Part shown: one piece after another, positions 1 to 64,000 of the stretch
Numbering within the stretch: position 1 is the first letter of the stretch
How the letters are laid out: the number at the start of each line of letters is the position of its first letter
Assembly (NCBI GenBank): GCA_965214775.1
Contig: OZ243974.1
Span: 608,001-672,000, forward strand
Length of the DNA: 64,000 nucleotides
Direction: 5' to 3'
Source of the DNA: Nitrosopumilus sp.
Lineage (GTDB): Archaea; Thermoproteota; Nitrososphaeria; Nitrososphaerales; Nitrosopumilaceae
The notes under the pieces: generated by a model
Told to the model about the DNA's origin: nothing
The model's input: only the letters and a program-made list of their open reading frames with translations
The model's database searches: none
Made by a program: the position numbers and the translations under genes

Positions 1-367
1 CAGTGCTGGTGATCTTATTGAGTTCAAAATCGTCAGAAATCTGTTCTTGCCAGATTTTTGACGTGTGGATATTGCATCGAAAACTAGAATCTTTTGTTAG
101 ACCTGCATAATCTGGAAAGAGCCATTTATTGCCATCATGGTATGTAGGGATTTTGTTTTTGATTAAATCTAGTATATCTAACGTTAATGATATCCCACTT
201 CTGTTTCCAATAATGCCTATACGTATGCTTTCTAATGGAAAATCTTCATCTTCATATCTAAATGGCCCATATCTGGATAGTCCAATTTTGGGATCCTGCT
301 CTTCATTTCTACCACCAAACACTAGCTGCGGTTCTCTTACAAACTCAGTGCTAAACATCGGCCTCAT
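1..367 (-). CDS. ago: Short prokaryotic Argonaute (pAgo), N-terminal 122 codons; gene runs off the left edge
   Basis: Hand translation from ATG 367 (alternative 358) is open to base 1: MRPMFSTEFVREPQLVFGGRNEEQDPKIGLSRYGPF...IRIGIIG...LFPDYAG. EPxLxFG...DPxxGLxxYGP, IRxGIIG and FPxF/Y are the typical N-terminal motifs of short pAgos. Start overlaps the stop of the upstream APAZ gene. Confidence 0.85.
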   Translation of the reverse strand, partial: MRPMFSTEFVREPQLVFGGRNEEQDPKIGLSRYGPFRYEDEDFPLESIRIGIIGNRSGISLTLDILDLIKNKIPTYHDGNKWLFPDYAGLTKDSSFRCNIHTSKIWQEQISDDFELNKITST

Positions 368-1832
368 CGTTATGTCTCACTTCCAATACATTCGCTTCCA
401 CTTCTGGTTCATAATTTTCTATCATATTTTTTAGATCTGTTGTAGGTCTGTCCCAAGAAATGCCATATTTTGACTTTGTTTGAATGGGTTCGGATGATAT
501 CACAAAATCTTCCAAGACATGTATGTCATTCCCATTACTGAGTTTGTTACTCCAAAATAAAATGTTGTTTAGATGTGCATCATTGTACTTGTTGTAGGAT
601 AATTTTGTGATTATGGTACCTTCTCGTAAACCAGATATCACTCGACGGCCATCAGATGTAATAACAAACGTAGGACTAATTTTAAGATAGAATTTTTTAT
701 TTATTTCTTCAAAAGATGCTTTGATTGCCGGATGTAATATAATGTCAGATTTTATTTGTGAAGCATGCATTGGATTAGCTACAATTCTACGAGCTGCTCT
801 AAATTTTGAAGGCCAGGACATAAATCGTTTTTGATTGTCAGAGGAGAAAAATAATTTTTTAGTTTTACCGTTAAACCTCATCCCTTGTTTTATTCCACAA
901 CCAGCAATCTCTTTGTTCATTAAAGATACAACTATGTTTCTTTTGTCTTTGTCATCTAACCATTGTGATGTTTTTTCAATAGCGATAGTTGATGTGTCTA
1001 CAAGACGTGAATAGGGATTCGTGGAATCTGTCAAGTTTTGTAGTGAAATCAATTTGTTTTCGCGAAGGATGATCAAATCAACGGGATATGTCATGTGTTT
1101 TTTTAACTCATTAGCAATGTCTTCTCTATTAAAAAATTTTGAAGTTCCAAGGAATATTTTTTCAGGAAATTTTTTTATTTCAAATAAATTACTGTATAAT
1201 GTTTCGTCTATTTTATCAGGCTCTCCTGAGATTATTGATATGTTATAGTTTTCATCTTTAACCCTCTGATTTATCCAGTCAATTTCAAATTGTGAGGCAG
1301 GAATGCTTTGAGTTCCACGTCTGATGAAGACTGTTCCTTTCTTAAATGCAGACAATTGCTTGGGGTTATCGTCATACTTGAAAAACCCATCTTTTTTTGG
1401 TATGGCCAGTTCACGTGAAGGTTTTACATAGATTAATCCAAATCGTCGTCGCTCACCATCCACGGTTTTATAAAATTCATCATAGCAGATTTCAAGAATC
1501 GTGTTAGAGTAAGAATCAAGTTTCTGTTGCAGAGTAGCTGGCTCTAAATGAAAATGCGTAGGCAGTCCAGTGGGAAGAAATTTGCCCTTTACCTCTGGAT
1601 CCAAATGTTGGTTTTCAGCCATTCCAAGTAAAACAAAACCCCCACCATAATTTGCAAATGCTAGAGCATCCTTGACAAATTTTGGAAAATCAGAATTTTT
1701 CTCTGTGCTGATAATTCGTTTGTAATCCAGAAACGGGGTTTCTTTTTGTAATGAGAATAGGTAGTTTTTTACAAAATCTCCTGTTGGATCAAATAATTCG
1801 TCATTTATCCTTACTCCCACTTTGTCAGACAT
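351..1832 (-). CDS. Schlafen/AlbA_2-APAZ fusion protein, partner of the short pAgo
   Basis: N-terminus has AlbA_2 motifs ETPFLDYK and DALAFANYGGGFVLLGMAE, plus VFIRRGTQS. C-terminal half has APAZ-like segments ETLYSNLFEIKKFPEKIF and LKISPTFVITSDG...YNDAHLNNILFW...ISSEP. Confidence 0.82.
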   Translation of the reverse strand: MSDKVGVRINDELFDPTGDFVKNYLFSLQKETPFLDYKRIISTEKNSDFPKFVKDALAFANYGGGFVLLGMAENQHLDPEVKGKFLPTGLPTHFHLEPATLQQKLDSYSNTILEICYDEFYKTVDGERRRFGLIYVKPSRELAIPKKDGFFKYDDNPKQLSAFKKGTVFIRRGTQSIPASQFEIDWINQRVKDENYNISIISGEPDKIDETLYSNLFEIKKFPEKIFLGTSKFFNREDIANELKKHMTYPVDLIILRENKLISLQNLTDSTNPYSRLVDTSTIAIEKTSQWLDDKDKRNIVVSLMNKEIAGCGIKQGMRFNGKTKKLFFSSDNQKRFMSWPSKFRAARRIVANPMHASQIKSDIILHPAIKASFEEINKKFYLKISPTFVITSDGRRVISGLREGTIITKLSYNKYNDAHLNNILFWSNKLSNGNDIHVLEDFVISSEPIQTKSKYGISWDRPTTDLKNMIENYEPEVEANVLEVRHNDEADV

Positions 1833-2954
1833 GTTTATTTTTGGTATTGTTAATTTATTTATTTACCGATTGGCATTTTTTTACAACAGGATCGAGTTTG
1901 TGAAGAATTGGCCCGTGGTTTACTGCCGATCATAAATCATTGAAAAATAACGAGTCTCTGTGGATGAACCCATGATGCAATCTCTATACTGAGTCTCTTG
2001 CACTTTTTGCACAACTCGGAAAGGCATTCCAGTACGGAAAAACACTGAAAATCCAAAAATTCAAAGGCCACTCTCGTTAGAACCCAAAGGACATCATCAA
2101 AAAATATGATGAGATTACTCAAGTTGGATTATCTTTTCATGACTCTAAATCAGAAAATTTGACTCCGGAAACGACTTTTCGTATACGAAGGCGGATAATC
2201 AAACCAAAAGGACAATCAGAACCAAAAGTTTTGGCTCATTTTGAATTCAGGAGTGGGGGAAAGAGACATCAAAAATCGATGAGCTGTCCTCATAATCCAA
2301 AGCAAACCTACATGATATAGTATCCACAAGTTATGTCAGAAAAAATCATGATTGTGTAAATTTGAGAAGATAATCTTCTCAGACGGGCAGACGGGGGTCG
2401 ATGAATAGCTAAAAACTCTAGACTTTTGACGGGCAAAAGACTCAAAAGATTACAAGGTGTATAGTATAATGTGACAGGATAGAAAGGGAAATAGCCAATA
2501 CCCTCAGATTTTGTAAACTCCGTGTTTTCATGCTCATTTGACTCCTGTCACGTTCTTGATATTCCTCCGTGTATAATATTATAATTTCAAAATTGGTTAT
2601 CTGTGATTGATCGTAATAATTTCAGTCCACGAATGATGATTTTATCTCGTCGGTCAGAAAATGTTAGTATGGAGTCTGAGGAAATTTTTCACTCAGGTAA
2701 AGATGAGGGACTGGGGCGACTCTGACGTCCCAGAAGGTTGTGGTGTACAGGGCCCACGTCGGGGGTCCGGGAGTTTTTGGTTTTCAGGACCCGGATGGGG
2801 CCTGATGTGTATGGTGGATAGGAGGCCCGGAAGGGTATTCGTGGGAGATTCAGCTGGTCGTTTTTGTGTCTAGTGAAGTAATGCGAGAGGTTCGGGTCAA
2901 GTGCCGGCAACGTCAGGTAGGAAAAATAGTGAAAATGTAGCTTTTTGCGATAGT

Positions 2955-3139
2955 CAAAAGTTACACTATGTACATTTTTGGGCGGCCAAAAGTTACACTA
3001 TGTACATTTTTGGGCGGCCAAAAGTTACACTATGTACATTTTGGGGCGGCCAAAAGTTACACTATGTACATTTTGGGGCGGCCAAAAGTTACACTATGTA
3101 CATTTTGGGGCGGCCAAAAGTTACACTATGTACATTTTG
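2955..3139. repeat. Tandem array of a 32-bp unit (caaaagttacactatgtacatttt(t/g)gggcggc), about 5.8 copies
   Basis: Units start at 2955, 2987, 3019, 3051, 3083 and 3115; no spacers. Confidence 0.97.
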
Positions 3140-3189
3140 TACATTTTGCAAAAAGTTGGCCCTTAAACGTGAAATTACAGATACAGTAC

Positions 3190-3486
3190 ATGCCTGAAAA
3201 AAAATACTATAGAAAGGTGCGCAGGCAGGGCCATAGCCTCGTCATCACGATTCCAAATGCGCTGGTGGAGAATCTCGACATTGACGAGGATCAGATCGTC
3301 GAGTTTGTGAGTTTTGAGGATCGGATGGAATTAGTCCCCATGCGGACCCAGCACACCTCATCAAGCGAAGGCGGCAAGGACAGGTACGATCTTGCGCTTG
3401 ACAGGGCAATGGAGAACTCCAAAAAGCACAGGGAGGAGCCGGATGCCTCCTATGATAAAAAACTGGAAAGGCTGCACCTCAAATGA
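3190..3486 (+). CDS. AbrB/MazE/SpoVT-family DNA-binding protein (98 aa)
   Basis: RKVRRQGHSLVITIPNALVENLDIDEDQIVEF swapped-hairpin motif; TTAAA box 27 nt upstream of ATG 3190. Confidence 0.85.
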   Translation: MPEKKYYRKVRRQGHSLVITIPNALVENLDIDEDQIVEFVSFEDRMELVPMRTQHTSSSEGGKDRYDLALDRAMENSKKHREEPDASYDKKLERLHLK

Positions 3487-6400
3487 CCAGGGCCGTCACT
3501 CCCTGCCTCTCCCTTTCTTCCAGGGTCTCGAAGATCTTGTGGATCTTCGGGCTCCTTGACCACACGTGACACTGCTCAAACCCCAGTCTTGGCCACTTTG
3601 TCATGTTGTACCTGACATGCTCGGGGTGGCTCTGGACTTCTGCGGCAGACTCTATCTCCACGCTTATCGGCGTCTCGTTATAGTAGTCATAGGCGACAAG
3701 GTCCGTCCTGTCCTGCCCCTTCCTGATCCTCTGGGAGGCCAGGGTTACAAACATCCCCTTCTTCAGATACGTGTCAAATATCTTCCTGGTGACTGCCTCT
3801 ATCTCCTGTGCAGACCCGATCTCTGCAAAATCCAGGTCAAAGTATGTCCTTTTGGAGCTTTCGGTGAGCTCGTACGGGGACAGCCTGTTTTCGGGCTCCG
3901 TCTTTGCCACCAGTTTGCGGGCCACCAGATCCTTGAGGACCTTGAGGACCTCGGACCTGTTTGAGACCCGGAGCCGGGAGGCCATGTCCACCTGCTGCAT
4001 GGGCTTTCCTCCCCCTCCTCCTCCTCCCAGCAGCATCAGCATTATCCTCCACTCCATGTGCGTCGGAAATCTGACGGATATGCTCTCAAGCCACTTGTTC
4101 CTGTTTGCGGCAGTCTGCCTGACAATCGTGTCCTCCACCGTTCCCCTGCCGTACAGGGCAAGCTGCTCGGCGAGAAACTGCCCATACGCGTCTCGCCTGT
4201 CAGGGGCTCGGGGGGCATGTTGAGCCAGAACTGTATCGGGGGCGGCTGTTCCTCGCCCGGAGGCGATTTTTCCCGTATGGTCCAGTGAAAGTATTCCTGG
4301 CTTGCAAACTGCTGCATGAGCTCCTTTTGGAACTGGGGATCCCATATCTGTGATATTCTGGAGGCGTCCTTGCCGTTGACCTTGCCGATCAGCTGGGTTC
4401 CGGAGTTTCCCGTAATCAGTCCCAGCTGCTTGTCGCTGATCTGCTCTGTGGTCTGGTGTGACAGGATCAGCCCCAGTCCCAGGGATCGCGCCTGCTCCAG
4501 CATCAGCTGCAGCACCTGGAGATCCTTGACTATCTGGAACTCGTCCAGGGCAAGGATCACCTGGGTCCTGTTCTTCTCGTCGGGGATCCTGTTTGCGCGC
4601 TCCTGGACGGTAAACCACAGCTTCAGGATGAATGCCTGCATGGCCAGGGGCTGCACGTGGTGGGGCATGTTGAGCGGGGATATCCTGACGACCGTGTACC
4701 TGCCGGACCTTATTATCTCGTTGAAATCGACCGTTCCGTGCCTTACGGAGAACATTCTTTTCAGGACGGGATCCGTGGCAAACTGCTCTATCCTGTTTAG
4801 CAGCGGGGTAAACGCATCCACCTTCAGGGTTGCGATACTCTCAAGGGCCTGCTCCATCTCCGTGTCCGGGGTCCCGAATGTGTCCATTATCTTTGGCAGC
4901 GCGTCGTTCTTGTCGCGCTGCAGCCGCAGTATGATGTCATGGATGTCAAGAAACGTGGGCGCGTCATGCCTCATGTATATGTAAAACAGCAGCGCGCGGA
5001 ATATCCTCTCCATCTGGACAAAGCTGGCAGACTGCTGGTACCACTCCTCGATGGTCTTCATGAAATAGCCCACGTACCTGGACACCACCTCCTCGCGCTC
5101 GCGCGGCCGGTGCGCGGGCAGCTCCAGCGGATTGATTGAGAATCGGGTCTGCTGCGGATCCAGAAAGTGAATCCTGTTGTCGTCCAGGGTGTCGGGCTCA
5201 CACTGCTTGATGAACTTGTGCGAATCATCGCCCTTGGGATCTACATACACGAACGCGTTGGGAAACTCCCCGGAATTGTTCCACATCTCCAGATGCTTTG
5301 CAAGAATCCTGATGAGCGATGTCTTGCCGGAGCCTGATGCGCCCACGGCGTACACGTGGTTTGCAAAGTCGCCGGTGGATATCACTGCAGCATCAATGTC
5401 TTTGGATTTGCTGATCGCCCCCCATAGCGCACTCCAGTCAAACGTCTCGGACGTCCTTGGCTTGAAGAATCCCAAGCTCGAGCCGATCTTCTCGGAAGGC
5501 TTGGCGGGAATCGCGACTCCCCGCGTGGTGCTTATGTTCGGGGTAAACGGGTTTGGCAGGTGTATGAACAGCGGTATCTCCGACAGGTTCAGTATCAGAA
5601 ACGGCAGCGGCGTCCGCTCCCTGTACCCGCCAATCCAGCCCCTCTCAAAGTATCGCGCAAACGCCCCGTCCAGAAACGGTCCCGGGTCGGGCAAAAGCCT
5701 GGACTCGAACATCCTGATTCTCTGATGTTTCTGGGAATCACCGCGGATTCTGATCAGGGGTGCCTTCTTCTTCCTGCCCTCGGAATAGAACTCGCCGTAC
5801 TTGTACCGGAACTTTGTGAGATGCTCGTGTCCGGAGCGGATGTTCTCAAGCGGAAGCGCCTCTATCTCGTCAAAGTGCAGGTCGATGTCCGAGTCGCTCT
5901 GTATCACGCCCCTGATGCTCATCAGCATGTGCGCGCTCTGCATCTTCAGCGTGGCGTGCTTTTGCAGTCCGGTATAGTTGTTGGTAAAGTCGTATCCCAT
6001 CTCAGGGTGGTCGTGCGGCTGCCTGTCGGGATGCATCAGTATCTCCGTGTTGGACAGGTACCTGCCGCGCCTTATCTCGATGTTCTTCTCATCCAGGCGG
6101 GTCACGTGCCTGCGCAAGAACGCGTTAAAGCTGTAGTGCCTGAATGCAAACTGTATCCATGCGTATTTGGACAGCTGGATCGTGTTTGCGATCTGGGTTA
6201 TTATCTGGTGTGACTTTGTCTGGTCAAATACTGCGGTATAGTGGCCGTGATAGGTCCCCACGTCAAACACCTGGTACTCTGACTTTGCGTCAAACCATTC
6301 CGGCGTGATCCTCCTGAGATCCTCGAACGCGGCGTTTGGGTACATGTTTGCAAACGCCTGCTTGAAGCTTGGGAGGTCCTTGGACTCCCCGACCAGGACG

Positions 6401-6624
6401 AACTGGAGCCGCTTTTCCGTGCTGTCCCACCACATCTCAAAGCTTCTGATGCCTGCGCTTACAAGGCCGCCCGCGGACAGCACCGCCTCCTTTTTGTCCA
6501 TGGTGATCGGGATCATTACGGAGCATGCGGCCAGCCTGTTAGGCGCTGCAAGAAATTTCGTTATGCCGTCCAGCTGGCCCTTCTGCTTTTTCGTATTTGC
6601 AAGATGCCATCGCCGCGAGCCCAA
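3479..6624 (-). pseudogene. virD4: VirD4/TraG-like (HerA-FtsK superfamily) coupling ATPase with C-terminal wHTH and PD-(D/E)xK-like domain, split by a -1 frameshift near 4190-4215 (about 1048 aa if rejoined)
   Basis: Walker A GASGSGKT, VDPKGD, FSINPL, Walker B LALDEFQ and ARSLGLGLILSHQ in ORF 4042-6624. Protein-like sequence continues in the frame of ORF 3479-4618 from DAYGQFLAEQ. The frameshift may be real or a sequencing error. Confidence 0.8.
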
Positions 6625-6924
6625 ACCATGAGAAAATCCCGGTTTGCCATATAAGGAGGTCCAGATGCAGGCGTTTCATTTCACCGCCTGCCTTGAACGA
6701 ATTATCCCGCTCGCCAGAATCTGCTAATTTCGAGTCAGATCTCAGGCCTGATCCGTATCAACTTCATATACAATAAACAAGTGCCTAGCGCCAGAATGAA
6801 AAACAGAGATCATCCTTGCCTTTGGGTCTGACTGTATGAAGTCATTGATCAGGCGCGTGTCGATACCTGGCGAATCTTCACTCCAAGACTTGCCCTTTCA
6901 AACACCAGGGTTTGGTTTCAATGG

Positions 6925-7257
6925 TCATGGTACGTACAATTCAGTCTTTTGTTCCAGGCACGCATCGATCTGGTCGGCGATAGAATTCAACTGCAATACC
7001 TGCTGATCGGTAAACCTGGGCGTCTCCTGATGCAGTACCGGCAGCTCCATATTCAACGACTCATTGAGATCCTGCAAGTCATCCGGACTGCCGACCAACT
7101 GGCACAGCCTTAGATTTGATTCCATGATGCCTATCCAGTCCTCTGCTGACTGTCTTTCTACGGACTGCTGGTCAGATACGCTCGTAATGACTGCAACAAT
7201 GCCCACTGCAACAACTATGCCGGCTATTGCAAGTCCAAGACCTCTTTTTTTATTCAT
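6925..7257 (-). CDS. Membrane-anchored/secreted hypothetical protein
   Basis: MNKKRG followed by a hydrophobic helix, then a helical soluble domain. Confidence 0.65.
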   Translation of the reverse strand: MNKKRGLGLAIAGIVVAVGIVAVITSVSDQQSVERQSAEDWIGIMESNLRLCQLVGSPDDLQDLNESLNMELPVLHQETPRFTDQQVLQLNSIADQIDACLEQKTELYVP

Positions 7258-7490
7258 TTGGCTTCTGGCCGGCGGGTGGCCATAAAAAAGTTGGGATGGG
7301 ACGGTTAGCCGTCTACGAAAATTAGAAAAACTGGCCGTGTCAAAAACCGTAAATCACTTCGAGTCCGGGCTGTTGCAAACCAAGGCAGAAAAGCACGCTT
7401 CAAACCATGCCCGATAACGGAACAAAAACAATGATCCCTTTCAGATGTCACTGCAAGGGCCCAGAAGATATTAAGAAATATGGAAAAAAA

Positions 7491-8327
7491 TTATGATTTG
7501 GCGGCCATGCTGTAAAGCCCCCTTGCGTTGCTCATTACGGGATCATCCGGAATCACAATCTTGAATTTCTTCAGCCCTTCCAGCAGGGCACTGTTCATCC
7601 CGGGCAGCAGCAGCCCTCCTCCGGACAGTGCTATGGGGTACCTGTTGCCATAGTTTTCGGACATCTCGCAGATCTCGTTGATCAGGTTTTCTGCCATGAT
7701 CTTTGTATAGATCTTGCAGGTATCTGAATTTTCGTAGATCCTTTGAACGTCCAGATGCGCGAACTTGCCAATCTTTTTTGTGACAAAGCTGGACGCCCAT
7801 TGTGAACTCTCGCCATCGATTACCTCGAGTGCGTCTATCACGATGATCTCTGTTGTGCCCTGTCCGATCGACACCACGATGCCGCTTTCCCGTTTGAGAT
7901 CAACCAGGGTTCCGGATGCCTGGGCGACCACGATGCATTTCTCGGCGCCAAGTATCCTTTTTACCGTTCTTGACATCGAATCCCTATAGTCAAACGCGTG
8001 ATATGGCAGGCCCACTGCTATTCTCGTGGGCGTGTCCGTGCCCATGGGAATCTTTGCAAGTCCATAGACCTGAGACATTGATTCTTTTATGATCATCTCT
8101 GCCTGTTTTTGGTATTTTGGATCAGGCCTGCCTTTCCGGATTGGGCTTATTGCGCTGGCCCCCATCGTAGACAGTATTGACTGTGCCTGTGTTCCGACCA
8201 GCTCCGATGTCTTGCTTGTCCAGTTCCCGTGGATTCGCTTTACATAGACGGACGGAAATCTGAAAGAGCCATGGTTTGAGACGCACTTTACGAATCCCGT
8301 TCCGATGTCAAGTCCTATCTTTAGCAT
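7491..8327 (-). CDS. ParM/StbA-like actin-fold ATPase (278 aa)
   Basis: Phosphate-1 IGLDIGTGFVK, connect-1 VVAQASG, phosphate-2 VSIGQGTTE, adenosine ALSGGG, connect-2 DDPVMSNARG; TTAAAT 27 nt upstream of ATG 8327. Confidence 0.88.
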   Translation of the reverse strand: MLKIGLDIGTGFVKCVSNHGSFRFPSVYVKRIHGNWTSKTSELVGTQAQSILSTMGASAISPIRKGRPDPKYQKQAEMIIKESMSQVYGLAKIPMGTDTPTRIAVGLPYHAFDYRDSMSRTVKRILGAEKCIVVAQASGTLVDLKRESGIVVSIGQGTTEIIVIDALEVIDGESSQWASSFVTKKIGKFAHLDVQRIYENSDTCKIYTKIMAENLINEICEMSENYGNRYPIALSGGGLLLPGMNSALLEGLKKFKIVIPDDPVMSNARGLYSMAAKS

Positions 8328-8388
8328 ACAATGCAAGGCGTCAGGGCAATTTAAGGGGCAGATGACCTGCGTTTGGGATCCATAGATG

Positions 8389-8415
8389 TGGACGCGGCCG
8401 GGATTTGAATCCGGG
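8389..8415 (-). other. Decayed tRNA-Ala 3'-end fragment (att-like relic)
   Basis: Minus strand reads cccggattcaaatcccggccgcgtcca (T-arm plus acceptor 3' strand, with one T-stem mismatch and one extra base); same orientation as tRNA-Ala at 46592. Confidence 0.5.
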
Positions 8416-8557
8416 CATCTTTGGGTCTTTTGTAAGCCATTAACGGTACGTAAAGGAATCATACGCGAGGTCAAAGGCATCCTGCGTCTGCTGCTCCTTC
8501 AAACCCCCTCCATGACGTCAGATCTGAGATACTTGGCCGATACAAGGCTCTGTTAAC

Positions 8558-10405
8558 TCAACCGCTTGATTCCATGTGTTTATGTGCCATGGTAATGTAT
8601 CCCAATAGCCCGTCTCTGTCTACTAATCTCACACCTGTGCTATCAGCCAGCGTGCGTGCTGCTTTTGTAAATCCCGAATTCGTGATCACCCATCCTTCAT
8701 CTGCGCCATAATGATTAAGACTTGCATGTACCTCTTGTATTGCCTTGTTGCCTACATTGTTGAAATGTCTTTTGGCTTGTACTGATATCGTTTTACCGTC
8801 TTTTTTCATAAGAAGATCACATCCAAAATCACCTGTTGCACGTGTCATTGTTACTTTGTAACCTAACTCTTCAAATATTTCTTTTAACAATACTTCGAAT
8901 TCATGACCTTCCATCACATCCATTCTCTCTGCGCCAAATCGAATTTGTGCCTCGTGCGCTATACGTTCACCCTCCTTTTTGTCGTGCATGTAAATTCCTA
9001 TTCCAATCACAAGTACGGCGCAGGCAATGCCCCAGATAACAAATCCAAGTGTATCATTAGAGAAAAAAACCACAACAGATAATACCCAAACAACAAATGA
9101 GGCGGCACATATTGCTGTCCCACGGCGTCCGTTCACTTGTTTCATATGGAAATTGGTTCCGCCCCTCATTAGCATCCTTCTCCACTCCTTCTGGATCCTT
9201 TTGTAGCGTTTGATGAACGCAGCTATGACGACAAGCAACAGAAATAAAACCACAATGATGAGAATCTCCGATCCGGTCTGAGGAGGCGGCTGTGCCGGCT
9301 GCGCCTGTGCAGGCTGTTGTACTGGTACACTGCCAGATGATACGGATCTTGCAGGCAAACCAGGTGCCGGCTGCGCCTGTGCAGGCTGTTGTACTGGTGC
9401 AGTTTTTACCGTAACTGTAAACTTTACTGAAGAGGTTTGTATACCATCAGACACAGATACCGTAAAGTCATGCCTGCCCACGTCGTTTGCTTCGGGAGTC
9501 CATTTTATCACTCCGGTGGATTGGTTTATGGTGGCTCTGCGTGGCGCGTTGTCCAAAGCGTATGTAAGTTTGTCACCATCACCATCCGTTGCCTTGACAG
9601 TATGCTCAAATGCATCCTGCGTGGTTATTGTTTGGTCTGCAATTAGGCTTGGTGACGGTGAGTTGTTAGTGGAAGGTGACTGCGTGGGTATGAGAAACTC
9701 AAAATCGGCTTTGGCTACAGTGCTCATGTAGTGTGCCTCCACCGTATAGGTGCCATCCGTCTTCCACAACGGCTTGTCTGTCAGTACATCAATGAGAAAT
9801 TCACCGTTGTCGACAATCAGCTGTTCTACACGAAGCATGCTGTCGTTCGGCGTCCTGATGATGACGGTCACATTGTTGTCATATGAATCGGTATGGGCGG
9901 TGATTACTTTTCCCGATATGGTTATCTGGTCTCCTAGATTGTATTTAGAACTGTCAGTCTCGACCGCCAGTGATATTGCCTGGGCGGGTGTAGGTGACTG
10001 CCTGTTGATGCTTGAGTATGCGGAGGGATCTTGTCTGACCTCAAAGGTAAGCTGACCCATGCTGCCACCGTCCTGATTCCGACCAGATACAATGTAAGTT
10101 CCCAATTGGGAATTGTAGTCAAGTGGCAAGGGGATCTCAAACATCCCATCAGAGCTTGTTGATATTTTATGCCTTTCCACCGAGTCATTCGGCGCCGTAA
10201 TGATGATCTCGACCTCCTGCCTGTAATCAAGATTAGTCCAGCCAGATATTTTTACAACTGTTTCCTTGTATTTCTCTACAAAGTACAGGTGAGGATCAAC
10301 TTCGATCCCGCCGTTTCTGGTTTCGACTACAACGGCAAATACCCCCGGCTGCCAAATACCAATGATGAGCAGGGTCACGCAAGCACAGGAAGTTATGCTA
10401 TACAT
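8558..10405 (-). CDS. Secreted Ig/cadherin-like domains + 3 TM helices + C-terminal Mrr-family restriction endonuclease
   Basis: Signal peptide; Ig-like repeats; cadherin/He_PIG-like ATDGDGDKLTY...GVIKWTP; duplicated PVQQPAQAQPA linker; three hydrophobic helices; Mrr_cat motifs EFEVLL, GDFGCDL, VQAKR, VITNSGFT. Confidence 0.85.
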   Translation of the reverse strand: MYSITSCACVTLLIIGIWQPGVFAVVVETRNGGIEVDPHLYFVEKYKETVVKISGWTNLDYRQEVEIIITAPNDSVERHKISTSSDGMFEIPLPLDYNSQLGTYIVSGRNQDGGSMGQLTFEVRQDPSAYSSINRQSPTPAQAISLAVETDSSKYNLGDQITISGKVITAHTDSYDNNVTVIIRTPNDSMLRVEQLIVDNGEFLIDVLTDKPLWKTDGTYTVEAHYMSTVAKADFEFLIPTQSPSTNNSPSPSLIADQTITTQDAFEHTVKATDGDGDKLTYALDNAPRRATINQSTGVIKWTPEANDVGRHDFTVSVSDGIQTSSVKFTVTVKTAPVQQPAQAQPAPGLPARSVSSGSVPVQQPAQAQPAQPPPQTGSEILIIVVLFLLLVVIAAFIKRYKRIQKEWRRMLMRGGTNFHMKQVNGRRGTAICAASFVVWVLSVVVFFSNDTLGFVIWGIACAVLVIGIGIYMHDKKEGERIAHEAQIRFGAERMDVMEGHEFEVLLKEIFEELGYKVTMTRATGDFGCDLLMKKDGKTISVQAKRHFNNVGNKAIQEVHASLNHYGADEGWVITNSGFTKAARTLADSTGVRLVDRDGLLGYITMAHKHMESSG

Positions 10406-10452
10406 TCATGGTGCAAATCAGCATGTGCATATATCATTTTTTGTATGTCCGG

Positions 10453-10558
10453 CTAAGTGAAATGCAAATGAGAATTGTTGTTTTTCCCTTGTTATTGAGA
10501 CGTCGTGTCTCCTGCCCAGTTTCTGTTTTTACTCGATTTTTTGGCACATTTCACTTAG
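10453..10558. repeat. MITE-like element with 12-bp terminal inverted repeats (ctaagtgaaatg / catttcacttag)
   Basis: Perfect inverted repeat at 10453-10464 and 10547-10558 in an intergenic region. Confidence 0.5.
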
Positions 10559-10683
10559 ATGTAGGGGGTGGCTTCGTACCGTGGTCTTGTTGTTGTCGCT
10601 CTTCCGGACTGCACCCGGGAATCGTGGGCCGCGTTGCCGGAAGACGCAACGGCCAGAAAAACAAAGAAAGGATTTAAGGGAAT

Positions 10684-10833
10684 TCAGACTGTAAACAGGC
10701 CCCGCTTGAACTCCTCCGTATCACGTATCATCCCGCAGTCCCTGCAGCACTGCCAGGAGCGGTGCCTGAGCAGCCTCAGCGGGGCGTCATAGCTTACAGA
10801 ATGCATTGCGCCGCCGCATCTGGGGCATTTCAT
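10684..10833 (-). CDS. Small zinc-ribbon protein (49 aa; in-frame GTG alternative start at 10851)
   Basis: Hand translation MKCPRCGGAMHSVSYDAPLRLLRHRSWQCCRDCGMIRDTEEFKRGLFTV with two CxxC pairs; below the ORF-track length cut-off. Confidence 0.7.
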   Translation of the reverse strand: MKCPRCGGAMHSVSYDAPLRLLRHRSWQCCRDCGMIRDTEEFKRGLFTV

Positions 10834-10892
10834 TGGAATTCTGACTATCACGGTTTCAAACGGGACATACGATAAAAGTCAGGAAAAAGCCA

Positions 10893-11543
10893 TCATGGCA
10901 GCAGCAGCGACGACACTACAACGCCCAAGACCACTGCTGCCGTCATGAACGGGAATGCGGGCATTGCCCATGTCACAAACACGTCGCGGCGCGTCTCGTA
11001 CTCCGAATCCGGGTCAGGCGTTCCAAGGTCGATCATCCTCTGCCCCGACTCTGATTTCTCCGCACAGAACGTGAACCGCTCATGCTGCCGCCTCCTGTGC
11101 ACCGAATAAAACGCCGCGGCCTTGACGTGCCATGGCGCATCGACGCCCGCATAGAGCCTGCGATGATACAGGTCCTCCAGGTTGTACCGCAGGTTGTAAA
11201 ACAGCGCGGCCACGTGCTCCAGTACCAGGCCCCCGAGGAACATTGCGGCGGGATTCATCACCCCGAACGACACGGGACACACCACGCAGCTGGACAGTAT
11301 GGCAAGCACGTCGGCCTCGCCCATCGGGAAGAGCCTCCATGCCAGGAGGGCCAGCGCCCCTCCCACCCCCATCGAGAACAGCACAAAGGAGTCCACCGCA
11401 CTCCAGTCAAGCACGTATAATGCGGCTCCGGCGGCCCCTCCCACTATCCAGATATGGTCCGGGATCTCCCGCGTCCGGACATCGTGATACGAGGCGGCCC
11501 CGAGCATCGCAAGCAGCATGGCAAGGCGCAGCATCTCCAGCAT
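10893..11543 (-). CDS. Prepilin/prearchaellin peptidase (A24 family, PibD/FlaK-like)
   Basis: Catalytic Asp motifs YHDVRTREIPD and MGEADV; multi-TM; C-terminal VTWAMPAFP. Confidence 0.88.
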   Translation of the reverse strand: MLEMLRLAMLLAMLGAASYHDVRTREIPDHIWIVGGAAGAALYVLDWSAVDSFVLFSMGVGGALALLAWRLFPMGEADVLAILSSCVVCPVSFGVMNPAAMFLGGLVLEHVAALFYNLRYNLEDLYHRRLYAGVDAPWHVKAAAFYSVHRRRQHERFTFCAEKSESGQRMIDLGTPDPDSEYETRRDVFVTWAMPAFPFMTAAVVLGVVVSSLLLP

Positions 11544-11626
11544 ACACGCAAGCTGCAGGCGGCATAAAAGCGATCCGTTGCAGGCAGACGGTTTCAGTCC
11601 ATGTGGATCGGCTCCGGCCCGCCGGT

Positions 11627-12175
11627 CTAAAGCCCGGATATGATATCGTGTAGCTCGCGTATCACGACATCATGCCTTTCAAGCCGCTTCATGGTGGGCC
11701 CCCTGAGCGCGATTATCTGCCTGCCGACGTGTGTCGCAAACCCGCTGCGGCACATCCTGCTCGTCGTGTTCCGTATTGACTTTCTGGAGTATATCCTGGC
11801 AAGCTGCTCTACCAGCTCGTATGAGGGGTAGAGCAGCCTCGTCCTGTTCTTGGCCTGGTACGCATTCACCACGTATGCCTCAGTCAGTATGCACATGCAC
11901 AGAAACGAGACGCCTAGGATGCCGCGCAGGACGCATATCCTGCCTGTGCGGGTAAGCTGGTACCGTCTGCCGGGCGTACCGTCTGCCTTTTCCAAAAGGC
12001 CCTTTTTGACCTGCTTTGATACAAAGTCATACATGTTGCTGCCGTCGTCTCCTGGCATGTCGCGCGTGCTGAGCTTTTTGTGCGGATAGAACCTGGCCAG
12101 TAGATCCGTCCTCCTGCTACCTGTCTTTTGCCTGTTTTTTGCCAGGTGCATCAGCCTGCTGCGCGCATCGGTCAT
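11627..12175 (-). CDS. Basic hypothetical protein, probable tandem winged-helix DNA-binding domains
   Basis: KKGLLEK...YQLTRTG wing motif; cotranscribed downstream of the ParB-like gene. Confidence 0.55.
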   Translation of the reverse strand: MTDARSRLMHLAKNRQKTGSRRTDLLARFYPHKKLSTRDMPGDDGSNMYDFVSKQVKKGLLEKADGTPGRRYQLTRTGRICVLRGILGVSFLCMCILTEAYVVNAYQAKNRTRLLYPSYELVEQLARIYSRKSIRNTTSRMCRSGFATHVGRQIIALRGPTMKRLERHDVVIRELHDIISGL

Positions 12176-12381
12176 GGCAACAGCCCTACCTTCTGGGCAG
12201 CTTGGCAGACGTCACTATCGCGAACCTGGCCTCCCTCATCTCTGGCCTCTTGAGGGCGGCCCTGAGTTTTTCTACGGAGGAGTACTTGTAGACCGAGAGT
12301 TTCCCGTTTTCGGCGCCCAGAAACTTTGAGACGCCGCGGGGGAGCGCCGATACCGGGGCCCCCTTGTCGCCCACAAGCGAG

Positions 12382-13434
12382 TGTCTTATACAGAAATTAG
12401 GTCCGCCTAAGATAAGGCGTACGATCGCTGACTATTTCAGGCTGTACCGATCAGATAAAGACATGACAAGAAAGATGTCGGACAAAGAGATCAGGTATAT
12501 CGTCAAGGGACGTAATGCCGGAAAGAGCGCCACGTCGCTGGCCCGTGACATGAAGGTGACGCCACGGCACGTGAGGAGGATTTACGCCAGGTACCGCCGG
12601 ACCGGAAAGATGCATGTGCAACAAAAGGCTGGAAGAAAGGCCGCACCGCAGCCCGCGGCAGGCCAGGTGCAGGCAGTCTTGGACATGCACTGTATAGAGC
12701 ACGTGGGCGTGATGCGCACTGCCATGCGCCTGCAGGATGCAGGTCACATTATAAGCTACAACAGCGTATATCGGATAATGAAGGAGCAGGGACTCGTTGC
12801 CGCATCAGATACCAAGTCGGGCCAAAAGAAATGGCTGCGCTATGAGCGCAAGTACTCCAACGCAATGTGGCACGTGGACTGGCACGAAATGAAGGATCCA
12901 CGCCTGAGAGGGCTCAAATTAGTCACGTTTTTGGACGATTCCTCCCGGTGTGTCACGGCGGCACGGACGTTTGCAGATGCCACATCAGAAAACGTGGTGA
13001 TAACACTCAGGGAGGCCATAGGCAGGTTTGGCAAGCCGGCCACCATACTGTCTGACAACGGCAGGTGTTTCAACGGCGGCCGCAGCAAGAAGAACATGCC
13101 ACGCGGGACGTGGACGCCGACTGCCTTTGAGGCCGAGCTGCTGGATCGGGGCATCGGGCTGATAAACTCCAGGCCGTACCATCCGGAGACCAACGGCAAG
13201 TTGGAACGGTTCCACGGCAGCATAGAGGCTGAGATCCGCCACTATGAGAGCTTGGATGCATACATCAAGTATTACAACGAGCGCAGGCTACACTTTGGGC
13301 TGGACATAGCCCACCGCCAGACACCCATCATGGCGTTCTCGGACAAAACTGCCACAGAAGCGATCAGGAAATCCGACCCAAAATGGATGGAGAGGGACAT
13401 CAATGAATAGCGGACATTATTTCCATATAACACA
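12382..13434 (+). mobile_element. IS481-family insertion sequence, 1053 bp, 25-bp imperfect TIRs, 15-bp target-site duplication
   Basis: TGT...ACA ends; TIRs 12382-12406 and 13410-13434 (20/25 match); direct repeat tcgcccacaagcgag at 12367-12381 and 13435-13449. Confidence 0.93.
12463..13410 (+). CDS. IS481-family DDE transposase (rve integrase core)
   Basis: WHVDW, FLDDSSR, ILSDNG, RPYHPETNGKLERF, YNERRLH motifs; N-terminal HTH. Confidence 0.93.
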   Translation: MTRKMSDKEIRYIVKGRNAGKSATSLARDMKVTPRHVRRIYARYRRTGKMHVQQKAGRKAAPQPAAGQVQAVLDMHCIEHVGVMRTAMRLQDAGHIISYNSVYRIMKEQGLVAASDTKSGQKKWLRYERKYSNAMWHVDWHEMKDPRLRGLKLVTFLDDSSRCVTAARTFADATSENVVITLREAIGRFGKPATILSDNGRCFNGGRSKKNMPRGTWTPTAFEAELLDRGIGLINSRPYHPETNGKLERFHGSIEAEIRHYESLDAYIKYYNERRLHFGLDIAHRQTPIMAFSDKTATEAIRKSDPKWMERDINE

Positions 13435-14360
13435 TCGCCCACAAGCGAGTACGTCGAGTGCATCTCAGTCGCGTCAAAGAGCCGCCCGGTCTTTTTGTGT
13501 ATGACCATGTCGGAGGTGACGTCCTTTCTGGAGATGAATATCAGGTTCGGATCATCGGCGATGAACCTTTCTGCGTTCCTTACGGTCTCCCTGTCCGGCT
13601 TTTTCTTGTCCTCCCCCTCCTTGGACGCTATGCGCTCCTCGGCGGCAACCGTGTCCTTCTTCCTTTCAAAGTCGATCAGGAGGGTCTCTACTGCATCCGG
13701 CGCGGGCCATGCGGACTTTGCGGCGGACCTTATCTTGGGTACCGTATACGAGGCAATCTCGGCGGCGGCTGCCTCCTGCTCCCCTGGATCTATCCTTGCG
13801 ATCTTTGTGATGTAATACGTGGGAATCACGACGCTGGAAAGGCTGCCCGATACCTGGTCTGCCATGTTCAGGAGTACGCCTTTTGCCCCCTCGCCGATGT
13901 CTGCATGGAGCGCGTCAAGGAGTTCCGGCCGCTTGTCTAGCCACAGGATCCCGTCTATTGCGGCCCTCTTGACTCCGGACTTTTCCATAAAGTCGGCCAC
14001 ATAGTGAAGCCTCAGCGGATCCACGGCCTGGGGGGTAAAGCTCCTGTGGACGTTATCGGTTATCATCTCGACGATGGAGGGGTGGTCGGTTATCACCGCC
14101 CGGATGGCGCGGATCCCGGCCCTCTTCATTGCGGCGACTGACTCAAAGTCGTTCATCACGTACAGCTCCCCGTCCACCCTGCCAAGCAGTACGGGGGGAA
14201 TCTTCCCGGGACTGTTCCTGGCAACGCCCGTCAGGATGTCTGTCAGCTTCCTGGATGTGTTGCGTATGTGTACGGGCATGTCCTTGATCCGGGACAGGCT
14301 GACCTCCTCCTCCTCTGCCATGACCTGATCCGGGCTCTGGACGCTTTGCATGCGCGGCAT

Positions 14361-15071
14361 CTAGCGGACCCCCATCTCGCTCACCGTGAGCCGTACGGCC
14401 TTGACTTCCCTGCTTGTGCTGCCCCCGAGTATGGCAAAGTTCCTCAGTACCCGGTTCTTGAACCTGTCATACCCGTCGGGATCATCCTCGAAGTGCTTGC
14501 GCTTTGATGACATCTCCTGGTTCAGCCGGTACTCCACGGATTGTCCGTCGTTCGTGTCGACTCCAAGCCTCACGGCGTCCTCGTGCATCTCGGATATGAC
14601 GCCGAGCATCTTTGGCGTCTTTTTGACGCACAGGACGACGGATATGGCCTCCCGTATGTCCTTTTCTGGTACGAACTGGCAGGACTCCCTGCATGCGACG
14701 TATATGGCAAAGGCCGCGCACTTTGCCCTGGTATGGTGCGTTCTTGCGTGCAGCGTGTCGTATATATTCCACGCCCTGTGGCGTATGTGCTCCACGAGCC
14801 CCAGCTTGCTGCATATGTTTGAAAAGTCAGACGAGTTCCGCGGGTTGCCGATGTGGATGTTCCGGTTGATCACCTTCATGTCCCCGGGATCCCCGCCGCT
14901 CTCCACCTGGTGGTACAGCATGGGCCTGCTCTCCGATGTCACGCACGACCTGTCCGGAATCCTCTCCTCCAGCACGACGCCGCACCTGCAGACGGACTCG
15001 CCGTCGTACGTAGTCACGATCCTGGAGGGATCGTCGTGGCGGCATGTGATTATGAGGCCGTATCGCTGCAT
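14361..15071 (-). CDS. Truncated transcription initiation factor IIB (TFB) paralogue
   Basis: Zn ribbon CRH...GESVCRCGVVLEE; first cyclin repeat FSNICSKLGL...AAFAIYVACRE; only about 60 aa follow, so no complete second repeat. Confidence 0.8.
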   Translation of the reverse strand: MQRYGLIITCRHDDPSRIVTTYDGESVCRCGVVLEERIPDRSCVTSESRPMLYHQVESGGDPGDMKVINRNIHIGNPRNSSDFSNICSKLGLVEHIRHRAWNIYDTLHARTHHTRAKCAAFAIYVACRESCQFVPEKDIREAISVVLCVKKTPKMLGVISEMHEDAVRLGVDTNDGQSVEYRLNQEMSSKRKHFEDDPDGYDRFKNRVLRNFAILGGSTSREVKAVRLTVSEMGVR

Positions 15072-15073
15072 AT

Positions 15074-15094
15074 CGTACCGTAATTTACGGTACG
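15074..15094. promoter_or_regulatory. Palindromic operator cgtaccgtaa-t-ttacggtacg between TATA box and start of the TFB-like gene
   Basis: Perfect 10-bp inverted repeat; second copy at 42490-42510. Confidence 0.7.
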
Positions 15095-15219
15095 GATCTA
15101 TTTATCTTGGCTGGAAAGTATGCCGAATGGATCAACCGTTTGGATCAACCGTCATGCCCGGCCGTCCGGCGGCAGGCAGCTGCCGCGGCGGTTTTTAACG
15201 TATGCGGGCATGAAGGGAC

Positions 15220-15480
15220 ATGCCGGAAGGGGCTCCGATCAAGGCAAGGCTGGGAAGAAACGCCTGCATACTGTGTGCGGGGAGCAGCGCCATATCCGTC
15301 GAGTTTGCAAGGCTTCAAAAGTCGCTTGAGATCCCGTACGGGAGCATGCGGTGCGTCCAGACATGGGATGACAGGCTGCTGATCAATGCATTTGACAAAA
15401 GGCCCGTCCTGTACGTGTTCAGGCTTACCGGCGCAAAAAAGATGTACGACACGATTCGGTCAAGGCTTGATGCCGAGTGA
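15220..15480 (+). CDS. Small hypothetical protein, possible PH-like fold
   Basis: TTTTTAA box upstream; beta-rich pattern with C-terminal helix. Confidence 0.55.
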   Translation: MPEGAPIKARLGRNACILCAGSSAISVEFARLQKSLEIPYGSMRCVQTWDDRLLINAFDKRPVLYVFRLTGAKKMYDTIRSRLDAE

Positions 15481-15759
15481 GTCAAGCGTACCGCGAAGCC
15501 TCTTGTAGTGTCTGGTCCGGAACTCGAATGTATGTTCTGACCCGTCCTCCTCCCAGTGCATCCTGCACCGCTCCTCGAAGACTCCCCCCAACGACGCGGT
15601 CTTCTTCAGGGTATATAGTGGCACAAAGTCAAGATAGATTCCGCGCCGGTGCACCTCGTATGCCACTGCCATGTTGGTCACACATAGTGTGCCTGCGCCA
15701 AACTCGGAGCTTGCAGGTATGCGGAGAAGGACCCTCTCTCCCATGTCTCTGCGCGGCAC
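15460..15759 (-). CDS. Small hypothetical protein, possible PH/GRAM-like fold
   Basis: GTLCVTN motif; directly downstream of the VirB6-like gene. Confidence 0.55.
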   Translation of the reverse strand: MPRRDMGERVLLRIPASSEFGAGTLCVTNMAVAYEVHRRGIYLDFVPLYTLKKTASLGGVFEERCRMHWEEDGSEHTFEFRTRHYKRLRGTLDSLGIKP

Positions 15760-15761
15760 TA

Positions 15762-17585
15762 TCAGGATTCGTCCCCGTCCATGGTCATCCGTCCTGCCCC
15801 GACCGGGTGCCTCCCTATCTGGCGGGTTACCTCGTCGTCAAATTTTTTTCTTGCTTCCGGCGGCGCGCCGTCAAGTCCGGCGTCCCTGCGGGCAGAGTCA
15901 AGAAACCTCTCCCTTGCGTCGGGGTCGTCCGTCATGGACCGTCCGGCATCAAGGGGTCGGGCGTTGTGTATCATGGCGTTGAGCGATTCTCCCGGGTTCA
16001 CCAGCGTATTGTCTTCGAATACGTGCGGGGCCACCGCGCGCTCTGCTGACTCCATCTTTCTGGTGACTTCCCTTGCCGCGCTGCCCGCAAGCGCGTCATA
16101 TGCGGCATTCTGTATGCGCGCGTCGCCGCCGTGGATCATCTGGCCCGATACGCCTGATGCCGCAGATCCCATGCCCATCTGCTGTGTCGCCGACTGGACC
16201 ATTCCGGAGCCAAGCCCGCCGACGAGCCCGGCGGCTCCCGCCATGCCGTACACCTTGATCCTGTCCAGCACGGACATCCTGCCCAGACTGGCGCCGGATG
16301 TGGCAGTCCCGACAGAGGCGGAGCTGAACCCGCTTCCGGCAGAGCCTGCCACCGCCCCCGAGGCCGCCCCGCCCACGATACCCGACACCCCCTGCATGGC
16401 AGCAGAGGCCTGCCCCGCCCCGTGCGTTATCCCGCGCAGCGCCCCCGATCCTGCCACGCTTGCAGACGTCATCGATGAGGATACCATGCTGCCCACCTTT
16501 GTTGAAAGGTTTCCAAGCATCGGGGAGAGCATGACGGGGAAGAATACTGCCAGAAATCCCACGCTCAGCAGCTGAAACCACATGCGCAGCGGCGGCAGCT
16601 CCTGCGAGTCTATGGTGGAGATGCCGACTGAGAGAACCAGTGCGGACATTATCGGGGCCATGGCAAGCCCTACCAGGTTCTGCTGGAACATTGCAGAGAT
16701 CCTGCCCGTGTTTATCCACGGGATCAGGCCTATTGCGGTGACCAGGGGGAAAGCGACTATGATTATCTCGGTGAGCATCACCCGCACCGCGGAGAGCACG
16801 AACATCATGGCAGTCATGAACATCACGGCAAACCCCTTGAAGAGCGACAGTATGACGTTTACAAGCAGATCCTCGCCAAACAGCGGATTCTGGAGAGACT
16901 CGTTCCACGACTCTAGGTCCAGCGTGCCGTCGCGGTCGTACCCGCCGACGTCATCAAATATCCCCACGGGATCCACGGATGTCGTGCCGTCTATGCTGCA
17001 TGCCACCGACCCCATTAAACACCACAGTCTGGCGGTCCTGGAATGCGGGTCGCCGCCGAACGGATCCATCAGGTACAGCGAGGAGGACTCTATGACCAGC
17101 GCGACCGTATCCCACAGGTACGGCAGCACCAGGTATATCGGAATTAAAATGACAAGCTTTGCAAGCATCCCGTATGCCGTGCCGGGCCGGACCAGGTTGA
17201 ACTCCTCAAAAAAGTACGATACGCCTGCAAGCATGATCAGTACCACGAATATCCCCATGGCTATCTTTACCATGAGGCCGTACATCGCAATGGAGGGGAA
17301 CAGCTCCGCAAACTCTTGCTCCGACAGGACTGTAGAGTCGCTGATGGCAAGCTCCCCGGAGTCAAGTATTGGAACGTACTGCGGAACCCTGGTGCCGTCA
17401 TCCGTATAGTGGAATATCGTGGGCATGTCGGCAAGCAGGTCCGGGACCATCGGGCCCCCCACGCCCACGAACAACTGCGATATGGCAATCATCGACGAGA
17501 ATATCAGGATTCCCATGCCTAGCATGAGCGGCATCGTAAAGAGAAAGCCGCGCCGCCTGCGGTGCATCAGGGTGTGGAAGGACAC
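15762..17585 (-). CDS. virB6: VirB6/TrbL-like polytopic conjugation membrane protein
   Basis: About 8 TM helices followed by an Ala/Gly/Ser-rich tail; T4SS context. Confidence 0.72.
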   Translation of the reverse strand: MSFHTLMHRRRRGFLFTMPLMLGMGILIFSSMIAISQLFVGVGGPMVPDLLADMPTIFHYTDDGTRVPQYVPILDSGELAISDSTVLSEQEFAELFPSIAMYGLMVKIAMGIFVVLIMLAGVSYFFEEFNLVRPGTAYGMLAKLVILIPIYLVLPYLWDTVALVIESSSLYLMDPFGGDPHSRTARLWCLMGSVACSIDGTTSVDPVGIFDDVGGYDRDGTLDLESWNESLQNPLFGEDLLVNVILSLFKGFAVMFMTAMMFVLSAVRVMLTEIIIVAFPLVTAIGLIPWINTGRISAMFQQNLVGLAMAPIMSALVLSVGISTIDSQELPPLRMWFQLLSVGFLAVFFPVMLSPMLGNLSTKVGSMVSSSMTSASVAGSGALRGITHGAGQASAAMQGVSGIVGGAASGAVAGSAGSGFSSASVGTATSGASLGRMSVLDRIKVYGMAGAAGLVGGLGSGMVQSATQQMGMGSAASGVSGQMIHGGDARIQNAAYDALAGSAAREVTRKMESAERAVAPHVFEDNTLVNPGESLNAMIHNARPLDAGRSMTDDPDARERFLDSARRDAGLDGAPPEARKKFDDEVTRQIGRHPVGAGRMTMDGDES

Positions 17586-17651
17586 ATACCCATAATCCCG
17601 GCGTCATTTAAGACGCATGTCCGGCTTTTATGACGGACGTGTTTTGACTGT

Positions 17652-18056
17652 ATGAACGAGATAATCGCGGCAGTCATGCTGTTTGGCGTCATAACTGCCG
17701 TCTTTGTGCCGCTTATAGCCGACTCGGGCTCGCAGATATTCTCAAGATCCTCGACCATACGTGATTCCATGGAGGATGCGCGCATGCAGTCGGGCCAGTC
17801 CGCGGTGGCCACCCATGCACAGCAGGTCAACGGGACCATTACCATATTCGTATCCAACATAGGGGTCGAGGATATCCGCATACGCACCGTCCTGGTCGAC
17901 GGATACGAGTCGTCATATACATTGAATGACCAGGACGGTGACAAGACGGACGTGCTTGCAGCAGGCGGCCTGGGCTCGCTGGATGTTGCGGGTACCGGAG
18001 GCAAAGTCCAGATAATCACGACTGCAGGCAAGCTCTTTGATTTTGATGCCGGGTGA
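17652..18056 (+). CDS. Archaeal pilin-fold protein without a charged leader (minor pilin or ArlF/G-like)
   Basis: MNEIIAAVMLFGVI hydrophobic N-terminus; IFVSNIG...IRTVLVDG and IITTAGK motifs typical of archaeal pilins. Confidence 0.72.
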   Translation: MNEIIAAVMLFGVITAVFVPLIADSGSQIFSRSSTIRDSMEDARMQSGQSAVATHAQQVNGTITIFVSNIGVEDIRIRTVLVDGYESSYTLNDQDGDKTDVLAAGGLGSLDVAGTGGKVQIITTAGKLFDFDAG

Positions 18057-18215
18057 CGTGTTTGAAAGTCAGGGGGTTTTAGCCGGTGACTCCGGCATTG
18101 TCAGACGCTTTATCGCATTGTGTCTCCCCCATGACTTTGATTTTGATGTCCAGTCTTCCCAAAAAGCGTAGGTCATACCCAACATTCTTAAATACAAACT
18201 TTGCATAGATCATGC

Positions 18216-18314
18216 ATGCCTGATTCCAAAAAAATAACGATGGAACTAGAAGACGTCAAGGAGAGCTTGGCCAAAAGAGCCCATGAAGAGTGGAAGGAGT
18301 TAGGCGAAGACTAG
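18216..18314 (+). CDS. Putative 32-aa charged peptide
   Basis: MPDSKKITMELEDVKESLAKRAHEEWKELGED with TTAAATA upstream; converges on the SDH protease gene. Confidence 0.35.
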   Translation: MPDSKKITMELEDVKESLAKRAHEEWKELGED

Positions 18315-18318
18315 AAAA

Positions 18319-19227
18319 TTATTCTGTTTTGTTTGATTTGGGAACACAATAGCGGATAAAGTGCCTGTCGGCCTCCCTGCCGACATATTTGGCAAACCAA
18401 TGCCTCATTAAATTCCACTCTTCTACATCCGTATCATCGGATTCAATACGCAGTCCGATCTTGCTTGCGAGGTTTTTGTCAATTACAAATCCATGCGTGG
18501 GCAGATTAAAAATCAACTCGTCCGTTATTTGTCCAATGCTTTCCTCATCATAGCCTGATTTTCCCAAAATTGTTCTGAGGTATTTTATGTTGGCTTCCCT
18601 TAACCCAAAAAATTCCTCATACATGACAGGATCTATCAATTCGGCCATGTGTCTGTCTGGATATCCTATTTCCCCCTCCTGCTGTTTTTCAAATTTCTTA
18701 TCCAGTCGTTTTTTAGCCCGTGATATGGAATTAACCGAAACAGGCCCCTCGTTTTTGTACTGCCTCTGCGGATCTACGGGGCTTAGTTGACTCATCACAC
18801 CCATTCGGATCTTGTTTCCGGTCAAAGCCAGCATCGTGCCGCCGCTTGCAGCTATATGCGGAACAAACACGGTAATCTCTTCGAATGCGTCTCTGATTGC
18901 CTGTGCGATCTTAAATGACGACGCAACCCCGCCGCCGACAGAGTTGATGAGCAGATACGCGTTTTTCTTTTCTGTGGGTTTTGTTTTCTGGTCAATGTCT
19001 GCAAGTGCATCCTCGATTCCAAATTCATCGACGATGGTTATCGTTGCACTGCCCGATCTTCGTGGATTGTATTTTTTGGGGTTGTAAGAGCCGACGAATG
19101 CCAACAAAATAACATTTTTTTCATCAGATAATTTTTGTAGTTCCTCGTCCTTCTCTTCCTCAGAATCAATGAATTTTCTGATGCCCTCCGGCGTATCCAC
19201 AGCTTCGTTTTTCATATCCGATTCCAT
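18319..19227 (-). CDS. SDH-family (ClpP/crotonase-fold) serine protease
   Basis: INSVGGG, PHIAASGGTMLAL (catalytic Ser), LSPVDPQ, THGFVI. Confidence 0.85.
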   Translation of the reverse strand: MESDMKNEAVDTPEGIRKFIDSEEEKDEELQKLSDEKNVILLAFVGSYNPKKYNPRRSGSATITIVDEFGIEDALADIDQKTKPTEKKNAYLLINSVGGGVASSFKIAQAIRDAFEEITVFVPHIAASGGTMLALTGNKIRMGVMSQLSPVDPQRQYKNEGPVSVNSISRAKKRLDKKFEKQQEGEIGYPDRHMAELIDPVMYEEFFGLREANIKYLRTILGKSGYDEESIGQITDELIFNLPTHGFVIDKNLASKIGLRIESDDTDVEEWNLMRHWFAKYVGREADRHFIRYCVPKSNKTE

Positions 19228-19426
19228 TCAATTTGGCAATGCCGCCTTTTTATGCCTAGCGATAGGCCGCATGATGCGGGCCTGCCACCCATAGTGATGA
19301 TTAAAAGTCTTTGAGGTCAAAAAACCGACGGTGACGCGTTTTGATCGCCGTGTTCCATGCATGACATGGCTGTACCGAATGTCGGGTGGCATGCTTGGTG
19401 GACGGCAGCTGCCGGCCTTTCACATG

Positions 19427-19858
19427 TCACGGATGGTTCTTCCCATACACCACGCTGCATTCCTCCACGGAGCCGTCCTCGGAGGTTATCGTCGCCCTTA
19501 CCATGTGGGCAGGGTCTGCAACCGATGCGGCAAACGTACCCGACGGCTTCCACGAGTCCCCCGGGTCAAGAGCCGTCCCGTTGAGTCCGTGTACGGTACC
19601 GTCGTCATCGAGGAACCACACCGCTGCAGAGTCGACTGTCACGGTTCCCGTGTTGTATATGGACGCGGCAAAGTACGCCCGTCCCGCCCCGGTTTCGTGC
19701 AGCGCGATATCGGATATCTCGCATCCTATGGATCCCGTAAGGTTGCCCACCTGTCCCAGCAGTACAGATGCCACCGCCGCCGCCATGACAGAGGCCAGTC
19801 CTATCAGGAGCGACACCGCGACTAGGCTGTGGATGCCCCGGCGTGTCTTGGTAATCAA
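19427..19858 (-). CDS. Archaeal type IV pilin
   Basis: Class III signal peptide KTRRG|IHSLVAVSLLIGL; IYNTGTVTV motif. Confidence 0.85.
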   Translation of the reverse strand: MITKTRRGIHSLVAVSLLIGLASVMAAAVASVLLGQVGNLTGSIGCEISDIALHETGAGRAYFAASIYNTGTVTVDSAAVWFLDDDGTVHGLNGTALDPGDSWKPSGTFAASVADPAHMVRATITSEDGSVEECSVVYGKNHP

Positions 19859-21684
19859 GGCCCCTCCCCGGGCGGGGACGTGTCAAACAGCGTTCTTTCC
19901 TCCCCGGATGGCTCGAACCTCACGTGCAGGCGGTACCTCTTTGTGAGCAGTATGGCGTTTCCGGGATCAAATGACTTTATCCGGGAGACCTCGTGCGGCG
20001 ACAGATTGAGTATCTTGGCGGCGCTGTCGGTGGCCTCCTCCTCCATGTTCAGCAAGATCTTGGTCTCCATGTTGTCCACGATGCGGCTCGTCCCGCCCCT
20101 GTCCTGCGCAATGTCGTCTATGTTCTGCGATACGAACAGGAACTTTACGTTGCGCTTTCTTCCCATGCGGACTATCTGCTCTATGTACTTTTGGGCGCCC
20201 TCCATCTTGAAGATCATCCACGCCTCGTCCAATAAAATTATCTTCTGTACGTTCTGCGGCATGGCCTCTATCCTCTTCCATACCCTGCTCAGGGCGAGGA
20301 CCAGCAGCATTATCTCGTGCGGCTTGCCGTCTGCCTTTCTCATCGATATCACGAGCCGGTCCGATATCTTCGGGGTTCCGCGCATCATCCTGGCAAGCGG
20401 CCCGTCCACCAGGTCGTCAAGCCACTTTTGCGAGCCCGGATTGTCCGCAAGGGTATCGTACAGCTCGTCGACGCTGCCCACCCTGTCAGAGAACCTGCGG
20501 AACTGCTTTATCACGTCCTCGGGCGCCCGGGTCACGCCGCCCAGTATGTCGGCCGCATCCGCTGGCTCCAGCAGCTTGAAGGGGTCGAGGCCCAGCTCGG
20601 CGTCCCCGCCGGTTATCTGCATCCGGTCAAGGCCAAGCTCGGGGGCGATGTCGTGGTACTCGCCCATCGGGTCTATGACAAAGCACAGGCTCTCCGGGTA
20701 TTTCTCAAGCAGCCTGCGAAGGATCATCTTTGCCGTAAAGGACTTGCCCGAGCCCGACGTCCCGATTATGGCCATGTTGTAGTTTGTCCTCTTCTGAAAG
20801 TCAAATATCACGGGCGCCCCGCTGTCGGTGTTTATGCCCAGCACCAGGCCGTTTGGGACCTCCAGCATGTCGCCTGACACCATCGAGTAGAGGCACGACA
20901 TGCTTCCCAGGTCGAATGTGAGCGTCCTTCCCCACCCCTCCGCGAGCATGGCCCCCTGCCTTGCCATCTGCGTGCAGAACTCCTCGCCCTGGATGCTGGC
21001 GGCATCGCGCAGCTCCCGGACTGCCGTCCGCAGTCCCCTGAGGTCCGGCGCCACCAGTATGCATACCACCCTGCACCGGAACAGGCCAGAGTGGTTCTGC
21101 CTCATCGACGTCTCTGCGCGCTCTAATTTTTCGTACTCGGCTGCCGCAGACTTTGAGCGCAGCGACGACTCGTAGACCAGCTCCTTTCTCCTGCGTATGC
21201 CCTCAAGCGCGTCCCGGTGCCGTACGGGCTCTATCCAGATGTCCACCTCGTGGCATGCGGGAAATATCCCCGTCGCAATCCACCCCCACGCAATCTCGTA
21301 GGGGAGGCGGCGCAGCGTAAAGCACTTGGCCACAGCCGTCACCCCGTCGCCGATGTCGACGTCCATGTGGCGCCATCCCTCGCGCAGTATCCTTATCTGC
21401 CGGTGCCCGCCGATATCGGCGGTGTACTCGTAGCGCAGCGCGTCAAATATCCGGTTGAGCGGCTCGCCGCTTGAGACGTACAGCTGCAGTATGGGCATCC
21501 CCACCATCTGCCCGTCCACCGGGATTGTCAGCATCTTTCTTGCCAGCCTTATCCGAATCGGCTTGGATATCACGCGCAGCAGGTCAAAGAACTCGCCCAG
21601 CTTCTTGCGCTGCTTTTGCTCGGGAAGCGTGACAAAGTTTGTCGGCGTTACGGTATAGTGGTACGAGAATCTCACATCAGTCAA
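19855..21684 (-). CDS. virB4: VirB4-like conjugation ATPase (likely start GTG 21675)
   Basis: NMAIIGTSGSGKS, VIDPMGEY, ILLDEAW, GRKRNVKFLFVSQ. Confidence 0.88.
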   Translation of the reverse strand: MTDVRFSYHYTVTPTNFVTLPEQKQRKKLGEFFDLLRVISKPIRIRLARKMLTIPVDGQMVGMPILQLYVSSGEPLNRIFDALRYEYTADIGGHRQIRILREGWRHMDVDIGDGVTAVAKCFTLRRLPYEIAWGWIATGIFPACHEVDIWIEPVRHRDALEGIRRRKELVYESSLRSKSAAAEYEKLERAETSMRQNHSGLFRCRVVCILVAPDLRGLRTAVRELRDAASIQGEEFCTQMARQGAMLAEGWGRTLTFDLGSMSCLYSMVSGDMLEVPNGLVLGINTDSGAPVIFDFQKRTNYNMAIIGTSGSGKSFTAKMILRRLLEKYPESLCFVIDPMGEYHDIAPELGLDRMQITGGDAELGLDPFKLLEPADAADILGGVTRAPEDVIKQFRRFSDRVGSVDELYDTLADNPGSQKWLDDLVDGPLARMMRGTPKISDRLVISMRKADGKPHEIMLLVLALSRVWKRIEAMPQNVQKIILLDEAWMIFKMEGAQKYIEQIVRMGRKRNVKFLFVSQNIDDIAQDRGGTSRIVDNMETKILLNMEEEATDSAAKILNLSPHEVSRIKSFDPGNAILLTKRYRLHVRFEPSGEERTLFDTSPPGEGP

Positions 21685-21696
21685 GCGGGCCCGGCC

Positions 21697-21702
21697 TTAA
21701 AA
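21697..21702. promoter_or_regulatory. Single bidirectional TATA box (TTAAAA/TTTTAA) between virB4 and the pilus ATPase
   Basis: 27 nt from ATG 21724 on + and 27 nt from GTG 21675 on -. Confidence 0.6.
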
Positions 21703-21723
21703 GGGCGGCACCGCTTGACGCGT

Positions 21724-23208
21724 ATGGAGCACCATGCCGGGGAGTTCAGTATCGTGCGGTTTGAGACCGGCGGCCCCGATGAAATAGCAGAGTCATACAA
21801 GGTAAACGGCGCCACGGTTCACATAACGCGCGACGGCAGGTACCTGGTGTCCGAGCCCGGGCTGAGCGACAGGGCGGAGAAGGTGTGGCAGGGCCTCATG
21901 GAGAACCTGTACTATTCGTTTGCGGACACGCACGTGGGGGATGCCGTGCAGGCGGTAAAGGACAGGCTGGAGGAGGAGGCAAGGCAGACGGCGGTGCTCG
22001 ATATATACGGGGCAGAAAAGGAGGCAATCGAGTACTATCTGATACGCGACATTGCCGGATACAGGGAACTTGACGTGCTGATGAGGGATCCGGGGATAGA
22101 GGACATCATATGCACCAGGTTTGACAGGGAGGTGGCAGTCATCCACCGCGATCACCTGGAGGCCGAGATGCTTAAGACCAACATCAGGTTTGCAACGCAG
22201 GAATCCTTTGACGGCCTGCTGCAGATAATGGCCCAGCGCAACGGCACGGCCCCCACGATATCCAAGCCCATATCGTATTGTTCCACCCCGGACAACGACA
22301 GGATAACCATAACGTGGAAGGACGAGGTCTCACGGCCCGGATCCACGCTTGCGATCAGAAAGTTTCCAAGGGAGCCGTATACGATAACGCACCTGCTGGA
22401 GTCCGGCGTACTCAGCCCGCTGATGGCAGCATACGTCTGGGTGATGAACGATGCCAGGTCGTTCTCCTTTATAGTGGGCGAGACCGGCTCGGGCAAGACG
22501 ACCATGATAAACGCCCTTGCCTGCATGATGCACCCCCGGTGGCACGTGCTGACCATAGAGGAGACGCGGGAGCTGAGCATACCGCACTACTGGAACGAGT
22601 ACATGGTGACGCGGACCAGCCCGCACCTTGCCAGGTCGGACTACGACATCGACATAATGGGCCTCGGCATGGCAGCGCTGAGAAAGAAGCCGCACTATGT
22701 CATAGTCGGCGAGGTGCGCGGAAGGGAGGCACAGCAGCTCTTCCAGGTGGCGCTCACCGGGCACGGGTGCGTCTCCAGCATACACGCGCCCGGCGCAGGC
22801 GACCTTATGGTCAGGCTGGGCGGAGACGAGATGGGGATCACGCGGACCCAGCAGGCAAGCATCGACTATCTTATCCAGATACAGAAGGTGAAGACGGGCG
22901 GGGGAACCGTGGCAAGGAGGGTCACGGGTATTACGGAGGTGGCCGGAGGAGCCGTCCCGGAGCTGCACGAGCTGTTCTCGTATGATCCGGCAGCGGAGTC
23001 GTTTCTGCCGGGCGATACAGATGACGTGATATCTAACAGCGTAAAGCTGAAGGATGCCACAAGGTTTCTCGGGATAGACGATATCGGGGAGGACATGGAG
23101 AGGCGCATCTCGCTTCTTGATGAGTGTGTAAGGAGCAGGGCGCACAGCGTGCGCGACGTGTTTGGCATAACCTCCAGGTATTACGGCGTGACATCGCCCG
23201 GCTCCTGA
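21724..23208 (+). CDS. Type IV pilus assembly ATPase (ArlI/TadA/VirB11 family)
   Basis: DPGIEDI, IRKF, GETGSGKTT, TIEETREL, VGEVRG, TGHG-SSIHA. Confidence 0.93.
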   Translation: MEHHAGEFSIVRFETGGPDEIAESYKVNGATVHITRDGRYLVSEPGLSDRAEKVWQGLMENLYYSFADTHVGDAVQAVKDRLEEEARQTAVLDIYGAEKEAIEYYLIRDIAGYRELDVLMRDPGIEDIICTRFDREVAVIHRDHLEAEMLKTNIRFATQESFDGLLQIMAQRNGTAPTISKPISYCSTPDNDRITITWKDEVSRPGSTLAIRKFPREPYTITHLLESGVLSPLMAAYVWVMNDARSFSFIVGETGSGKTTMINALACMMHPRWHVLTIEETRELSIPHYWNEYMVTRTSPHLARSDYDIDIMGLGMAALRKKPHYVIVGEVRGREAQQLFQVALTGHGCVSSIHAPGAGDLMVRLGGDEMGITRTQQASIDYLIQIQKVKTGGGTVARRVTGITEVAGGAVPELHELFSYDPAAESFLPGDTDDVISNSVKLKDATRFLGIDDIGEDMERRISLLDECVRSRAHSVRDVFGITSRYYGVTSPGS

Positions 23209-23213
23209 GTATG

Positions 23214-23615
23214 TCAGGTACCGTCTGATTCTAGGAACTTCTCGTTTGAGAGTATCGCGGTACCGTGAAGCGTGGCAAACAGGTATGCCACTGCCGTGCT
23301 TGCCGCCGGGTCGAGTCCGTGCATGACTATGACGGGCAGCGATGCAACGCATGCCGTCTCGATTGTTACAGTTATCAGCCAAGAGGCCCTGGCTGAGAAT
23401 CTCCTGTATACAGCGGACAGTATGACGCTCTGCTCGTGTCCTGGTATGCGGGAGCTGTTATCAAAGGTAACGTACAGATCCAGGCACATGGCTGATGCCC
23501 ACATGCCAGCTACAGCCAGTCCCGACAACCAATCCACATCGGGCCTTGTAAAAAAATACAAAAAGAGTATGGAGGCCGAGGATATGATCCCGGCACGGTC
23601 AGGGGCGCGGAACAA
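23214..23615 (-). CDS. Small multi-TM hypothetical protein
   Basis: Four hydrophobic segments; overlaps the upstream gene. Confidence 0.6.
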   Translation of the reverse strand: MFRAPDRAGIISSASILFLYFFTRPDVDWLSGLAVAGMWASAMCLDLYVTFDNSSRIPGHEQSVILSAVYRRFSARASWLITVTIETACVASLPVIVMHGLDPAASTAVAYLFATLHGTAILSNEKFLESDGT

Positions 23616-23904
23616 ACCTGTACTGGATGCCCTTTATCCCAAAGGCAACTATGATCACCACGGCCCCACCTATCCGTATCGCGTTGAGGGCTATGCTTAT
23701 CAGGCCCGTGACGTCCTCTGAGAATATCGCGTTCTCCTGACACTGCTCGTCCTCGCCTACCGCACAGAACGTGTTGATGTCGACCCCCATGAGGGGCGCG
23801 ACTATCGTGGGTGCGGCAATGATGAATATCATCGCGACAAAGGCCTTCTTTCCGAACCTGACAAGGTCTCCCTTGCTCTTTCCCTCGTCATCGTCTCCGA
23901 ACAT
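23599..23904 (-). CDS. Two-TM protein, possible VirB2/TrbC-like conjugative pilin
   Basis: Two hydrophobic helices; TTAAAT 26 nt upstream of ATG 23904; assignment from size and context only. Confidence 0.5.
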   Translation of the reverse strand: MFGDDDEGKSKGDLVRFGKKAFVAMIFIIAAPTIVAPLMGVDINTFCAVGEDEQCQENAIFSEDVTGLISIALNAIRIGGAVVIIVAFGIKGIQYRFVPRP

Positions 23905-23988
23905 GGTGTGTATGATGCCGTTTGATTTAAGGGGCAAAAACTAGCGTAGTATGTCAGGTTCCGCTCCTGCAGTCCACGAATCGTGTGT

Positions 23989-25629
23989 TCAGCTTGACCG
24001 GTTGCTTGTAACACTTGCGTTTAGCTTATCAATGGAACGGATAAGACACTTGACAAGGTTTTTGTAGAATTCTATGTGAGTTGCTTTGTCAAGACCGTAT
24101 TTTTGTCGCATTTTTGTGTATTCTTTTCCCTTTCTGTGTGCAACAGACGATGAGCGAATATCCTGAATCTCATCCAGCTGTGATAGTATCTCCTGGTTAA
24201 GGTGTTGATGATCTAGAAACGCCGCAAGCATTCGTATCTTCTTGCCTTTTAACTCCTCAAGTCTTCCAGAATCAAAGTTTTCTAGTTTGAGTTTTTTTTC
24301 TAACTTTCCGATGTCTATCGACTCTGGAAGCAATATTTCAAGATGATTGATCTGAGCTTCAAACTCGGTAACCTCGTCGTTTAATGGAATGTGTATGCTA
24401 CCTTTATGGGAATCATGCGCGCTCAAAGGAGTGAATAGTTTAAAGCCGTAACTCTGTTCAAAATTATTTTGTAGTGTTTCAAGAGACTTGTTAAATCTAG
24501 ATATTACATCTTTTGGATCCTCAAATTCGGCTTTAAAATCTTGTGCAATTCTCTGTGGCGAGATGCCTCCCTCCGGGGGCACGTTGAACTGTCTCCAGTG
24601 TTTCTGTTCTTCATATGGGATGTGGGATAAATCTCCAAGATGCACATGTACCAGATCTTTACGGTTTGTGTCTATATCAATACACCAAAACTCGTTACAT
24701 AGTAAACGGGTTGGCTCTACCGTATACTTGGATGGGCTGTCAGAGTATTTTTTCAGAACATCGCGTCTGAAAAAAACTGGTATTAGAAACGTACTTCTTT
24801 CCTCTCCGGAAGAATTACTCAGTTTTCTCTCTTCACATGTTGACTCTATTTCTTCTCCCTGGTCATCTACGCCAATTATGAAGTCACAGTATTGCTTGGG
24901 CCATCCCAGTAGATCCTTTGGTTTGTCAAGCGGTAGCACAATATCTTTTCCCATTGCAACTGCAATGGATTTAAAGTCAGAGTCGAAACTGCACTGACAA
25001 ACGCATATAGAGAAGTTGCGTGTTTCGTCTTGTATGGATTTTTTGTCTTCGGCAATTCCCAAGTTGTCAAGAGACTGCTTGCTGTTAACGTTATGATGGT
25101 GCTGCCTGATCAGTATTTTGTGTTTTAACGCAAGGTAATTTCTCAAAAATTTTGTCTTGATTTCGATTCTCTTGTCGTTTTGTTCGTTTTTGATCTTAAT
25201 TACACAAACGTCTTGACCTGTGTTAGATACTGCCTTGAAGGCATTTTCTTTGTCATCAAAATACAGGTTGTAAAACAGGATAAAATCCTGAATCAGTTCA
25301 AATTTTGCAGGTTTGTTATCCCATGTTCTGTATAGAACAAACGGCTCTAGTTTGATTCCGTCTATATCTTCTGATGAATTCTCATCATAGCATACCTTGC
25401 CGTCACTCTCCCATACTTCTGGAATTCCAAACCTGTTTGTTGTCACCCATGTGCAATTTTCTATTATGCCTGCAGAAGAATCGGTTTCTGCCAGTATGCT
25501 GGTGGTAAAGAACTCAGACTCTAGCGTTGGTTGTTTGTCTGCATGGCTTTTAGCTACGGTGATCCAATTTTTATCACGGTCTGGATTGTCTAACCAATCC
25601 TTAAAATGCATCATGCTGACGGTATCCAA
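23989..25629 (-). CDS. AT-rich cargo protein with C-terminal HEPN-like motif
   Basis: 546 aa; helical C-terminus with IRSSSVAH (Rx5H). Confidence 0.6.
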   Translation of the reverse strand: MDTVSMMHFKDWLDNPDRDKNWITVAKSHADKQPTLESEFFTTSILAETDSSAGIIENCTWVTTNRFGIPEVWESDGKVCYDENSSEDIDGIKLEPFVLYRTWDNKPAKFELIQDFILFYNLYFDDKENAFKAVSNTGQDVCVIKIKNEQNDKRIEIKTKFLRNYLALKHKILIRQHHHNVNSKQSLDNLGIAEDKKSIQDETRNFSICVCQCSFDSDFKSIAVAMGKDIVLPLDKPKDLLGWPKQYCDFIIGVDDQGEEIESTCEERKLSNSSGEERSTFLIPVFFRRDVLKKYSDSPSKYTVEPTRLLCNEFWCIDIDTNRKDLVHVHLGDLSHIPYEEQKHWRQFNVPPEGGISPQRIAQDFKAEFEDPKDVISRFNKSLETLQNNFEQSYGFKLFTPLSAHDSHKGSIHIPLNDEVTEFEAQINHLEILLPESIDIGKLEKKLKLENFDSGRLEELKGKKIRMLAAFLDHQHLNQEILSQLDEIQDIRSSSVAHRKGKEYTKMRQKYGLDKATHIEFYKNLVKCLIRSIDKLNASVTSNRSS

Positions 25630-25934
25630 ATCCTGTTAACACCTCAAGAGTTAGCCTACAGCCGGATACGGTTTTGTGTCAGGTGCTTTCAGGGCATGAT
25701 TCCTATCACCATCTTTTGTAACGCTAATCCTACGACCTTGCAAAAACTGTTGTTTTTCATGCGGCCCCCTGGCTTTATTCTTGCACCATACTTTTTCAGG
25801 GCAATTGATGCAATCTGTATTGTTTGCCATTCTAATCCCACAACTGATCAATTCCACTAGTGGTATTTAAAAAAAACCGATGTTGAAAAAATTGCAATTT
25901 TTGATCGCATGATCGCAAAAAACAGTTTTGAAGG

Positions 25935-26051
25935 TAATAGGATAGCCCCTGCCTAGGCAGCAATCAGGCACGAATCTGCCTGCAGTTGTGATTTTCATGC
26001 CTGAACAGACGGTGGGTATGACTTCAACTCTAGGCAGGGGCTATCCTATTA
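25935..26051. repeat. MITE-like element with perfect 22-bp terminal inverted repeats
   Basis: taataggatagcccctgcctag at 25935-25956; ctaggcaggggctatcctatta at 26030-26051. Confidence 0.75.
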
Positions 26052-26270
26052 TCTATGTGTCATGTTTATAAGGATTCCACGCGCAACGGTGTTGTGAGGC
26101 ATGGCTTTGGCTGGGGGTCTTTCCTGACAATTCCAAAATGAAGGTCGGACATTTATCTATATCTATGTGTCATGTTTATAAGGATTCCACGCGCAACGGT
26201 GTTGTGAGGCATGGCTTTGGCTGGGGGTCTTTCCTGACAATTCCAAAATGAAGGTCGGACATTTATCTAT
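26051..26270. repeat. Exact 110-bp tandem duplication
   Basis: 26051-26160 is identical to 26161-26270. Confidence 0.95.
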
Positions 26271-26396
26271 ACGAGGATCTCCCTCAGCACCATTCTTCAT
26301 CCATTTATCAGAACCATTCTGCAGTTACAAAACGAGGATCGCCCTCAACTAGGTTAACGCAGATTAAAGTTCTAACTGTAATGGTAATACTAACAT

Positions 26397-27527
26397 TCAT
26401 TTCACACACGCATCTCCTATGCACTGCTTGAAGGTCATCCTCTTCTTTAGCATCCAGTATGATATGCGCAGCATCTTGGATGCGGCAGCCACTGCGGCCT
26501 TGGACGTTCCCCTCTTCTTTGCAACCCTCTTGTAAAAGACAGATATCGGCGAGTCTGACGGCGCATGTCTTACGTGGCTGTGTACTGACTCCACCAGGAG
26601 CCACCTCATCATGGGGCTGCCCCTCTTTGTTATCCTTCCATGGTGGACGGTGTCTGCCGAGTTTCTCACAGACGGCACCATTCCGGCATACGCGCACAGC
26701 TTGTGTGAGTCGGCAAACCTGTCAACGCCGTCTATCTCTGATGCCATGGTCAGCGCGGTGTAGCTGCCAAACCCGGGAATCGTCTGCAGTAAGACTGCAT
26801 CCGGACTGTCGGCAACTGCGCTCTTGATGCGCATGTCAATGCCTACTATCCTGTCGTTTATGGAGTCAATTATGCTTAATTTGTCATTTATCCTAAAGTT
26901 GTCCAGATCTCTCACCCTTGAGATCCACGGTCTGGAGAACGGATCCCCATTTACCTGTATCCTGTTTTGCAGCAGTATTGCGTGTATCTGGTTCTTTAGT
27001 ACGGTCCTTGACTGTATCGTCTTTGCGCGGTGCCTGGTCAGCTGCCTGTTCTGTACCGTCTTGCCGGAGGGAACGTAGCATGCAGATATGTATCCTCCCC
27101 TGAGAAGATCTGCCAGAATCTGCGCGTCGACCTTGTCTGTCTTTTTCTTTGATGTGGCAATGACCTTGGTCTCAAACGGGTTTGAGAGGATCACGTCCCT
27201 TTTGAGACTGTCTGAAATGAACCTGAACAGCCCGTACCATACTGAAGAGGACTCCATGACGCACTTTGCATTCTTTGGAATCCCTGCAAATATCTTCCTT
27301 ATCTCGTCGTCCTTGTTGTCGACTCTTGTGTTACTCAGCACCTTGCCGCCCTTGTTCATCACTGCAACCTGGATGAAATTCTTGTGCACGTCCAGGCCGA
27401 CATACTGCTGCTGTTGTTGTTGTATTTGTACAGTCTTTGATTTCACACGTATCCTCTTTTTTGCGGTAATCTGTTTGTTTGCATTGCCATTTATCTTGGC
27501 ACCATCTGAATTTTGTTTTTGAGACAC
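26397..27527 (-). CDS. IS110-family recombinase/transposase
   Basis: DEDD motifs YVGLDVHK, VMES, KKTDKVDA; C-terminal TIPGFG, AYAGMVPSVRNSA, GRITKRGS. Confidence 0.95.
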   Translation of the reverse strand: MSQKQNSDGAKINGNANKQITAKKRIRVKSKTVQIQQQQQQYVGLDVHKNFIQVAVMNKGGKVLSNTRVDNKDDEIRKIFAGIPKNAKCVMESSSVWYGLFRFISDSLKRDVILSNPFETKVIATSKKKTDKVDAQILADLLRGGYISACYVPSGKTVQNRQLTRHRAKTIQSRTVLKNQIHAILLQNRIQVNGDPFSRPWISRVRDLDNFRINDKLSIIDSINDRIVGIDMRIKSAVADSPDAVLLQTIPGFGSYTALTMASEIDGVDRFADSHKLCAYAGMVPSVRNSADTVHHGRITKRGSPMMRWLLVESVHSHVRHAPSDSPISVFYKRVAKKRGTSKAAVAAASKMLRISYWMLKKRMTFKQCIGDACVK

Positions 27528-27602
27528 ATATGGTTACTTTTGAAGCCACCCTGAGCTAGACTCTCAGATTTTGATCCAATCAGTACACATTTCACTTATC
27601 CA

Positions 27603-27816
27603 CAGTGACGATTGAAGATCTTTGATCATCAAAAAGCATTCTCTTGCACAGTTTATCCCCTATAGGTCAGTCTTCCCAGAAGTACACGACTTGTGGCAGT
27701 TGAGACGGCGACATGCGGATTTGCAGGCAGCTTGATTTGAGCTGTTTCAAGATTGGAGCCGCTTTTTGGGTTACTTCTGGGAAGACTGTAGGTTCAAGAA
27801 CTTTTAATCGTCGCCA
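27603..27816. mobile_element. Non-autonomous IS630-type MITE (about 214 bp) with internal 17-bp inverted repeat
   Basis: Ends resemble the TIR tagtgacgattaaaagtctttga of the element at 59205-59791; internal cagtcttcccagaagta / tacttctgggaagactg. Confidence 0.7.
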
Positions 27817-27858
27817 TATACAACCATAAATTAATAGATCTTTCATGTATGTTGTATA

Positions 27859-28818
27859 ATGATAGAATTAAAAATTGATGGTGGCATAGACTCCATAATC
27901 GGGTTTGCGGAAACTAGTGCAAAAAAGGGAGAAGTTGCAAACATCATAACACAGGGTTCTTATTTTTCTAATAGTGATCTAAACGATCCGCATGTACTTT
28001 CAATTAAAAATCAAATTGCTAACATAATGGCATCTCATGTTTTTCCGTTATTCTTAGATCATTTTTCTTCAAAAGATTTGCCAGAGAAATTTTATATCAG
28101 CTCTGTTAGAATAGAATTATTTGCGGATGATTCAAAAAATACTTTCACCTTTAACAAATACACAAAAATTCTTGGCAGTTTCATCTTGGCAAAACCAAAA
28201 ACACTCAAGAAGGGAGATCCTGTTTTTCAAGAAGATATCAAAGGTATTAATTCAATTTATGTTGAAGACAGAGACCCAAACTCTGCACTTATGTTGTTTG
28301 TGTCATTTAATGGTGAATGGTATGGAATTATTGATCTCATTTATAATCGTGCAAATGCCGCAGATAAACATGAAACAGCTCAAGAATATATCGAAACGGC
28401 GATATCTAATTTTAAAAATTCAAAATTTAAACCGTTTTACAATGATCTTTGGACTGCATATGAACTACTTGCAGAATCAATATTACTCTTGCATGGCCAA
28501 CTGAAGCTAAAAGATAGCCATGAAAAAATCTCCAAGATCCTTAAAGAATTTTGTAATACTCATAACCTTCCTTTCTATGACGAGTATAAACAAATTGGAT
28601 CTATACGAACAAGTGTAAGGTATGGGCCTCCACACAAGAAACAACCCAATATGGAGCAAGATGCTCTGAAATACTTAACAGGTCTGATTGAGTTTTCAAA
28701 ACATGTTGAGAGTTTTTTGAAAGAACGTCAAGTTCCAATAAAAATTCCTGATTCAGTCAATAGGCAACTATCAGATATTATAAAAAAGCAACTTGATTTA
28801 CATCAATCGAGTCAATAA
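27859..28818 (+). CDS. AT-rich cargo protein with C-terminal HEPN domain
   Basis: AYELLAESIL...DSHEKI...IRTSVRY pattern of classical HEPN domains. Confidence 0.6.
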   Translation: MIELKIDGGIDSIIGFAETSAKKGEVANIITQGSYFSNSDLNDPHVLSIKNQIANIMASHVFPLFLDHFSSKDLPEKFYISSVRIELFADDSKNTFTFNKYTKILGSFILAKPKTLKKGDPVFQEDIKGINSIYVEDRDPNSALMLFVSFNGEWYGIIDLIYNRANAADKHETAQEYIETAISNFKNSKFKPFYNDLWTAYELLAESILLLHGQLKLKDSHEKISKILKEFCNTHNLPFYDEYKQIGSIRTSVRYGPPHKKQPNMEQDALKYLTGLIEFSKHVESFLKERQVPIKIPDSVNRQLSDIIKKQLDLHQSSQ

Positions 28819-29043
28819 TGAATTCTTTGGGATTGTTGGTTTTGCTTATCAAACTAAGTCTAGGCAAATGGGAGTTTTCCTTCCAGTTGGGAATCATCCC
28901 CAACAAATTGATCAGATAGGAAGCGACAATATGATCGTCTCTGGTTACGTGATTTGAACAAATTTCATAATTTTGGGCGCAAATTACAGGCTCTTGGATC
29001 ATCCAAACCGACCCTCTGGCATGACTGTTCACCTCTACTCTGG

Positions 29044-29799
29044 CTATCTGGATCTCCTCACCTCAAGTACCGCGTCCACCGCTGGCCGATCCTGGCCATC
29101 GACCTCGATCCTGAGTCGCTTCTGTCCCTCCGAGCGCGGCACGAACGTCATCCCCATGGTGCCGTCTGCGTCGGTGGTAACCGAGGCCTGGAGCATGTCG
29201 TCAACGTACGCGCGCGCAAGCCTGTTGCGTATGGGGACGCCGTGTATATCATACAGGGTCACCGTGATGCTCTTTGGGACCCCGAGCTCGGTCACCGATA
29301 CGGCATGCGTGCCCTCCCGGCGGGGCAGGGATCCTGCCTCGTAGGGGGATGCAAATCCTGCCAGCCTGCTCTTCGTGCCGCCTGCGGTTTTGCCCTTCCT
29401 GCCTCCTGCCTGATTCTGTCGGGCCGGCCGGGCAGATTTGAGCGACGTACGATATATCATGAACCGTATGATCATTACCACCAGCACGTCCATCGGCACG
29501 AGCTTGGGCCTGCCAAGCCCCAATACGAGGCCGGCGGGGACCGGCAGCAGCGACAGCACCACATCCCACGTGACGTCCATCCCGGTGCTTACGGCATTGA
29601 TTGAGAAGAGGGGATCCGGCATAGCCTGGAGTACGGACGGTGAGGCCCCCGAGTATATTGCCATGGGTACAATTACCGACAGTCCCATGAGGAACCCTAT
29701 CTGCCGGAACGACACCCTGCCTGCCATCGGAAGCGAGATGACGGGCTCGTTTATCGTATCTTCGCCCTCAAAGACCGTAAGTACAGTATAGCTGGACAA
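29044..29799 (-). CDS. PrgI/VirB3-like membrane protein with C-terminal Ig-like domain
   Basis: EDTINEPVI...VSFRQIGFL followed by two TM helices; C-terminal TTDADG Ig-like motif. Confidence 0.62.
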   Translation of the reverse strand: MSSYTVLTVFEGEDTINEPVISLPMAGRVSFRQIGFLMGLSVIVPMAIYSGASPSVLQAMPDPLFSINAVSTGMDVTWDVVLSLLPVPAGLVLGLGRPKLVPMDVLVVMIIRFMIYRTSLKSARPARQNQAGGRKGKTAGGTKSRLAGFASPYEAGSLPRREGTHAVSVTELGVPKSITVTLYDIHGVPIRNRLARAYVDDMLQASVTTDADGTMGMTFVPRSEGQKRLRIEVDGQDRPAVDAVLEVRRSR

Positions 29800-29836
29800 C
29801 TCACCGGAAATAAAAAAAATGGATAAAAGGGAGTGG

Positions 29837-30310
29837 TCACTGGACGCGTACCGTCGACAGCTCGCTCAGCATGCTGCCGCCCGTCGTGTTGCCGCGCACT
29901 ACGATGGACAGGTCCTGCCCGTAGGTCAGCGCAATGTCGTTGCCGTCCGAATCCACAATCTTCTCGTATCCGGATGCAGTGACGCCGGGCTCCAGCGGGG
30001 AGGGGTCTATGTCCATCACGAACGGCTGAAGTCCCGCCGTGTTGGCGTCCGTATCGACCAGCACGTCGACTGCAACGGAGATGATTGCGCTGGTTCCCAC
30101 GTTTCGTATGCTGGCAGATATGTACGACTCCTCGCCGACCTTCTGCACGAATACCTTGCGCAGCGATATGGAGTCCGCAGTCGTCTGTATCTCGAATATG
30201 TCGCTTGCAAAGGCAAACAGTATCCCGGCAAATATGATTACGATGCCGATTATCATTGCCACCTGCATCAGGCCGCTTATTCCGCGCCTCTTCTTTGATG
30301 ATGTGATCAT
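29837..30310 (-). CDS. Archaeal type IV pilin
   Basis: Class III signal peptide SKKRRG|ISGLMQVAMIIGIVII; IRNVGTSAI. Confidence 0.87.
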   Translation of the reverse strand: MITSSKKRRGISGLMQVAMIIGIVIIFAGILFAFASDIFEIQTTADSISLRKVFVQKVGEESYISASIRNVGTSAIISVAVDVLVDTDANTAGLQPFVMDIDPSPLEPGVTASGYEKIVDSDGNDIALTYGQDLSIVVRGNTTGGSMLSELSTVRVQ

Positions 30311-30323
30311 TGCAGTACAAGGC

Positions 30324-30373
30324 CCGGCCGCATAAAAGGCCGGTTGCTCCCCCATGTGCGTTTTATGCGCCGG
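30324..30373. promoter_or_regulatory. Divergent inverted-repeat promoter pair (TTTTATGC boxes) for pilin and TadC-like genes
   Basis: ccggccgcataaaa ... ttttatgcgccgg; each TTTTATG begins 27 nt before its start codon (30310 on -, 30388 on +). Confidence 0.65.
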
Positions 30374-30387
30374 CACCATTGTGTTAC

Positions 30388-32253
30388 ATGCTGGGACACA
30401 GGGGCGCAATCATCATCCCGGTCTCCGCCATGATCCTGGCATCGCTGATTCTCAACAGGCCGTATGTCTTTGCCGCGCTTGCCGGAGTCCTGCTACCGGT
30501 GCTGCTGTGGGATGTGATATGCAGGACAAGGCTCGTGCGGATGCCGGCAGAGCCCATCAGGTTCCGCATACGCGCCAGGGATCTGAGGCCCGACGCGCTG
30601 GCATCGGTGTTCGGGCCCGTCCTTGACTGGGCGCCCGTGCAGAGGGCGCGGGACAGGATGGAGCGGAATCTCAGGCCCCACATCCTGAGATCCGGCTCCG
30701 CCCGGAATCCGCGCATACTGGGAGGCAGGAGCGTCCTGTACCCGCTTGCGGCCGCAGTCGTGACCGTACCTGCGGGGATCGTGCTTGCCGTATACGTTGA
30801 TGTGGCGTTTCTTGCCGTATCCCTTGCGTCGCCCCTCTTTGCAGGCGTGTACTTTGTGACGCTCCGCATAAGGGCCGCAGAGCGGAGCTCCGATACCACC
30901 GAGGAGCTTGCAAGCTTTGCTGTTCTTGCCGGAATCATGGAGTCGGTAAACGTTCCGATGTTCTCGACTATGCTCATGCTTGCAGAATCCCCCTCCGCCG
31001 TCTTTGCCGTGATGAGGAGGGAGGGGCGCAGGATAAGGAACCTCATGGTACTGGGAAGAAGCCCGACAGAGGCGCTGCTGGAACTGTCGGACTCGCATCC
31101 GAACACGGAGTTTCGCGACTTTGTGACGGGGTACGTCTCGGCGTTCAACACGGGGGGATCGGATACGGCAGGATACCTGCACGAGCAGGCAAACAGGTTC
31201 TTCCGCCAGGTTCAGTTCCGCATGACATCGTACGCAAGGCAGGCAGACATCATCTCCCAGGTCGTCCTTACCGTGATGATGCTGCTCCCCATGATGGGGC
31301 TGTCCATGACGTTCTTCTCGTCCGGACACCTGGCAGGTACGATGACGCTTCTGATGATAGCAGTCTTTCCGTTTGCCGCCGCGGTGATGGTGGCGTTCGT
31401 GCACGCCAAGCAGCCCAGAAGCAGGGATCGCATCAGGGTCTCGTGGGTAATATTTCCGGCAGGTGCCTGCTGCGCGGTCATGGTGTATCTTGCAGGGATG
31501 CAGGCCTGGGAGGCGGCAGGCGCGGGCGTCGTGGCATCCTCGCTGCTCAATTACATACTGACAAGGAGGCGGTTTGCGGAGATCTGGGGTATGGACGGGA
31601 CGCTGCCCGAATTCATGCGGCGCCTCACCAGGCTCAGAAACGTGGGCTTTGATATCATACGTGCAATCAGGACCATCCGCGCCGAGGCCGCCGCGCGCGA
31701 AAGGGGGAACGGGGCGTTTTACGCTGTACTAGACGGCATATGCAGGAGGGTCTCGGCGGGGGGCTCCCTCGGGGACGCGGTGGGCAGGGCGGACATCGCA
31801 TCATGGAACGCGCGGCTGGTCTTCTTCATCCTGGGCAGGATCAACGAGTCAGGCGGCGGCACGGCCAAGACTACAAGCGACCTTGCGTACTGGATAGCGC
31901 AGTACCACGAGGCGCGCAGGGAGATGATCTCGTCGCTGCGCTCATCGCTGGTCACGGCGCTCGTGGGCCCCGTGCTGATGGTCATGATGATGACGGTATC
32001 AGACAGGCTGGCAGCCACGCTGGGGGATGGCCTGCTGTCTGATGCGGGCCGGCTTCCCGTGGATATGGCAGTGTCCGCAGACCCCTCCGGGCTCTCCGAG
32101 CTGCTCATAGTCACGGCGGTCGCATGCATGGGGGTCATACTGTCCAAGATCAACTACTTTACGATACGGCACTCGCTGTTTACCGGGGCGATCACGGGGG
32201 CGACTATGGCGATGATGTACGCGGTGCCGTACCTTCCGGACTTTGGGTTCTAG
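30388..32253 (+). CDS. Type IV pilus membrane platform protein (ArlJ/TadC, T2SS-F duplicated)
   Basis: Two T2SS-F-like cytoplasmic domains (GRSPTEAL...FNTGG; LPEFMRRL...NESGG) each followed by TM helices. Confidence 0.88.
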   Translation: MLGHRGAIIIPVSAMILASLILNRPYVFAALAGVLLPVLLWDVICRTRLVRMPAEPIRFRIRARDLRPDALASVFGPVLDWAPVQRARDRMERNLRPHILRSGSARNPRILGGRSVLYPLAAAVVTVPAGIVLAVYVDVAFLAVSLASPLFAGVYFVTLRIRAAERSSDTTEELASFAVLAGIMESVNVPMFSTMLMLAESPSAVFAVMRREGRRIRNLMVLGRSPTEALLELSDSHPNTEFRDFVTGYVSAFNTGGSDTAGYLHEQANRFFRQVQFRMTSYARQADIISQVVLTVMMLLPMMGLSMTFFSSGHLAGTMTLLMIAVFPFAAAVMVAFVHAKQPRSRDRIRVSWVIFPAGACCAVMVYLAGMQAWEAAGAGVVASSLLNYILTRRRFAEIWGMDGTLPEFMRRLTRLRNVGFDIIRAIRTIRAEAAARERGNGAFYAVLDGICRRVSAGGSLGDAVGRADIASWNARLVFFILGRINESGGGTAKTTSDLAYWIAQYHEARREMISSLRSSLVTALVGPVLMVMMMTVSDRLAATLGDGLLSDAGRLPVDMAVSADPSGLSELLIVTAVACMGVILSKINYFTIRHSLFTGAITGATMAMMYAVPYLPDFGF

Positions 32254-32450
32254 GAGTGCCGTACTTGGCCTGCCGCAAAAGGCGTCCGGCACGGTTTCAC
32301 ATGTCTGCAATGCATCTGGCAGAGCAGGGGAGATTCCGTCTGCAATATTGGTGATTTTTTGCCAGGTTCCGAATTTCAGGCAGGATTATGCAAAAGCTGC
32401 AACAACAGCCGGTTTTTTATGTCCCTTTTTTTGTTAGATGTTGTCTAGCA

Positions 32451-33137
32451 ATGCCACATGTTTCGGTTTATGTTGATGAGTCAGGGGATGCCGGATTTGT
32501 TGACAAGGCCTCGGAATTTTTCACTGTAGGCTACGCATTTGCGGTGGATGGATCACCGGCAAAAGAGAACAATGCAGTAAAGCGTGCCTTGAAAAACATC
32601 AACGCCGGGAACAAAATGAAAATTTCCGAATTCAAATTTTCAGCAAACACTGATGTGGTTAGAAGGAAGTTCCTAAAGACCATCAGCAGGCTGGATGTCG
32701 AGCTGGGGGTTTTTTGCGTCAGCAAGGACTCGGTGAAATCAGACATCAAAGAAGATCCTTATGGATTTTACATACATGCTACAGTAGACACAATAGCTAC
32801 CCATTTGGTTGAGGATTATATCCGGGCACATGATCAGGGTAATTCAATTAGCTTTACCATAGACAAAAGTCTGACAAAGAATGCGAGGGACTCGTTCAAC
32901 GAATACTGCAGGAACAAAATTCATGATAAAATGAGACAAAAAAATTTGAAGGCAGATCTTGCTCCAATCATTTACCACAAGGATTCAAAAAGCGTGCCCA
33001 TGCTTCAGGTTGCAGACTATATTGCAAGTGCGACCCAGAGATTCATTGTTCATAATGATGTGACGTTTTACAACGCGTACAGTAGCAAGTTGAAATATCG
33101 TGAAAAATGGGACTGCAATGACAGGATAAAATGGTGA
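32451..33137 (+). CDS. DUF3800-family protein (RNase H-like)
   Basis: VYVDESGD, EFKFS and DSKSVPMLQVADYIA signature motifs. Confidence 0.88.
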   Translation: MPHVSVYVDESGDAGFVDKASEFFTVGYAFAVDGSPAKENNAVKRALKNINAGNKMKISEFKFSANTDVVRRKFLKTISRLDVELGVFCVSKDSVKSDIKEDPYGFYIHATVDTIATHLVEDYIRAHDQGNSISFTIDKSLTKNARDSFNEYCRNKIHDKMRQKNLKADLAPIIYHKDSKSVPMLQVADYIASATQRFIVHNDVTFYNAYSSKLKYREKWDCNDRIKW

Positions 33138-33278
33138 CTCTCGACCTACTCCTCCCTACCTGTCCAAACAGGCGTCATTGTTTCGGTCAAGATCCTACTG
33201 ATTGCTCAATAGACTTTACCCACCTGCTTGGTATTCTCATGTCTCATATTAAAAGTATAACACGGGCAGTCTTGGTAC

Positions 33279-33361
33279 GAGTTTACCCCTCACCTGAGAT
33301 ACGGCGTGGCAGGCGTGATCATGAAGACTCCAGTCAGTAGTGTCGCCTGAGGGGTAAACTC
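33279..33361. repeat. 83-bp element with perfect 14-bp terminal inverted repeats
   Basis: gagtttacccctca at 33279-33292; tgaggggtaaactc at 33348-33361; gcagtcttg repeated in both flanks. Confidence 0.65.
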
Positions 33362-33446
33362 TTGCGCAGTCTTGCACATCCCTGGTTTTAGGAACAAAAG
33401 ACTGGCTGTTTTTACGCGTTCAGGCGCGGTCATGCAGCAGCTGTGT

Positions 33447-35801
33447 TCAGCGCCTGTTCTTTATCCTGTCGTATACCAGGTACGCGGGAATCATCGCAAG
33501 CGCAAACAGCGCAAGCGGGACCATGTGTTCTGGCACCAGCCGGCGCGGCTCTTCGGGAACAAACTCCGGGATTATTACATGCGCGGTTCCGCCCCACTCG
33601 TTTTCTGCCGTAACCTGGATTGCGGAATTATCCTGCACGTTTATGGTGCAGAATACACCGCAGTCCACGCTTGTCTCCTCGCCGTTAAAGTACAACACAT
33701 CTATCCTGCCAAACTCTGGTGGCGCCGTGACGGTCACGTGGCCGCGCTCCCGCGATGCCGCAAGTGTGTTATCCTGTGCAAGGTTTGCCGATATGACCAT
33801 GTCACTTCCAAAGTTCGCATAGTCATACCCGTACTGCCTTGTCATACCGCCGGCAGTAACGCTTACCGACAGCGGCGAGGGCGAGCCCAGTCCCACGTCA
33901 AGCGGCACCTCGAGTCTGGCATCCTCAGAGTTTGCAAGGTAGAGCGGTGCCAGGTCTGCGATGTCCCTTCCTGCCACGTCCTGGTTCCCCTCGATTGGAT
34001 ACCTGCCAAACTCGGAGCTGACCCGGCGCAGCTTTACATCAACTGCGCCCAGGCCGGATGCCGAGTACTGGATCGGATGCGTATCGTTTGCGACTATGAT
34101 CCCCAGGCCGGCATCGCCGGTGTCGTGTGTCACCTTCTCGTGGAGATACTCAGGGATCGTCTGGACACCATCTGCAGGCCCTATGCTGACGGCTACCGGC
34201 ATGTTGTCCGCAGATCCGCCTGCGCCGACGGACTCTATATGGAGCATGGTGTGCAGGAACGGCTCGGCAAACCTGTACTCGTAGTGTGAGAGATACGTGT
34301 CGTGTCTTCCCGCAAAGTCACGCGATATCAGGGTGTTGAACAGCGTGACGTTCTCGTACCTGGGGCCCGACGGCCCCGCGACCGTATCGAGCACGGGATA
34401 GTCAAAGTGTATCTTGCAGTATCCTGACCTTTTCATCATGGCAGTGCCTGGCTCCCCTGTCACGCACGGTATGACATCCGGGTATGACGACGGCGACAGC
34501 ATGTGCCCGTGTCCCCCCGAGTGCGGGATTATCCCCACGTTTACGGCCTCCGACCACGACAGCGTCTCGTTGAAGGCTACCGGATGCCACGGGTCAAGGC
34601 CGAAGCCCGCGTATGCAAAGTCGTTTATCTTGCTGCGCCTGTCCTCGTGCAGCAGTCTCGCGTCGTCAGGCCCCCCGCCAAGCGAGCCGAAATAATGCAG
34701 CGCCACCGAGGCGCGGTTCTGATACGAGGTCCGCATGTCGTCAGACAGCAGCGAGTACGGATATTCCGTGTACTGCGGCAGGTACCGTACGATCAGCGCG
34801 TCTATCTCCTCGTCGTCACGGTCCAGGAGAAGCTCGCCGTTGTTGTACACCCTGACGTCGTAGCCTATCTCGGCCCGTCCCAGGTGTGGCTCGCCGGTTG
34901 CGTTGTATATCGTGATATCGTCGCCGTTGCCGAGGCGCCAGAGGGATGAGGCAAGCCCGGGGTGTTCCAGGGTTATGTCGCAGGAGTTTTGGCCGCACTC
35001 CCGTGATGCCTCCGTGTGCAGGTCCGTGCTCCTGTCGGTCTCAAAGTGTATCGTGTTGGCGCGATGGTCCTTCCACAGGAGCTGCGGCACATGCAGTACG
35101 GTGACCGGATCCCAGAGATAGTATGTCCCGTCAAGGTTGCGGGCCTCGTACCCGTCCGCGTCATGCAGGATCTCCCTTGTCAGGATTACGTCCAGGGCGG
35201 GCTTGAGGATTGAAGGCGTCATGACGGCGGTCCTGGTGACTGGCACGTTTCTGCACCTTATGCCCCCCTCGCCGCTGCTTGTGCAGACCCTCTTGATCGC
35301 AGTCACCGACTGCTCCATGTGCTCGGTCCTGTCCACGCAGGGCCCCGGTCCGGTGCAGGAGAACCCCGCATCCCCGGAGACGGTGGCCCTGCCAAAGAAG
35401 CATCCGGAGTACTGGCCGCTCCTTTCGCACCCGGATTCTATGACATCTCTTATCCTGTCCACAGAGTCGGGATCAGTGTACCCGTCATCCCCCACGCGTC
35501 CCGGACGCGGGGGCCCCGATACGTGGAGGCCTATTTCCAGCCCGTCCGTATGCCTGATTTCGTGCGTGTATAGATTCCTGCACTGGGGGCCTGCCGAATA
35601 GCTTACCAGATAGTAAAACGAGTCGCCCGGATAAAACGTCCCGTCGGGATTGTTCCTGGGACTGTTGTCGTAGTGTACGGGCAGCATCGTTCCCTGCACG
35701 CGCAGGCTGCACGGAAACGACGTGCCGTGGTACGCGTGTGCCGCCTCGGCTGCAAGAAATACCGCAACGAGTGCAAGCAGGCAGATGAGGATCTCCTTCA
35801 A
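33447..35801 (-). CDS. Large secreted, C-terminally anchored surface protein (Cys-rich N-terminus)
   Basis: Signal peptide MKEILICLLALVAVFLAAEAAHA; C-terminal TM plus basic tail; repeated NxDGTxY motif. Confidence 0.8.
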   Translation of the reverse strand: MKEILICLLALVAVFLAAEAAHAYHGTSFPCSLRVQGTMLPVHYDNSPRNNPDGTFYPGDSFYYLVSYSAGPQCRNLYTHEIRHTDGLEIGLHVSGPPRPGRVGDDGYTDPDSVDRIRDVIESGCERSGQYSGCFFGRATVSGDAGFSCTGPGPCVDRTEHMEQSVTAIKRVCTSSGEGGIRCRNVPVTRTAVMTPSILKPALDVILTREILHDADGYEARNLDGTYYLWDPVTVLHVPQLLWKDHRANTIHFETDRSTDLHTEASRECGQNSCDITLEHPGLASSLWRLGNGDDITIYNATGEPHLGRAEIGYDVRVYNNGELLLDRDDEEIDALIVRYLPQYTEYPYSLLSDDMRTSYQNRASVALHYFGSLGGGPDDARLLHEDRRSKINDFAYAGFGLDPWHPVAFNETLSWSEAVNVGIIPHSGGHGHMLSPSSYPDVIPCVTGEPGTAMMKRSGYCKIHFDYPVLDTVAGPSGPRYENVTLFNTLISRDFAGRHDTYLSHYEYRFAEPFLHTMLHIESVGAGGSADNMPVAVSIGPADGVQTIPEYLHEKVTHDTGDAGLGIIVANDTHPIQYSASGLGAVDVKLRRVSSEFGRYPIEGNQDVAGRDIADLAPLYLANSEDARLEVPLDVGLGSPSPLSVSVTAGGMTRQYGYDYANFGSDMVISANLAQDNTLAASRERGHVTVTAPPEFGRIDVLYFNGEETSVDCGVFCTINVQDNSAIQVTAENEWGGTAHVIIPEFVPEEPRRLVPEHMVPLALFALAMIPAYLVYDRIKNRR

Positions 35802-35840
35802 CGACCATCAACGGACGGCAGGTTAAAAGGCCGGAGGCAG

Positions 35841-38729
35841 TCAGTCCTTCTTCTGAGGATCCGGGCTCCTGCCGCCGTCCCTTTTTGCAGATATCCCGGG
35901 AATGAGGCACGCCACCCGGTCTATCACATTCTTCATTGCCCATCCCGGCCCCGACATCCTGTACAGCACGATGGCGCTTCCTGCAAGCAGCGGTGCGGCA
36001 ACCATAACCATCAGGTACGTGTAATCGGTCCTGTATATGGCAGTTATCTCCATGTTCTCTTCTGCTGCAAACGTTGCTGTGGCAGAGCCGTGCTCCAGCC
36101 CGTCCCACCTCTCAAAGACCTCGCGCACCAGAAACGAGGCAACGTGCCTTTCGGGCGCGCTGACTGTCACTGCCTGGCCCACACCGTACACTCCGGAGCC
36201 CTCCCCGTCAAATACGGTTATCAGCACCTCCTGGCGGTACACGGCAGTTATCGCAATGTCCCCGTCCGGCTCCAGTGACAGCACGTTGTTGCGGTATGTC
36301 GTCTCGCCGTTTACCACTGCATGATCAAAGGAGTATCCCCCGGTATCAGAGGAGTGGTGCTCGGGGAACTTGACTTTCACGGTTCCCGGCCGGAACTCCG
36401 TATGGTACGGGGGCCCGACGACTGCCGAGTCCGGGCCCGCGGTAACCGTGAACATCGGATGTATCCGCATGCCGCCCGAGTCCGTGACGTCGACGTCCAT
36501 GAGGTATATGTGGAGTATCTGCAGCTCTGCAGACAGCATGACCGGCTCGTACCCGGGCCTGGTCGCAAGTATGCTTACGGTGGACTCGCCCTCGCTGTCT
36601 GCGGTTATCACGAATACCGAGTCAGAGACGCGCTCAAAGGGCTGCCTCGTGTCTATCGAGTACTGCGCGTCAATGTCGTTCAGTACCTCGATGCGCGCCG
36701 TCTCCCCCACCCTGAGCCTGTCGCGATCCACGTCAAGCTCCGCGCGCATTATATTGGCAAACCCCGATATCCGTGAAGCGTCGGCCCCGGCGCCCGATAT
36801 CGCAGACACGTTTCCAGCGCCGGACTCGCGCAGCACCATGTGCGCGCCTGCGGACAGCTCAAGCGGTGTAGATATCCTTACAGAGTCTGCCTTTCGTATG
36901 GGGATGCCCGCCTTGTCTGTCTCGTGTACCACAAACGGAAACTCCTCGCCGATATGCACGGATTCTGGCAGCAGCAGCTCAAGGGAGGTCGCCACCCCCG
37001 CAGGAATGATCTCGGAGCTTGCCGATCCCACGCCGTCAAGTATCGCCGTGATCTGCGCCGGCCCGTCCAACATTCCGTCCAGTATGGCAGAGCCCGAGTG
37101 GACAGGCGGGATCGGGCCCGAGCTTATGCTCCCGGGCGCCACGACGTAGATCTCTGCGTCCCTTCCAAGGATCTCTGCTGCGTCTATCAGCGCGCCGTCC
37201 CCGTCGACTACAGATATCATGGCAAGGTCCTGCCACGTGTCGCCAAGCACCGGGAGCGCCGATATGCCGAGCTGGAACCTGCTGCCGTGCGGCTCGGTGA
37301 CGTTTACCTGCGACGATGCAGACTCGAGTCCCTGTCCGGAAAGCGACATCTCGTAGCTTCCGGTGCCGGTCCCCGTGATCTCAAACTCGGCGGCGTTTGT
37401 GGGCATTATACCGTGTGCCATTACAAGGGCGTCCGCGTGCTCCAGCCCGTATGGCGAGGAGACATAGACCGTCCTGCCGTCGGTCTCGACTGGCGCAAGT
37501 ATCATGTCCTCGGAGATGACCGTCTCCAGACCACCCGACTCGTCCAGCCTTGCGTCAAGATACCTGTCCCTGTCTACGCTGTATGTGGCTGCAACCCCCC
37601 ACGCGGCCCCGTCGGTGACCTCGGGATATATCCACGACCGTATGAGGTTGGCCTCCGGATCCCCCTCCTCCTCCTTCTCCTGCCCTTCCGATATCATGTA
37701 TGCGTGTCTCCCGTCGATGTCGTCGTGCATGCCGTCAAGCCTGGCGGCCCCGACAAACATCATGTCCTGCCCCATGCCGAGCTCCGGTATAGTTGCAGAT
37801 ATGACGGCATGGCCGGCAGAGCCCGTGTATATCATCCCGCGTGCGACTCCGTCGACCAGGGTTACGGCAAGCCCGTCAGAGTCAAAGGCCGGGCCGGCGT
37901 GCGTCCTTGCGACGCCGTGGTTGTCCGAGTGCAGAAACGCCCTTGCCGTGCCCGGCGGCTTGAGGGGGGCGCCGTCCTTTTCAAGCCAGACGTAATAGTA
38001 CGCAAAAGAGTCCGGCATCGCGATGTCCGGCGCGATCCCGACTCTCACCGTCACCCCCTCCCGGATCCTCTGCATCTCGGCGTGATCCGGCTGCAGCCCG
38101 GCGGCGCTTGCAACTATCTTGCCTGACCCCTCAGTATCCATGTAAAACGAGTCATAGAACGTGCCGTTGGCAATGTGCACGCCGGAAGGCACCTGAACTG
38201 ATCCCGATGCGGCAAGCGTGACCCAGATTGCCTCGTCCAGTATGGCCGGGAGGCCGTGCTCGTCTACGACTGCTATGTATCCGATCATGGAATCGGCGCG
38301 GGTGGCGTTGGCAGGCAGGACCAGCTGCAGCCTTGCGGGGGAGGCAGTCTCAGGGTATACCGTGCTGTCTGCGGAATGGAGAGCCCCGTGTACTGTAGCA
38401 AAGACCTCGACGGGGCCGCCGCCGTCGCCTGCAGGCGTCATCTCAAATATGCCGTGGTTGTGCAGCGAAGGTATGTACAGGCTCTGCGGCATTCCCAGAT
38501 CCCCGCTTGAGGAGAGCAGTACCAGGGATCCGCCGGGAGAGGCCTCGGGCAGGATCACTATTCCATGATAGGTCTGCCCCGCAATCATGTGGTGCGGGAC
38601 CCACAGTACCTCCCCGTATACGACGGCCATGGGGGCCGCACCACACAGCAGCAGCAGCGGTATTGCCGCAAGTACCGTTCCCTGCACAGTCATCTGCCTG
38701 CAAAAAGATACCATGGATTCAAGCCTCAC
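35841..38729 (-). CDS. Large secreted multi-Ig-domain surface protein with C-terminal TM anchor
   Basis: Signal peptide; acidic beta-rich repeats; GSGVYGVGQAVTVSAP...FERWDG repeat-type domain; TM helix. Confidence 0.8.
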   Translation of the reverse strand: MRLESMVSFCRQMTVQGTVLAAIPLLLLCGAAPMAVVYGEVLWVPHHMIAGQTYHGIVILPEASPGGSLVLLSSSGDLGMPQSLYIPSLHNHGIFEMTPAGDGGGPVEVFATVHGALHSADSTVYPETASPARLQLVLPANATRADSMIGYIAVVDEHGLPAILDEAIWVTLAASGSVQVPSGVHIANGTFYDSFYMDTEGSGKIVASAAGLQPDHAEMQRIREGVTVRVGIAPDIAMPDSFAYYYVWLEKDGAPLKPPGTARAFLHSDNHGVARTHAGPAFDSDGLAVTLVDGVARGMIYTGSAGHAVISATIPELGMGQDMMFVGAARLDGMHDDIDGRHAYMISEGQEKEEEGDPEANLIRSWIYPEVTDGAAWGVAATYSVDRDRYLDARLDESGGLETVISEDMILAPVETDGRTVYVSSPYGLEHADALVMAHGIMPTNAAEFEITGTGTGSYEMSLSGQGLESASSQVNVTEPHGSRFQLGISALPVLGDTWQDLAMISVVDGDGALIDAAEILGRDAEIYVVAPGSISSGPIPPVHSGSAILDGMLDGPAQITAILDGVGSASSEIIPAGVATSLELLLPESVHIGEEFPFVVHETDKAGIPIRKADSVRISTPLELSAGAHMVLRESGAGNVSAISGAGADASRISGFANIMRAELDVDRDRLRVGETARIEVLNDIDAQYSIDTRQPFERVSDSVFVITADSEGESTVSILATRPGYEPVMLSAELQILHIYLMDVDVTDSGGMRIHPMFTVTAGPDSAVVGPPYHTEFRPGTVKVKFPEHHSSDTGGYSFDHAVVNGETTYRNNVLSLEPDGDIAITAVYRQEVLITVFDGEGSGVYGVGQAVTVSAPERHVASFLVREVFERWDGLEHGSATATFAAEENMEITAIYRTDYTYLMVMVAAPLLAGSAIVLYRMSGPGWAMKNVIDRVACLIPGISAKRDGGRSPDPQKKD

Positions 38730-40933
38730 ATGCTGGTGTTTATGCTGGCATGCCGTATGGATGCAGTGGCCGAGGCGCGCCCGTGCTGCGCATGCTCGTG
38801 AAACCCGGGGGGCAGCGGCGGCACGCTTCCGTGCGCCTCTATCTGGTTGTAAAAGTAAAACTCTACAAAGTCAGCAGCCTCGACTGGAACAGACATGGAG
38901 TCAAAGACCAGTATGTCCGGATACGAGAATCGCGCCGTGTGAAACGTGGAGTGGCTCCCGCCGGCGCCGGACCGGTGGGACTCATCAGGTGTATCGCTGA
39001 AGAATATCTGCGTCTGCCCCCTGCCGTCGATCTCGCGCAGCTGGCCGTTGACGTACACCTCTATCCACAGCGTCAGCGGATCCCTTGGCCGCGGCGGGGG
39101 CGGGGGCGGCGGGGTGTTCTCAAAGTACGTCCTCGTGTTGGTAATCTCCGAGACGCCGGAGATCTCGGCCCTCACGTGCGCCTTCATGCTGCCGTCCGTC
39201 GGGGCCACCGCATACGCGACTATTCCCGCAGTGGACCGGATGCCGTCGACAAACCTGTCCTGCGATACCGAGATCGTGCTCGATACCGGATCGGTGATCC
39301 TCAGGCCGGTCCCGCCCAGCACGTCTGCTATTCCAAGGTACGCGTCCGCCCCGTTTATCGACATGGATATGCCCCCGTATGTGGGAATCACCGGGATCAG
39401 CAGCGAGTCGCCGCCCGAGTAGCTGCCGTCAAGATACGGCAGCGCAAGGGCGTCAAGCGACGTGCCGTTTATCGTTACGGTGCCTGTCACCGGCATCTTG
39501 ACGTATGCGTGGACCGTGTACACGGTGTCCTCGGCGCCTCCTCCTCCTGCCGCCACGACAAAGGACTCGGAGTTTGCGTGATCCATGACGATCATCCCTG
39601 TATCATCGCCTGCGTCCGTATGTACTAGGGCGCCCCGGTACAGGTGCAGTGCCAGCTCCTCGCTCTGGACGGGCGTCGAGAACGACCCGACTGTTATTGC
39701 TCCGTCTGATATGCCGGCAGATACGGTGTCTGCGCCGCTGGTAATCCTGTATGCGGTGCCGTCGGGGACTCCCCCGACACTGACAAAGTCGGCATCAGAT
39801 ATCGTATGCGCCCATATCCTGGAGGACTCTTCGCCGCCGGTGCTGTCGACTACCAGGTACGCGTCGCGCAGGCCGCCAAACTCCGCATCAAAGGCGCCGG
39901 CAAGTGGGGGCCCGGCCTGCCGGACAGGGAGCGTGTCATGTATGGTATGCTCAAAGCCCGTCACCCTGTTGTAGTGCGTGATGAGCGTCTTGGCGCCGGG
40001 CCTCTTTATCGAGTTCGTATCCATGGTCCACGGATCCGTTGTGTCTCCCGTGACTGCGTGATAGCCGCTCGGGTGGGCCTGCACGATCAGGTGGGCAGGC
40101 GTGCTTATCTCGTGGGAGCCCGTCTGCACGTATCTTCCCTTGCAGCACTTGCCATGATATACGGTCAGGGAGGCCTCCTGAACGAACTCAAAGACTGCGG
40201 ACTTTACCGAGTCGTCCACGGATCCCACCAGCACCTCGAGCCCGCTTGTTCCGGGATCTGCTGCCATGCTATGTATCAGGAACCCCTCGCCCGTATGCGG
40301 GATTGCCATCAGATCGTACGGGGAATGAACAACCCTCATCACCGTATCGCCGCCTGCCTGGCCCCGCATGTGGATCTGCTCGGTCGTATTGTGCAGCCGA
40401 AGTATGATCCGTCCCTCCCCTGACAGCGTTATGCCGTCATCGTCTGCCACCACGCTGACGCTGCCATGAACGGTGCGGGAGTCTGCGTATCCGAGTATGT
40501 TTGCAGGCTCTGCGGTTCTGCGCTCAAGTACGCCGCCTGCAAGCTCGTACCTCGAGTACGCGTCGGGGATCGGATACGAGTCGGCGCCGTCCTCCTCAAG
40601 TATCGCGACAAACCGGGTGTTGGACGGAACCGCAGTATACGGCCTCAGCGACTCCTCGGTGCCCGTCGCACCCGGGCCGTGGATCATGGTGCCGGCCACG
40701 CCGTGGTGCACAAGCCGCGAGTTTATTCCGAGCCCGCCTATCATGGGGTTGCTGCCCCCGTCGTCGTCTGCCGCATCCGGCCCCCGTGGCGGATCCATGT
40801 CTGCAACAAAGACGTTTCCCCTGGATGTCACTATCTCTATGGTCTCCCCGTATGCTGTTGTTGCTGTTGCTGCTGCCGCCGCAAGGCAGCAGACCGACGC
40901 CAGGACTGCGGCCATGCACAGGATGTGGATCAT
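38726..40933 (-). CDS. Large secreted adhesin-like protein
   Basis: Signal peptide; IVTSRGNVF pilin-like motif near the N-terminus; poly-Pro linker; 4-nt overlaps with neighbours. Confidence 0.78.
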   Translation of the reverse strand: MIHILCMAAVLASVCCLAAAAATATTAYGETIEIVTSRGNVFVADMDPPRGPDAADDDGGSNPMIGGLGINSRLVHHGVAGTMIHGPGATGTEESLRPYTAVPSNTRFVAILEEDGADSYPIPDAYSRYELAGGVLERRTAEPANILGYADSRTVHGSVSVVADDDGITLSGEGRIILRLHNTTEQIHMRGQAGGDTVMRVVHSPYDLMAIPHTGEGFLIHSMAADPGTSGLEVLVGSVDDSVKSAVFEFVQEASLTVYHGKCCKGRYVQTGSHEISTPAHLIVQAHPSGYHAVTGDTTDPWTMDTNSIKRPGAKTLITHYNRVTGFEHTIHDTLPVRQAGPPLAGAFDAEFGGLRDAYLVVDSTGGEESSRIWAHTISDADFVSVGGVPDGTAYRITSGADTVSAGISDGAITVGSFSTPVQSEELALHLYRGALVHTDAGDDTGMIVMDHANSESFVVAAGGGGAEDTVYTVHAYVKMPVTGTVTINGTSLDALALPYLDGSYSGGDSLLIPVIPTYGGISMSINGADAYLGIADVLGGTGLRITDPVSSTISVSQDRFVDGIRSTAGIVAYAVAPTDGSMKAHVRAEISGVSEITNTRTYFENTPPPPPPPRPRDPLTLWIEVYVNGQLREIDGRGQTQIFFSDTPDESHRSGAGGSHSTFHTARFSYPDILVFDSMSVPVEAADFVEFYFYNQIEAHGSVPPLPPGFHEHAQHGRASATASIRHASINTSM

Positions 40934-41271
40934 TGCGCATCCTCCGGGTTTAGCAGTTCCGCATCAAGCGGCACCTCCAGGCCCCGTGCAGGCGCAATCG
41001 TGCTGTCGGTCTTTTCCCGGTGTGTCATATGGCCGTCATCGTCCAGTATGCGGATCTCCATTATGCGCACCGGCACGGAGCCCGGATTCTCCAGCGTGAT
41101 CCGGCCGCCCCCGTACGCGGCATCCAGCTCCTCGCGCGTCCGCTCTGACTGCATCTCTGCGATCCTCTCGGCCGTCTGCGAGTACCGCAGCTGATCCCCA
41201 GAAAACGACACGATCATGCCTGCGGCAAGCAGCGATACGGTCACCACGCCGACTATCACCAGTGGGTTCAT
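40930..41271 (-). CDS. Archaeal pilin-fold protein without a charged leader
   Basis: MNPLVIVGVVTVSLL; SERTREEL and ITLENPGSVPVRIMEIRI motifs; TAAATA 26 nt upstream. Confidence 0.72.
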   Translation of the reverse strand: MNPLVIVGVVTVSLLAAGMIVSFSGDQLRYSQTAERIAEMQSERTREELDAAYGGGRITLENPGSVPVRIMEIRILDDDGHMTHREKTDSTIAPARGLEVPLDAELLNPEDAQ

Positions 41272-41385
41272 TGCATACATAATGTGGGTTCTATTTAGGG
41301 GCCGCAAGGAGGTTCCCCCCGTCCCGGATTCCGGGCATGCCCGTACCAGGATCGCGTCAGATCCGGTGCAGAAGGGATGATCTTG

Positions 41386-41507
41386 TCCCGCAGGTGGACT
41401 ACAGTCGCCGACGTCCGGGACAAAATGTTCCCGCAGGTGGGCTACAGTCGCCGACGTCCGGGACAAAATGTTCCCGCAGGTGGGCTACAGTTGCCGACGT
41501 CCGGGAC
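41386..41507. repeat. Tandem array of a 43-bp unit (tcccgcaggtgggctacagtcgccgacgtccgggacaaaatgt), about 3 copies
   Basis: Units start at 41386, 41429 and 41472. Confidence 0.95.
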
Positions 41508-41565
41508 GCTTTTGGAATTGTATTGTGGCCGTCCGGATTCGGCCCTTGGTGTTTTAGGAAAATCC

Positions 41566-42255
41566 TCACTGCCCCCTGCCCGAGGAGAACTCGGACAGCG
41601 TAAATGCAAATGCCAGGGATGGATCGTCAAGCGTTGCGCGCGGGTCATACACGGATGCGGACACGGGGAGCCCCAGGGATTCGGACACCGCAAAGGAGCT
41701 TGACCTGAACACCCAGTATTCCAAGATTGATACGTCCAGGATGTCGTCGCCCACGTGAGCCGTATCGTGGGACGCGACATGGAGTTCGGAGGACCCCAGC
41801 GACGAGGGAACCTCGCCCCAGACACTGCCCACCCCGATATTCTTCTCGCCGTACGACGGGGCAAACTGTGAAAGATAAAAGACGGTGTTCTCCACGGAGC
41901 GCGCATGTGCCGAGCCCGCATGATCCGTACTGATCCTCATCGTGTCCGAGTCAATAAGGAATATGTGGTGTGTCGTGTCGTGGCTGCTGCTGCCGTCCGT
42001 TATCTCGGCCTGCACCACCCATGTATCGCCCGCAGGGGACAGGAGCTCCGCGTAAAAGTCAAGGCGTATCGCATAGCACGAGCCGCCGTCCCTGAAGTGT
42101 ACCGCGTCGCACACGTCATACACGAAATAGTCTCCGGGCACCAGGTCCTCGCCCACATGCCATGTCTGCCTGTCATGTTCTTCAAGAAACGAGTCTATGC
42201 CGCCGGCGTATGCAATGTAAACCAGGGCGGCGGCCAGCATGACGTTCACGAACAC
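41566..42255 (-). CDS. Secreted/membrane-anchored hypothetical protein
   Basis: N-terminal hydrophobic helix; TWHVGEDLVPGDYFVYDVC beta-rich domain. Confidence 0.72.
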   Translation of the reverse strand: MFVNVMLAAALVYIAYAGGIDSFLEEHDRQTWHVGEDLVPGDYFVYDVCDAVHFRDGGSCYAIRLDFYAELLSPAGDTWVVQAEITDGSSSHDTTHHIFLIDSDTMRISTDHAGSAHARSVENTVFYLSQFAPSYGEKNIGVGSVWGEVPSSLGSSELHVASHDTAHVGDDILDVSILEYWVFRSSSFAVSESLGLPVSASVYDPRATLDDPSLAFAFTLSEFSSGRGQ

Positions 42256-42272
42256 AAGAAAAAAGAAATGAT

Positions 42273-42464
42273 TTAAAGATCCGATTTTTCATCTCCGATC
42301 CAGATGGTCCAGTCGCCCATCTTTTTTGTGTCATCAATGATTATGATCTTGCAGTGCCTGCATGCCCGGCATGGGAGCCGGATTCTACGTCTCTTGGATC
42401 CCCTGGCAAGAATGACCGGGGTGCTGATAGAGCCCGTCTCGCACGATGGGCACCGCTCAATCAT
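42273..42464 (-). CDS. Small zinc-finger protein
   Basis: CPSC...CRHC. Confidence 0.65.
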   Translation of the reverse strand: MIERCPSCETGSISTPVILARGSKRRRIRLPCRACRHCKIIIIDDTKKMGDWTIWIGDEKSDL

Positions 42465-42489
42465 GTCCTTGACATTTCCTTTTATTCAT

Positions 42490-42510
42490 CGTACCGTAAA
42501 GTACGGTACG
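42490..42510. promoter_or_regulatory. Second copy of the palindromic operator (cgtaccgta-aag-tacggtacg)
   Basis: 22/24 identical to 15073-15096. Confidence 0.7.
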
Positions 42511-42640
42511 GACAATAAAAAGTTTTTTGGGCAGATCCGGATGGCGGGCAGGGGCACGTCAGAGACGTGGTTCACAATCAAGGGCCGCGCAGATGCCAGG
42601 GTTTTTTTTGGGCTTTAAAGTAGCGCATTTTTTTTACGTC

Positions 42641-42808
42641 ATGTCAGAGGCAAAGGGACTGTTGCAGGAGCTGGCAGTCGAGATGATACGGGAGATCAGG
42701 CTGCACGGCGCCCGCAAGAGGCCGCGGTTCCCCGGATACTGCAGGTTCCCCGAGGGCCTCGACTGCGCTCCCCCGTTTTTTCAGACAGGCAGGATACTGC
42801 AGGACTGA
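42641..42808 (+). CDS. Small hypothetical protein (55 aa)
   Basis: ATG 42641 with TTTAAA 27 nt upstream. Confidence 0.5.
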   Translation: MSEAKGLLQELAVEMIREIRLHGARKRPRFPGYCRFPEGLDCAPPFFQTGRILQD

Positions 42809-42952
42809 ACACTAAAATTTAAGCGACTGAAGGACGTAATCTGACTCATGCATCTTCCAAGGATGCATGGATATGTGCAGGTCAGAGATATCACACGGGC
42901 TTGCAGTACAAGCCTATAGTCCTTCTTCCTTTTCTTTTTTTGTAAAACGCGC

Positions 42953-43729
42953 CTATTTTTTACAAAACAGGCTAATCGAAGGTAGGTTGTTCGTCAGAGT
43001 CTCCGACATGATCTCGACATCAGAAAACCCCACATCGTGGATCAGCCGAAACAGCTCGTCTCGGAACGGCCAAAAGGAATGCGTGTCGAAGCCGGATCCC
43101 GGATGCTCCAAAGATCCCTCGCCGTAAAGGCCGCCTCGGTATTTTATTCCATTAAAATCAACGTGAGAGACTTACTGTACATGTTCCGGAAGAAGGTAGT
43201 GCGTGTTTATCAGCGCATGAGACGTGACGGAGGGAATTTGTTGCAAAACGTCTTGCGGGTTAAGTAGATGGTACAGCAAGCCGCTGCACAGACAAAAGTC
43301 AAACATTCCGAATTTTTCCAAGTCGGGTTTCCGTAGATCCTCCAGGTAAAATCTTACGCCCTTGGCATCCAAGATGTTTTTCAGCATGCATGATTTCACG
43401 TAATTGGCAACTCTTCCCTCAAGGCCTACTACCGTGGCCCCCAGCCTGGAAAGGAGAAAGGAATGGCCGCCTTCGTGAGAGCCAAGCTCAAGCACTCGCT
43501 TGTTCTTCAAGGGAAACACGCCTTTTAACTTCTCAATGATATGATCAGTATGCTGGTGGGTCAGCTTGCCCGTTGTGGACAGGCCGTTTACTGTAAACTT
43601 GGTATCCCAGACGTCGAAAAAATCAAAGGCCAGTTGTAGCGATTCCTTTCTGTGAAGCGCATAGTCAAAACTCCCCTCTCCGAACGAATCCGTGATCATG
43701 TCAACCAGACCCCCCCCCCAATTTAACAC
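42953..43729 (-). pseudogene. Class I SAM-dependent methyltransferase with an in-frame TAA at 43172-43174
   Basis: VLELGSHEG and CSGLLYHL motifs; same frame continues 72 codons past the stop (…SFWPFRDELFRLIHDVGFSDVE…) to TAG 42953. Confidence 0.8.
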
Positions 43730-43752
43730 TTTTAGATGGCTGTTCGCAACCG

Positions 43753-44150
43753 CATGTGTCTCAGAGACAAAATTCGGATGATGCCAGAAAAGGGCAGCGC
43801 AAGCAAACAGACTGCCGCAAAAAGGACGACACGCGTGAAATCAAAGGCGGTGCAGCAGCAGAGGGCTGGTTCGGAGTTGGCAGGTTCGGATCAACGTGTG
43901 TAGACAGATTTGCATTGAATCGATTAGAACGCCTGCAAGCGAAAAGTCATCCGTATGTAAAATTACTCGGCAGGCGTACGGAAAAGTCAGGGCAACGATT
44001 CGGACGGCTTCTGACTTCGGATCGCCTCCCAGCAAGGACAGGCAAGGCGCGCCCTCTGCACAAAGAAGGCCTTCAGTACGCTTGACGATCCTGGGCATCC
44101 GGTACGATCCCCGTCTGATGAAAGGGAATCGCCTCCGGCTAAAATGTTCA
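43753..44150 (+). mobile_element. Internally deleted IS110 derivative: transposase 5' end plus about 290 bp non-coding
   Basis: 43753-43860 aligns by eye to the first ~110 nt of the IS110 gene starting at 27527 (gtgtctca(a/g)a(a/g)acaaaattc…cgtgaaatcaaag…cagcagcag). Confidence 0.6.
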
Positions 44151-44151
44151 G

Positions 44152-44457
44152 CTATTTGATGGGCCAGCTATGATCTATTTCGCTTTCTTCTTTTGTAAGT
44201 CGCAGCTTCCTGGCCTTTAGCTTTACGCTCTCCTTTGTTTCTTGATCCCTGTACCATACGGTAACCCCTGCAACCAGTCCAAGCAGGGTACATCCCTTGT
44301 CTTGGGTGCAGATTCCGCAGTCATTATTTTCTGCATATTCGATGATGTCTTTGTCAGAAGCCCCTACGCCGATTTTGTCTGTGACGTTTTCCAGGTTCTT
44401 GTGATCATCCAGGAATTTTTTATCCTTTGACAGGTTTTCGTCCACCAGAAATCTCAT
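44152..44457 (-). CDS. PIN-like domain protein (DUF5615/Mut7-C type)
   Basis: MRFLVDENL...SDKDII...TQDK. Confidence 0.8.
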   Translation of the reverse strand: MRFLVDENLSKDKKFLDDHKNLENVTDKIGVGASDKDIIEYAENNDCGICTQDKGCTLLGLVAGVTVWYRDQETKESVKLKARKLRLTKEESEIDHSWPIK

Positions 44458-44536
44458 GCACCGGAGTAAGACTGTGGCAGTATTAAGGATTTACAGATGT
44501 GGCATATGTGGGGACGCGTCGCTTACCGTAGCACCA

Positions 44537-44617
44537 ACATCAAAAAATGGAATATAATTTTGACACGTCGTGCCTACTTCGCCAAAAAAATATTCGATTT
44601 TCAACTGCATGCACTAC
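44537..44617. repeat. Dispersed ~80-bp element, inverted copy at 59985-60066
   Basis: aaaaaatggaata..attttgacac.tcgtgccta.tt.gccaaaaaaa.attc.atttt.aa.tgca.gcac shared between copies. Confidence 0.75.
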
Positions 44618-44791
44618 GGGCTGACATAAAGGCCGCAATCACATGCAGTATCGCATCCAGCTGGTTGGGGGGCAGGTGGCCACATGCAAACGTCGCGTTG
44701 GATTTCCAAGACGCCAGACGCAGTCAATCATCATGGCTGTATTTTTTCAAATCCCGTCTTTGCTTTTAACAAAACAGTCCCTTGTAGGCAG

Positions 44792-45181
44792 ATGAAAGAC
44801 GAGGCAGCCATGCTCAGGGAATCGCTCAGGGAGGAGCTTGACAGGCTCAAGAGGGTAAGCGGCGCAAACGCAGACCTTGAGGTCCTATGGGTTCCAAGGG
44901 CCGACTCTGCAAAGGAGGGCGAGGTCGTAGGAAGCAGGATCTACATCTACTCTACGAGCTTTGCAGACGCCCTGGAGACCCTGCGGCATGAGTTCCTTGA
45001 TGCCATAGTGTGCGGTGCCACGGCCCCGTATGTCGAGCTGGTCAACGCGCTGCTCTCCGTGATATCCGAAAGGGCGTACCGGAAAAAGGAGGATGTAGTA
45101 GAGTCGCTAGCCGGAATGGCCGGGAGCCCCCGCAGGATCCGCGCCAGTGCCGCGCCTGAGAAGGATCTTGCCGCTGTTTAG
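44792..45181 (+). CDS. Zincin-like (ImmA/IrrE-like) protein with degenerate HExxH
   Basis: GEVVGSRIYIY...ALETLRHEFLD; converges on the integrase. Confidence 0.55.
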   Translation: MKDEAAMLRESLREELDRLKRVSGANADLEVLWVPRADSAKEGEVVGSRIYIYSTSFADALETLRHEFLDAIVCGATAPYVELVNALLSVISERAYRKKEDVVESLAGMAGSPRRIRASAAPEKDLAAV

Positions 45182-46540
45182 CTCCCTTATGACCTCCCAC
45201 CCCTCCCGTATGCATTCCACCAGATCCTCCTCGCCGTCGACCAGCCTGCTCTCCCATGTCTTTTTGCCGCCTGCCTGCGGCAGCATCCGGCCGTCCCCCC
45301 TGATCATCCCTTGAATGGCGGCCTTGATGGCGCCGATCTCGCCGTCTGCAGTGTCGGCCCCCCGGTCATGCTGATCCCTCTGCTTTTCTATCCTTATCTT
45401 TACTGGGTCGATCCCGTACAGCTGGGCCTGCTCCCTCCACATCTCAAGCAGCATCTCCCTCTTGTCCTTGGACTCGGCCTCCTCTTCCACGCCGGGCACG
45501 AGGAACCCCAGGCTGCGCTCGTATGCCATCCTCATGTCTGATACGAGCTCGTCTGCAAGCCTGTGCTTGTTGGTCGTATACTTTGCCTCGATGTCGCCCT
45601 TGTGGCCCATGAAGAACTGGCGGTAGGCGTGCGTCATCTTGCCCCTGCTCTCTGCAAGCAGGAGTTGCGTGTCAAAGTACGCCCGCAGGACGTAGGGCCG
45701 CTCCCTTATGATTATGCCAAAGGCGCCCTTGATCCCGGCCGTGATGGTTATGGTCCTCAGGTGGCACGTGTCGCTGCACGACTTTGTGCGGTATCCCTTC
45801 ACGAACGTGATTACGGGCGAGTCCTGTCCAATCTTCTCGCCGCCTGCGATCCTCTCCCTGAGGTATCCCTGCAGGTACCTGCACCCCATGTCTGGCAAAA
45901 ACGTAAAGTACTGGTGTCCGGCCTTGCTCAGCGCCGGCCTTACCGTTATCCTGGCAGGCATCCGGGCAAGGGAGACGTTGTTGCCGTCGATCTGCAGGTC
46001 CGGGATGTCCCGCACCCTGAGGCCGTCCTCGCCGTGATGGTTGCCAAGCACCTGCGGGCGCACGCCGGCAAAGGCCATCATCGATATCGACACGCGCTCC
46101 CTTGCCGGCGCCGAGTCAAGGACCTCCCGTATCCTCTCCCGGGTCGGAATCTCCTCGTCTTCCAGCGTGACGGGAATGTCGGCGTTCTTGATCCTTATCC
46201 TCCGGACAAGTTTGACATAGTTGAACGACAGCCAGGAGCGCAGCGCCTTGAGGATGTCCTCGATGTACGAGGGCGCGTACCCCTTGCCCTCAAGAAACGA
46301 CACATAGTCCATCAGCAGATCCTCCACTCTCCTTACGTCCTCGGCTCCGGCCTGCGCAAAGTCCTTCGGGGTTGTGCCGGTTCTCTCGCAGTACACGCCG
46401 AGCCTTCGCAGCCTTACCTCGGCTGTGGCCACGCTTCCCCTTGCGGTGTTGTCGCACCATCTCTTGACGTCGGGATCCTCAAGTAATTTTTTGTGCCGGC
46501 CCCACGCCTTTTTTACGGTATCACTCATAATTCTCTCCAT
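45107..46540 (-). CDS. int: Tyrosine recombinase/integrase
   Basis: Catalytic residues: AGVRP (R), SKAG (K), PYVLRAYF (YxxR), FMGH, AKYT (Y); adjacent to the tRNA 3' end. Confidence 0.93.
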   Translation of the reverse strand: MERIMSDTVKKAWGRHKKLLEDPDVKRWCDNTARGSVATAEVRLRRLGVYCERTGTTPKDFAQAGAEDVRRVEDLLMDYVSFLEGKGYAPSYIEDILKALRSWLSFNYVKLVRRIRIKNADIPVTLEDEEIPTRERIREVLDSAPARERVSISMMAFAGVRPQVLGNHHGEDGLRVRDIPDLQIDGNNVSLARMPARITVRPALSKAGHQYFTFLPDMGCRYLQGYLRERIAGGEKIGQDSPVITFVKGYRTKSCSDTCHLRTITITAGIKGAFGIIIRERPYVLRAYFDTQLLLAESRGKMTHAYRQFFMGHKGDIEAKYTTNKHRLADELVSDMRMAYERSLGFLVPGVEEEAESKDKREMLLEMWREQAQLYGIDPVKIRIEKQRDQHDRGADTADGEIGAIKAAIQGMIRGDGRMLPQAGGKKTWESRLVDGEEDLVECIREGWEVIRELNSGKILLRRGTGADPAGAPGHSG

Positions 46541-46591
46541 TTCACAACGGATTTTTTCGGTTTAAGGGGGGTTTTCATCGCTTGAGATGGA

Positions 46592-46665
46592 TGGACCGGA
46601 AGGGATTTGAACCCTTGATCCGATGCATGCCATGCACCTATCCTACCAGACTAGACGACCGGCCC
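46592..46665 (-). tRNA. tRNA-Ala (anticodon GGC); integration site
   Basis: GGGCCGG/CCGGTCC acceptor with G3:U70, anticodon loop ATGGCAT, TTCAAAT T-loop. Confidence 0.95.
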
Positions 46666-46789
46666 ATAATCAGAATACTGATTGATTAAGACTTTTCAAA
46701 TTGGTTATTAACGTTTAGCGGTGATGTTGAAAATCTACTTTTAAAATTAACACAATATATTTAACCCTCAGAACAGTTGTTGTGTCGTT

Positions 46790-47635
46790 ATGGTAGTAGA
46801 CAACAAGGCAACTGTCACATATGTTCAATTGTTAAAAGAAGATCTTGTAATTATTAGAATAGTTCCAAAAGAAGGAGAGGTTCCAGAATACAAAGCTGGA
46901 CAATTTATCACATTAGGATTGCCAAACCCAAACGAAGGAGGAAAAATTGTCAGAAGAGCATATTCGATTGCTTCACATCCTGAAAATCGGGACTATATCG
47001 AGCTGGTTATCAGATGGGTTAGAAAACCGCTTCCCGGAAGACTAACAACACAACTGTTCAATACAAAAGAAGGTGATGAAATTTTATGGTTAAAGCCAAC
47101 AGGCAGAGCATTGCTGATTAATGACGAATTGCCAAATGGTGAAAAAGACAACAGAAGAATTGTATGCATTGGTGGAGGTACCGGTTTAGCACCATTCGTA
47201 AGCTTTGCACAACATCTTCATGATATCGGAGATAAAAGAGAGATCGTGGTCTTGCATGGCGCAAGCTATGTTGACGAATTAAGTTACAAGGATCTATTAA
47301 CAAATCTTGAAAATGAGAGCATGGCAAGGGGCAAAGACGAGTGGAATTTCAGATACAGAGCGGCAATTAGCAGACCTCAAGAATGGTTTAACAGATCATG
47401 GGCAGGACAAGTAGGCAGAGTTGAAACATTCCTCAGACCAAGAGAAAGCGGAATGTCTCCATTGGAAGAACTTGTAGGAGAAAAGATCACTAAAGAAAAT
47501 ACGATATTCTATGTTTGCGGCTGGCAGGGAACCATTGACGGTGTAATGGACTTTTTGAAACCAAAAGGATTTGTTACAGAACACGGCAAACGTGAAGACG
47601 GCAGTTTCGAAGTCAAATACGAGTCATACGGATGA
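46790..47635 (+). CDS. fpr: Ferredoxin-NADP+ reductase
   Basis: RRAYSIAS, GGGTGLAPF, YVCG motifs. Confidence 0.92.
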   Translation: MVVDNKATVTYVQLLKEDLVIIRIVPKEGEVPEYKAGQFITLGLPNPNEGGKIVRRAYSIASHPENRDYIELVIRWVRKPLPGRLTTQLFNTKEGDEILWLKPTGRALLINDELPNGEKDNRRIVCIGGGTGLAPFVSFAQHLHDIGDKREIVVLHGASYVDELSYKDLLTNLENESMARGKDEWNFRYRAAISRPQEWFNRSWAGQVGRVETFLRPRESGMSPLEELVGEKITKENTIFYVCGWQGTIDGVMDFLKPKGFVTEHGKREDGSFEVKYESYG

Positions 47636-47683
47636 AATTCAAAGATCAATCATTGAAATATGAGATTTTTTTAGCTATAGTAA

Positions 47684-48289
47684 TTGATAACGGCACTATA
47701 TCTTGCGCATCTTAATCCTGTAACAAATGCACATGTGGAAATTATTTCAGATTTAGTTAAAGAGGCTGATGCCGTAAAAGTAATGCCCGTAGTTTTCAAA
47801 GACGGTGAAAAAGAGATCAACAGCAAGAGTTTTCCATTCAGTTTTGATGCTAGAAAGAAAATGCTAGAATCAGTGTTTGGGGACTCTATCAAAATTACAG
47901 ATGATTATGCATTTTTTGCTCCATTCAAAAAATACGTCCCCCCATTACTAGCTCCCAAATCATGGGAATTAAGAAAGCAGGTTTTACTAGGTGTAAAAGG
48001 AGAATTTTTCTCTTACACCGGGGACAAAGTCGAAGGAGCCATGCTAAAGATGTACAGATTAAAACCCAGGGTGAGAGAAAGAAGAGCATTATCTGCTGCA
48101 TCAGTCAAAGAAAAACTGTATAGTGCCGCACAAGGAAATAAGACTTCTTGGAGGGATGATGTGCCTGAGAGCATTGCAAAAGTCATTGATGAAGAATGGG
48201 ATACTGTTAAGAAATTTGCAGGCACCGAAGATCTTACAACCAGAGTGGCAGGAATGAAGTTTCCAAAAGAAGGGTGGTCAAAAAAATGA
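47684..48289 (+). CDS. Cytidylyltransferase-like (HIGH-superfamily) nucleotidyltransferase
   Basis: HLNPVTNAH, PFSFDARKKM, SAASVKE...W...VP. Confidence 0.75.
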   Translation: MITALYLAHLNPVTNAHVEIISDLVKEADAVKVMPVVFKDGEKEINSKSFPFSFDARKKMLESVFGDSIKITDDYAFFAPFKKYVPPLLAPKSWELRKQVLLGVKGEFFSYTGDKVEGAMLKMYRLKPRVRERRALSAASVKEKLYSAAQGNKTSWRDDVPESIAKVIDEEWDTVKKFAGTEDLTTRVAGMKFPKEGWSKK

Positions 48290-48454
48290 ATAAAAAAATA
48301 AAAAACGAACTAATTGATATCTGGGATTTTCAGACCCGGTTTATTTTCCAGTACGTCAAGAATTGTACTAGGATCATATGGCTTATGAACAATAGAAGAT
48401 GGGCAGGTTTTTGAACCGCCTCATACGACAAGGCAGTGGGCACAGGACTAGGAC

Positions 48455-48575
48455 TATGGTGAAGAGCAGAAATCGTTCAACAACGGGAAGCGTCTCCTTG
48501 CATAATTCGTGTCCACATGTGTTGAAGAATTTACGCACTTCACTATAGTTGTAGCAACGAGCAGAAGTCTTTGAG
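48455..48575. pseudogene. IS630 transposase remnant
   Basis: Aligns by eye to 59328-59430 and ends in a degenerate TIR (aagtctttga). Confidence 0.55.
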
Positions 48576-48781
48576 TCAAAACATGGTCAGATTGCCCGTG
48601 AAAGACCTCAATTATTTGTGAGTGTTGCTTACCACGTGTAAAAACGGAGTTAAATCACGAAGAGAAAAATTTACGCGCCAAATTTGGAAATGGAGGGGTA
48701 AAACTCGTAATTGAGCCCCCAAAAATGGCAGAAAAAAATCAGATTGAAAATAGATTAATACGCATATCGTAAAATCCACCT

Positions 48782-49699
48782 ATGAAACTTGCATTATCAA
48801 AATATGTCTGGTTTGATGGAAAATATGTTTTGACAGAAAATGCAAGCGTTCCAATAACAACACATGCAATTCATTATGGAACGTCAGTTTTTGAAGGAAT
48901 TCGGGCATATTGGAATGGGGAGAATCTTCATGTCTTTAGGCTAGACGAACATGTTAAAAGGTTCAGAAGATCAGGCCAGTTTTATAACATTTCATTAAAT
49001 TTTTCAGATGAAGAGGTTTCTAATGCCATTACGGGAATTTGTAAAAAGAATAAACTGAATAAATCATGCTACATCAGACCGTTTTATTTTGTTGGAGACT
49101 ATGGAATAAATCTCCATGTAACTGAAAAAGCGCCAACAAACGTTGCTATTTTCACATTTCCTTTCGGAGATCTGTTTAACAAAAACGGAATTACTGCAGG
49201 AGTAGTATCCTGGAGAAAATTCTCTGACATGTCTACTCCCCCCCAGGCAAAAATGGGCGGAAATTATCTTAATTCGATTATTGCCACACAAGAGGCAAAA
49301 AGGAATGGAGTCGATGAGGCAATACTACTAGACCATAATGGAAATGTAAGCGAGGCCCCAGGAGAGAATATTTTCATGGTGCAAGACGGTCAACTGGCAA
49401 CACCTGATTTATCTTCATCAGCACTAGACGGAATTACAAGAGACACGGTCATAAAAATTGCAGGTGATTTAGGCATGGATGTTGCCAAAAGAGACATTGC
49501 AAGAAGCGAACTGGTCGTTTCTGATGAAATATTTCTTACGGGAACAGCAGCAGAGATCACGCCGATAGTTTCTATGGATTCAAAAAAGATTGGAAATGGA
49601 AAACCAGGCGACATCACAAAAAAGATGATGTGCAAGTATGCAGACATAGTAATGAACAAAAATGACGACTATTCTCATTGGTTAACGGCTGTGTACTAG
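48782..49699 (+). CDS. ilvE: Branched-chain amino acid aminotransferase
   Basis: HYGTSVFEGIRAY, AKMGGNYLNS, LDGITR, TGTAAEITP. Confidence 0.96.
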   Translation: MKLALSKYVWFDGKYVLTENASVPITTHAIHYGTSVFEGIRAYWNGENLHVFRLDEHVKRFRRSGQFYNISLNFSDEEVSNAITGICKKNKLNKSCYIRPFYFVGDYGINLHVTEKAPTNVAIFTFPFGDLFNKNGITAGVVSWRKFSDMSTPPQAKMGGNYLNSIIATQEAKRNGVDEAILLDHNGNVSEAPGENIFMVQDGQLATPDLSSSALDGITRDTVIKIAGDLGMDVAKRDIARSELVVSDEIFLTGTAAEITPIVSMDSKKIGNGKPGDITKKMMCKYADIVMNKNDDYSHWLTAVY

Positions 49700-50638
49700 A
49701 TGAAAGTCATTCAGATTGGGACAGGCGGATGGGGTAAAAACCACACACGAATCTTATCAGAATTAGGCGTACTTTCAGCAATCTGTGATGCTGATGAAGA
49801 AAAAAGCAGGGAGTATGGAGAAAAGTACTCTGTAAATCATTACTCCTCACTAGAAAAATTATTGGAATCAGAAGAATTTGATGCGGCACTTGTGGCTACG
49901 CCGACGTCCACACATTCACAGATTGCAAAAAGGCTACTAGAGGCAAAAAAACATGTTTTTGTTGAAAAACCATTAACATATCAATCACGGGATGGAGAAG
50001 AACTGGCAAGACTTGCAGAAAAAAACAAGGTAATTCTGACATGCGGATACATTGAAAGATTCAATCCCGCAGTAGGAACCGTAAAAAAACTGGTCAAGGA
50101 AAAAAACTATGGCGAATTAGTAATGCTGGAATTTCACAGGGAGAACAAGATGCCATTGCATATCAAGGATGTCGGAATTATCTATGATACGTCAGTTCAT
50201 GACATAGATACTGCAAACTGGCTGTTTGATGAAATGCCAAATCTTGTTTTTGCCAAGGCGGGAAGAATAAAGCACGAACGTGAAGATTTTACCAGCATAA
50301 TGCTAGGTTACAAAAATGACAAGGTTGCAATAATTACATCTAACTGGATTACGCCAAAAAAAGTAAGAAAATTCAACGCCGTATGTACTGGTGCGATAAT
50401 TTCTTCGGATTTTATCACACAGGAAATAGTAGTGGAAAATAACGAGGTATCAAAAAAAATGGATAATGAAAAACAAGAGCCCCTCTTGTTGGAAATCAAG
50501 AATTTCATGAATGCGATTAAAGGCATGGGCGGAGAACACATAGTAACTGCCCAGCAGGCAGTCAACGTAACAAAAATTGCAGAAGCGGCACTTTTATCTA
50601 GCCAAAAGGGAACCCCAATCTATCTGGAACTAAAATGA
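49700..50638 (+). CDS. Gfo/Idh/MocA-family oxidoreductase (nucleotide-sugar dehydrogenase-like)
   Basis: GTGGWG, VEKP, ERFNPA, DTSVHDID. Confidence 0.9.
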   Translation: MKVIQIGTGGWGKNHTRILSELGVLSAICDADEEKSREYGEKYSVNHYSSLEKLLESEEFDAALVATPTSTHSQIAKRLLEAKKHVFVEKPLTYQSRDGEELARLAEKNKVILTCGYIERFNPAVGTVKKLVKEKNYGELVMLEFHRENKMPLHIKDVGIIYDTSVHDIDTANWLFDEMPNLVFAKAGRIKHEREDFTSIMLGYKNDKVAIITSNWITPKKVRKFNAVCTGAIISSDFITQEIVVENNEVSKKMDNEKQEPLLLEIKNFMNAIKGMGGEHIVTAQQAVNVTKIAEAALLSSQKGTPIYLELK

Positions 50639-50904
50639 ACAGAAAGCTTGTTGGAATTCTTGCATGTCCGATAGACAAACATCACCCACTGGAGTTGCAT
50701 GAGTGTAAAACAAAAGAGGACACAATAGTAGAGGGAGCGCTTTATTGTTCAAAATGCTCTAGATTTTTTGCAATAATCGATGAGATTCCAATTATGATGC
50801 CTGATGATTTAAGAGATAAAAACCACGAGATGGGCTTTCTTAAGAACAACAAGAAAAAACTGCCGGATAAGATAATAAGGCAGGCATCGCCATGGCATTT
50901 GTAA
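50635..50904 (+). CDS. Trm112-family protein
   Basis: ILACPIDK...EGALYCSKC...IDEIPIM. Confidence 0.88.
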   Translation: MNRKLVGILACPIDKHHPLELHECKTKEDTIVEGALYCSKCSRFFAIIDEIPIMMPDDLRDKNHEMGFLKNNKKKLPDKIIRQASPWHL

Positions 50905-50908
50905 GATC

Positions 50909-51388
50909 GTGGCAGCAAATTACATATCAGACAGCGCAAAAATAGGAGACAATACACGGATATGGCATTTTAGCTACGTGGGAGACAGAACGGAGATAGG
51001 CAGCAATGTCAAGATCGGCTCTCTAGTGCACATAGACTATGACGTAAAGATTGGAAACGATTGTAAAATTGAGGGCATGGCGTATTTGCCACCATTGACA
51101 AGAATTGGAGATAATGTCTTTATTGGACCAAATGCAACTTTGACGAATGATCCATATCCGATGTCTGGTAAAATGACAGGCGTTACAGTTGAAGAAGGCG
51201 CAATAATAGGTGCAAAAGCAGTGATAAAAGCAGGAGTCAAAATTGGAAAAAACAGCATAGTTGCAATGGGTGCAGTAGTAACAAAGGATGTGCCTGAAAA
51301 CGTTCTAGTTGCAGGGGTTCCTGCAAAAATAAAGTATGCCAAAGACAAATATGATAAAAAGAGAAACAGATGGGCAGAATATCTATAG
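50909..51388 (+). CDS. Hexapeptide-repeat N-acetyltransferase (WbpD-like)
   Basis: Left-handed beta-helix repeats; FIGPNATLTND; VTKDVP...GVPA. Confidence 0.9.
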   Translation: MAANYISDSAKIGDNTRIWHFSYVGDRTEIGSNVKIGSLVHIDYDVKIGNDCKIEGMAYLPPLTRIGDNVFIGPNATLTNDPYPMSGKMTGVTVEEGAIIGAKAVIKAGVKIGKNSIVAMGAVVTKDVPENVLVAGVPAKIKYAKDKYDKKRNRWAEYL

Positions 51389-51731
51389 AAAATCAGAGGA
51401 TTTTTCAGGCAGTCATACTAGACCTTGTGCATAATCGGCGCAGATCAAAAAAACCAAGCAGTTTTTACGTCATTTTTGACAAATACGCATAGTCTACTAC
51501 CAGAGCCAGTTTGATCTTCATGTCCATGAGTACGAATTTCACAATCATGATTCCTGCAAAAATGTCGACAAGTGGGGGGGCTTGCGTGATTCTCATTTGG
51601 ATTACTATCAAAAACCGTGCCACCCTTAGGAAGTTCGCCACAACAGGGCATCTAAGACGGTCAGATTCTTACAATGTTTTCCAAGTGATCTCTGAAAAGT
51701 ACGAAGAGAAAGAAAAGGAAGAAAATTCAAG

Positions 51732-51980
51732 TTAGTTTTGTATCATTTTGTTGAACATCCATTTTTTCATTTTAGACAGGATGGCTATCCAAAGAGCCAC
51801 TAGGCCAATGGCAATTGCCCCTTTGACGATTGAAGAAGCAAGCTGATCAAAATCACCGAATCCGGAAATGGAAACAGGCCCTAAAATTGTAACCACAATT
51901 CCTCCTCCCAGAAGCATCAAAACCCACATGCAAAAAATAAAGACGTACAGCGGTTTCAAATTTGTACTCCCATCAAACAT
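51732..51980 (-). CDS. Small two-TM membrane protein
   Basis: Two hydrophobic helices; last gene of the GINS-MCM-Hel308 operon. Confidence 0.7.
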   Translation of the reverse strand: MFDGSTNLKPLYVFIFCMWVLMLLGGGIVVTILGPVSISGFGDFDQLASSIVKGAIAIGLVALWIAILSKMKKWMFNKMIQN

Positions 51981-52948
51981 GCAGATATTATGGCAAGAGT
52001 CCCAGAGAAGACAGCCAGTCTAAAGATGACATGCGAAACCTGTCTGTCAGTAAGAGGGGTTTTAGACACGATTATCCTAAGCAGCGTAACTGGAGCACGC
52101 GGGTCTTTTTCGGCTTTTAGTTTCAAATCATCGGTGACAACCACCGGTTGCAAGGCAATAGTACGATGCTCGGCAAAACGCTTGACGCTTGACAAAAACA
52201 GGAAAGAGTTGACCACTGCAGGCAAAAGGGCCACTGCTGCGACAATCTCAACGCCACCTACGATAGCCAATGTGCCGTACATGGCCCCCAGGGTTAAAGT
52301 TCCCGAGTCACCCGGAAATATGCGGCTCGGATTTTTATGATACTTGTAAAATGCCAATGAAACAAAAACCAAGGGAAGGCTGGCTATTGCAATTTCATAG
52401 TTTCCAATTATGAGCAGGGATATCGACAATGACATGCTGGCAATAATCATGAATCCGCTTGCTACGCCATTAAGAATGTCAATTGAGTTTATGGTGTTCC
52501 CAGTTATGGAAATAGTCAGAACGATGATTCCCAGATAAAGCAGTGGGATCTTAACGTCTCCAAACATGGGAAACGTAAGATTGGTGTCATATGCTCCCAG
52601 AAAAATTATGGGCATTGCAGAAGCTGCAAGGGCTAAAGGCTTGAACCAGCCCCCCATTACTTTTTTGTCATCAACATAACCGACTACAAATGCCAAAAGG
52701 CTTGTAACCATAACGGCCAGAATGGAGATATTTTGAATAAAACCAAAAAGGACTGCCTCTGAGACCAGAATCCCAACAATAATGGTGATTCCGCCGGGAC
52801 GGGCCACCTGTGGTCTGTCTTTTTTATGAACGTCAGGAACCGTAGAATTATGATTTCTCAGATACTTGATCAGGCCGGGGGTTAAAGCGTATACTATGAC
52901 AAACGCGGTAATACACGTGGCAATAGCGCCAAGAACGTATTCAGTCAA
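51956..52948 (-). CDS. UDP-GlcNAc:dolichyl-phosphate GlcNAc-1-P transferase (MraY/AglH family)
   Basis: GYVDD, NSIDILNG, IFPGDSG motifs; polytopic. Confidence 0.9.
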   Translation of the reverse strand: MTEYVLGAIATCITAFVIVYALTPGLIKYLRNHNSTVPDVHKKDRPQVARPGGITIIVGILVSEAVLFGFIQNISILAVMVTSLLAFVVGYVDDKKVMGGWFKPLALAASAMPIIFLGAYDTNLTFPMFGDVKIPLLYLGIIVLTISITGNTINSIDILNGVASGFMIIASMSLSISLLIIGNYEIAIASLPLVFVSLAFYKYHKNPSRIFPGDSGTLTLGAMYGTLAIVGGVEIVAAVALLPAVVNSFLFLSSVKRFAEHRTIALQPVVVTDDLKLKAEKDPRAPVTLLRIIVSKTPLTDRQVSHVIFRLAVFSGTLAIISACLMGVQI

Positions 52949-55099
52949 CTATATTACCTTACGTACCTGAGACTTGATGTTATTTGCAAGGGTTGGGCCG
53001 ATTTTATCAATTTCTGCCAATTTATTTACCGGAATCCTTTGCAGTTCGGCGACATTTTTGATTCCGTGTCTGAACAATACACGTGCCCTGACTCGGCCGA
53101 TTCCCTTGACTTTGACAAGATCAACGAGTTCCGGGCGAATCCCGTATGCCAGACGCGTGCGCAACGTGTCAAGTTCTTCTAGCAAATCAGCGCGCCCAGA
53201 CTCTTTGGCAATCTCCCTAATGCAGTAAAGCAGCCAGTCTCCGGTTTCGACCATCCTGTGCATGTCGCCTGATTCTATGCCTAGATTGTCTGAAAGGGAG
53301 AGTTCTGATGACTCTGTTATCCAGGAGTTCAAGGCCAGCAGACTGCGTGAGCAGTCATATTCAGAGATTGGCTCTAGCATCTCATAGGAATTGTTCTCAA
53401 TTAGCAAACTTGCAGTTTCATAGTCCTTGCTTCGCAAAGAAAACTTTGGGAAAAAATCCTCGGAATTTGTGATCAGATGCAAAAATCCGAAGGTGTGTTT
53501 TAGTCCTCCTTCTCCTTCTTCTTCTCCTTCCGAGGAGACATTTTCAACTGCATCCCTAAAACGGGTTGCAGCAAGTGGATCAATGTAAAGCACAGAGGTC
53601 TTTTTCCCAAATTCAGTAGCTGCGTATCTTTCCCCTTTTTTTACCAAAAGACGCTGGCTTGACAAAAATCTCAGCGAGATGTCTATTGCAAACTTTATTG
53701 TAGGCCTTCTTGATTGCCGGCCCCCCAATGTTTGCAAGAAAAATTCCAGGATCTCCTCCTTTTTTATTCCTGGGTTTGTGACTACCACGCTCAGTACATG
53801 GGTTCGAAGTGATTTGTCATCAGTGATTTTTGATGCAATCGGCTCTGGTTCCCCATTAACGTAATAATCAACAAGATCCTCCGGATTTCCATTTCCAACA
53901 ATGATTGATTCCCCATACTTGTCATATTGTGGCCTTCCGGCCCTGCCGCAGAGTTGCTTGTATTCCAAAATGCTGATAGGCCTGTTTGCGCCTGCCTTGG
54001 CATCGTATCTGTTTACATTGGAAATTACAACCCGTCTTGCAGGAAGGTTAACACCTGCTGCCAGTGTTGGCGTAGAAGAAAGCAGTTTGATGGTTCCGTT
54101 GCGAAACTCTGTTTCAATTGCAGTTCTGCAATTTTGATTCAAACCGGCATGGTGAAATGCAACCCCCTTTTTCACCAACGATGCCAGGGTTTTTACGGTC
54201 TCTGTGTGCTCGTTTTCAGATAAGATTTTCTTTGATGTCCTTTCCAGTTCCCTGATTTCCTTTGTTTTTAGAGTCTGAGAGATGGCATCGGCTGCCTTGG
54301 TTGCAAGTGATTTTGAACGAGTCCTGGTCTCGGCAAAAACCAGGGATTGGCCTCCGTCATGAACGGATTGAACGCCCAGGTCGACGGGGGTTCCGCGTAT
54401 GCTGCGCTCAACCTCGAAGGTTTTTCCATCACTCATGGTGACTTTGCCGGCATCACAGACTCCTTCAGACAGTGGAACCGGCCTCCAGTCGTTTTTTACT
54501 AGCTTGCAACCAAGCCAAGAAGCAAGCTCGTCAGAATTTGTTATTGTTGCACTAAGGCCAACAATTTGGGGTTTTGACTCCAAGAGCCTTAGTTGTGTTA
54601 GAATCATTTCAAGTGTGGGACCCCTGCTTTCGTCGCCAATCAGGTGGACTTCGTCGGCGACCACCAGTCCAATGTCTTCAATCCACTCGGCGCCATGACG
54701 GATTATTGAATCCATTTTTTCGTTTGTCAGGACCAGGATGTTGCTTTTGTCCAGGTTTTTTTCAACATTTTCAAAATCGCCGGTCGATATTGCGGTTTTA
54801 ATTTTATTTCCTATTGAGAGTCTTTCTAGCTTTTTGAATTCTGAAAATTTTTCAGATGCCAGTGCCCGTAACGGGCTTAGATAGACCGCCTTTCCCTTGT
54901 TCCTTGAAAGGTATCCCATCATCGAAAGCATCGCAATCAGGGTTTTTCCGCTTGCAGTAGGTGCAGAAACCATAACGCTTTGTCCTTCAAGCAACCCAGA
55001 CTCTACACTGGCAGTTTGCGGGGGATAGAGTTCCCCATATCCTTGTGATTGCAAGAATCCAATTGCAGATCCTGGAAGATCCAATTTCTCTATTTTCAT
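52949..55099 (-). CDS. hel308: Hel308/Hjm Ski2-like DNA helicase
   Basis: PTASGKT, DEVH, SAT, FHHAGL, GRAGRP, C-terminal HhH. Confidence 0.95.
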   Translation of the reverse strand: MKIEKLDLPGSAIGFLQSQGYGELYPPQTASVESGLLEGQSVMVSAPTASGKTLIAMLSMMGYLSRNKGKAVYLSPLRALASEKFSEFKKLERLSIGNKIKTAISTGDFENVEKNLDKSNILVLTNEKMDSIIRHGAEWIEDIGLVVADEVHLIGDESRGPTLEMILTQLRLLESKPQIVGLSATITNSDELASWLGCKLVKNDWRPVPLSEGVCDAGKVTMSDGKTFEVERSIRGTPVDLGVQSVHDGGQSLVFAETRTRSKSLATKAADAISQTLKTKEIRELERTSKKILSENEHTETVKTLASLVKKGVAFHHAGLNQNCRTAIETEFRNGTIKLLSSTPTLAAGVNLPARRVVISNVNRYDAKAGANRPISILEYKQLCGRAGRPQYDKYGESIIVGNGNPEDLVDYYVNGEPEPIASKITDDKSLRTHVLSVVVTNPGIKKEEILEFFLQTLGGRQSRRPTIKFAIDISLRFLSSQRLLVKKGERYAATEFGKKTSVLYIDPLAATRFRDAVENVSSEGEEEGEGGLKHTFGFLHLITNSEDFFPKFSLRSKDYETASLLIENNSYEMLEPISEYDCSRSLLALNSWITESSELSLSDNLGIESGDMHRMVETGDWLLYCIREIAKESGRADLLEELDTLRTRLAYGIRPELVDLVKVKGIGRVRARVLFRHGIKNVAELQRIPVNKLAEIDKIGPTLANNIKSQVRKVI

Positions 55100-57189
55100 A
55101 CCCGGTTATAGTGACCGGGTTTTGATTCATAAATAGATGCTTCTACAAGCATTTTTTGAATGTAATTTCTTGCCTCTTCTTCGGTGAATTTTTCAGTCTT
55201 TTCAAGCTCTTTGACAAATGCCTTTTCTTCAACTGCTACTTTGTTGTCACCTTCCAATTTCTTGAGAATGTCCATGAATAGTTGCATCCTTGAAACCTCG
55301 CTTCTCGGTTTTCCCTGAAGAACCCCTAGGTCGACTTGGCCAGTATTGACGTCTACTCCTGCATCCTCAAGCATGCTCTGGAAAAGGAAGATGGCGCGAT
55401 CTGCGTCTTCTTCCTCTACCTTGTCTTTCATGAGCAATCTGGCCCTGGCAGTTGAGAGTCTGATGATGCCTTCAAGCTGCCTGGGCGTGACTGTAATCAT
55501 CGCTTCTGATTCGACATTTCTCATTTTAAGATAATAGTCAAGAATCTTTTCTTCTGCCTCTTTTGTCAAATCAGGAGAACCGCGTTTGGCATGTGCAAGA
55601 TATTTTGTAAGCAGGTCAACGTCAATTACAGAACGCTTGTTGATTCCTTGCGGAGTGTGCAATTCAATGATGTGTTTTGCAATTTGTTCGTCGCGCTCTT
55701 TGGTTGGAATGTCTCTTACAACAAAAATCAGGTCAAATCTGGTCAATAGTGGAATTGGCAGGTTGACGTTTTCTGTGATGTTTTTGAAGGGATCGTATTT
55801 GCCATACACTGGGTTTGCAGCAGCTAAAATGGACGTTCTAGCGTTGAGAGTTGCAACAATGCCGCCTTTGGCAATGCTTGCAGATTGCTGCTCCATTACC
55901 TCGTGCAACGCACTTCTGTCCTCTGGCTTCATTTTATCGAACTCGTCAATGCTTACCAGACCCTGATCGCCCAATACTACTGCACCAGCTTCTAGCATCA
56001 TAATTCCTGTCTTGTCTCGGACTACTGCTGCTGTAAGACCTGCTGCTGTAGAGCCCCTGCCAGAAGTGTATAGTCCACGGGGTGCAATTCTAGAGCAAAA
56101 CTTTAACATCTCGCTTTTTGCCGTACCGGGATCACCTACAAGAAATACGTTGATGTCTCCTCTAATCTTGCTTCCGTCACCTAGCGGTCTCTGGTTGGAA
56201 CCGACTATCAGCAGCAGAATTGCCTCTTTGATCAGTGACTGGCCCTGAATGTGGGGGGCAAATGAGTCAATCAGTCTTTGATAGACATCAGGGCTTTGGG
56301 CCAAAGCCCTGATCATTTTTTCTTCTTCAGGCGAAATCTCCTCTCTTTCGATTTTTCTTGACGTCTTGGAGCCCCGTCCTCCCAGAAATTCAATGTTGTT
56401 GCCTTCAATTCTTAGCCGATATAACCCGCTGTGCCCGCGTGTGACGCCGGTCACTGATTCCTGCTCGACTCTGACTAGGCCAGTAAGCACGACTCTGTCG
56501 CCTGGACGGGCATTATCCACCAAATCCTGCCTAACTGTCACATCAATATAGTGGGGAAGTTGTCCTGGCGGAAGGTCTTCGGGAAGTTCCTGCAGCCTCA
56601 TAATTTGAAAATCGATGAACTTGCTGTCTTCTGGTTTGAGATCAAAGTCCCGGTGTTTGCAGTTTGGATTATCGCAGACTACTGGAACCTTGACATCCAT
56701 TCCTTTGATCTGAATGACTTTTGTCTTGTGTTCGTCAGGACATACGAAGATCAGTTCTTTTGCAAGAGGCTTCACTTCAGAGGCTCTTACAACCATTCCT
56801 GAAACGCTTGTAATTGTTCCAATTGTCTCTGCGTTAATCTGTCTCAGACTTCTCTCAGAAGGATAGTTAACAAGTCTTACTCTGACTTCGTCTTTGATTT
56901 TTTCGGCATAGTCAGGGAATCTTGTTTGCAATGCCTCTTTGATTGCTCTGGAAAACGCATCAAAGATTCTGTCCGGATTATCAGTAAACATCACCTCTAT
57001 GTCCGGAACCAGAACCAGATCATTGTAGTCGACGATGATATGTTTTACATTCTTTGACATCATCTCGTCAACTGCCTCCACATACTTGTAGCTACCATCC
57101 TTGTCCTTGAAACGAGTCAGGAACTCTTTTACCTTATCAGACAATGCAGAATCAGTAAAGGCACTACTGGTTTGAGTGCTACTACTCAT
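55096..57189 (-). CDS. mcm: Replicative helicase MCM
   Basis: GDPGTAKS, IDEFDKM, TRFD; start MSSSTQ overlaps the GINS stop. Confidence 0.97.
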   Translation of the reverse strand: MSSSTQTSSAFTDSALSDKVKEFLTRFKDKDGSYKYVEAVDEMMSKNVKHIIVDYNDLVLVPDIEVMFTDNPDRIFDAFSRAIKEALQTRFPDYAEKIKDEVRVRLVNYPSERSLRQINAETIGTITSVSGMVVRASEVKPLAKELIFVCPDEHKTKVIQIKGMDVKVPVVCDNPNCKHRDFDLKPEDSKFIDFQIMRLQELPEDLPPGQLPHYIDVTVRQDLVDNARPGDRVVLTGLVRVEQESVTGVTRGHSGLYRLRIEGNNIEFLGGRGSKTSRKIEREEISPEEEKMIRALAQSPDVYQRLIDSFAPHIQGQSLIKEAILLLIVGSNQRPLGDGSKIRGDINVFLVGDPGTAKSEMLKFCSRIAPRGLYTSGRGSTAAGLTAAVVRDKTGIMMLEAGAVVLGDQGLVSIDEFDKMKPEDRSALHEVMEQQSASIAKGGIVATLNARTSILAAANPVYGKYDPFKNITENVNLPIPLLTRFDLIFVVRDIPTKERDEQIAKHIIELHTPQGINKRSVIDVDLLTKYLAHAKRGSPDLTKEAEEKILDYYLKMRNVESEAMITVTPRQLEGIIRLSTARARLLMKDKVEEEDADRAIFLFQSMLEDAGVDVNTGQVDLGVLQGKPRSEVSRMQLFMDILKKLEGDNKVAVEEKAFVKELEKTEKFTEEEARNYIQKMLVEASIYESKPGHYNRV

Positions 57190-57700
57190 TTCTTTCACCT
57201 TTGATTTGTTTTTCAAATTCTGCACTGTTGTCATAGATGGATTTGTAAAAAACCACCTCTTCTACGGTTAGTTTGCTGTACAGATCAGAGTTTAGTTTTA
57301 TAGAATCTGCATGTTTGACAAGCTTTCCTCGTCTCATCCTAAACAATTCAAGCATGATGCTTTCAACACGATCATAGTCGTCCTTGTTTAGATCTTTCAT
57401 TACCTCTTTTAGCTTGATGTAAAAGTGAGAATCCAAAGTCGATAGCTGGTATTCGCCTACCATCTTTTCTTTTGACAGGGCTTGCTTCAGTTCAGTAATC
57501 ATGTCTGGGGCGTCAATGCCTGCTAAATTGTTGTCAGCCAAAACCTTGCCCACCCATTGAGGAATATTCAATACCTCACCCTGTTGGCCTGAAATCTTCA
57601 CGTCGGCCACGTCAATCTTGACATCCTGATTGACCGTGGTCTTGGCATCCTTTAGGCGGTATCCAATCGAGTGCACTTTTTCTATGGTATCAATTTCCAT
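57182..57700 (-). CDS. GINS subunit (Gins23 type)
   Basis: IPQWVGKVL, FYIK, RMRRGKL; immediately upstream of mcm. Confidence 0.88.
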   Translation of the reverse strand: MEIDTIEKVHSIGYRLKDAKTTVNQDVKIDVADVKISGQQGEVLNIPQWVGKVLADNNLAGIDAPDMITELKQALSKEKMVGEYQLSTLDSHFYIKLKEVMKDLNKDDYDRVESIMLELFRMRRGKLVKHADSIKLNSDLYSKLTVEEVVFYKSIYDNSAEFEKQIKGERNE

Positions 57701-57889
57701 TATAGATCACTTATCCACCATAAGATCCTCAAGTATAGGATCAATCAATTCTCTTAACAATTTAGTCAGATCAATTGATCCTAGTCGATCTCAGGCTGAT
57801 CGCAGCAAGTTTTGGCGAAGTTTTGATTTTAAGATGAGGGATGTCATAATAACCAATTCGGTTTTATTGGTGGGGATTCAACCTTACCC

Positions 57890-58840
57890 ATGGCCGAATC
57901 AGGAATGTGGGTTGAAAAGTATCGCCCTCAAAAACTGTCTGATGTCGTAAACCAGACTGAGATCATTGGAAGCTTGGAGGCACTGATCAAAGATCCGACT
58001 GACATGCCACATTTACTGTTTTCAGGCTCGGCCGGCGTCGGAAAGACTACTACTGCCCTTTGTATCACAAGACAGATTCTAGGAGAATTTTCCAAAGACT
58101 ACACGCTTGAGCTGAATGCTTCAGACGAAAGGGGAATCGGGATGGTTAGAGAAAAGGTCAAAAGATTCACAAAGATTGCAGGATTCGCAGACATTCCCTT
58201 CAAGATTATCATCCTAGATGAGGCAGACGAGATGACCGGGGATGCGCAGACTGCACTACGTAGAATAATAGAGGACGCAGCAGAGAACTGCAGGTTTATC
58301 CTAATTGCAAATAATGTCTCAAAGATTATCGAGCCAATCCAGAGCAGATGTGCAACATTCAAGTTTACGTCTGTTCCTAGAGAGGATGTAATTTCAAGGC
58401 TAGAGGAAATAGCGAAAAAAGAAAAAGTAAAGGCTGACAAAAAAGGACTCGAGGCAATTTATGATTATTCAGAGGGGGATTTACGGCATGCAATTAATTT
58501 GATGCAGGCAACTGCCAGTTTGGGGACAATTTCAGAGGCAAATGTAAAGTCATCTGCCGGGCTAACTAAAACAAGTGATGTTGACGAAGTTTTGAAAATT
58601 GCCCTGTCAGGCAAAGTCGCAGATGCAAGAGAAAAGATGATTGAGTTAATCAAAGTTTACGGAATGTCCGAATCAGATTTTCTAAAATACATCAACGCTG
58701 CCGTCTTTAAAACAAAACATGACAAGTTATCTGGCATTTTGGAAATAATTGCAAAATATGATTATAGAATTTTATCTGGAGCAAATTCAGAGATTCAATT
58801 GTCAGCAATGCTGGCCGAACTGGCAAACTTGGAAAAGTAA
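57890..58840 (+). CDS. rfcS: Replication factor C small subunit
   Basis: WVEKYRP, ELNASDERG, LDEAD, PIQSRC. Confidence 0.97.
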   Translation: MAESGMWVEKYRPQKLSDVVNQTEIIGSLEALIKDPTDMPHLLFSGSAGVGKTTTALCITRQILGEFSKDYTLELNASDERGIGMVREKVKRFTKIAGFADIPFKIIILDEADEMTGDAQTALRRIIEDAAENCRFILIANNVSKIIEPIQSRCATFKFTSVPREDVISRLEEIAKKEKVKADKKGLEAIYDYSEGDLRHAINLMQATASLGTISEANVKSSAGLTKTSDVDEVLKIALSGKVADAREKMIELIKVYGMSESDFLKYINAAVFKTKHDKLSGILEIIAKYDYRILSGANSEIQLSAMLAELANLEK

Positions 58841-59204
58841 AAACGCAGGGAGTGACCATGAGGCCTGACGGCAATAGCTTGTTGCATAGCCCCTTGCCTA
58901 AAACTTGAAACTTGGTCAAAAATCACCAGCATGATCAGCGGATACTGACCGATACTGTTCAACGAGTGGGCAGTTGCCAGGGCGCTACTCTGCGATGGGT
59001 TTGGGGTGCAGAACGCCATGACGATGATGGTATTCAGGGAGGGCATGTCGATCTATATCAGGGAGCCCAAGATCCTCTCGCCTTTCGCCTTCCTTCCTTC
59101 CTCTCTCCTCCCTTCCCCGAGGCCAGATCCTGGGTACTTTTCACTTGGCTGAAGGCTAAATGAACAACACTAGTGTTAATGATAAGATGTGGCAGTATTG
59201 CCTA

Positions 59205-59791
59205 TAGTGACGATTAAAAGTCTTTGATCAGTTTGGGTTTGCCCCGATATGCCCCATAATGTCATACGTGAAGCTTGTAGTCCCTCATGTATTCGGACAG
59301 CGTCTGCCTCATCTCCTCAAAGATGGCATATGGTGAAAAGCACAAGTTCTTCAACAACGGAAAGCACCTCCCTGCATAGTTTATGCCCACATATGTTGAA
59401 GAATTTTTGCTCGTCATTATAGTACTGTGAGGCCATCACGTCGCGCTTTGCCTAGTGCCAGTACTCCTCTATGCCGCTGAACTTCTGGGTGGCCACCGGC
59501 AGATGCCTGACCCTTAGGGCATCCATGTTGTCTACAACGAACCTCTTTACGTCCCGGGTGGTGTACGCAGAGGCGCCATCCATTATTACCAGGACCTTTC
59601 AAGTGACTGTGCAGCCTCTAGATATTTGAGGAATGTCGGGCCGTCAAACTTGTCGTACATCCGGAAGAAACGGCGGCGTCCGTCTGTGGCAATTGCGCCG
59701 TATGATGACGGTTGAAAGCCTTTGATCATTAAAAAGTGCATTCCTGCATAGTTGGTTCCCATGCGTGCTCAAAAACTTTTAATCGTCACTA
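59205..59791 (-). mobile_element. Degenerate IS630-family element with 23-bp TIRs
   Basis: tagtgacgattaaaagtctttga at 59205 and its inverse ending 59791 (22/23); minus-strand fragments YGAIATDG...VIMDGASAY...IEEYW with stop and frameshift; a third TIR copy near 59703. Confidence 0.8.
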
Positions 59792-60172
59792 CAAGCCGCA
59801 ATCCTGTGGCGGCTTCCATTGCACGGGATCGTGATGGTCTCCCCGACTGCGAACCAGTACGTGCGTCTGACCGCCGGATTATTGACGAAGATCGGCTCGG
59901 CCTTTTCCTTCTAGTACGCCTCCTTGAAACCGTCCTTTTTTGGAGTCATGGGTTACGTATGCTATAGCGATCAAAATGTGTTGTGTTGTGCGTGCAATTA
60001 AAAATGGAATGTTTTTTTGGCAAAATAGGCACGATGTGTCAAAATCGTATTCCATTTTTTTATGTATTGACTATGGTTGGACATTGTTGATCTGAAGGAC
60101 TCGTGCTCTTCACCATACAAGTAACATTTGAACATCATGCCAACGATAAAAGCGGACATTCCAAAAATTAGA

Positions 60173-60466
60173 TTAATTTTTCATCAACGGTAAAGCTTTA
60201 GAATATGCATTTTTAATTTTCCCATGGTCCACTAGAACATTTTTGCCTCCCTTGATTTCCAGGATTCTTCTGACACAGGGAGCATGGTTTGCAATCCTGC
60301 CGTATGACTTGTTATTTAGTCCTAACCTGTGCATAAACTTGCAGGCAGTCCGTGCACCGGTATCTGAGAAGCTTTTTTGAAGAGCTGTCTTGGCACGCTC
60401 TGTTCTCTTTTGCAAGCTGTGGATATCGACTTTAATCATGACGATACAGCACTGAATTTGATTCAA
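60173..60466 (-). pseudogene. Probable N-terminal remnant of a tRNA-associated integrase
   Basis: Starts just downstream of tRNA-Ser; DIH...KF..L......GRI..H pattern resembles archaeal integrase N-termini; no catalytic domain follows. Confidence 0.45.
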
Positions 60467-60509
60467 GCTTCAAATCTTGTTCATTGCGGGTTATCAACGG
60501 TTACAGAAG

Positions 60510-60593
60510 CGCAGAGAGAGGGATTTGAACCCCCGTATGCTTGCGCACACAGGCTCTCAAGGCCCGCGCCCTACCGAGCTAGGCGACCTCTGC
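60510..60593 (-). tRNA. tRNA-Ser (anticodon TGA)
   Basis: GCAGAGG acceptor, anticodon loop CTTGAGA, long variable arm, GGTTCAAATCC. Confidence 0.93.
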
Positions 60594-60679
60594 AAAAAAT
60601 GTTGCAGACAACTGATTAAAATTTGTTGAGGAACGTCATCAGAAGGAATTTTAAAAATAAGAAAAAAGAAAAGATTTCT

Positions 60680-61216
60680 TTAATCGTGTGCGTGTGGGTT
60701 TTCAGAACCGGATTTCATTACAACATAGGTGCCGTTTGCTTTTTCATGAAATTCTATGTATGACGGTTCAATCAAGATTGCTTTTTCCGGACATGCCTCC
60801 TGGCAGGCCATACATTGCGTACAATCGTGTTCTCTGATTGGTTGCGATTTATCTGAGTAATCTAGGCGTTCATCTTGTTCGGTTAAACCAGTACCGTCAA
60901 AGGTTTCGTCCAAGCAAGATGATGCCGGAATATCTTTTTCGGTTCGGTACCATTGAAAAGTTTGTACCGGACAGACACTCATGCACGAACCTTGTGCCGT
61001 ACAATCGTCCCAGTCAACTGCGACAGTAGTACCGTGAATTCCAAGTGGGACTTGTTCTTCACCGCGTGCCTCATATGCTGCTTTTACATCATCGTTTGAA
61101 AATGCTGCACCGTCAGTCCTGCCTTTGCCCCAGATAAAGTGCTTATTTTCACCGTCACTGTGGTTTGTTTTTCCGACAACTTCTAGATTTTCGACAAATT
61201 TCTCATCTATTGGCAT
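60680..61216 (-). CDS. Dicluster ferredoxin (archaeal zinc-ferredoxin-like)
   Basis: VAVDWDDCTAQGSCMSVCP and CTQCMACQEACP. Confidence 0.92.
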   Translation of the reverse strand: MPIDEKFVENLEVVGKTNHSDGENKHFIWGKGRTDGAAFSNDDVKAAYEARGEEQVPLGIHGTTVAVDWDDCTAQGSCMSVCPVQTFQWYRTEKDIPASSCLDETFDGTGLTEQDERLDYSDKSQPIREHDCTQCMACQEACPEKAILIEPSYIEFHEKANGTYVVMKSGSENPHAHD

Positions 61217-61336
61217 ATTGAGATTAGTTTTAAAATATTATTTAAAGCTAGACAAAATTAGTTGCGACTAAATCCCACAGATCGTAAGTTTTACGTTTGG
61301 ATTTTAAGAAAGAAAGAAAGAAAGAAAATAGCTCTT

Positions 61337-61909
<573 letters not shown>

Positions 61910-62015
61910 TTATTTAAATCTAGATAGGCTGGATGAAGCGAATATATCATGGATTATTTAGGCAGGAATCTGATGATCCCTACGTTCATAACGTTGTACG
62001 ATAAATTCTGTTGAC

Positions 62016-62681
62016 ATGGACATTATCAAATATGATGTGTATCGAGGGCCGAATCTCGGAGTGTACATCAGTACAAATGACAGCGTGGTTTTGCTTCCAA
62101 TGGGATTTGCCGAATCAAAGGCTGAAAAATTAGCAGGGTATTTGGATGTTGACTATCATTATACTGCAATTGCAAATACCAGACTGATCGGTTCGCTGTC
62201 TGTAATGAACAACAAGGGAATGCTTATTCCCAAAACAGCATTTGACAATGAATACGAACTTTTGAAAAAAGAAACCAGGTTGGAGATCGGGGTATTGGAC
62301 TCTAAATTCACAGCTTTGGGAAATGTGATTTGTGTCAACGATAAGGGTGCCATAGTCTCGCCTTGGTTATCAGATTTAGATTGCCAGATAATTTCAGATG
62401 TGCTGGGAGTCGAGGTTTTCCAGAAGAAAATTGCAGGTTTTAATCAAACAGGTGCCGTAATGGTTGCAAACAATTCAGGTGCAGTCATACATCCTGAGGC
62501 AGACGAGGAAGACATGAAGACGTTTGCAAATGTTTTGGGTGTAAAAGTGGAGCACAGTTCCATCAACAATGGAATTCCATACGTATCATCAGGAATTTTA
62601 GCAAATAACAGCAGTCTGGTGGTCGGTTCACTTACAACCGGACCTGAAATAATGATGTTAACTAGGGCCTTTCTAAATTAA
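62016..62681 (+). CDS. eif6: Translation initiation factor 6 (aIF6)
   Basis: NLGVY, ALGNVICVNDKGA, TTGPE motifs. Confidence 0.95.
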   Translation: MDIIKYDVYRGPNLGVYISTNDSVVLLPMGFAESKAEKLAGYLDVDYHYTAIANTRLIGSLSVMNNKGMLIPKTAFDNEYELLKKETRLEIGVLDSKFTALGNVICVNDKGAIVSPWLSDLDCQIISDVLGVEVFQKKIAGFNQTGAVMVANNSGAVIHPEADEEDMKTFANVLGVKVEHSSINNGIPYVSSGILANNSSLVVGSLTTGPEIMMLTRAFLN

Positions 62682-63951
62682 GAACAGAGCTAGGATCTTC
62701 GGTCAGCTTTTCAAGCGATATTGTTCCCTCCTTGCCATCCTTCATGTCATGCAAGACTACATTGCCTTGCTCAATCTCATTGGGGCCAACAATTATTGAG
62801 AATCGAGAGTTTGAAGCTGCCTCCATCTGTTTTTTGACATTTCGTCCTGCCAAATCAATGTCAGTTGGAATGTTGTCGAGCCTCAGCATGGACGCAATTG
62901 AAAAGGCAATTTTTTGCATTTCGTCATCGACATAAACTACTGCAACCCTGTTTTGTCCTTCCGGTGTTGGAATAATTTTTTGTTCTTCCATCGTCAGAAT
63001 GATTCTCTCAACACCGCCTGCAACGCCGGTTGCGCCAATGTCATCTCTGCCAAATACCCTAGTCAGTGCGTCATATCGTCCCCCGCCAGCTAGTGCACCG
63101 AGTTTTGAGTTTTTATCAAATACTTCAAAGACCATTCCAGAATAATAGTCCAAACCTCGCACAATTCCAAAATTGATTCTAATGTTGGACACTCCCCGGT
63201 TTTCAAGTGATGAAAACAGAGATTTTAGATCATCCCATGATTCTAGCTGTGATGTGTCGTCAAAAGAATTTTCAACTTCTTGGATTGTTCCTTTAATTTG
63301 AGAGAAATCCAGTATTTTTTCTAGTTTGGATTTGTCATATCCTTTTTGTTCAAATTCCTTGAAAACTTGCTCCCTTGATTTTTTTGAGACCTTGTCAACT
63401 GCCCTAAGAATATCTGCAACTAGTTGAGGTTCCTTGGAATCAAATATTTTGTTAATAAAGGATTCGACTAAATTCCGATGACTGATATCAATTGTAATGT
63501 TTTTGAGCAGTAGCGAATCAAAAAGTCTGGATGTCAATTCAATAATTTCTGCCTCGGATTCCAGATTCGGTTTTCCGTAAACTTCAACATCCCACTGGTG
63601 AAAGTATCTGTACCGTCCTTTTTGCGGCTCATCATAGCGAAAGACACCGCCAAAAGCAGAAATTTTTGCAGGCAGTTTCATGGACTTTTGGGCAGTGGCG
63701 TATCTTGTCAGACCCATTGTAAAATCAAAACGCAAGGCAACTTCCCTATCGCCTTTATCTCTAAAGTAATAGATTTCATCCCTGATTGCAGGACCGGATT
63801 TTGTTTCAAGTGTTGTCAAGGATTCCAAGACAGAGGGCTCCATGAAGGAAAAACCGTACAAATTCGATAATTGTTTGAAATGATGTCTGATGTGCTCAAT
63901 GTTTGCGTTCTCCCTTGCCCCAAAATCCCTCATTCCCCTTGGCAATTCCAA
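62662..63951 (-). CDS. hisS: Histidine-tRNA ligase
   Basis: PRGMRD, FRYDEPQKGRYR, VRGLDYYSG, GGGRYD. Confidence 0.97.
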   Translation of the reverse strand: MELPRGMRDFGARENANIEHIRHHFKQLSNLYGFSFMEPSVLESLTTLETKSGPAIRDEIYYFRDKGDREVALRFDFTMGLTRYATAQKSMKLPAKISAFGGVFRYDEPQKGRYRYFHQWDVEVYGKPNLESEAEIIELTSRLFDSLLLKNITIDISHRNLVESFINKIFDSKEPQLVADILRAVDKVSKKSREQVFKEFEQKGYDKSKLEKILDFSQIKGTIQEVENSFDDTSQLESWDDLKSLFSSLENRGVSNIRINFGIVRGLDYYSGMVFEVFDKNSKLGALAGGGRYDALTRVFGRDDIGATGVAGGVERIILTMEEQKIIPTPEGQNRVAVVYVDDEMQKIAFSIASMLRLDNIPTDIDLAGRNVKKQMEAASNSRFSIIVGPNEIEQGNVVLHDMKDGKEGTISLEKLTEDPSSVLNLERP

Positions 63952-64000
63952 TTCAATGTTTGGTTAGGATCTGCAGATTTAAGCATTAGTGCCACAATTA

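What the first reader, a model, noticed from the sequence alone, without database searches (positions are those of the whole stretch)
1..1832. Short Argonaute paired with a Schlafen/AlbA_2-APAZ effector in a thaumarchaeon: candidate guide-activated RNase immunity system
Seen: a 493-aa gene with an N-terminal AlbA_2/Schlafen domain that keeps acidic residues at the expected catalytic positions (E31, D36 in ETPFLDYK; E73 after the GGxxxxG strand) and a C-terminal APAZ-like domain. Its stop overlaps by 17 nt the start of an unlisted ORF with short-pAgo motifs (EPQLVFG, DPKIGLSRYGP, IRIGIIG, FPDY). Established: short pAgos form heterodimers with effector-APAZ proteins; characterised effectors are TIR (SPARTA), SIR2 (SPARSA) and DNases (SPARDA-type), and Schlafen domains are tRNA/rRNA endoribonucleases. 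Inference: recognising invader DNA through the guide would switch on tRNA/rRNA cleavage and dormancy. Schlafen-like domains have been noted near pAgos bioinformatically, but I know of no characterised system of this type, least of all in ammonia-oxidising archaea.
Basis: partly seen in the sequence, partly recalled or inferred. Interest (0 to 1): 0.92.

Follow-up and report, generated by a model that had tools for sequence, protein, structure and literature searches.

The report
Archaeal short Argonaute with Schlafen-APAZ partner
An ammonia-oxidising archaeon carries an intact, horizontally acquired two-gene defence cassette: a non-cutting short Argonaute sensor plus a partner that joins a Schlafen-type RNase to the Argonaute-docking APAZ domain. 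It probably cuts tRNA when foreign DNA is detected; this pairing is already listed in surveys but has never been tested.

Summary
Window 351-1832(-) encodes a 493-aa protein. Its N-terminal domain is Schlafen/AlbA_2 (Pfam PF04326; best fold matches are all mammalian Schlafens). E31, D36 and K38 are invariant in 59 of 59 relatives, and E31/D36/E73 align to the rat SLFN13 catalytic triad. Its C-terminal half is an APAZ domain (PADLOC 7e-36; fold matches to SPARDA, SPARHA and SPARTA APAZ chains).

The overlapping ORF continues beyond the window edge into a 517-aa MID-PIWI short pAgo. Its nearest solved relatives are the SPARDA and SPARHA Argonautes (about 1e-63). Two of the four catalytic positions could be aligned, and both are non-acidic.

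The gene pair is conserved in 18 of 20 related loci, all archaeal, and is fused into one ORF in three of them. No third gene is conserved.

The most likely mechanism, by inference only, is an RNA-guided, DNA-triggered tRNase causing abortive infection.

The class is not new. It is listed in surveys from 2018 to 2026, a fused Schlafen-long-B Argonaute was shown in 2026 to cleave tRNA, and this scan had already met the class in at least 17 other genomes. No experimental study of the SLFN-APAZ/short-pAgo form was found. I rate it a new member of a known kind, of moderate interest.

The parts
351..1832 (-). SLFN-APAZ gene, 493 aa (effector subunit)
   Evidence: ORF. Pfam PF04326. PADLOC APAZ (PNTD) models. 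At least 120 full-length relatives. AF2 model with mean pLDDT 83.4.
1248..1832 (-). Schlafen/AlbA_2 nuclease-type domain (residues 1 to about 195)
   Evidence: The N-domain model has pLDDT 86.3 and pTM 0.83. The 16 rows listed through rank 19 of its PDB Foldseek search are all mammalian SLFN5/11/12/13/14 structures, E 5e-5 to 3.5e-3. The N-domain profile matches SLFN13, CbCash, SLFN14 and SLFN11 chains.
1719..1742 (-). E31-x4-D36-x-K38 nuclease motif (ETPFLDYK)
   Evidence: Translation. E31, D36 and K38 are invariant in 59 of 59 and 18 of 18 sequences. They align to E-x4-E-x-K of the SLFN13 chain 5yd0_A and to the position mutated in the SLFN14-E211A entry. The motif is described for SLFN-pAgos.
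1614..1616 (-). E73, third acidic residue of the putative triad
   Evidence: Translation. It aligns to the second D of GVDDE in 5yd0_A, which I take to be SLFN13 D248. In the family it is E in 46, Q in 9, P in 2, D in 1 and K in 1 of 59.
405..1226 (-). APAZ domain (residues about 203-476)
   Evidence: PADLOC PDLC02415 at E 7.2e-36, residues 203-458. PDB phmmer matches the SPARHA chain 9om4_A at 3.4e-12 and the SPARDA chain 9qbp_A at 1.7e-6. Foldseek best matches are APAZ chains of SPARDA, SPARHA and SPARTA, down to E 1e-15, with TM up to 0.81 on the target.
354..428 (-). Disordered acidic C-terminal tail (last 25 residues: 8 acidic, 1 basic)
   Evidence: Translation. pLDDT is below 50 for residues 477-493. 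In the family the last 25 residues have a median of 9 acidic and 1 basic residue, and net charge is -3 or lower in 51 of 59. An acidic C-tail plugs the guide-target channel in SPARTA; applying that role here is inference.
2..367 (-). First 122 codons of the short pAgo gene; the remaining 395 codons lie beyond window position 1
   Evidence: The full 517-aa protein matches PADLOC pAgo_I at 6e-143 and the PDB chains 9qbp_B at 2.7e-63 and 9om4_B at 2.5e-62.
1851..1865 (-). AT-rich TATA-like box, 19-33 nt upstream of the SLFN-APAZ ATG (possible leaderless promoter)
   Evidence: Read directly. This is inference only; no transcript data are available.
1915..1968 (.). Upstream arm of a 54-nt imperfect inverted repeat that brackets the operon; the partner arm lies outside the window at L002:10655-10708
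   Evidence: One search reports 72% complementarity. The perfect 15-nt core occurs only at these two places in the 2.83-Mb genome. None of 200 shuffles reached 15 nt. Its function is unknown.

Best explanation
This is a self-contained two-gene short-pAgo immune module of the SLFN-APAZ type. The 517-aa MID-PIWI Argonaute lacks a working slicer site. It pairs through the APAZ domain with the 493-aa partner to form a heterodimer. The complex loads a 5'-phosphorylated small guide, most likely RNA as in its nearest solved relatives, and scans for complementary invader DNA. Before the target binds, the acidic C-tail of the partner probably occupies the nucleic-acid channel. After the target binds, the complexes oligomerise. 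That brings single-lobed Schlafen domains together into the bilobed geometry the nuclease needs, and the E31/D36/E73 metal site then cleaves host tRNA (possibly also rRNA). Translation stops and infection or plasmid establishment is aborted. Shown here: gene identity, domain folds, conservation of the catalytic motif, obligate gene linkage and fusions, and foreign base composition. Inferred: guide and target type, tail autoinhibition, oligomerisation, tRNA as substrate, and the abortive outcome.
For: Domains. Pfam SLFN_AlbA_2 scores above its cut-off. The APAZ half matches PADLOC, PDB sequences and Foldseek. The N-domain model's best fold matches are all Schlafens.

Catalytic site. E31, D36 and K38 are invariant in 59 of 59 relatives, and the AFAN box N61 is invariant too. 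The HMM alignment places E31/D36/E73 on the E-x4-E...D triad of the SLFN13 chain. Mutating that triad abolishes or diminishes tRNA cleavage (passages).

Precedent for the motif. E(x)4(D/E)xK plus a SAFAN box is the stated hallmark of SLFN-pAgos. RzAgo cleaves tRNA only after guide-dependent target-DNA binding, and its D32A mutant is dead (passages). CbCash, a tRNase, carries the same E-x4-D-x-K.

Sensor. The pAgo is a full-length short pAgo. Its closest solved relatives are the SPARDA, SPARHA and SPARTA Argonautes. TtAgo D546 and D660 align to T371 and S494; position 371 is S, T or K in 14 of 14 family members. The MID residues R220-K224-Q235-K273 are conserved, with R in 11 and H in 3 of 14 at the first position. 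This is the RK/HK type stated for short pAgos.

Linkage. A pAgo lies directly downstream in 18 of 20 related loci. Single-ORF fusions occur in L015, L018 and L019 and in P0122-P0124. No other gene is conserved across 17 loci.

Tail. An acidic C-tail is present in 51 of 59 relatives, as in SPARTA autoinhibition.

Context. Neighbours include AbiU/AIPR, PDC-M48B and a second Schlafen gene. The operon GC is 35.8% against 47.1% for the genome, in the lowest 0.18% of 3-kb windows.
Against: I found no experiment on any SLFN-APAZ/short-pAgo system. The function therefore rests entirely on homology.

The Pfam score is only modestly above its cut-off (31.6 against 25.3 bits). The Foldseek TM-scores to Schlafens are low (0.32-0.40 on the query, rmsd 9-14 A).

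The third acidic position is not invariant: it is Q, P or K in 12 of 59 relatives.

The characterised SLFN-pAgo needs a GHKL ATPase to tetramerise and build the active Schlafen dimer. This protein has no ATPase domain, so a different, unknown assembly route must be assumed.

The nearest solved systems, SPARDA and SPARHA, are collateral DNases (abstracts), so a DNA substrate cannot be excluded from sequence.

TtAgo D478 and E512 could not be aligned reliably.
Confidence: 0.62

Rival explanations
1. The architecture and trigger are the same, but the Schlafen domain acts as a broad collateral nuclease. It would cut rRNA, mRNA or single-stranded DNA as well as RNA, as SPARDA does, and would not be a tRNA-specific enzyme.
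For: The closest solved pAgo and APAZ relatives belong to SPARDA and SPARHA, and both are non-specific nucleases once activated (abstracts). SLFN13 and SLFN14 also cut rRNA (abstract; PDB titles).
Against: Every prokaryotic Schlafen characterised so far in the papers I read cleaves tRNA. These are RzAgo, CbCash and the bacterial Schlafens (abstracts only). The nuclease domain is not related to DREN or HNH.
Confidence: 0.2
2. The AlbA_2 domain is a non-catalytic nucleic-acid-binding module, as it was annotated in 2018. The complex would then act by binding or sequestering targets, or by recruiting another host factor.
For: Ryazansky et al. classed Schlafen/AlbA_2 as a DNA-binding domain. Some mammalian Schlafens lack nuclease activity (introduction passage). 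Sources name relatives 'ATP-binding protein' or 'putative DNA-binding domain protein'.
Against: E31, D36 and K38 are invariant in 59 of 59 relatives, and they sit at the positions whose mutation kills SLFN13 and RzAgo. That conservation is hard to explain without catalysis. No third gene is conserved that could serve as the effector.
Confidence: 0.08
3. The cassette is a recently acquired passenger that is silent or decaying in this host and does nothing there.
For: Its base composition is strongly foreign. One congeneric genome, G181, carries a copy broken by three stops. The system is sporadic: full-length SLFN-APAZ matches occur in 7 of 401 genomes of the class.
Against: Both ORFs are intact and of family-typical length: 493 aa against 451-505 aa for the two-gene relatives (ATG-start lengths), and 517 aa against about 500-541 aa. 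All invariant residues are kept. A plausible TATA-like box lies upstream.
Confidence: 0.07

Closest known systems
SLFN(Schlafen/Alba)-APAZ + short pAgo operons, as catalogued in surveys
   Same: Everything tested matches: an N-terminal AlbA_2/Schlafen domain, a C-terminal APAZ domain, and an overlapping downstream MID-PIWI pAgo. The listings are: the 2023 SPARTA preprint 10.1101/2023.07.12.548734, which names Schlafen/Alba among APAZ-appended domains; Kuzmenko et al. 2026, Fig. [quoted passage not shown]
   Different: Nothing structural differs; this locus is a member. The class has no experimental characterisation in the library I searched. The nearest entry in Ryazansky 2018, og_40, is SIR2_1 fused with Schlafen and APAZ. 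That is a different architecture.
SPARHA (short pAgo + HNH-APAZ; PDB 9om4) and SPARDA (short pAgo + DREN/DUF4365-APAZ; PDB 9qbp, 9qcc, 9jsb)
   Same: These are the nearest solved relatives of both subunits. The pAgo matches at 2.5e-62 and 2.7e-63. The APAZ half matches at 3.4e-12 and 1.7e-6 by sequence and at about 1e-15 by fold. They are two-gene heterodimers that become active by filament assembly once the target is recognised (abstracts).
   Different: Their effector domains are an HNH or a PD-(D/E)xK DNase. Here it is a Schlafen RNase-type domain. Those systems are bacterial, whereas this family is almost entirely archaeal.
SLFN-pAgo (RzAgo of Runella zeae; bioRxiv 10.64898/2026.05.29.728809)
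   Same: An Argonaute sensor is coupled to a Schlafen effector that carries E(x)4(D/E)xK and a SAFAN-type box. Guide-dependent recognition of target DNA licenses tRNA cleavage and abortive infection.
   Different: RzAgo is a single polypeptide of 1,071-1,187 aa in the long-B clade. It has a PAZ domain and a GHKL ATPase that drives tetramerisation. Here there is a short pAgo, an APAZ adaptor on a separate chain, and no ATPase. The authors describe the SLFN domains of APAZ proteins as only distantly related to their Clade II.
SPARTA (short pAgo + TIR-APAZ)
   Same: A heterodimer of a short pAgo and an APAZ protein; the pAgo matches at 1.8e-52 over its full length. SPARTA has an acidic C-terminal tail on the APAZ subunit that plugs the guide-target channel, and this family has a comparable acidic tail.
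   Different: The effector is a TIR NADase. The role of the tail in this family is inferred from composition only.
Stand-alone and CRISPR-linked prokaryotic Schlafens (CbCash, PDB 9ylu; bacterial Schlafens, PMC13056530)
   Same: They share the single-lobed Schlafen nuclease domain. The N-domain profile matches CbCash at E 5.8e-4, and CbCash has the same E-x4-D-x-K motif. They are tRNases that become active through oligomerisation.
   Different: Their sensors are Csx15/cA4 or other fused domains. They involve no Argonaute and no APAZ domain.

Membership tests
Short prokaryotic Argonaute (MID-PIWI) | MID and PIWI domains only; no N or PAZ domain | tested here: met
   The protein is 517 aa. PADLOC pAgo_I (PDLC02376) matches residues 6-517 to profile positions 2-455 of 455 at E 6e-143. 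SPARTA short pAgos of 507 aa align end to end, 9-516 against 6-506.
Short prokaryotic Argonaute (MID-PIWI) | PIWI lacks the DEDX catalytic tetrad | tested here: met
   hhalign of the 14-sequence pAgo alignment against TtAgo gives probability 94.7. D546 aligns to T371, which is S, T or K in 14 of 14. D660 aligns to S494, a variable position that is acidic in 2 of 14. D478 and E512 could not be aligned reliably. That the tetrad is D478/E512/D546/D660 is recalled; one search confirms only the residue types at those positions.
Short prokaryotic Argonaute (MID-PIWI) | MID 5'-phosphate pocket of the HK/RK type | tested here: met
   The motif is R220-K224-Q235-K273. K224, Q235 and K273 are invariant, and position 220 is R in 11 and H in 3 of 14. 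In the low-confidence part of the hhalign alignment these fall on TtAgo R418, K422, Q433 and K457; the role of those TtAgo residues is recalled. Ryazansky states that short pAgos have the HK/RK type.
APAZ-domain effector partner of short pAgos | A C-terminal APAZ (N-L1-L2-like) domain homologous to those of solved SPARTA, SPARDA and SPARHA partners | tested here: met
   All ten PADLOC matches fall within about residues 185-461, and the best (PDLC02415) has E 7.2e-36. phmmer matches 9om4_A at 3.4e-12. Foldseek gives E about 1e-15 and target TM up to 0.81.
APAZ-domain effector partner of short pAgos | Encoded next to, and physically paired with, a short pAgo | tested here: met
   The pairing is kept in 18 of 20 related loci, and single-ORF fusions exist. 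Physical binding itself was not measured.
Schlafen (SLFN_AlbA_2) nuclease | AlbA_2/Schlafen C-lobe fold | tested here: met
   Pfam PF04326 scores 31.6 bits against a cut-off of 25.3. The N-domain model has pLDDT 86.3. All 16 rows listed through rank 19 are Schlafen structures, although the TM-scores are only 0.32-0.40.
Schlafen (SLFN_AlbA_2) nuclease | E(x)4(D/E)xK motif, a third acidic residue, and a SAFAN-type box | tested here: met
   E31, D36, K38 and N61 (in AFAN) are invariant in 59 of 59. E73 is acidic in 47 of 59. They align to the SLFN13 triad.
Schlafen (SLFN_AlbA_2) nuclease | Metal-dependent cleavage of tRNA or rRNA | not testable with these tools
   This needs biochemistry.
SPARDA / SPARHA | DREN (DUF4365, PD-(D/E)xK) or HNH nuclease domain N-terminal to APAZ | tested here: not met
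   The matches to 9om4_A and 9qbp_A cover only residues 185-478 and 209-398, which is the APAZ half. The N-terminal domain is AlbA_2. The locus is therefore a sister type and not a member.
SLFN-pAgo (RzAgo type) | A single long-B pAgo polypeptide with SLFN, a GHKL ATPase and a PAZ domain | tested here: not met
   Pfam finds no GHKL/HATPase domain in either protein. The pAgo is a short type. There are two genes, and the fused relatives are SLFN-APAZ-MID-PIWI without an ATPase.

The most novel reading that the evidence does not exclude
SLFN-APAZ/short-pAgo systems are an almost purely archaeal branch of Argonaute immunity. They would switch on a Schlafen tRNase without any ATPase. Target-DNA binding expels an acidic C-tail from the Ago channel, and Ago-driven oligomerisation alone then assembles single-lobed Schlafen domains into the bilobed active nuclease. 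That would be a second, independent solution to the problem RzAgo solves with a GHKL domain. It would also be the first RNA-degrading effector in the short-pAgo clade and the first Argonaute defence shown in ammonia-oxidising archaea.
Probability: 0.4. Interest if true: 0.6.

Novelty: new member of a known kind. Interest (0 to 1): 0.4.

Why it matters
Short pAgo systems characterised so far kill or arrest the cell by depleting NAD (SPARTA, SPARSA) or by collateral DNA cleavage (SPARDA, SPARHA). A Schlafen-APAZ partner would add translation shut-off by tRNA cleavage to that list. It would also link two immune families that prokaryotes and humans share.

The family lacks the ATPase that the only characterised Schlafen-Argonaute uses for activation, so it is a clean test of how a single-lobed Schlafen domain is switched on. 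Its near restriction to archaea, including ammonia oxidisers, ANME/Methanoperedens, Bathyarchaeia, DPANN and Asgard lineages, makes it one of the few candidate archaeal abortive-infection systems with a testable mechanism. An RNA-guided, DNA-triggered RNase could also serve as a detection tool. This particular locus adds one intact example and little that is conceptually new.

Tried and rejected
Schlafen-domain dimer. Complex prediction on two copies of the Schlafen domain (alignment A3, residues 1-200) returned 'no answer (no support, and no evidence against)' with scores of 0.00 and 0.00. It says nothing either way about dimerisation.

Expression. The look-up of sequencing runs listed no RNA holder.

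Cassette in other contexts. Read laying with runs X5-X8 on L002:9500-15000 showed only fragmentary contigs identical to this genome. It gave no information on whether the cassette occurs elsewhere. It did reveal a multi-copy repeat at L002:10405-10487.

General flanking repeats. I tested whether a flanking inverted repeat is a general feature of the family. It is not: of 16 loci that could be tested (17 examined; L015's flank was too short), only this one reached a repeat that none of 200 shuffles matched. L018 had 11 nt, matched by 2 of 200 shuffles.

Integration site. I looked for an att-type direct repeat of the tRNA-Ile at L002:1063-1150 within G000 400-900 kb and found none with 18-mers. 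The island borders remain undefined.

First two tetrad positions. An extended hhalign run (-mact 0.01) to place TtAgo D478 and E512 gave zero-confidence columns in that region, and I did not use them.

Family libraries. Pfam finds no family in the pAgo at E <= 0.01. NCBIfam names neither protein: it has no match for SLFN-APAZ and only sub-threshold argonaute matches for the pAgo.

Third component. The two small ORFs downstream (L002:9499-9978 and 9975-10274) recur in no other locus, so I rejected a conserved third component.

Supplements. The supplementary tables of Ryazansky 2018, Supplementary Data 3 of PMC13462974 and the Extended Data of the 2026 RzAgo preprint may list this family or this very locus.
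Full report
OBSERVATION. The window is G000:C1:608001-672000 of a single-contig 2.83-Mb genome. One search lists a 493-aa ORF at 351-1832(-) and an ORF at 2-367(-) that runs off the window start; the two overlap by 17 nt (351-367). I fetched the adjoining DNA as L002 = G000:C1:596001-612000. There the second ORF is a complete 517-aa gene at L002:10814-12367(-).

THE EFFECTOR SUBUNIT. Pfam places SLFN_AlbA_2 (PF04326) on residues 31-179, at E 2.6e-7 and 31.6 bits against a cut-off of 25.3. PADLOC matches only the C-terminal half. Ten 'Aga_...-PNTD1-PNTD2' and pAgo models all fall within about residues 185-461, and the best has E 7.2e-36.

A phmmer search of the PDB finds only APAZ-bearing partners of short pAgos: the SPARHA HNH-APAZ chain 9om4_A (3.4e-12, residues 185-478) and three SPARDA DUF4365-APAZ chains.

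An AlphaFold2 model built on 59 relatives has a mean pLDDT of 83.4. It shows two confident domains joined by a low-confidence linker (residues 201-204), and a disordered tail (residues 477-493). Its best PDB fold matches are the APAZ subunits of SPARDA, SPARHA and SPARTA, at E down to 1e-15 and target-normalised TM up to 0.81.

I modelled the N-terminal 200 residues separately (pLDDT 86.3, pTM 0.83). All 16 rows listed through rank 19 of that search are mammalian Schlafen structures (SLFN11, 13, 14, 5 and 12), at E 5e-5 to 3.5e-3. The TM-scores are modest, 0.32-0.40.

THE CATALYTIC SITE. I aligned 59 of the 120 listed homologues. E31, D36, K38, N61, R171 and R172 are invariant. E73 is E in 46, Q in 9, P in 2, D in 1 and K in 1 of 59.

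A profile of the N-domain (18 sequences) matches PDB Schlafen chains. It aligns E31-x4-D36-x-K38 with E-S-A-S-I-E-F-K of the SLFN13 N-domain chain 5yd0_A. It aligns E73 with the second D of G-V-D-D-E. It aligns D36 with the position mutated in the SLFN14-E211A entry.

In rat SLFN13, E205, E210 and D248 form the metal-binding active site. E205A and E210A are 'absolutely inactive', and mutating any of the three diminishes activity (PMC5862951, passages). That the chain numbering of 5yd0_A is offset by 13 from the published numbering is my inference from the motif.

The 2026 RzAgo preprint defines the hallmark of Argonaute-linked Schlafen domains as E(x)4(D/E)xK plus a SAFAN box followed by a Gly/hydrophobic stretch (passages). 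This protein has ETPFLDYK and LAFANYGGGFVLLG. CbCash, a cA4-activated tRNase, also carries E-x4-D-x-K.

THE SENSOR SUBUNIT. The 517-aa protein matches PADLOC pAgo_I over the whole profile at E 6e-143. Its best solved relatives are the Argonautes of SPARDA (9qbp_B, 2.7e-63), SPARHA (9om4_B, 2.5e-62) and SPARTA (8ifk_B, 1.8e-52, end to end). SPARSA follows at 1.4e-22, and long pAgos are only marginal. Pfam finds no family in it.

To test the tetrad I took the Thermus thermophilus Argonaute gene from pTT27 and compared it with a 14-sequence alignment of the SLFN-linked pAgos. hhalign gave probability 94.7. D546 aligns to T371, which is S, T or K in 14 of 14. D660 aligns to S494, which is variable. 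D478 and E512 could not be placed. Two of the four slicer residues are therefore demonstrably missing.

The MID motif R220-K224-Q235-K273 is conserved, with R or H at the first position. It is of the RK/HK type that Ryazansky et al. state is typical of short pAgos.

CONSERVED PAIRING. A scan of one genome per species returned 26 loci. Twenty of them (L003-L022) encode real SLFN-APAZ relatives, and all twenty are archaeal. They come from Nitrososphaeria and Nitrosopumilaceae, ANME-1, Methanoperedens, Methanomassiliicoccaceae, Archaeoglobus, Bathyarchaeia, Nanoarchaeota and Woesearchaeota, and Thorarchaeota.

In 18 of the 20, tblastn finds the pAgo directly downstream on the same strand. Of the other two, L017 is cut by its contig end. 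L020 holds only a 120-residue fragment with no pAgo in the remaining 1.7 kb.

The other six loci are bacterial. They match only parts of the Schlafen domain, with no APAZ and no pAgo.

In L015, L018 and L019 a single open frame of 953-982 codons spans both proteins. A search for longer proteins found three further fused forms of 995-1020 aa, and one of them aligns to the whole pAgo at 49% identity.

Clustering all ORFs of 17 loci found no other gene shared beyond close relatives. The module is therefore two genes, or one fused gene.

HOW COMMON IT IS. Among 1.84 billion 50%-identity representatives, 51 reach E <= 1e-30. Of the 150 listed, 39 span both domains. This is a small family.

In a sample of 401 genomes of the host's class, full-length matches occur in 7, including this genome and one copy broken by three stops. 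Six further genomes have other APAZ proteins. Among the source names, one relative is labelled bacterial (a Hyphomicrobiaceae MAG).

HOST AND CONTEXT. The genome encodes archaeal AmoA at E 3e-116, so the host is an ammonia oxidiser. This is its only pAgo.

The operon GC is 35.8% against 47.1% for the genome, which puts it in the lowest 0.18% of 2,831 3-kb windows.

It lies in a mosaic island downstream of a tRNA-Ile gene and an IS240-type transposase gene. The island also holds a second Schlafen protein, a PDC-M48B metallo-beta-lactamase-fold protein and an AbiU/AIPR protein. On its other side is the element that other first-stage notes read as an ICE.

MECHANISM. What is shown: gene identities, folds, conservation of the active-site motif, obligate linkage and fusion, and foreign composition.

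What is inferred by homology to SPARDA, SPARHA and SPARTA (abstracts) and to RzAgo: the heterodimer loads a 5'-P guide, probably RNA; binding of complementary invader DNA triggers oligomerisation; this activates the Schlafen domain, which cuts tRNA and aborts infection.

Two points are specific to this family. First, the last 25 residues are strongly acidic. The median is 9 acidic against 1 basic residue, net charge is -3 or lower in 51 of 59, and the proteins overall are 14.5% acidic. The tail is predicted to be disordered. In SPARTA such a tail plugs the guide-target channel and autoinhibits the complex. In the fused relatives this region is a short, less acidic linker.

Second, RzAgo needs ATP-driven tetramerisation through a GHKL domain to pair two single-lobed Schlafen domains into an active horseshoe. 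This family has no ATPase, so assembly must be driven by the Ago-APAZ core, as in SPARDA and SPARHA filaments. That step is open.

NOVELTY. Schlafen/Alba is named among APAZ-appended domains in a 2023 preprint. [quoted passage not shown] 1e of the 2026 RzAgo preprint. A 2026 Nature Communications paper lists Schlafen 'Cluster 6' as linked to short pAgos. Ryazansky 2018 listed a related SIR2-Schlafen-APAZ orthogroup.

Four full-text searches found no experimental work on the SLFN-APAZ/short-pAgo form.

The scan's own notes show 19 earlier findings of this class in at least 17 genomes, with the same reading. I therefore file this locus as a new member of a known, catalogued but untested kind. 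Interest is moderate, 0.4.

Noticed in passing
window 1915-1968 and L002:10655-10708 (outside the window, about 106-160 nt beyond the pAgo stop): A 54-nt imperfect inverted repeat (72% complementary) brackets the two-gene operon. Its perfect 15-nt core occurs at exactly these two places in the 2.83-Mb genome. None of 200 shuffles reached 15 nt. The feature is absent from the 15 other family loci tested. It may be the ends of the inserted low-GC cassette.
   Followed up: partly
L002:10405-10487 (G000 606400-606490); further copies at G000 601022 and 602737, and at window about 51417-51497: An 80-bp palindromic, MITE-like repeat has 41 matches across the genome. Copies sit between successive gene cassettes of the defence island. 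Public assemblies show depth spikes and many loose ends at this spot.
   Followed up: partly
window 2465-2580: A second dispersed repeat family of about 100 nt has 8 copies in the genome.
   Followed up: partly
L002:3705-5015(+) (G000 599705-601015): A 436-aa protein has an unassigned N-terminal region of about 300 residues and a strong C-terminal SLFN_AlbA_2 domain (E 2.8e-23) with an E-x4-E-x-K motif. It is a candidate stand-alone prokaryotic Schlafen defence gene about 7 kb from the pAgo operon. A third AlbA_2 gene lies at G000 884159-884575.
   Followed up: no
L002:5232-6110(+), 6114-6714(+) and 6858-8726(+): The island alternates between low-GC and high-GC cassettes. One holds a metallo-beta-lactamase-fold protein (PADLOC PDC-M48B, 4e-52) followed by two small ORFs. 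The next holds an AIPR/AbiU protein (1.1e-32).
   Followed up: no
window 2911-3166 (L002:14911-15166): Six tandem 32-bp units lie directly upstream of a MazE/AbrB-fold gene at window 2968-3486. Another first-stage note also flagged this.
   Followed up: no
L042 (G181:C1:44007-47879): A congeneric genome carries an SLFN-APAZ gene interrupted by three stop codons (TAG, TAA and TGA). This is a decaying copy of the same system.
   Followed up: no
L015, L018, L019; proteins P0122-P0124: Single-chain SLFN-APAZ-MID-PIWI fusions of 953-1020 aa occur in Bathyarchaeota, Thorarchaeota and uncultured archaea. In them the acidic tail is replaced by a short, less acidic linker.
   Followed up: partly

Follow-up and report, generated by a model that had tools for sequence, protein, structure and literature searches.

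TFIIB homologues have been reported on all thaumarchaeal ICEs, in most cases as the immediate upstream neighbours of ParB-like genes (Krupovic et al. 2019, PMC6563490), and for the divergent homologues on two ICEs and one provirus an altered promoter specificity has been suggested (Abby et al. 2018, PMC5797428). The gene described here encodes a shortened TFB/TFIIB paralogue (in the following short TFB). Judged by the available text of both papers, it corresponds in kind and position to the gene of the published TFIIB-ParB module, and probably forms one operon with its neighbour as well (PMC6563490, PMC5797428). The published ICE proteins are filed under arCOG01981, a group with two cyclin domains in the available part of Makarova et al. 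(2016, PMC4858521), whereas the protein encoded in our window, i.e. the whole stretch of 64,000 nucleotides that was analyzed, is truncated. The text of the two ICE papers, supplements aside, mentions neither a truncation nor a missing helix-turn-helix, nor a separate clade or an operator in the promoter (PMC6563490, PMC5797428). In the same texts the TFIIB-ParB arrangement (PMC6563490) and the idea of a factor used in the style of a sigma factor (PMC5797428) are already in print; the truncated architecture and a 21-bp palindrome common to the host radA gene appear to be new.

Two further systems come close. According to the available portions of the TFB3 papers, the TFB3 protein of the Sulfolobales has a short C-terminal domain with an essential coiled coil, no B-finger and four cysteines (PMC6101594, PMC6101591), and it is thought to depend on another DNA-binding factor (PMC6101591). 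The short TFB resembles TFB3 as described there in being a shortened TFB paralogue with a four-ligand zinc ribbon, without the BRE-reading helix-turn-helix and with a tie to pili or DNA-transfer genes. Unlike the chromosomal TFB3, however, it is borne by an element and has a full cyclin repeat plus three helices, a conserved linker and a CxH first knuckle, and its 157 C-terminal residues, in contrast to the coiled-coil C-terminus of TFB3, are predicted to be cyclin helices in the AF2 model. The landmarks C3, C25 and R145-K146 named in the available TFB3 text (PMC6101594) are present in 0 of 148 relatives. The original prediction for this locus had likened the protein to TFB3: the truncation and the lack of the helix-turn-helix stand, a short coiled-coil C-terminus was not found, and the likeness seen, compared by published description, is one of architecture. 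The other case is arCOG05559 of Pyrobaculum and Thermoproteus, described in the available survey text as a zinc finger plus single-cyclin TFIIB in T4P-like loci (Makarova et al. 2016, PMC4858521). These proteins share with the short TFB the zinc finger, the single cyclin domain and an operon with type IV pilus-like genes, but going by that description, by which they are set apart here, they are chromosomal, belong to another lineage and adjoin an ATPase, a membrane protein and RPB8 instead of a ParB gene.

To our knowledge it is not known how archaeal conjugative elements time their transfer and which role their TFIIB homologues play, and we know of little work on transcriptional regulation in ammonia-oxidising archaea, which is largely unexplored. 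The locus gives a concrete, testable circuit consisting of an operator shared with radA, a candidate repressor, a short TFB without its DNA-reading part and conserved, putatively DNA-binding partners, and it suggests that ammonia-oxidising archaea have a conserved radA regulon. As the best explanation we propose, with moderate confidence for the proposal as a whole, that the short TFB belongs to an old clade of shortened TFB paralogues carried by mobile elements, is functional and serves as a transcription co-factor whose expression is gated by a host operator.

The window is archaeal, with MCM, RFC and Hel308-like genes in the low-GC flank. From about 2 to 46.5 kb the GC content amounts to 46-62%, as against 35-46% in the flanks. 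The main landmarks of this high-GC stretch outside the cassette treated below are:

4042-6624, minus strand: VirD4/TrwB-like coupling protein
7491-8480: ParM/actin-like gene
19855-21684, minus strand: VirB4-like ATPase (TraG P-loop, AAA_10, DUF87)
46588-46666, minus strand: tRNA-Ala at the boundary of high and low GC

The stretch also holds genes for a T2SSE ATPase, a T2SSF platform protein, a prepilin peptidase, an Mrr nuclease and two transposases. The gene had been predicted to be ICE-encoded, and an ICE-like island with VirD4-like, VirB4-like, T2SSE, T2SSF and prepilin peptidase genes, raised GC and a tRNA-Ala edge agrees with this. An ORF beside the tRNA (45107-46540) is not designated an integrase, having no match in Pfam, PHROG, NCBIfam or the PDB. 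No att repeat of at least 15 nt with the tRNA-Ala region was found within the window. An IS110 lies at 26.4-27.5 kb. With an IS in the ParB-like gene, the IS110 and no att repeat found in the window, the element is partly decayed.

The short TFB gene itself is undamaged:

14361-15071, minus strand: short TFB/TFIIB paralogue, 236 aa, intact ORF with its ATG at 15071

The domains of the protein are, in order, a zinc ribbon (residues ~10-35), a conserved linker of 45 aa, cyclin repeat 1 (~80-168) and three helices of repeat 2 (179-233), and no helix-turn-helix follows. Taken singly, the sequence barely passes Pfam: the TFIIB repeat (PF00382) is matched at residues 84-140 with 24.0 bits (cut-off 23.6), the TFIIB zinc-ribbon model stays under its cut-off (E 0.082), and a PDB search with the single sequence gave chance matches only. 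With profiles the homology to TFIIB is firm. A profile made from 44 diverse members of the family matches yeast TFIIB with an E value of 1.4e-10, the P. woesei TFB core with 3e-6 and the zinc ribbon of P. furiosus TFIIB (1pft) with 2.7e-4, and hhalign of the 44-member alignment with four host TFBs gave a probability of 97.9% over residues 9-143, spanning the ribbon through the fourth helix of repeat 1. Among the 44 members the Pfam model Zn_Ribbon_TF is matched by 18 and the repeat model by 12 (E ≤ 0.01). The ribbon ligands C10, H12, C28 and C30 (CxH...CxC) are kept among close relatives; C28 and C30 are invariant in the 44 members and C10 is nearly so, and distant members of the family have CxH or CxC followed by CxxC.

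The AF2 model of the short TFB (mean pLDDT 74, with values above 85 from residue 80 to the end and lower than 50 in the stretches 1-10 and 36-79) consists of three short strands, then five helices (80-168) and then three more (179-233). In a Foldseek search with this model the top matches were all TFIIB/TFB, with E values of 2.7e-5 and weaker. VIA-align places residues 76-236 on residues 1108-1265 of the P. woesei TFB core (1ais_B, 1108-1300) with Z 11.0, an rmsd of 4.2 and 146 aligned residues, and on human TFIIB from 112 to 268-270; since such Z values are common among helical proteins, the fold match leans on the sequence evidence too. The alignment ends at 1265 of ~1300 and repeat 2 therefore stops after helix three. 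In TFB/TFIIB the last two helices of repeat 2 form the BRE-reading helix-turn-helix. The invariant VT.RNR stretch of this region is present in the host TFBs and absent from the short TFB. The segment from ribbon to core measures ~45 aa as compared with ~85 aa in the host TFBs and is thus ~40 aa shorter, with large hhalign gaps at this place. The linker is conserved and yet modelled with a pLDDT below 50; its motif YHQVENGGDPxDM is conserved among close members and G59 is invariant in the 44 diverse members. Judged from sequence and model, the protein is not a canonical full-length TFB, as the second repeat is incomplete and the B-reader/B-linker short. The architecture originally predicted, a zinc ribbon plus one cyclin repeat and an incomplete second repeat, is thereby borne out by profiles, AF2 model and structural alignment, and so is the absence of the BRE-reading helix-turn-helix, the model stopping after helix three of repeat 2 and VT.RNR being missing.

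This shortened form is not confined to the window. A word-indexed search yielded 20 close homologues (171-269 aa, 46-89% identity), and an exhaustive profile search gave 129 clusters (50% identity) at E ≤ 1e-3, 67 of them at ≤ 1e-10 and 12 at ≤ 1e-30. Most of the 129 clusters match over their full length and have 220-260 aa, with canonical TFBs (~300 aa) occurring at the weak end only, and an HTH-like C-terminal motif was seen in just 6 of 148 relatives, all six being weak canonical matches. We calculated a tree of 61 rows, made up of 43 family members of 190-300 aa (every second one was taken), 14 weak canonical matches and the four host TFBs, the rest being omitted. The 43 short proteins all fall on one side of a branch that has an SH-aLRT value of 100, its stem measuring 1.45 changes per column; on the other side are the 18 canonical TFBs including the four of the host, whose genome encodes four full-length TFBs and one short form only. 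The dN/dS of the short TFB gene, compared with the 91%-identical copy in locus L010, is 0.25, and in the same comparison the ParB-like gene has 0.28 and the 182-aa gene described below 0.36. Members of the family are present in 43 of 301 genomes of the class with G000 included; without G000, two families have them, in 36 of 180 genomes and in 6 of 9, and the 111 genomes of thirteen other families have none. The distribution is patchy and resembles that of a mobile element. When metagenome contigs were scanned with the family alignment, 56 pattern matches were obtained of which none could be confirmed, and tblastn of the short TFB against plasmid and phage collections gave no match.

The neighbourhood downstream of the short TFB gene is made up of the following features:

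13434-14360, minus strand: native part (codons 1-309) of a ParB-like gene; the ORF continues to 13272 through IS-derived sequence
12383-13434 (approximate), plus strand: IS of ~1.05 kb with an rve-family transposase, missing from the relative L010
11627-12175, minus strand: third cassette gene, 182 aa, directly after the ParB-like gene in relatives
10893-11543, minus strand: fourth cassette gene, prepilin peptidase (Pfam Peptidase_A24)

The TAG stop codon of the short TFB gene directly abuts the ATG of the next ORF (13272-14360), which carries the ParB-like protein. The window and L010 share 94% identity over 309 codons of this gene and diverge beyond, because of the 1.05-kb insertion with the rve transposase: the IS replaces the C-terminus of the ParB-like protein past codon 309 of 367 and splits off the third gene. 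In L010 the order TFB-like, ParB-like, 182-aa gene and prepilin peptidase is intact. A TFB-ParB-wHTH operon had been predicted; the coupling of the TFB and ParB-like genes and the gene order in L010 speak for an operon, and in the window it is broken by the IS. By tblastn with the window proteins the ParB-like gene lies directly downstream of the TFB-like gene in 17 of 33 loci (L010-L042; identity down to ~22%) and the 182-aa gene follows in 8 of the 33, both counts being lower bounds since most loci have just 1.5 kb of flank. The 33 loci contain two duplicate pairs (L010/L015 and L012/L013) and the window itself (L014).

The 13 members of the ParB-like family that were searched have no Pfam match and thus no Pfam ParB domain, and the family profile gave weak matches to sulfiredoxin (E 0.019) and a ParB-like nuclease (E 0.92). 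The AF2 model (pLDDT 77.5) matches in Foldseek Noc (1.2e-7), ParB (6.5e-7), KorB of RK2 (8qa9, 1.2e-6) and a pNOB8-like ParB-N (5k5d, 1.8e-4), the match to Noc, ParB and KorB spanning ~220 columns. KorB and pNOB8 ParB belong to the ParB family and come from conjugative plasmids; KorB is also a repressor at palindromic operators. With KorB (8qa9) and pNOB8 ParB (5k5d) the neighbour of the short TFB has this predicted fold in common; unlike them, it has no Pfam ParB domain (13 members) and no evident CTP-binding motif, and the palindrome at its locus is the operator of a host regulon. A CTP-binding motif is not evident in the clade of the window's ParB-like protein, a DGHxR-type motif being found only in more distant members. 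A complex prediction for the ParB-like and TFB-like proteins scored 0.00 (mark 0.32), which is evidence neither way. For the 182-aa protein, which the original prediction had labelled a wHTH, there was no match in Pfam, NCBIfam or PHROG and a weak Atlas lead only; that it is a paralogue of the 115-aa host regulator introduced below was considered and rejected (BLASTP E 0.14).

The promoter of the short TFB gene has the following elements:

15123-15148: two tandem 13-nt direct repeats, CCGAATGGATCAA and CCGTTTGGATCAA, upstream of the TATA box
15098-15105, minus strand: TATA-like box ATAAATAG, read directly, ~30 nt upstream of the ATG
15074-15094: 21-bp perfect palindrome (10+1+10), CGTACCGTAAATTACGGTACG, between the TATA box and the start codon

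The spacing between the TATA-like box and the ATG suggests a near-leaderless transcript. The palindrome begins 3 nt past ATAAATAG and ends 2 nt ahead of the ATG, so that the palindrome which had been claimed to lie over the start region of the gene is indeed found there, as a perfect 10+1+10 repeat at 15074-15094. By chance 0.00 perfect palindromes of this kind are expected in the window, and no other long palindrome of comparable quality was found in the island. The 13-nt repeats show no enrichment elsewhere in the window (10 matches, 6.6 expected). Within the upstream regions of 29 TFB-like loci the full operator is present only at the window's gene and at that of genome G203, whose TFB-like gene (48% identical) has ATAAATAG and then GGTACCGTACGGTACGGTACC ahead of its start. 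G250, the closest relative, has a 6+1+6 remnant of the palindrome and no clear TATA box, and in AT-rich relatives other palindromes or none precede the TFB-like genes. With the full operator at just 2 of 29 loci, this wiring is a trait of the element lineage and not of the family.

The core of the palindrome, TACCGTA-N3-TACGGTA, is the operator motif of the host radA gene and of a host gene for a 115-aa wHTH protein. The host genome has 11 such sites at ≤ 1 mismatch and 0 for the reversed control. On the chromosome, perfect sites separate a TATA-like box from the start codon at two genes, radA (Pfam Rad51, 1e-88) and the 115-aa gene, the product of which has weak wHTH matches and belongs to Atlas clusters named ArnR1-like wHTH. 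A small Cys-rich ORF, trpE and a transposase are close to three further perfect sites, and sites with one mismatch are found ahead of a multiubiquitin-E1-like pair and of a 128-aa gene that is followed by a Dam methylase. On the family level, in tallies over 81 genomes including one unpublished genome (G132), the exact motif occurs in 58 genomes and the control in one, and the 115-aa gene in 67. Both motif and gene are found in 56 of the 81, the gene only in 11, the motif only in 2 and neither in 12, a table which overstates the support because whole genera lack both and the rows are non-independent. Thirty sites were sampled, one per genome: 12 adjoin radA, 9 adjoin the 115-aa gene and 1 adjoins a TFB-like gene on another ICE, and of the remaining 8 there are 7 abutting a small Cys-rich ORF, 3 of these with a trpE-like gene opposite. 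Since the motif is present in genomes without a TFB-like match (e.g., G008, G032, G056 and G064), it must be bound by a protein of the host, for which the putatively autoregulated 115-aa wHTH protein is the obvious candidate. G203 has a single motif site, located on the ICE, and the query used did not detect the 115-aa gene in this genome, which is 96% complete. In the literature we found no description of a thaumarchaeal radA regulon, the motif string matching primer lists only. A search of three operator-bearing repeat loci with Rfam gave one sub-threshold miRNA match, which we take as chance.

The same operator recurs once more on the element, ahead of a pilus-like operon:

42514-42521: TATA-like TTTTTATT
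42490-42510: second copy of the palindrome, CGTACCGTACTTTACGGTACG (minus strand), one mismatch, directly after the TATA-like box
33447-42464, minus strand: pilus-like operon headed by a 63-aa CxxC...CxxC protein

With ≤ 2 mismatches the window contains 2 sites for the 17-nt core, as compared with 0.04 expected. The 63-aa protein is followed by a 229-aa protein, a pilin-like protein of 178 aa and then proteins of 735, 962 and 784 aa, the last three without Pfam matches. The position of the operator relative to the TATA-like box is alike in the 42.5-kb operon and the TFB gene, and with the operator common to both, the operon looks wired in parallel to the short TFB and not downstream of it. This bears on the claim that the short TFB is a master switch for mating genes: as the pilus-like operon has an operator of its own, the short TFB is probably one arm of a host-regulated circuit and not a switch standing above it.

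How could such a protein act? The retained parts would be the zinc ribbon, which binds RNAP, and cyclin repeat 1, which would bind TBP and the DNA just downstream of the TATA box; lost would be ~40 aa of the reader/linker along with the BRE-reading pair of helices at the C-terminus. On this account the short TFB could not pick promoters alone and would work as a transcription co-factor, or as an alternative initiation factor, specific to the element. Its DNA specificity would come from a partner, the candidates being the ParB-like protein, whose gene is translationally coupled, and the 182-aa cassette protein. The RNAP- and TBP-contacting parts being kept, the DNA-reading part lost and the neighbours coupled and putatively DNA-binding, a partner-guided co-factor is favoured, as proposed for TFB3 in the available text (PMC6101591). 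Here sequence, conservation, synteny and the predicted fold are what is observed, and from them we infer the binding of RNAP and TBP and the activation of transfer genes.

Expression of the short TFB would in turn be gated by the 21-bp palindrome as an operator of the host regulon, which comprises radA, the gene of the 115-aa ArnR1-like wHTH protein and the gene of the small Cys-rich protein. Archaeal repressors typically block polymerase recruitment from such sites. Lying at -2 to -22 of a near-leaderless promoter, the palindrome is at a typical repressor site, which makes the short TFB cassette and the pilus-like operon two parallel putative targets of the host radA regulator. A host repressor would thus probably keep both silent and free both together with radA. 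The identity and the position of the operator are observed; the repression and the signal we infer.

Alternatively, the short TFB might bind RNAP and/or TBP without forming a productive complex and so damp host or element transcription as a decoy or inhibitor, for instance so that the element stays silent or the polymerase is directed elsewhere. Canonical TFB/TFIIB relies on its reader/linker region to select the start site and to open the DNA, and the short TFB, in which this region lacks ~40 aa relative to the host TFBs and the BRE-reading helix-turn-helix is missing, would suit such a purpose. With the parts for binding RNAP and TBP kept and the reading of DNA lost, the protein might just as well inhibit. 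We nevertheless consider a decoy unlikely. The remaining linker is strongly conserved (G59, YHQVENGGDPxDM), suggesting an active role, the conserved coupling to putatively DNA-binding partners fits recruitment better than sequestration, and the nearest precedent, TFB3, is an activator according to the available text (PMC6101594).

Somewhat less probable still is that the cassette is a partition or maintenance module, in which the ParB-like protein would bind the palindrome as a centromere or a KorB-like operator and the TFB-like protein would be an adaptor, comparable to the gene that opens the pNOB8 aspA-parB-parA cassette. Proteins of the ParB family bind palindromes as dimers. The structural matches of the ParB-like model to ParB, Noc, KorB (8qa9) and pNOB8-like ParB-N (5k5d) agree with this idea, as do the ParM/actin-like gene at 7491-8480 and the palindrome kept in G203, where the 115-aa host gene was not found. 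However, conservation of the palindrome before radA and the 115-aa gene in genomes without a TFB-like match points to a host binder, and the clade of the window's ParB-like protein is without the DGHxR-type motif of the distant members. That we are dealing with a decaying remnant, i.e. a functionless truncated TFB on a dead element, is largely refuted and in our opinion very improbable. Two IS insertions, the broken ParB-like gene and the search of the window in which no att repeat was found would fit, but the frame is intact, dN/dS is 0.25, the length is kept over 129 clusters and the short proteins form a separate clade with a long stem. The original prediction had named a recent pseudogene of a full-length TFB as the finding that would speak against it; in view of the dN/dS, the 129 clusters and the clade with an SH-aLRT value of 100 the gene is not of this type. 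The explanation we prefer is therefore still a functional short TFB co-factor under the gating of a host operator.

LexA boxes are found on mobile elements such as colicin plasmids and the CTX phage, and SOS-induced transfer of ICEs is known as well. Like these elements, the element described here carries the operator of a host regulon in its promoters, and the regulon includes the genes of a recombinase and of a putative autoregulated repressor. Unlike the LexA systems, the proposed circuit is archaeal and would have an unrelated wHTH regulator. We put forward tentatively, as a possibility in which we place limited confidence, that an SOS-like regulon of Nitrosopumilaceae type, with radA, the autoregulated 115-aa ArnR1-like wHTH repressor and the small Cys-rich protein, and with the operator over the transcription start, has been captured by the ICE in order to gate the short TFB and the pilus-like operon. 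If this is true, mating functions would be turned on when the host turns on recombination, as an archaeal counterpart of SOS-induced conjugation, and the basal-factor paralogue would be the element's own output stage. If the short TFB turned out to activate transcription, truncated basal factors in control of DNA-exchange machinery would be known from two independent cases, TFB3 being the first. For an induction by DNA damage like that of TFB3 there is one hint, an indirect one, namely the operator which the promoter has in common with host radA. The site on the trpE side argues against a pure reading as DNA damage and calls for caution about the signal. A third site of the operator, again perfect, lies at G000:C1:~486.9 kb ahead of a paralogous copy of the pilus-like operon; in this copy the 19-bp core is unchanged, while the flanks differ.

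The palindrome TACCGTA-N3-TACGGTA is conserved between the TATA box and the start codon of radA, and it occupies the same position at a gene coding for a 115-aa ArnR1-like wHTH protein. In the genome holding the window (G000) these sites are found on the contig C1 at 87644-87660 and 423083-423099, and homologous sites are present in 58 of the 81 genomes of the host's family that were searched (loci L045, L053, and L058-L087). The arrangement points to a possible radA regulon, autoregulated, in Nitrosopumilaceae-type archaea; a literature search found no published description of it.

The same operator is borne by the promoter of a paralogous second copy of the pilus-like operon of the element, about 120 kb from the window, which encodes a zinc-ribbon protein of 63 aa and two further proteins of 226 and 731 aa:

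L043 (G000:C1:482000-492000), about 4900-8700: second operon copy

No TFB-like gene was found in the rest of the G000 genome outside the window. Upstream of the distant TFB-like genes at L020 and L026 there are long palindromes, TTTATGGAATAATTCCATAAA at -51 and ACAAATGCTAGCATTTCTAGCATTTGT at -77, which are unlike the radA-type operator in sequence.

A small Cys-rich ORF of 55-76 aa (pattern MSQI...C..CG...C..H), often with trpE as its divergent neighbour, has the operator as well, here immediately upstream of its TATA box. Such sites occur at L044, L056 and L057 (G000:C1:1928598, 2576492 and 2115597) and at L060-L076; two of the G000 copies lie within a repeat adjoining a DDE transposase. In addition, a copy with one mismatch directly precedes the start codon of a multiubiquitin gene:

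L054 (G000:C1:574000-577500), 535-1963 (-): multiubiquitin gene and, next after it, a DUF6791-ThiF (E1-like) gene

Further genes were located in the window:

1-1832 and 2968-3486, low-GC left flank: Schlafen/AlbA_2-domain protein and MazE-like (AbrB/SpoVT) antitoxin-type gene
7491-8480 (-): ParM/MreB-like actin
8558-10405 (-): 615-aa fusion protein of Ig-like domains with an Mrr restriction-endonuclease domain
12383-13434, inside the island: rve-family insertion sequence
26397-27527, inside the island: IS110-family transposase gene

The genes for the Ig-like/Mrr fusion and the actin are either cargo of the island or serve its maintenance. Of the island's two insertion sequences, the rve-family one cuts the ParB-like gene.
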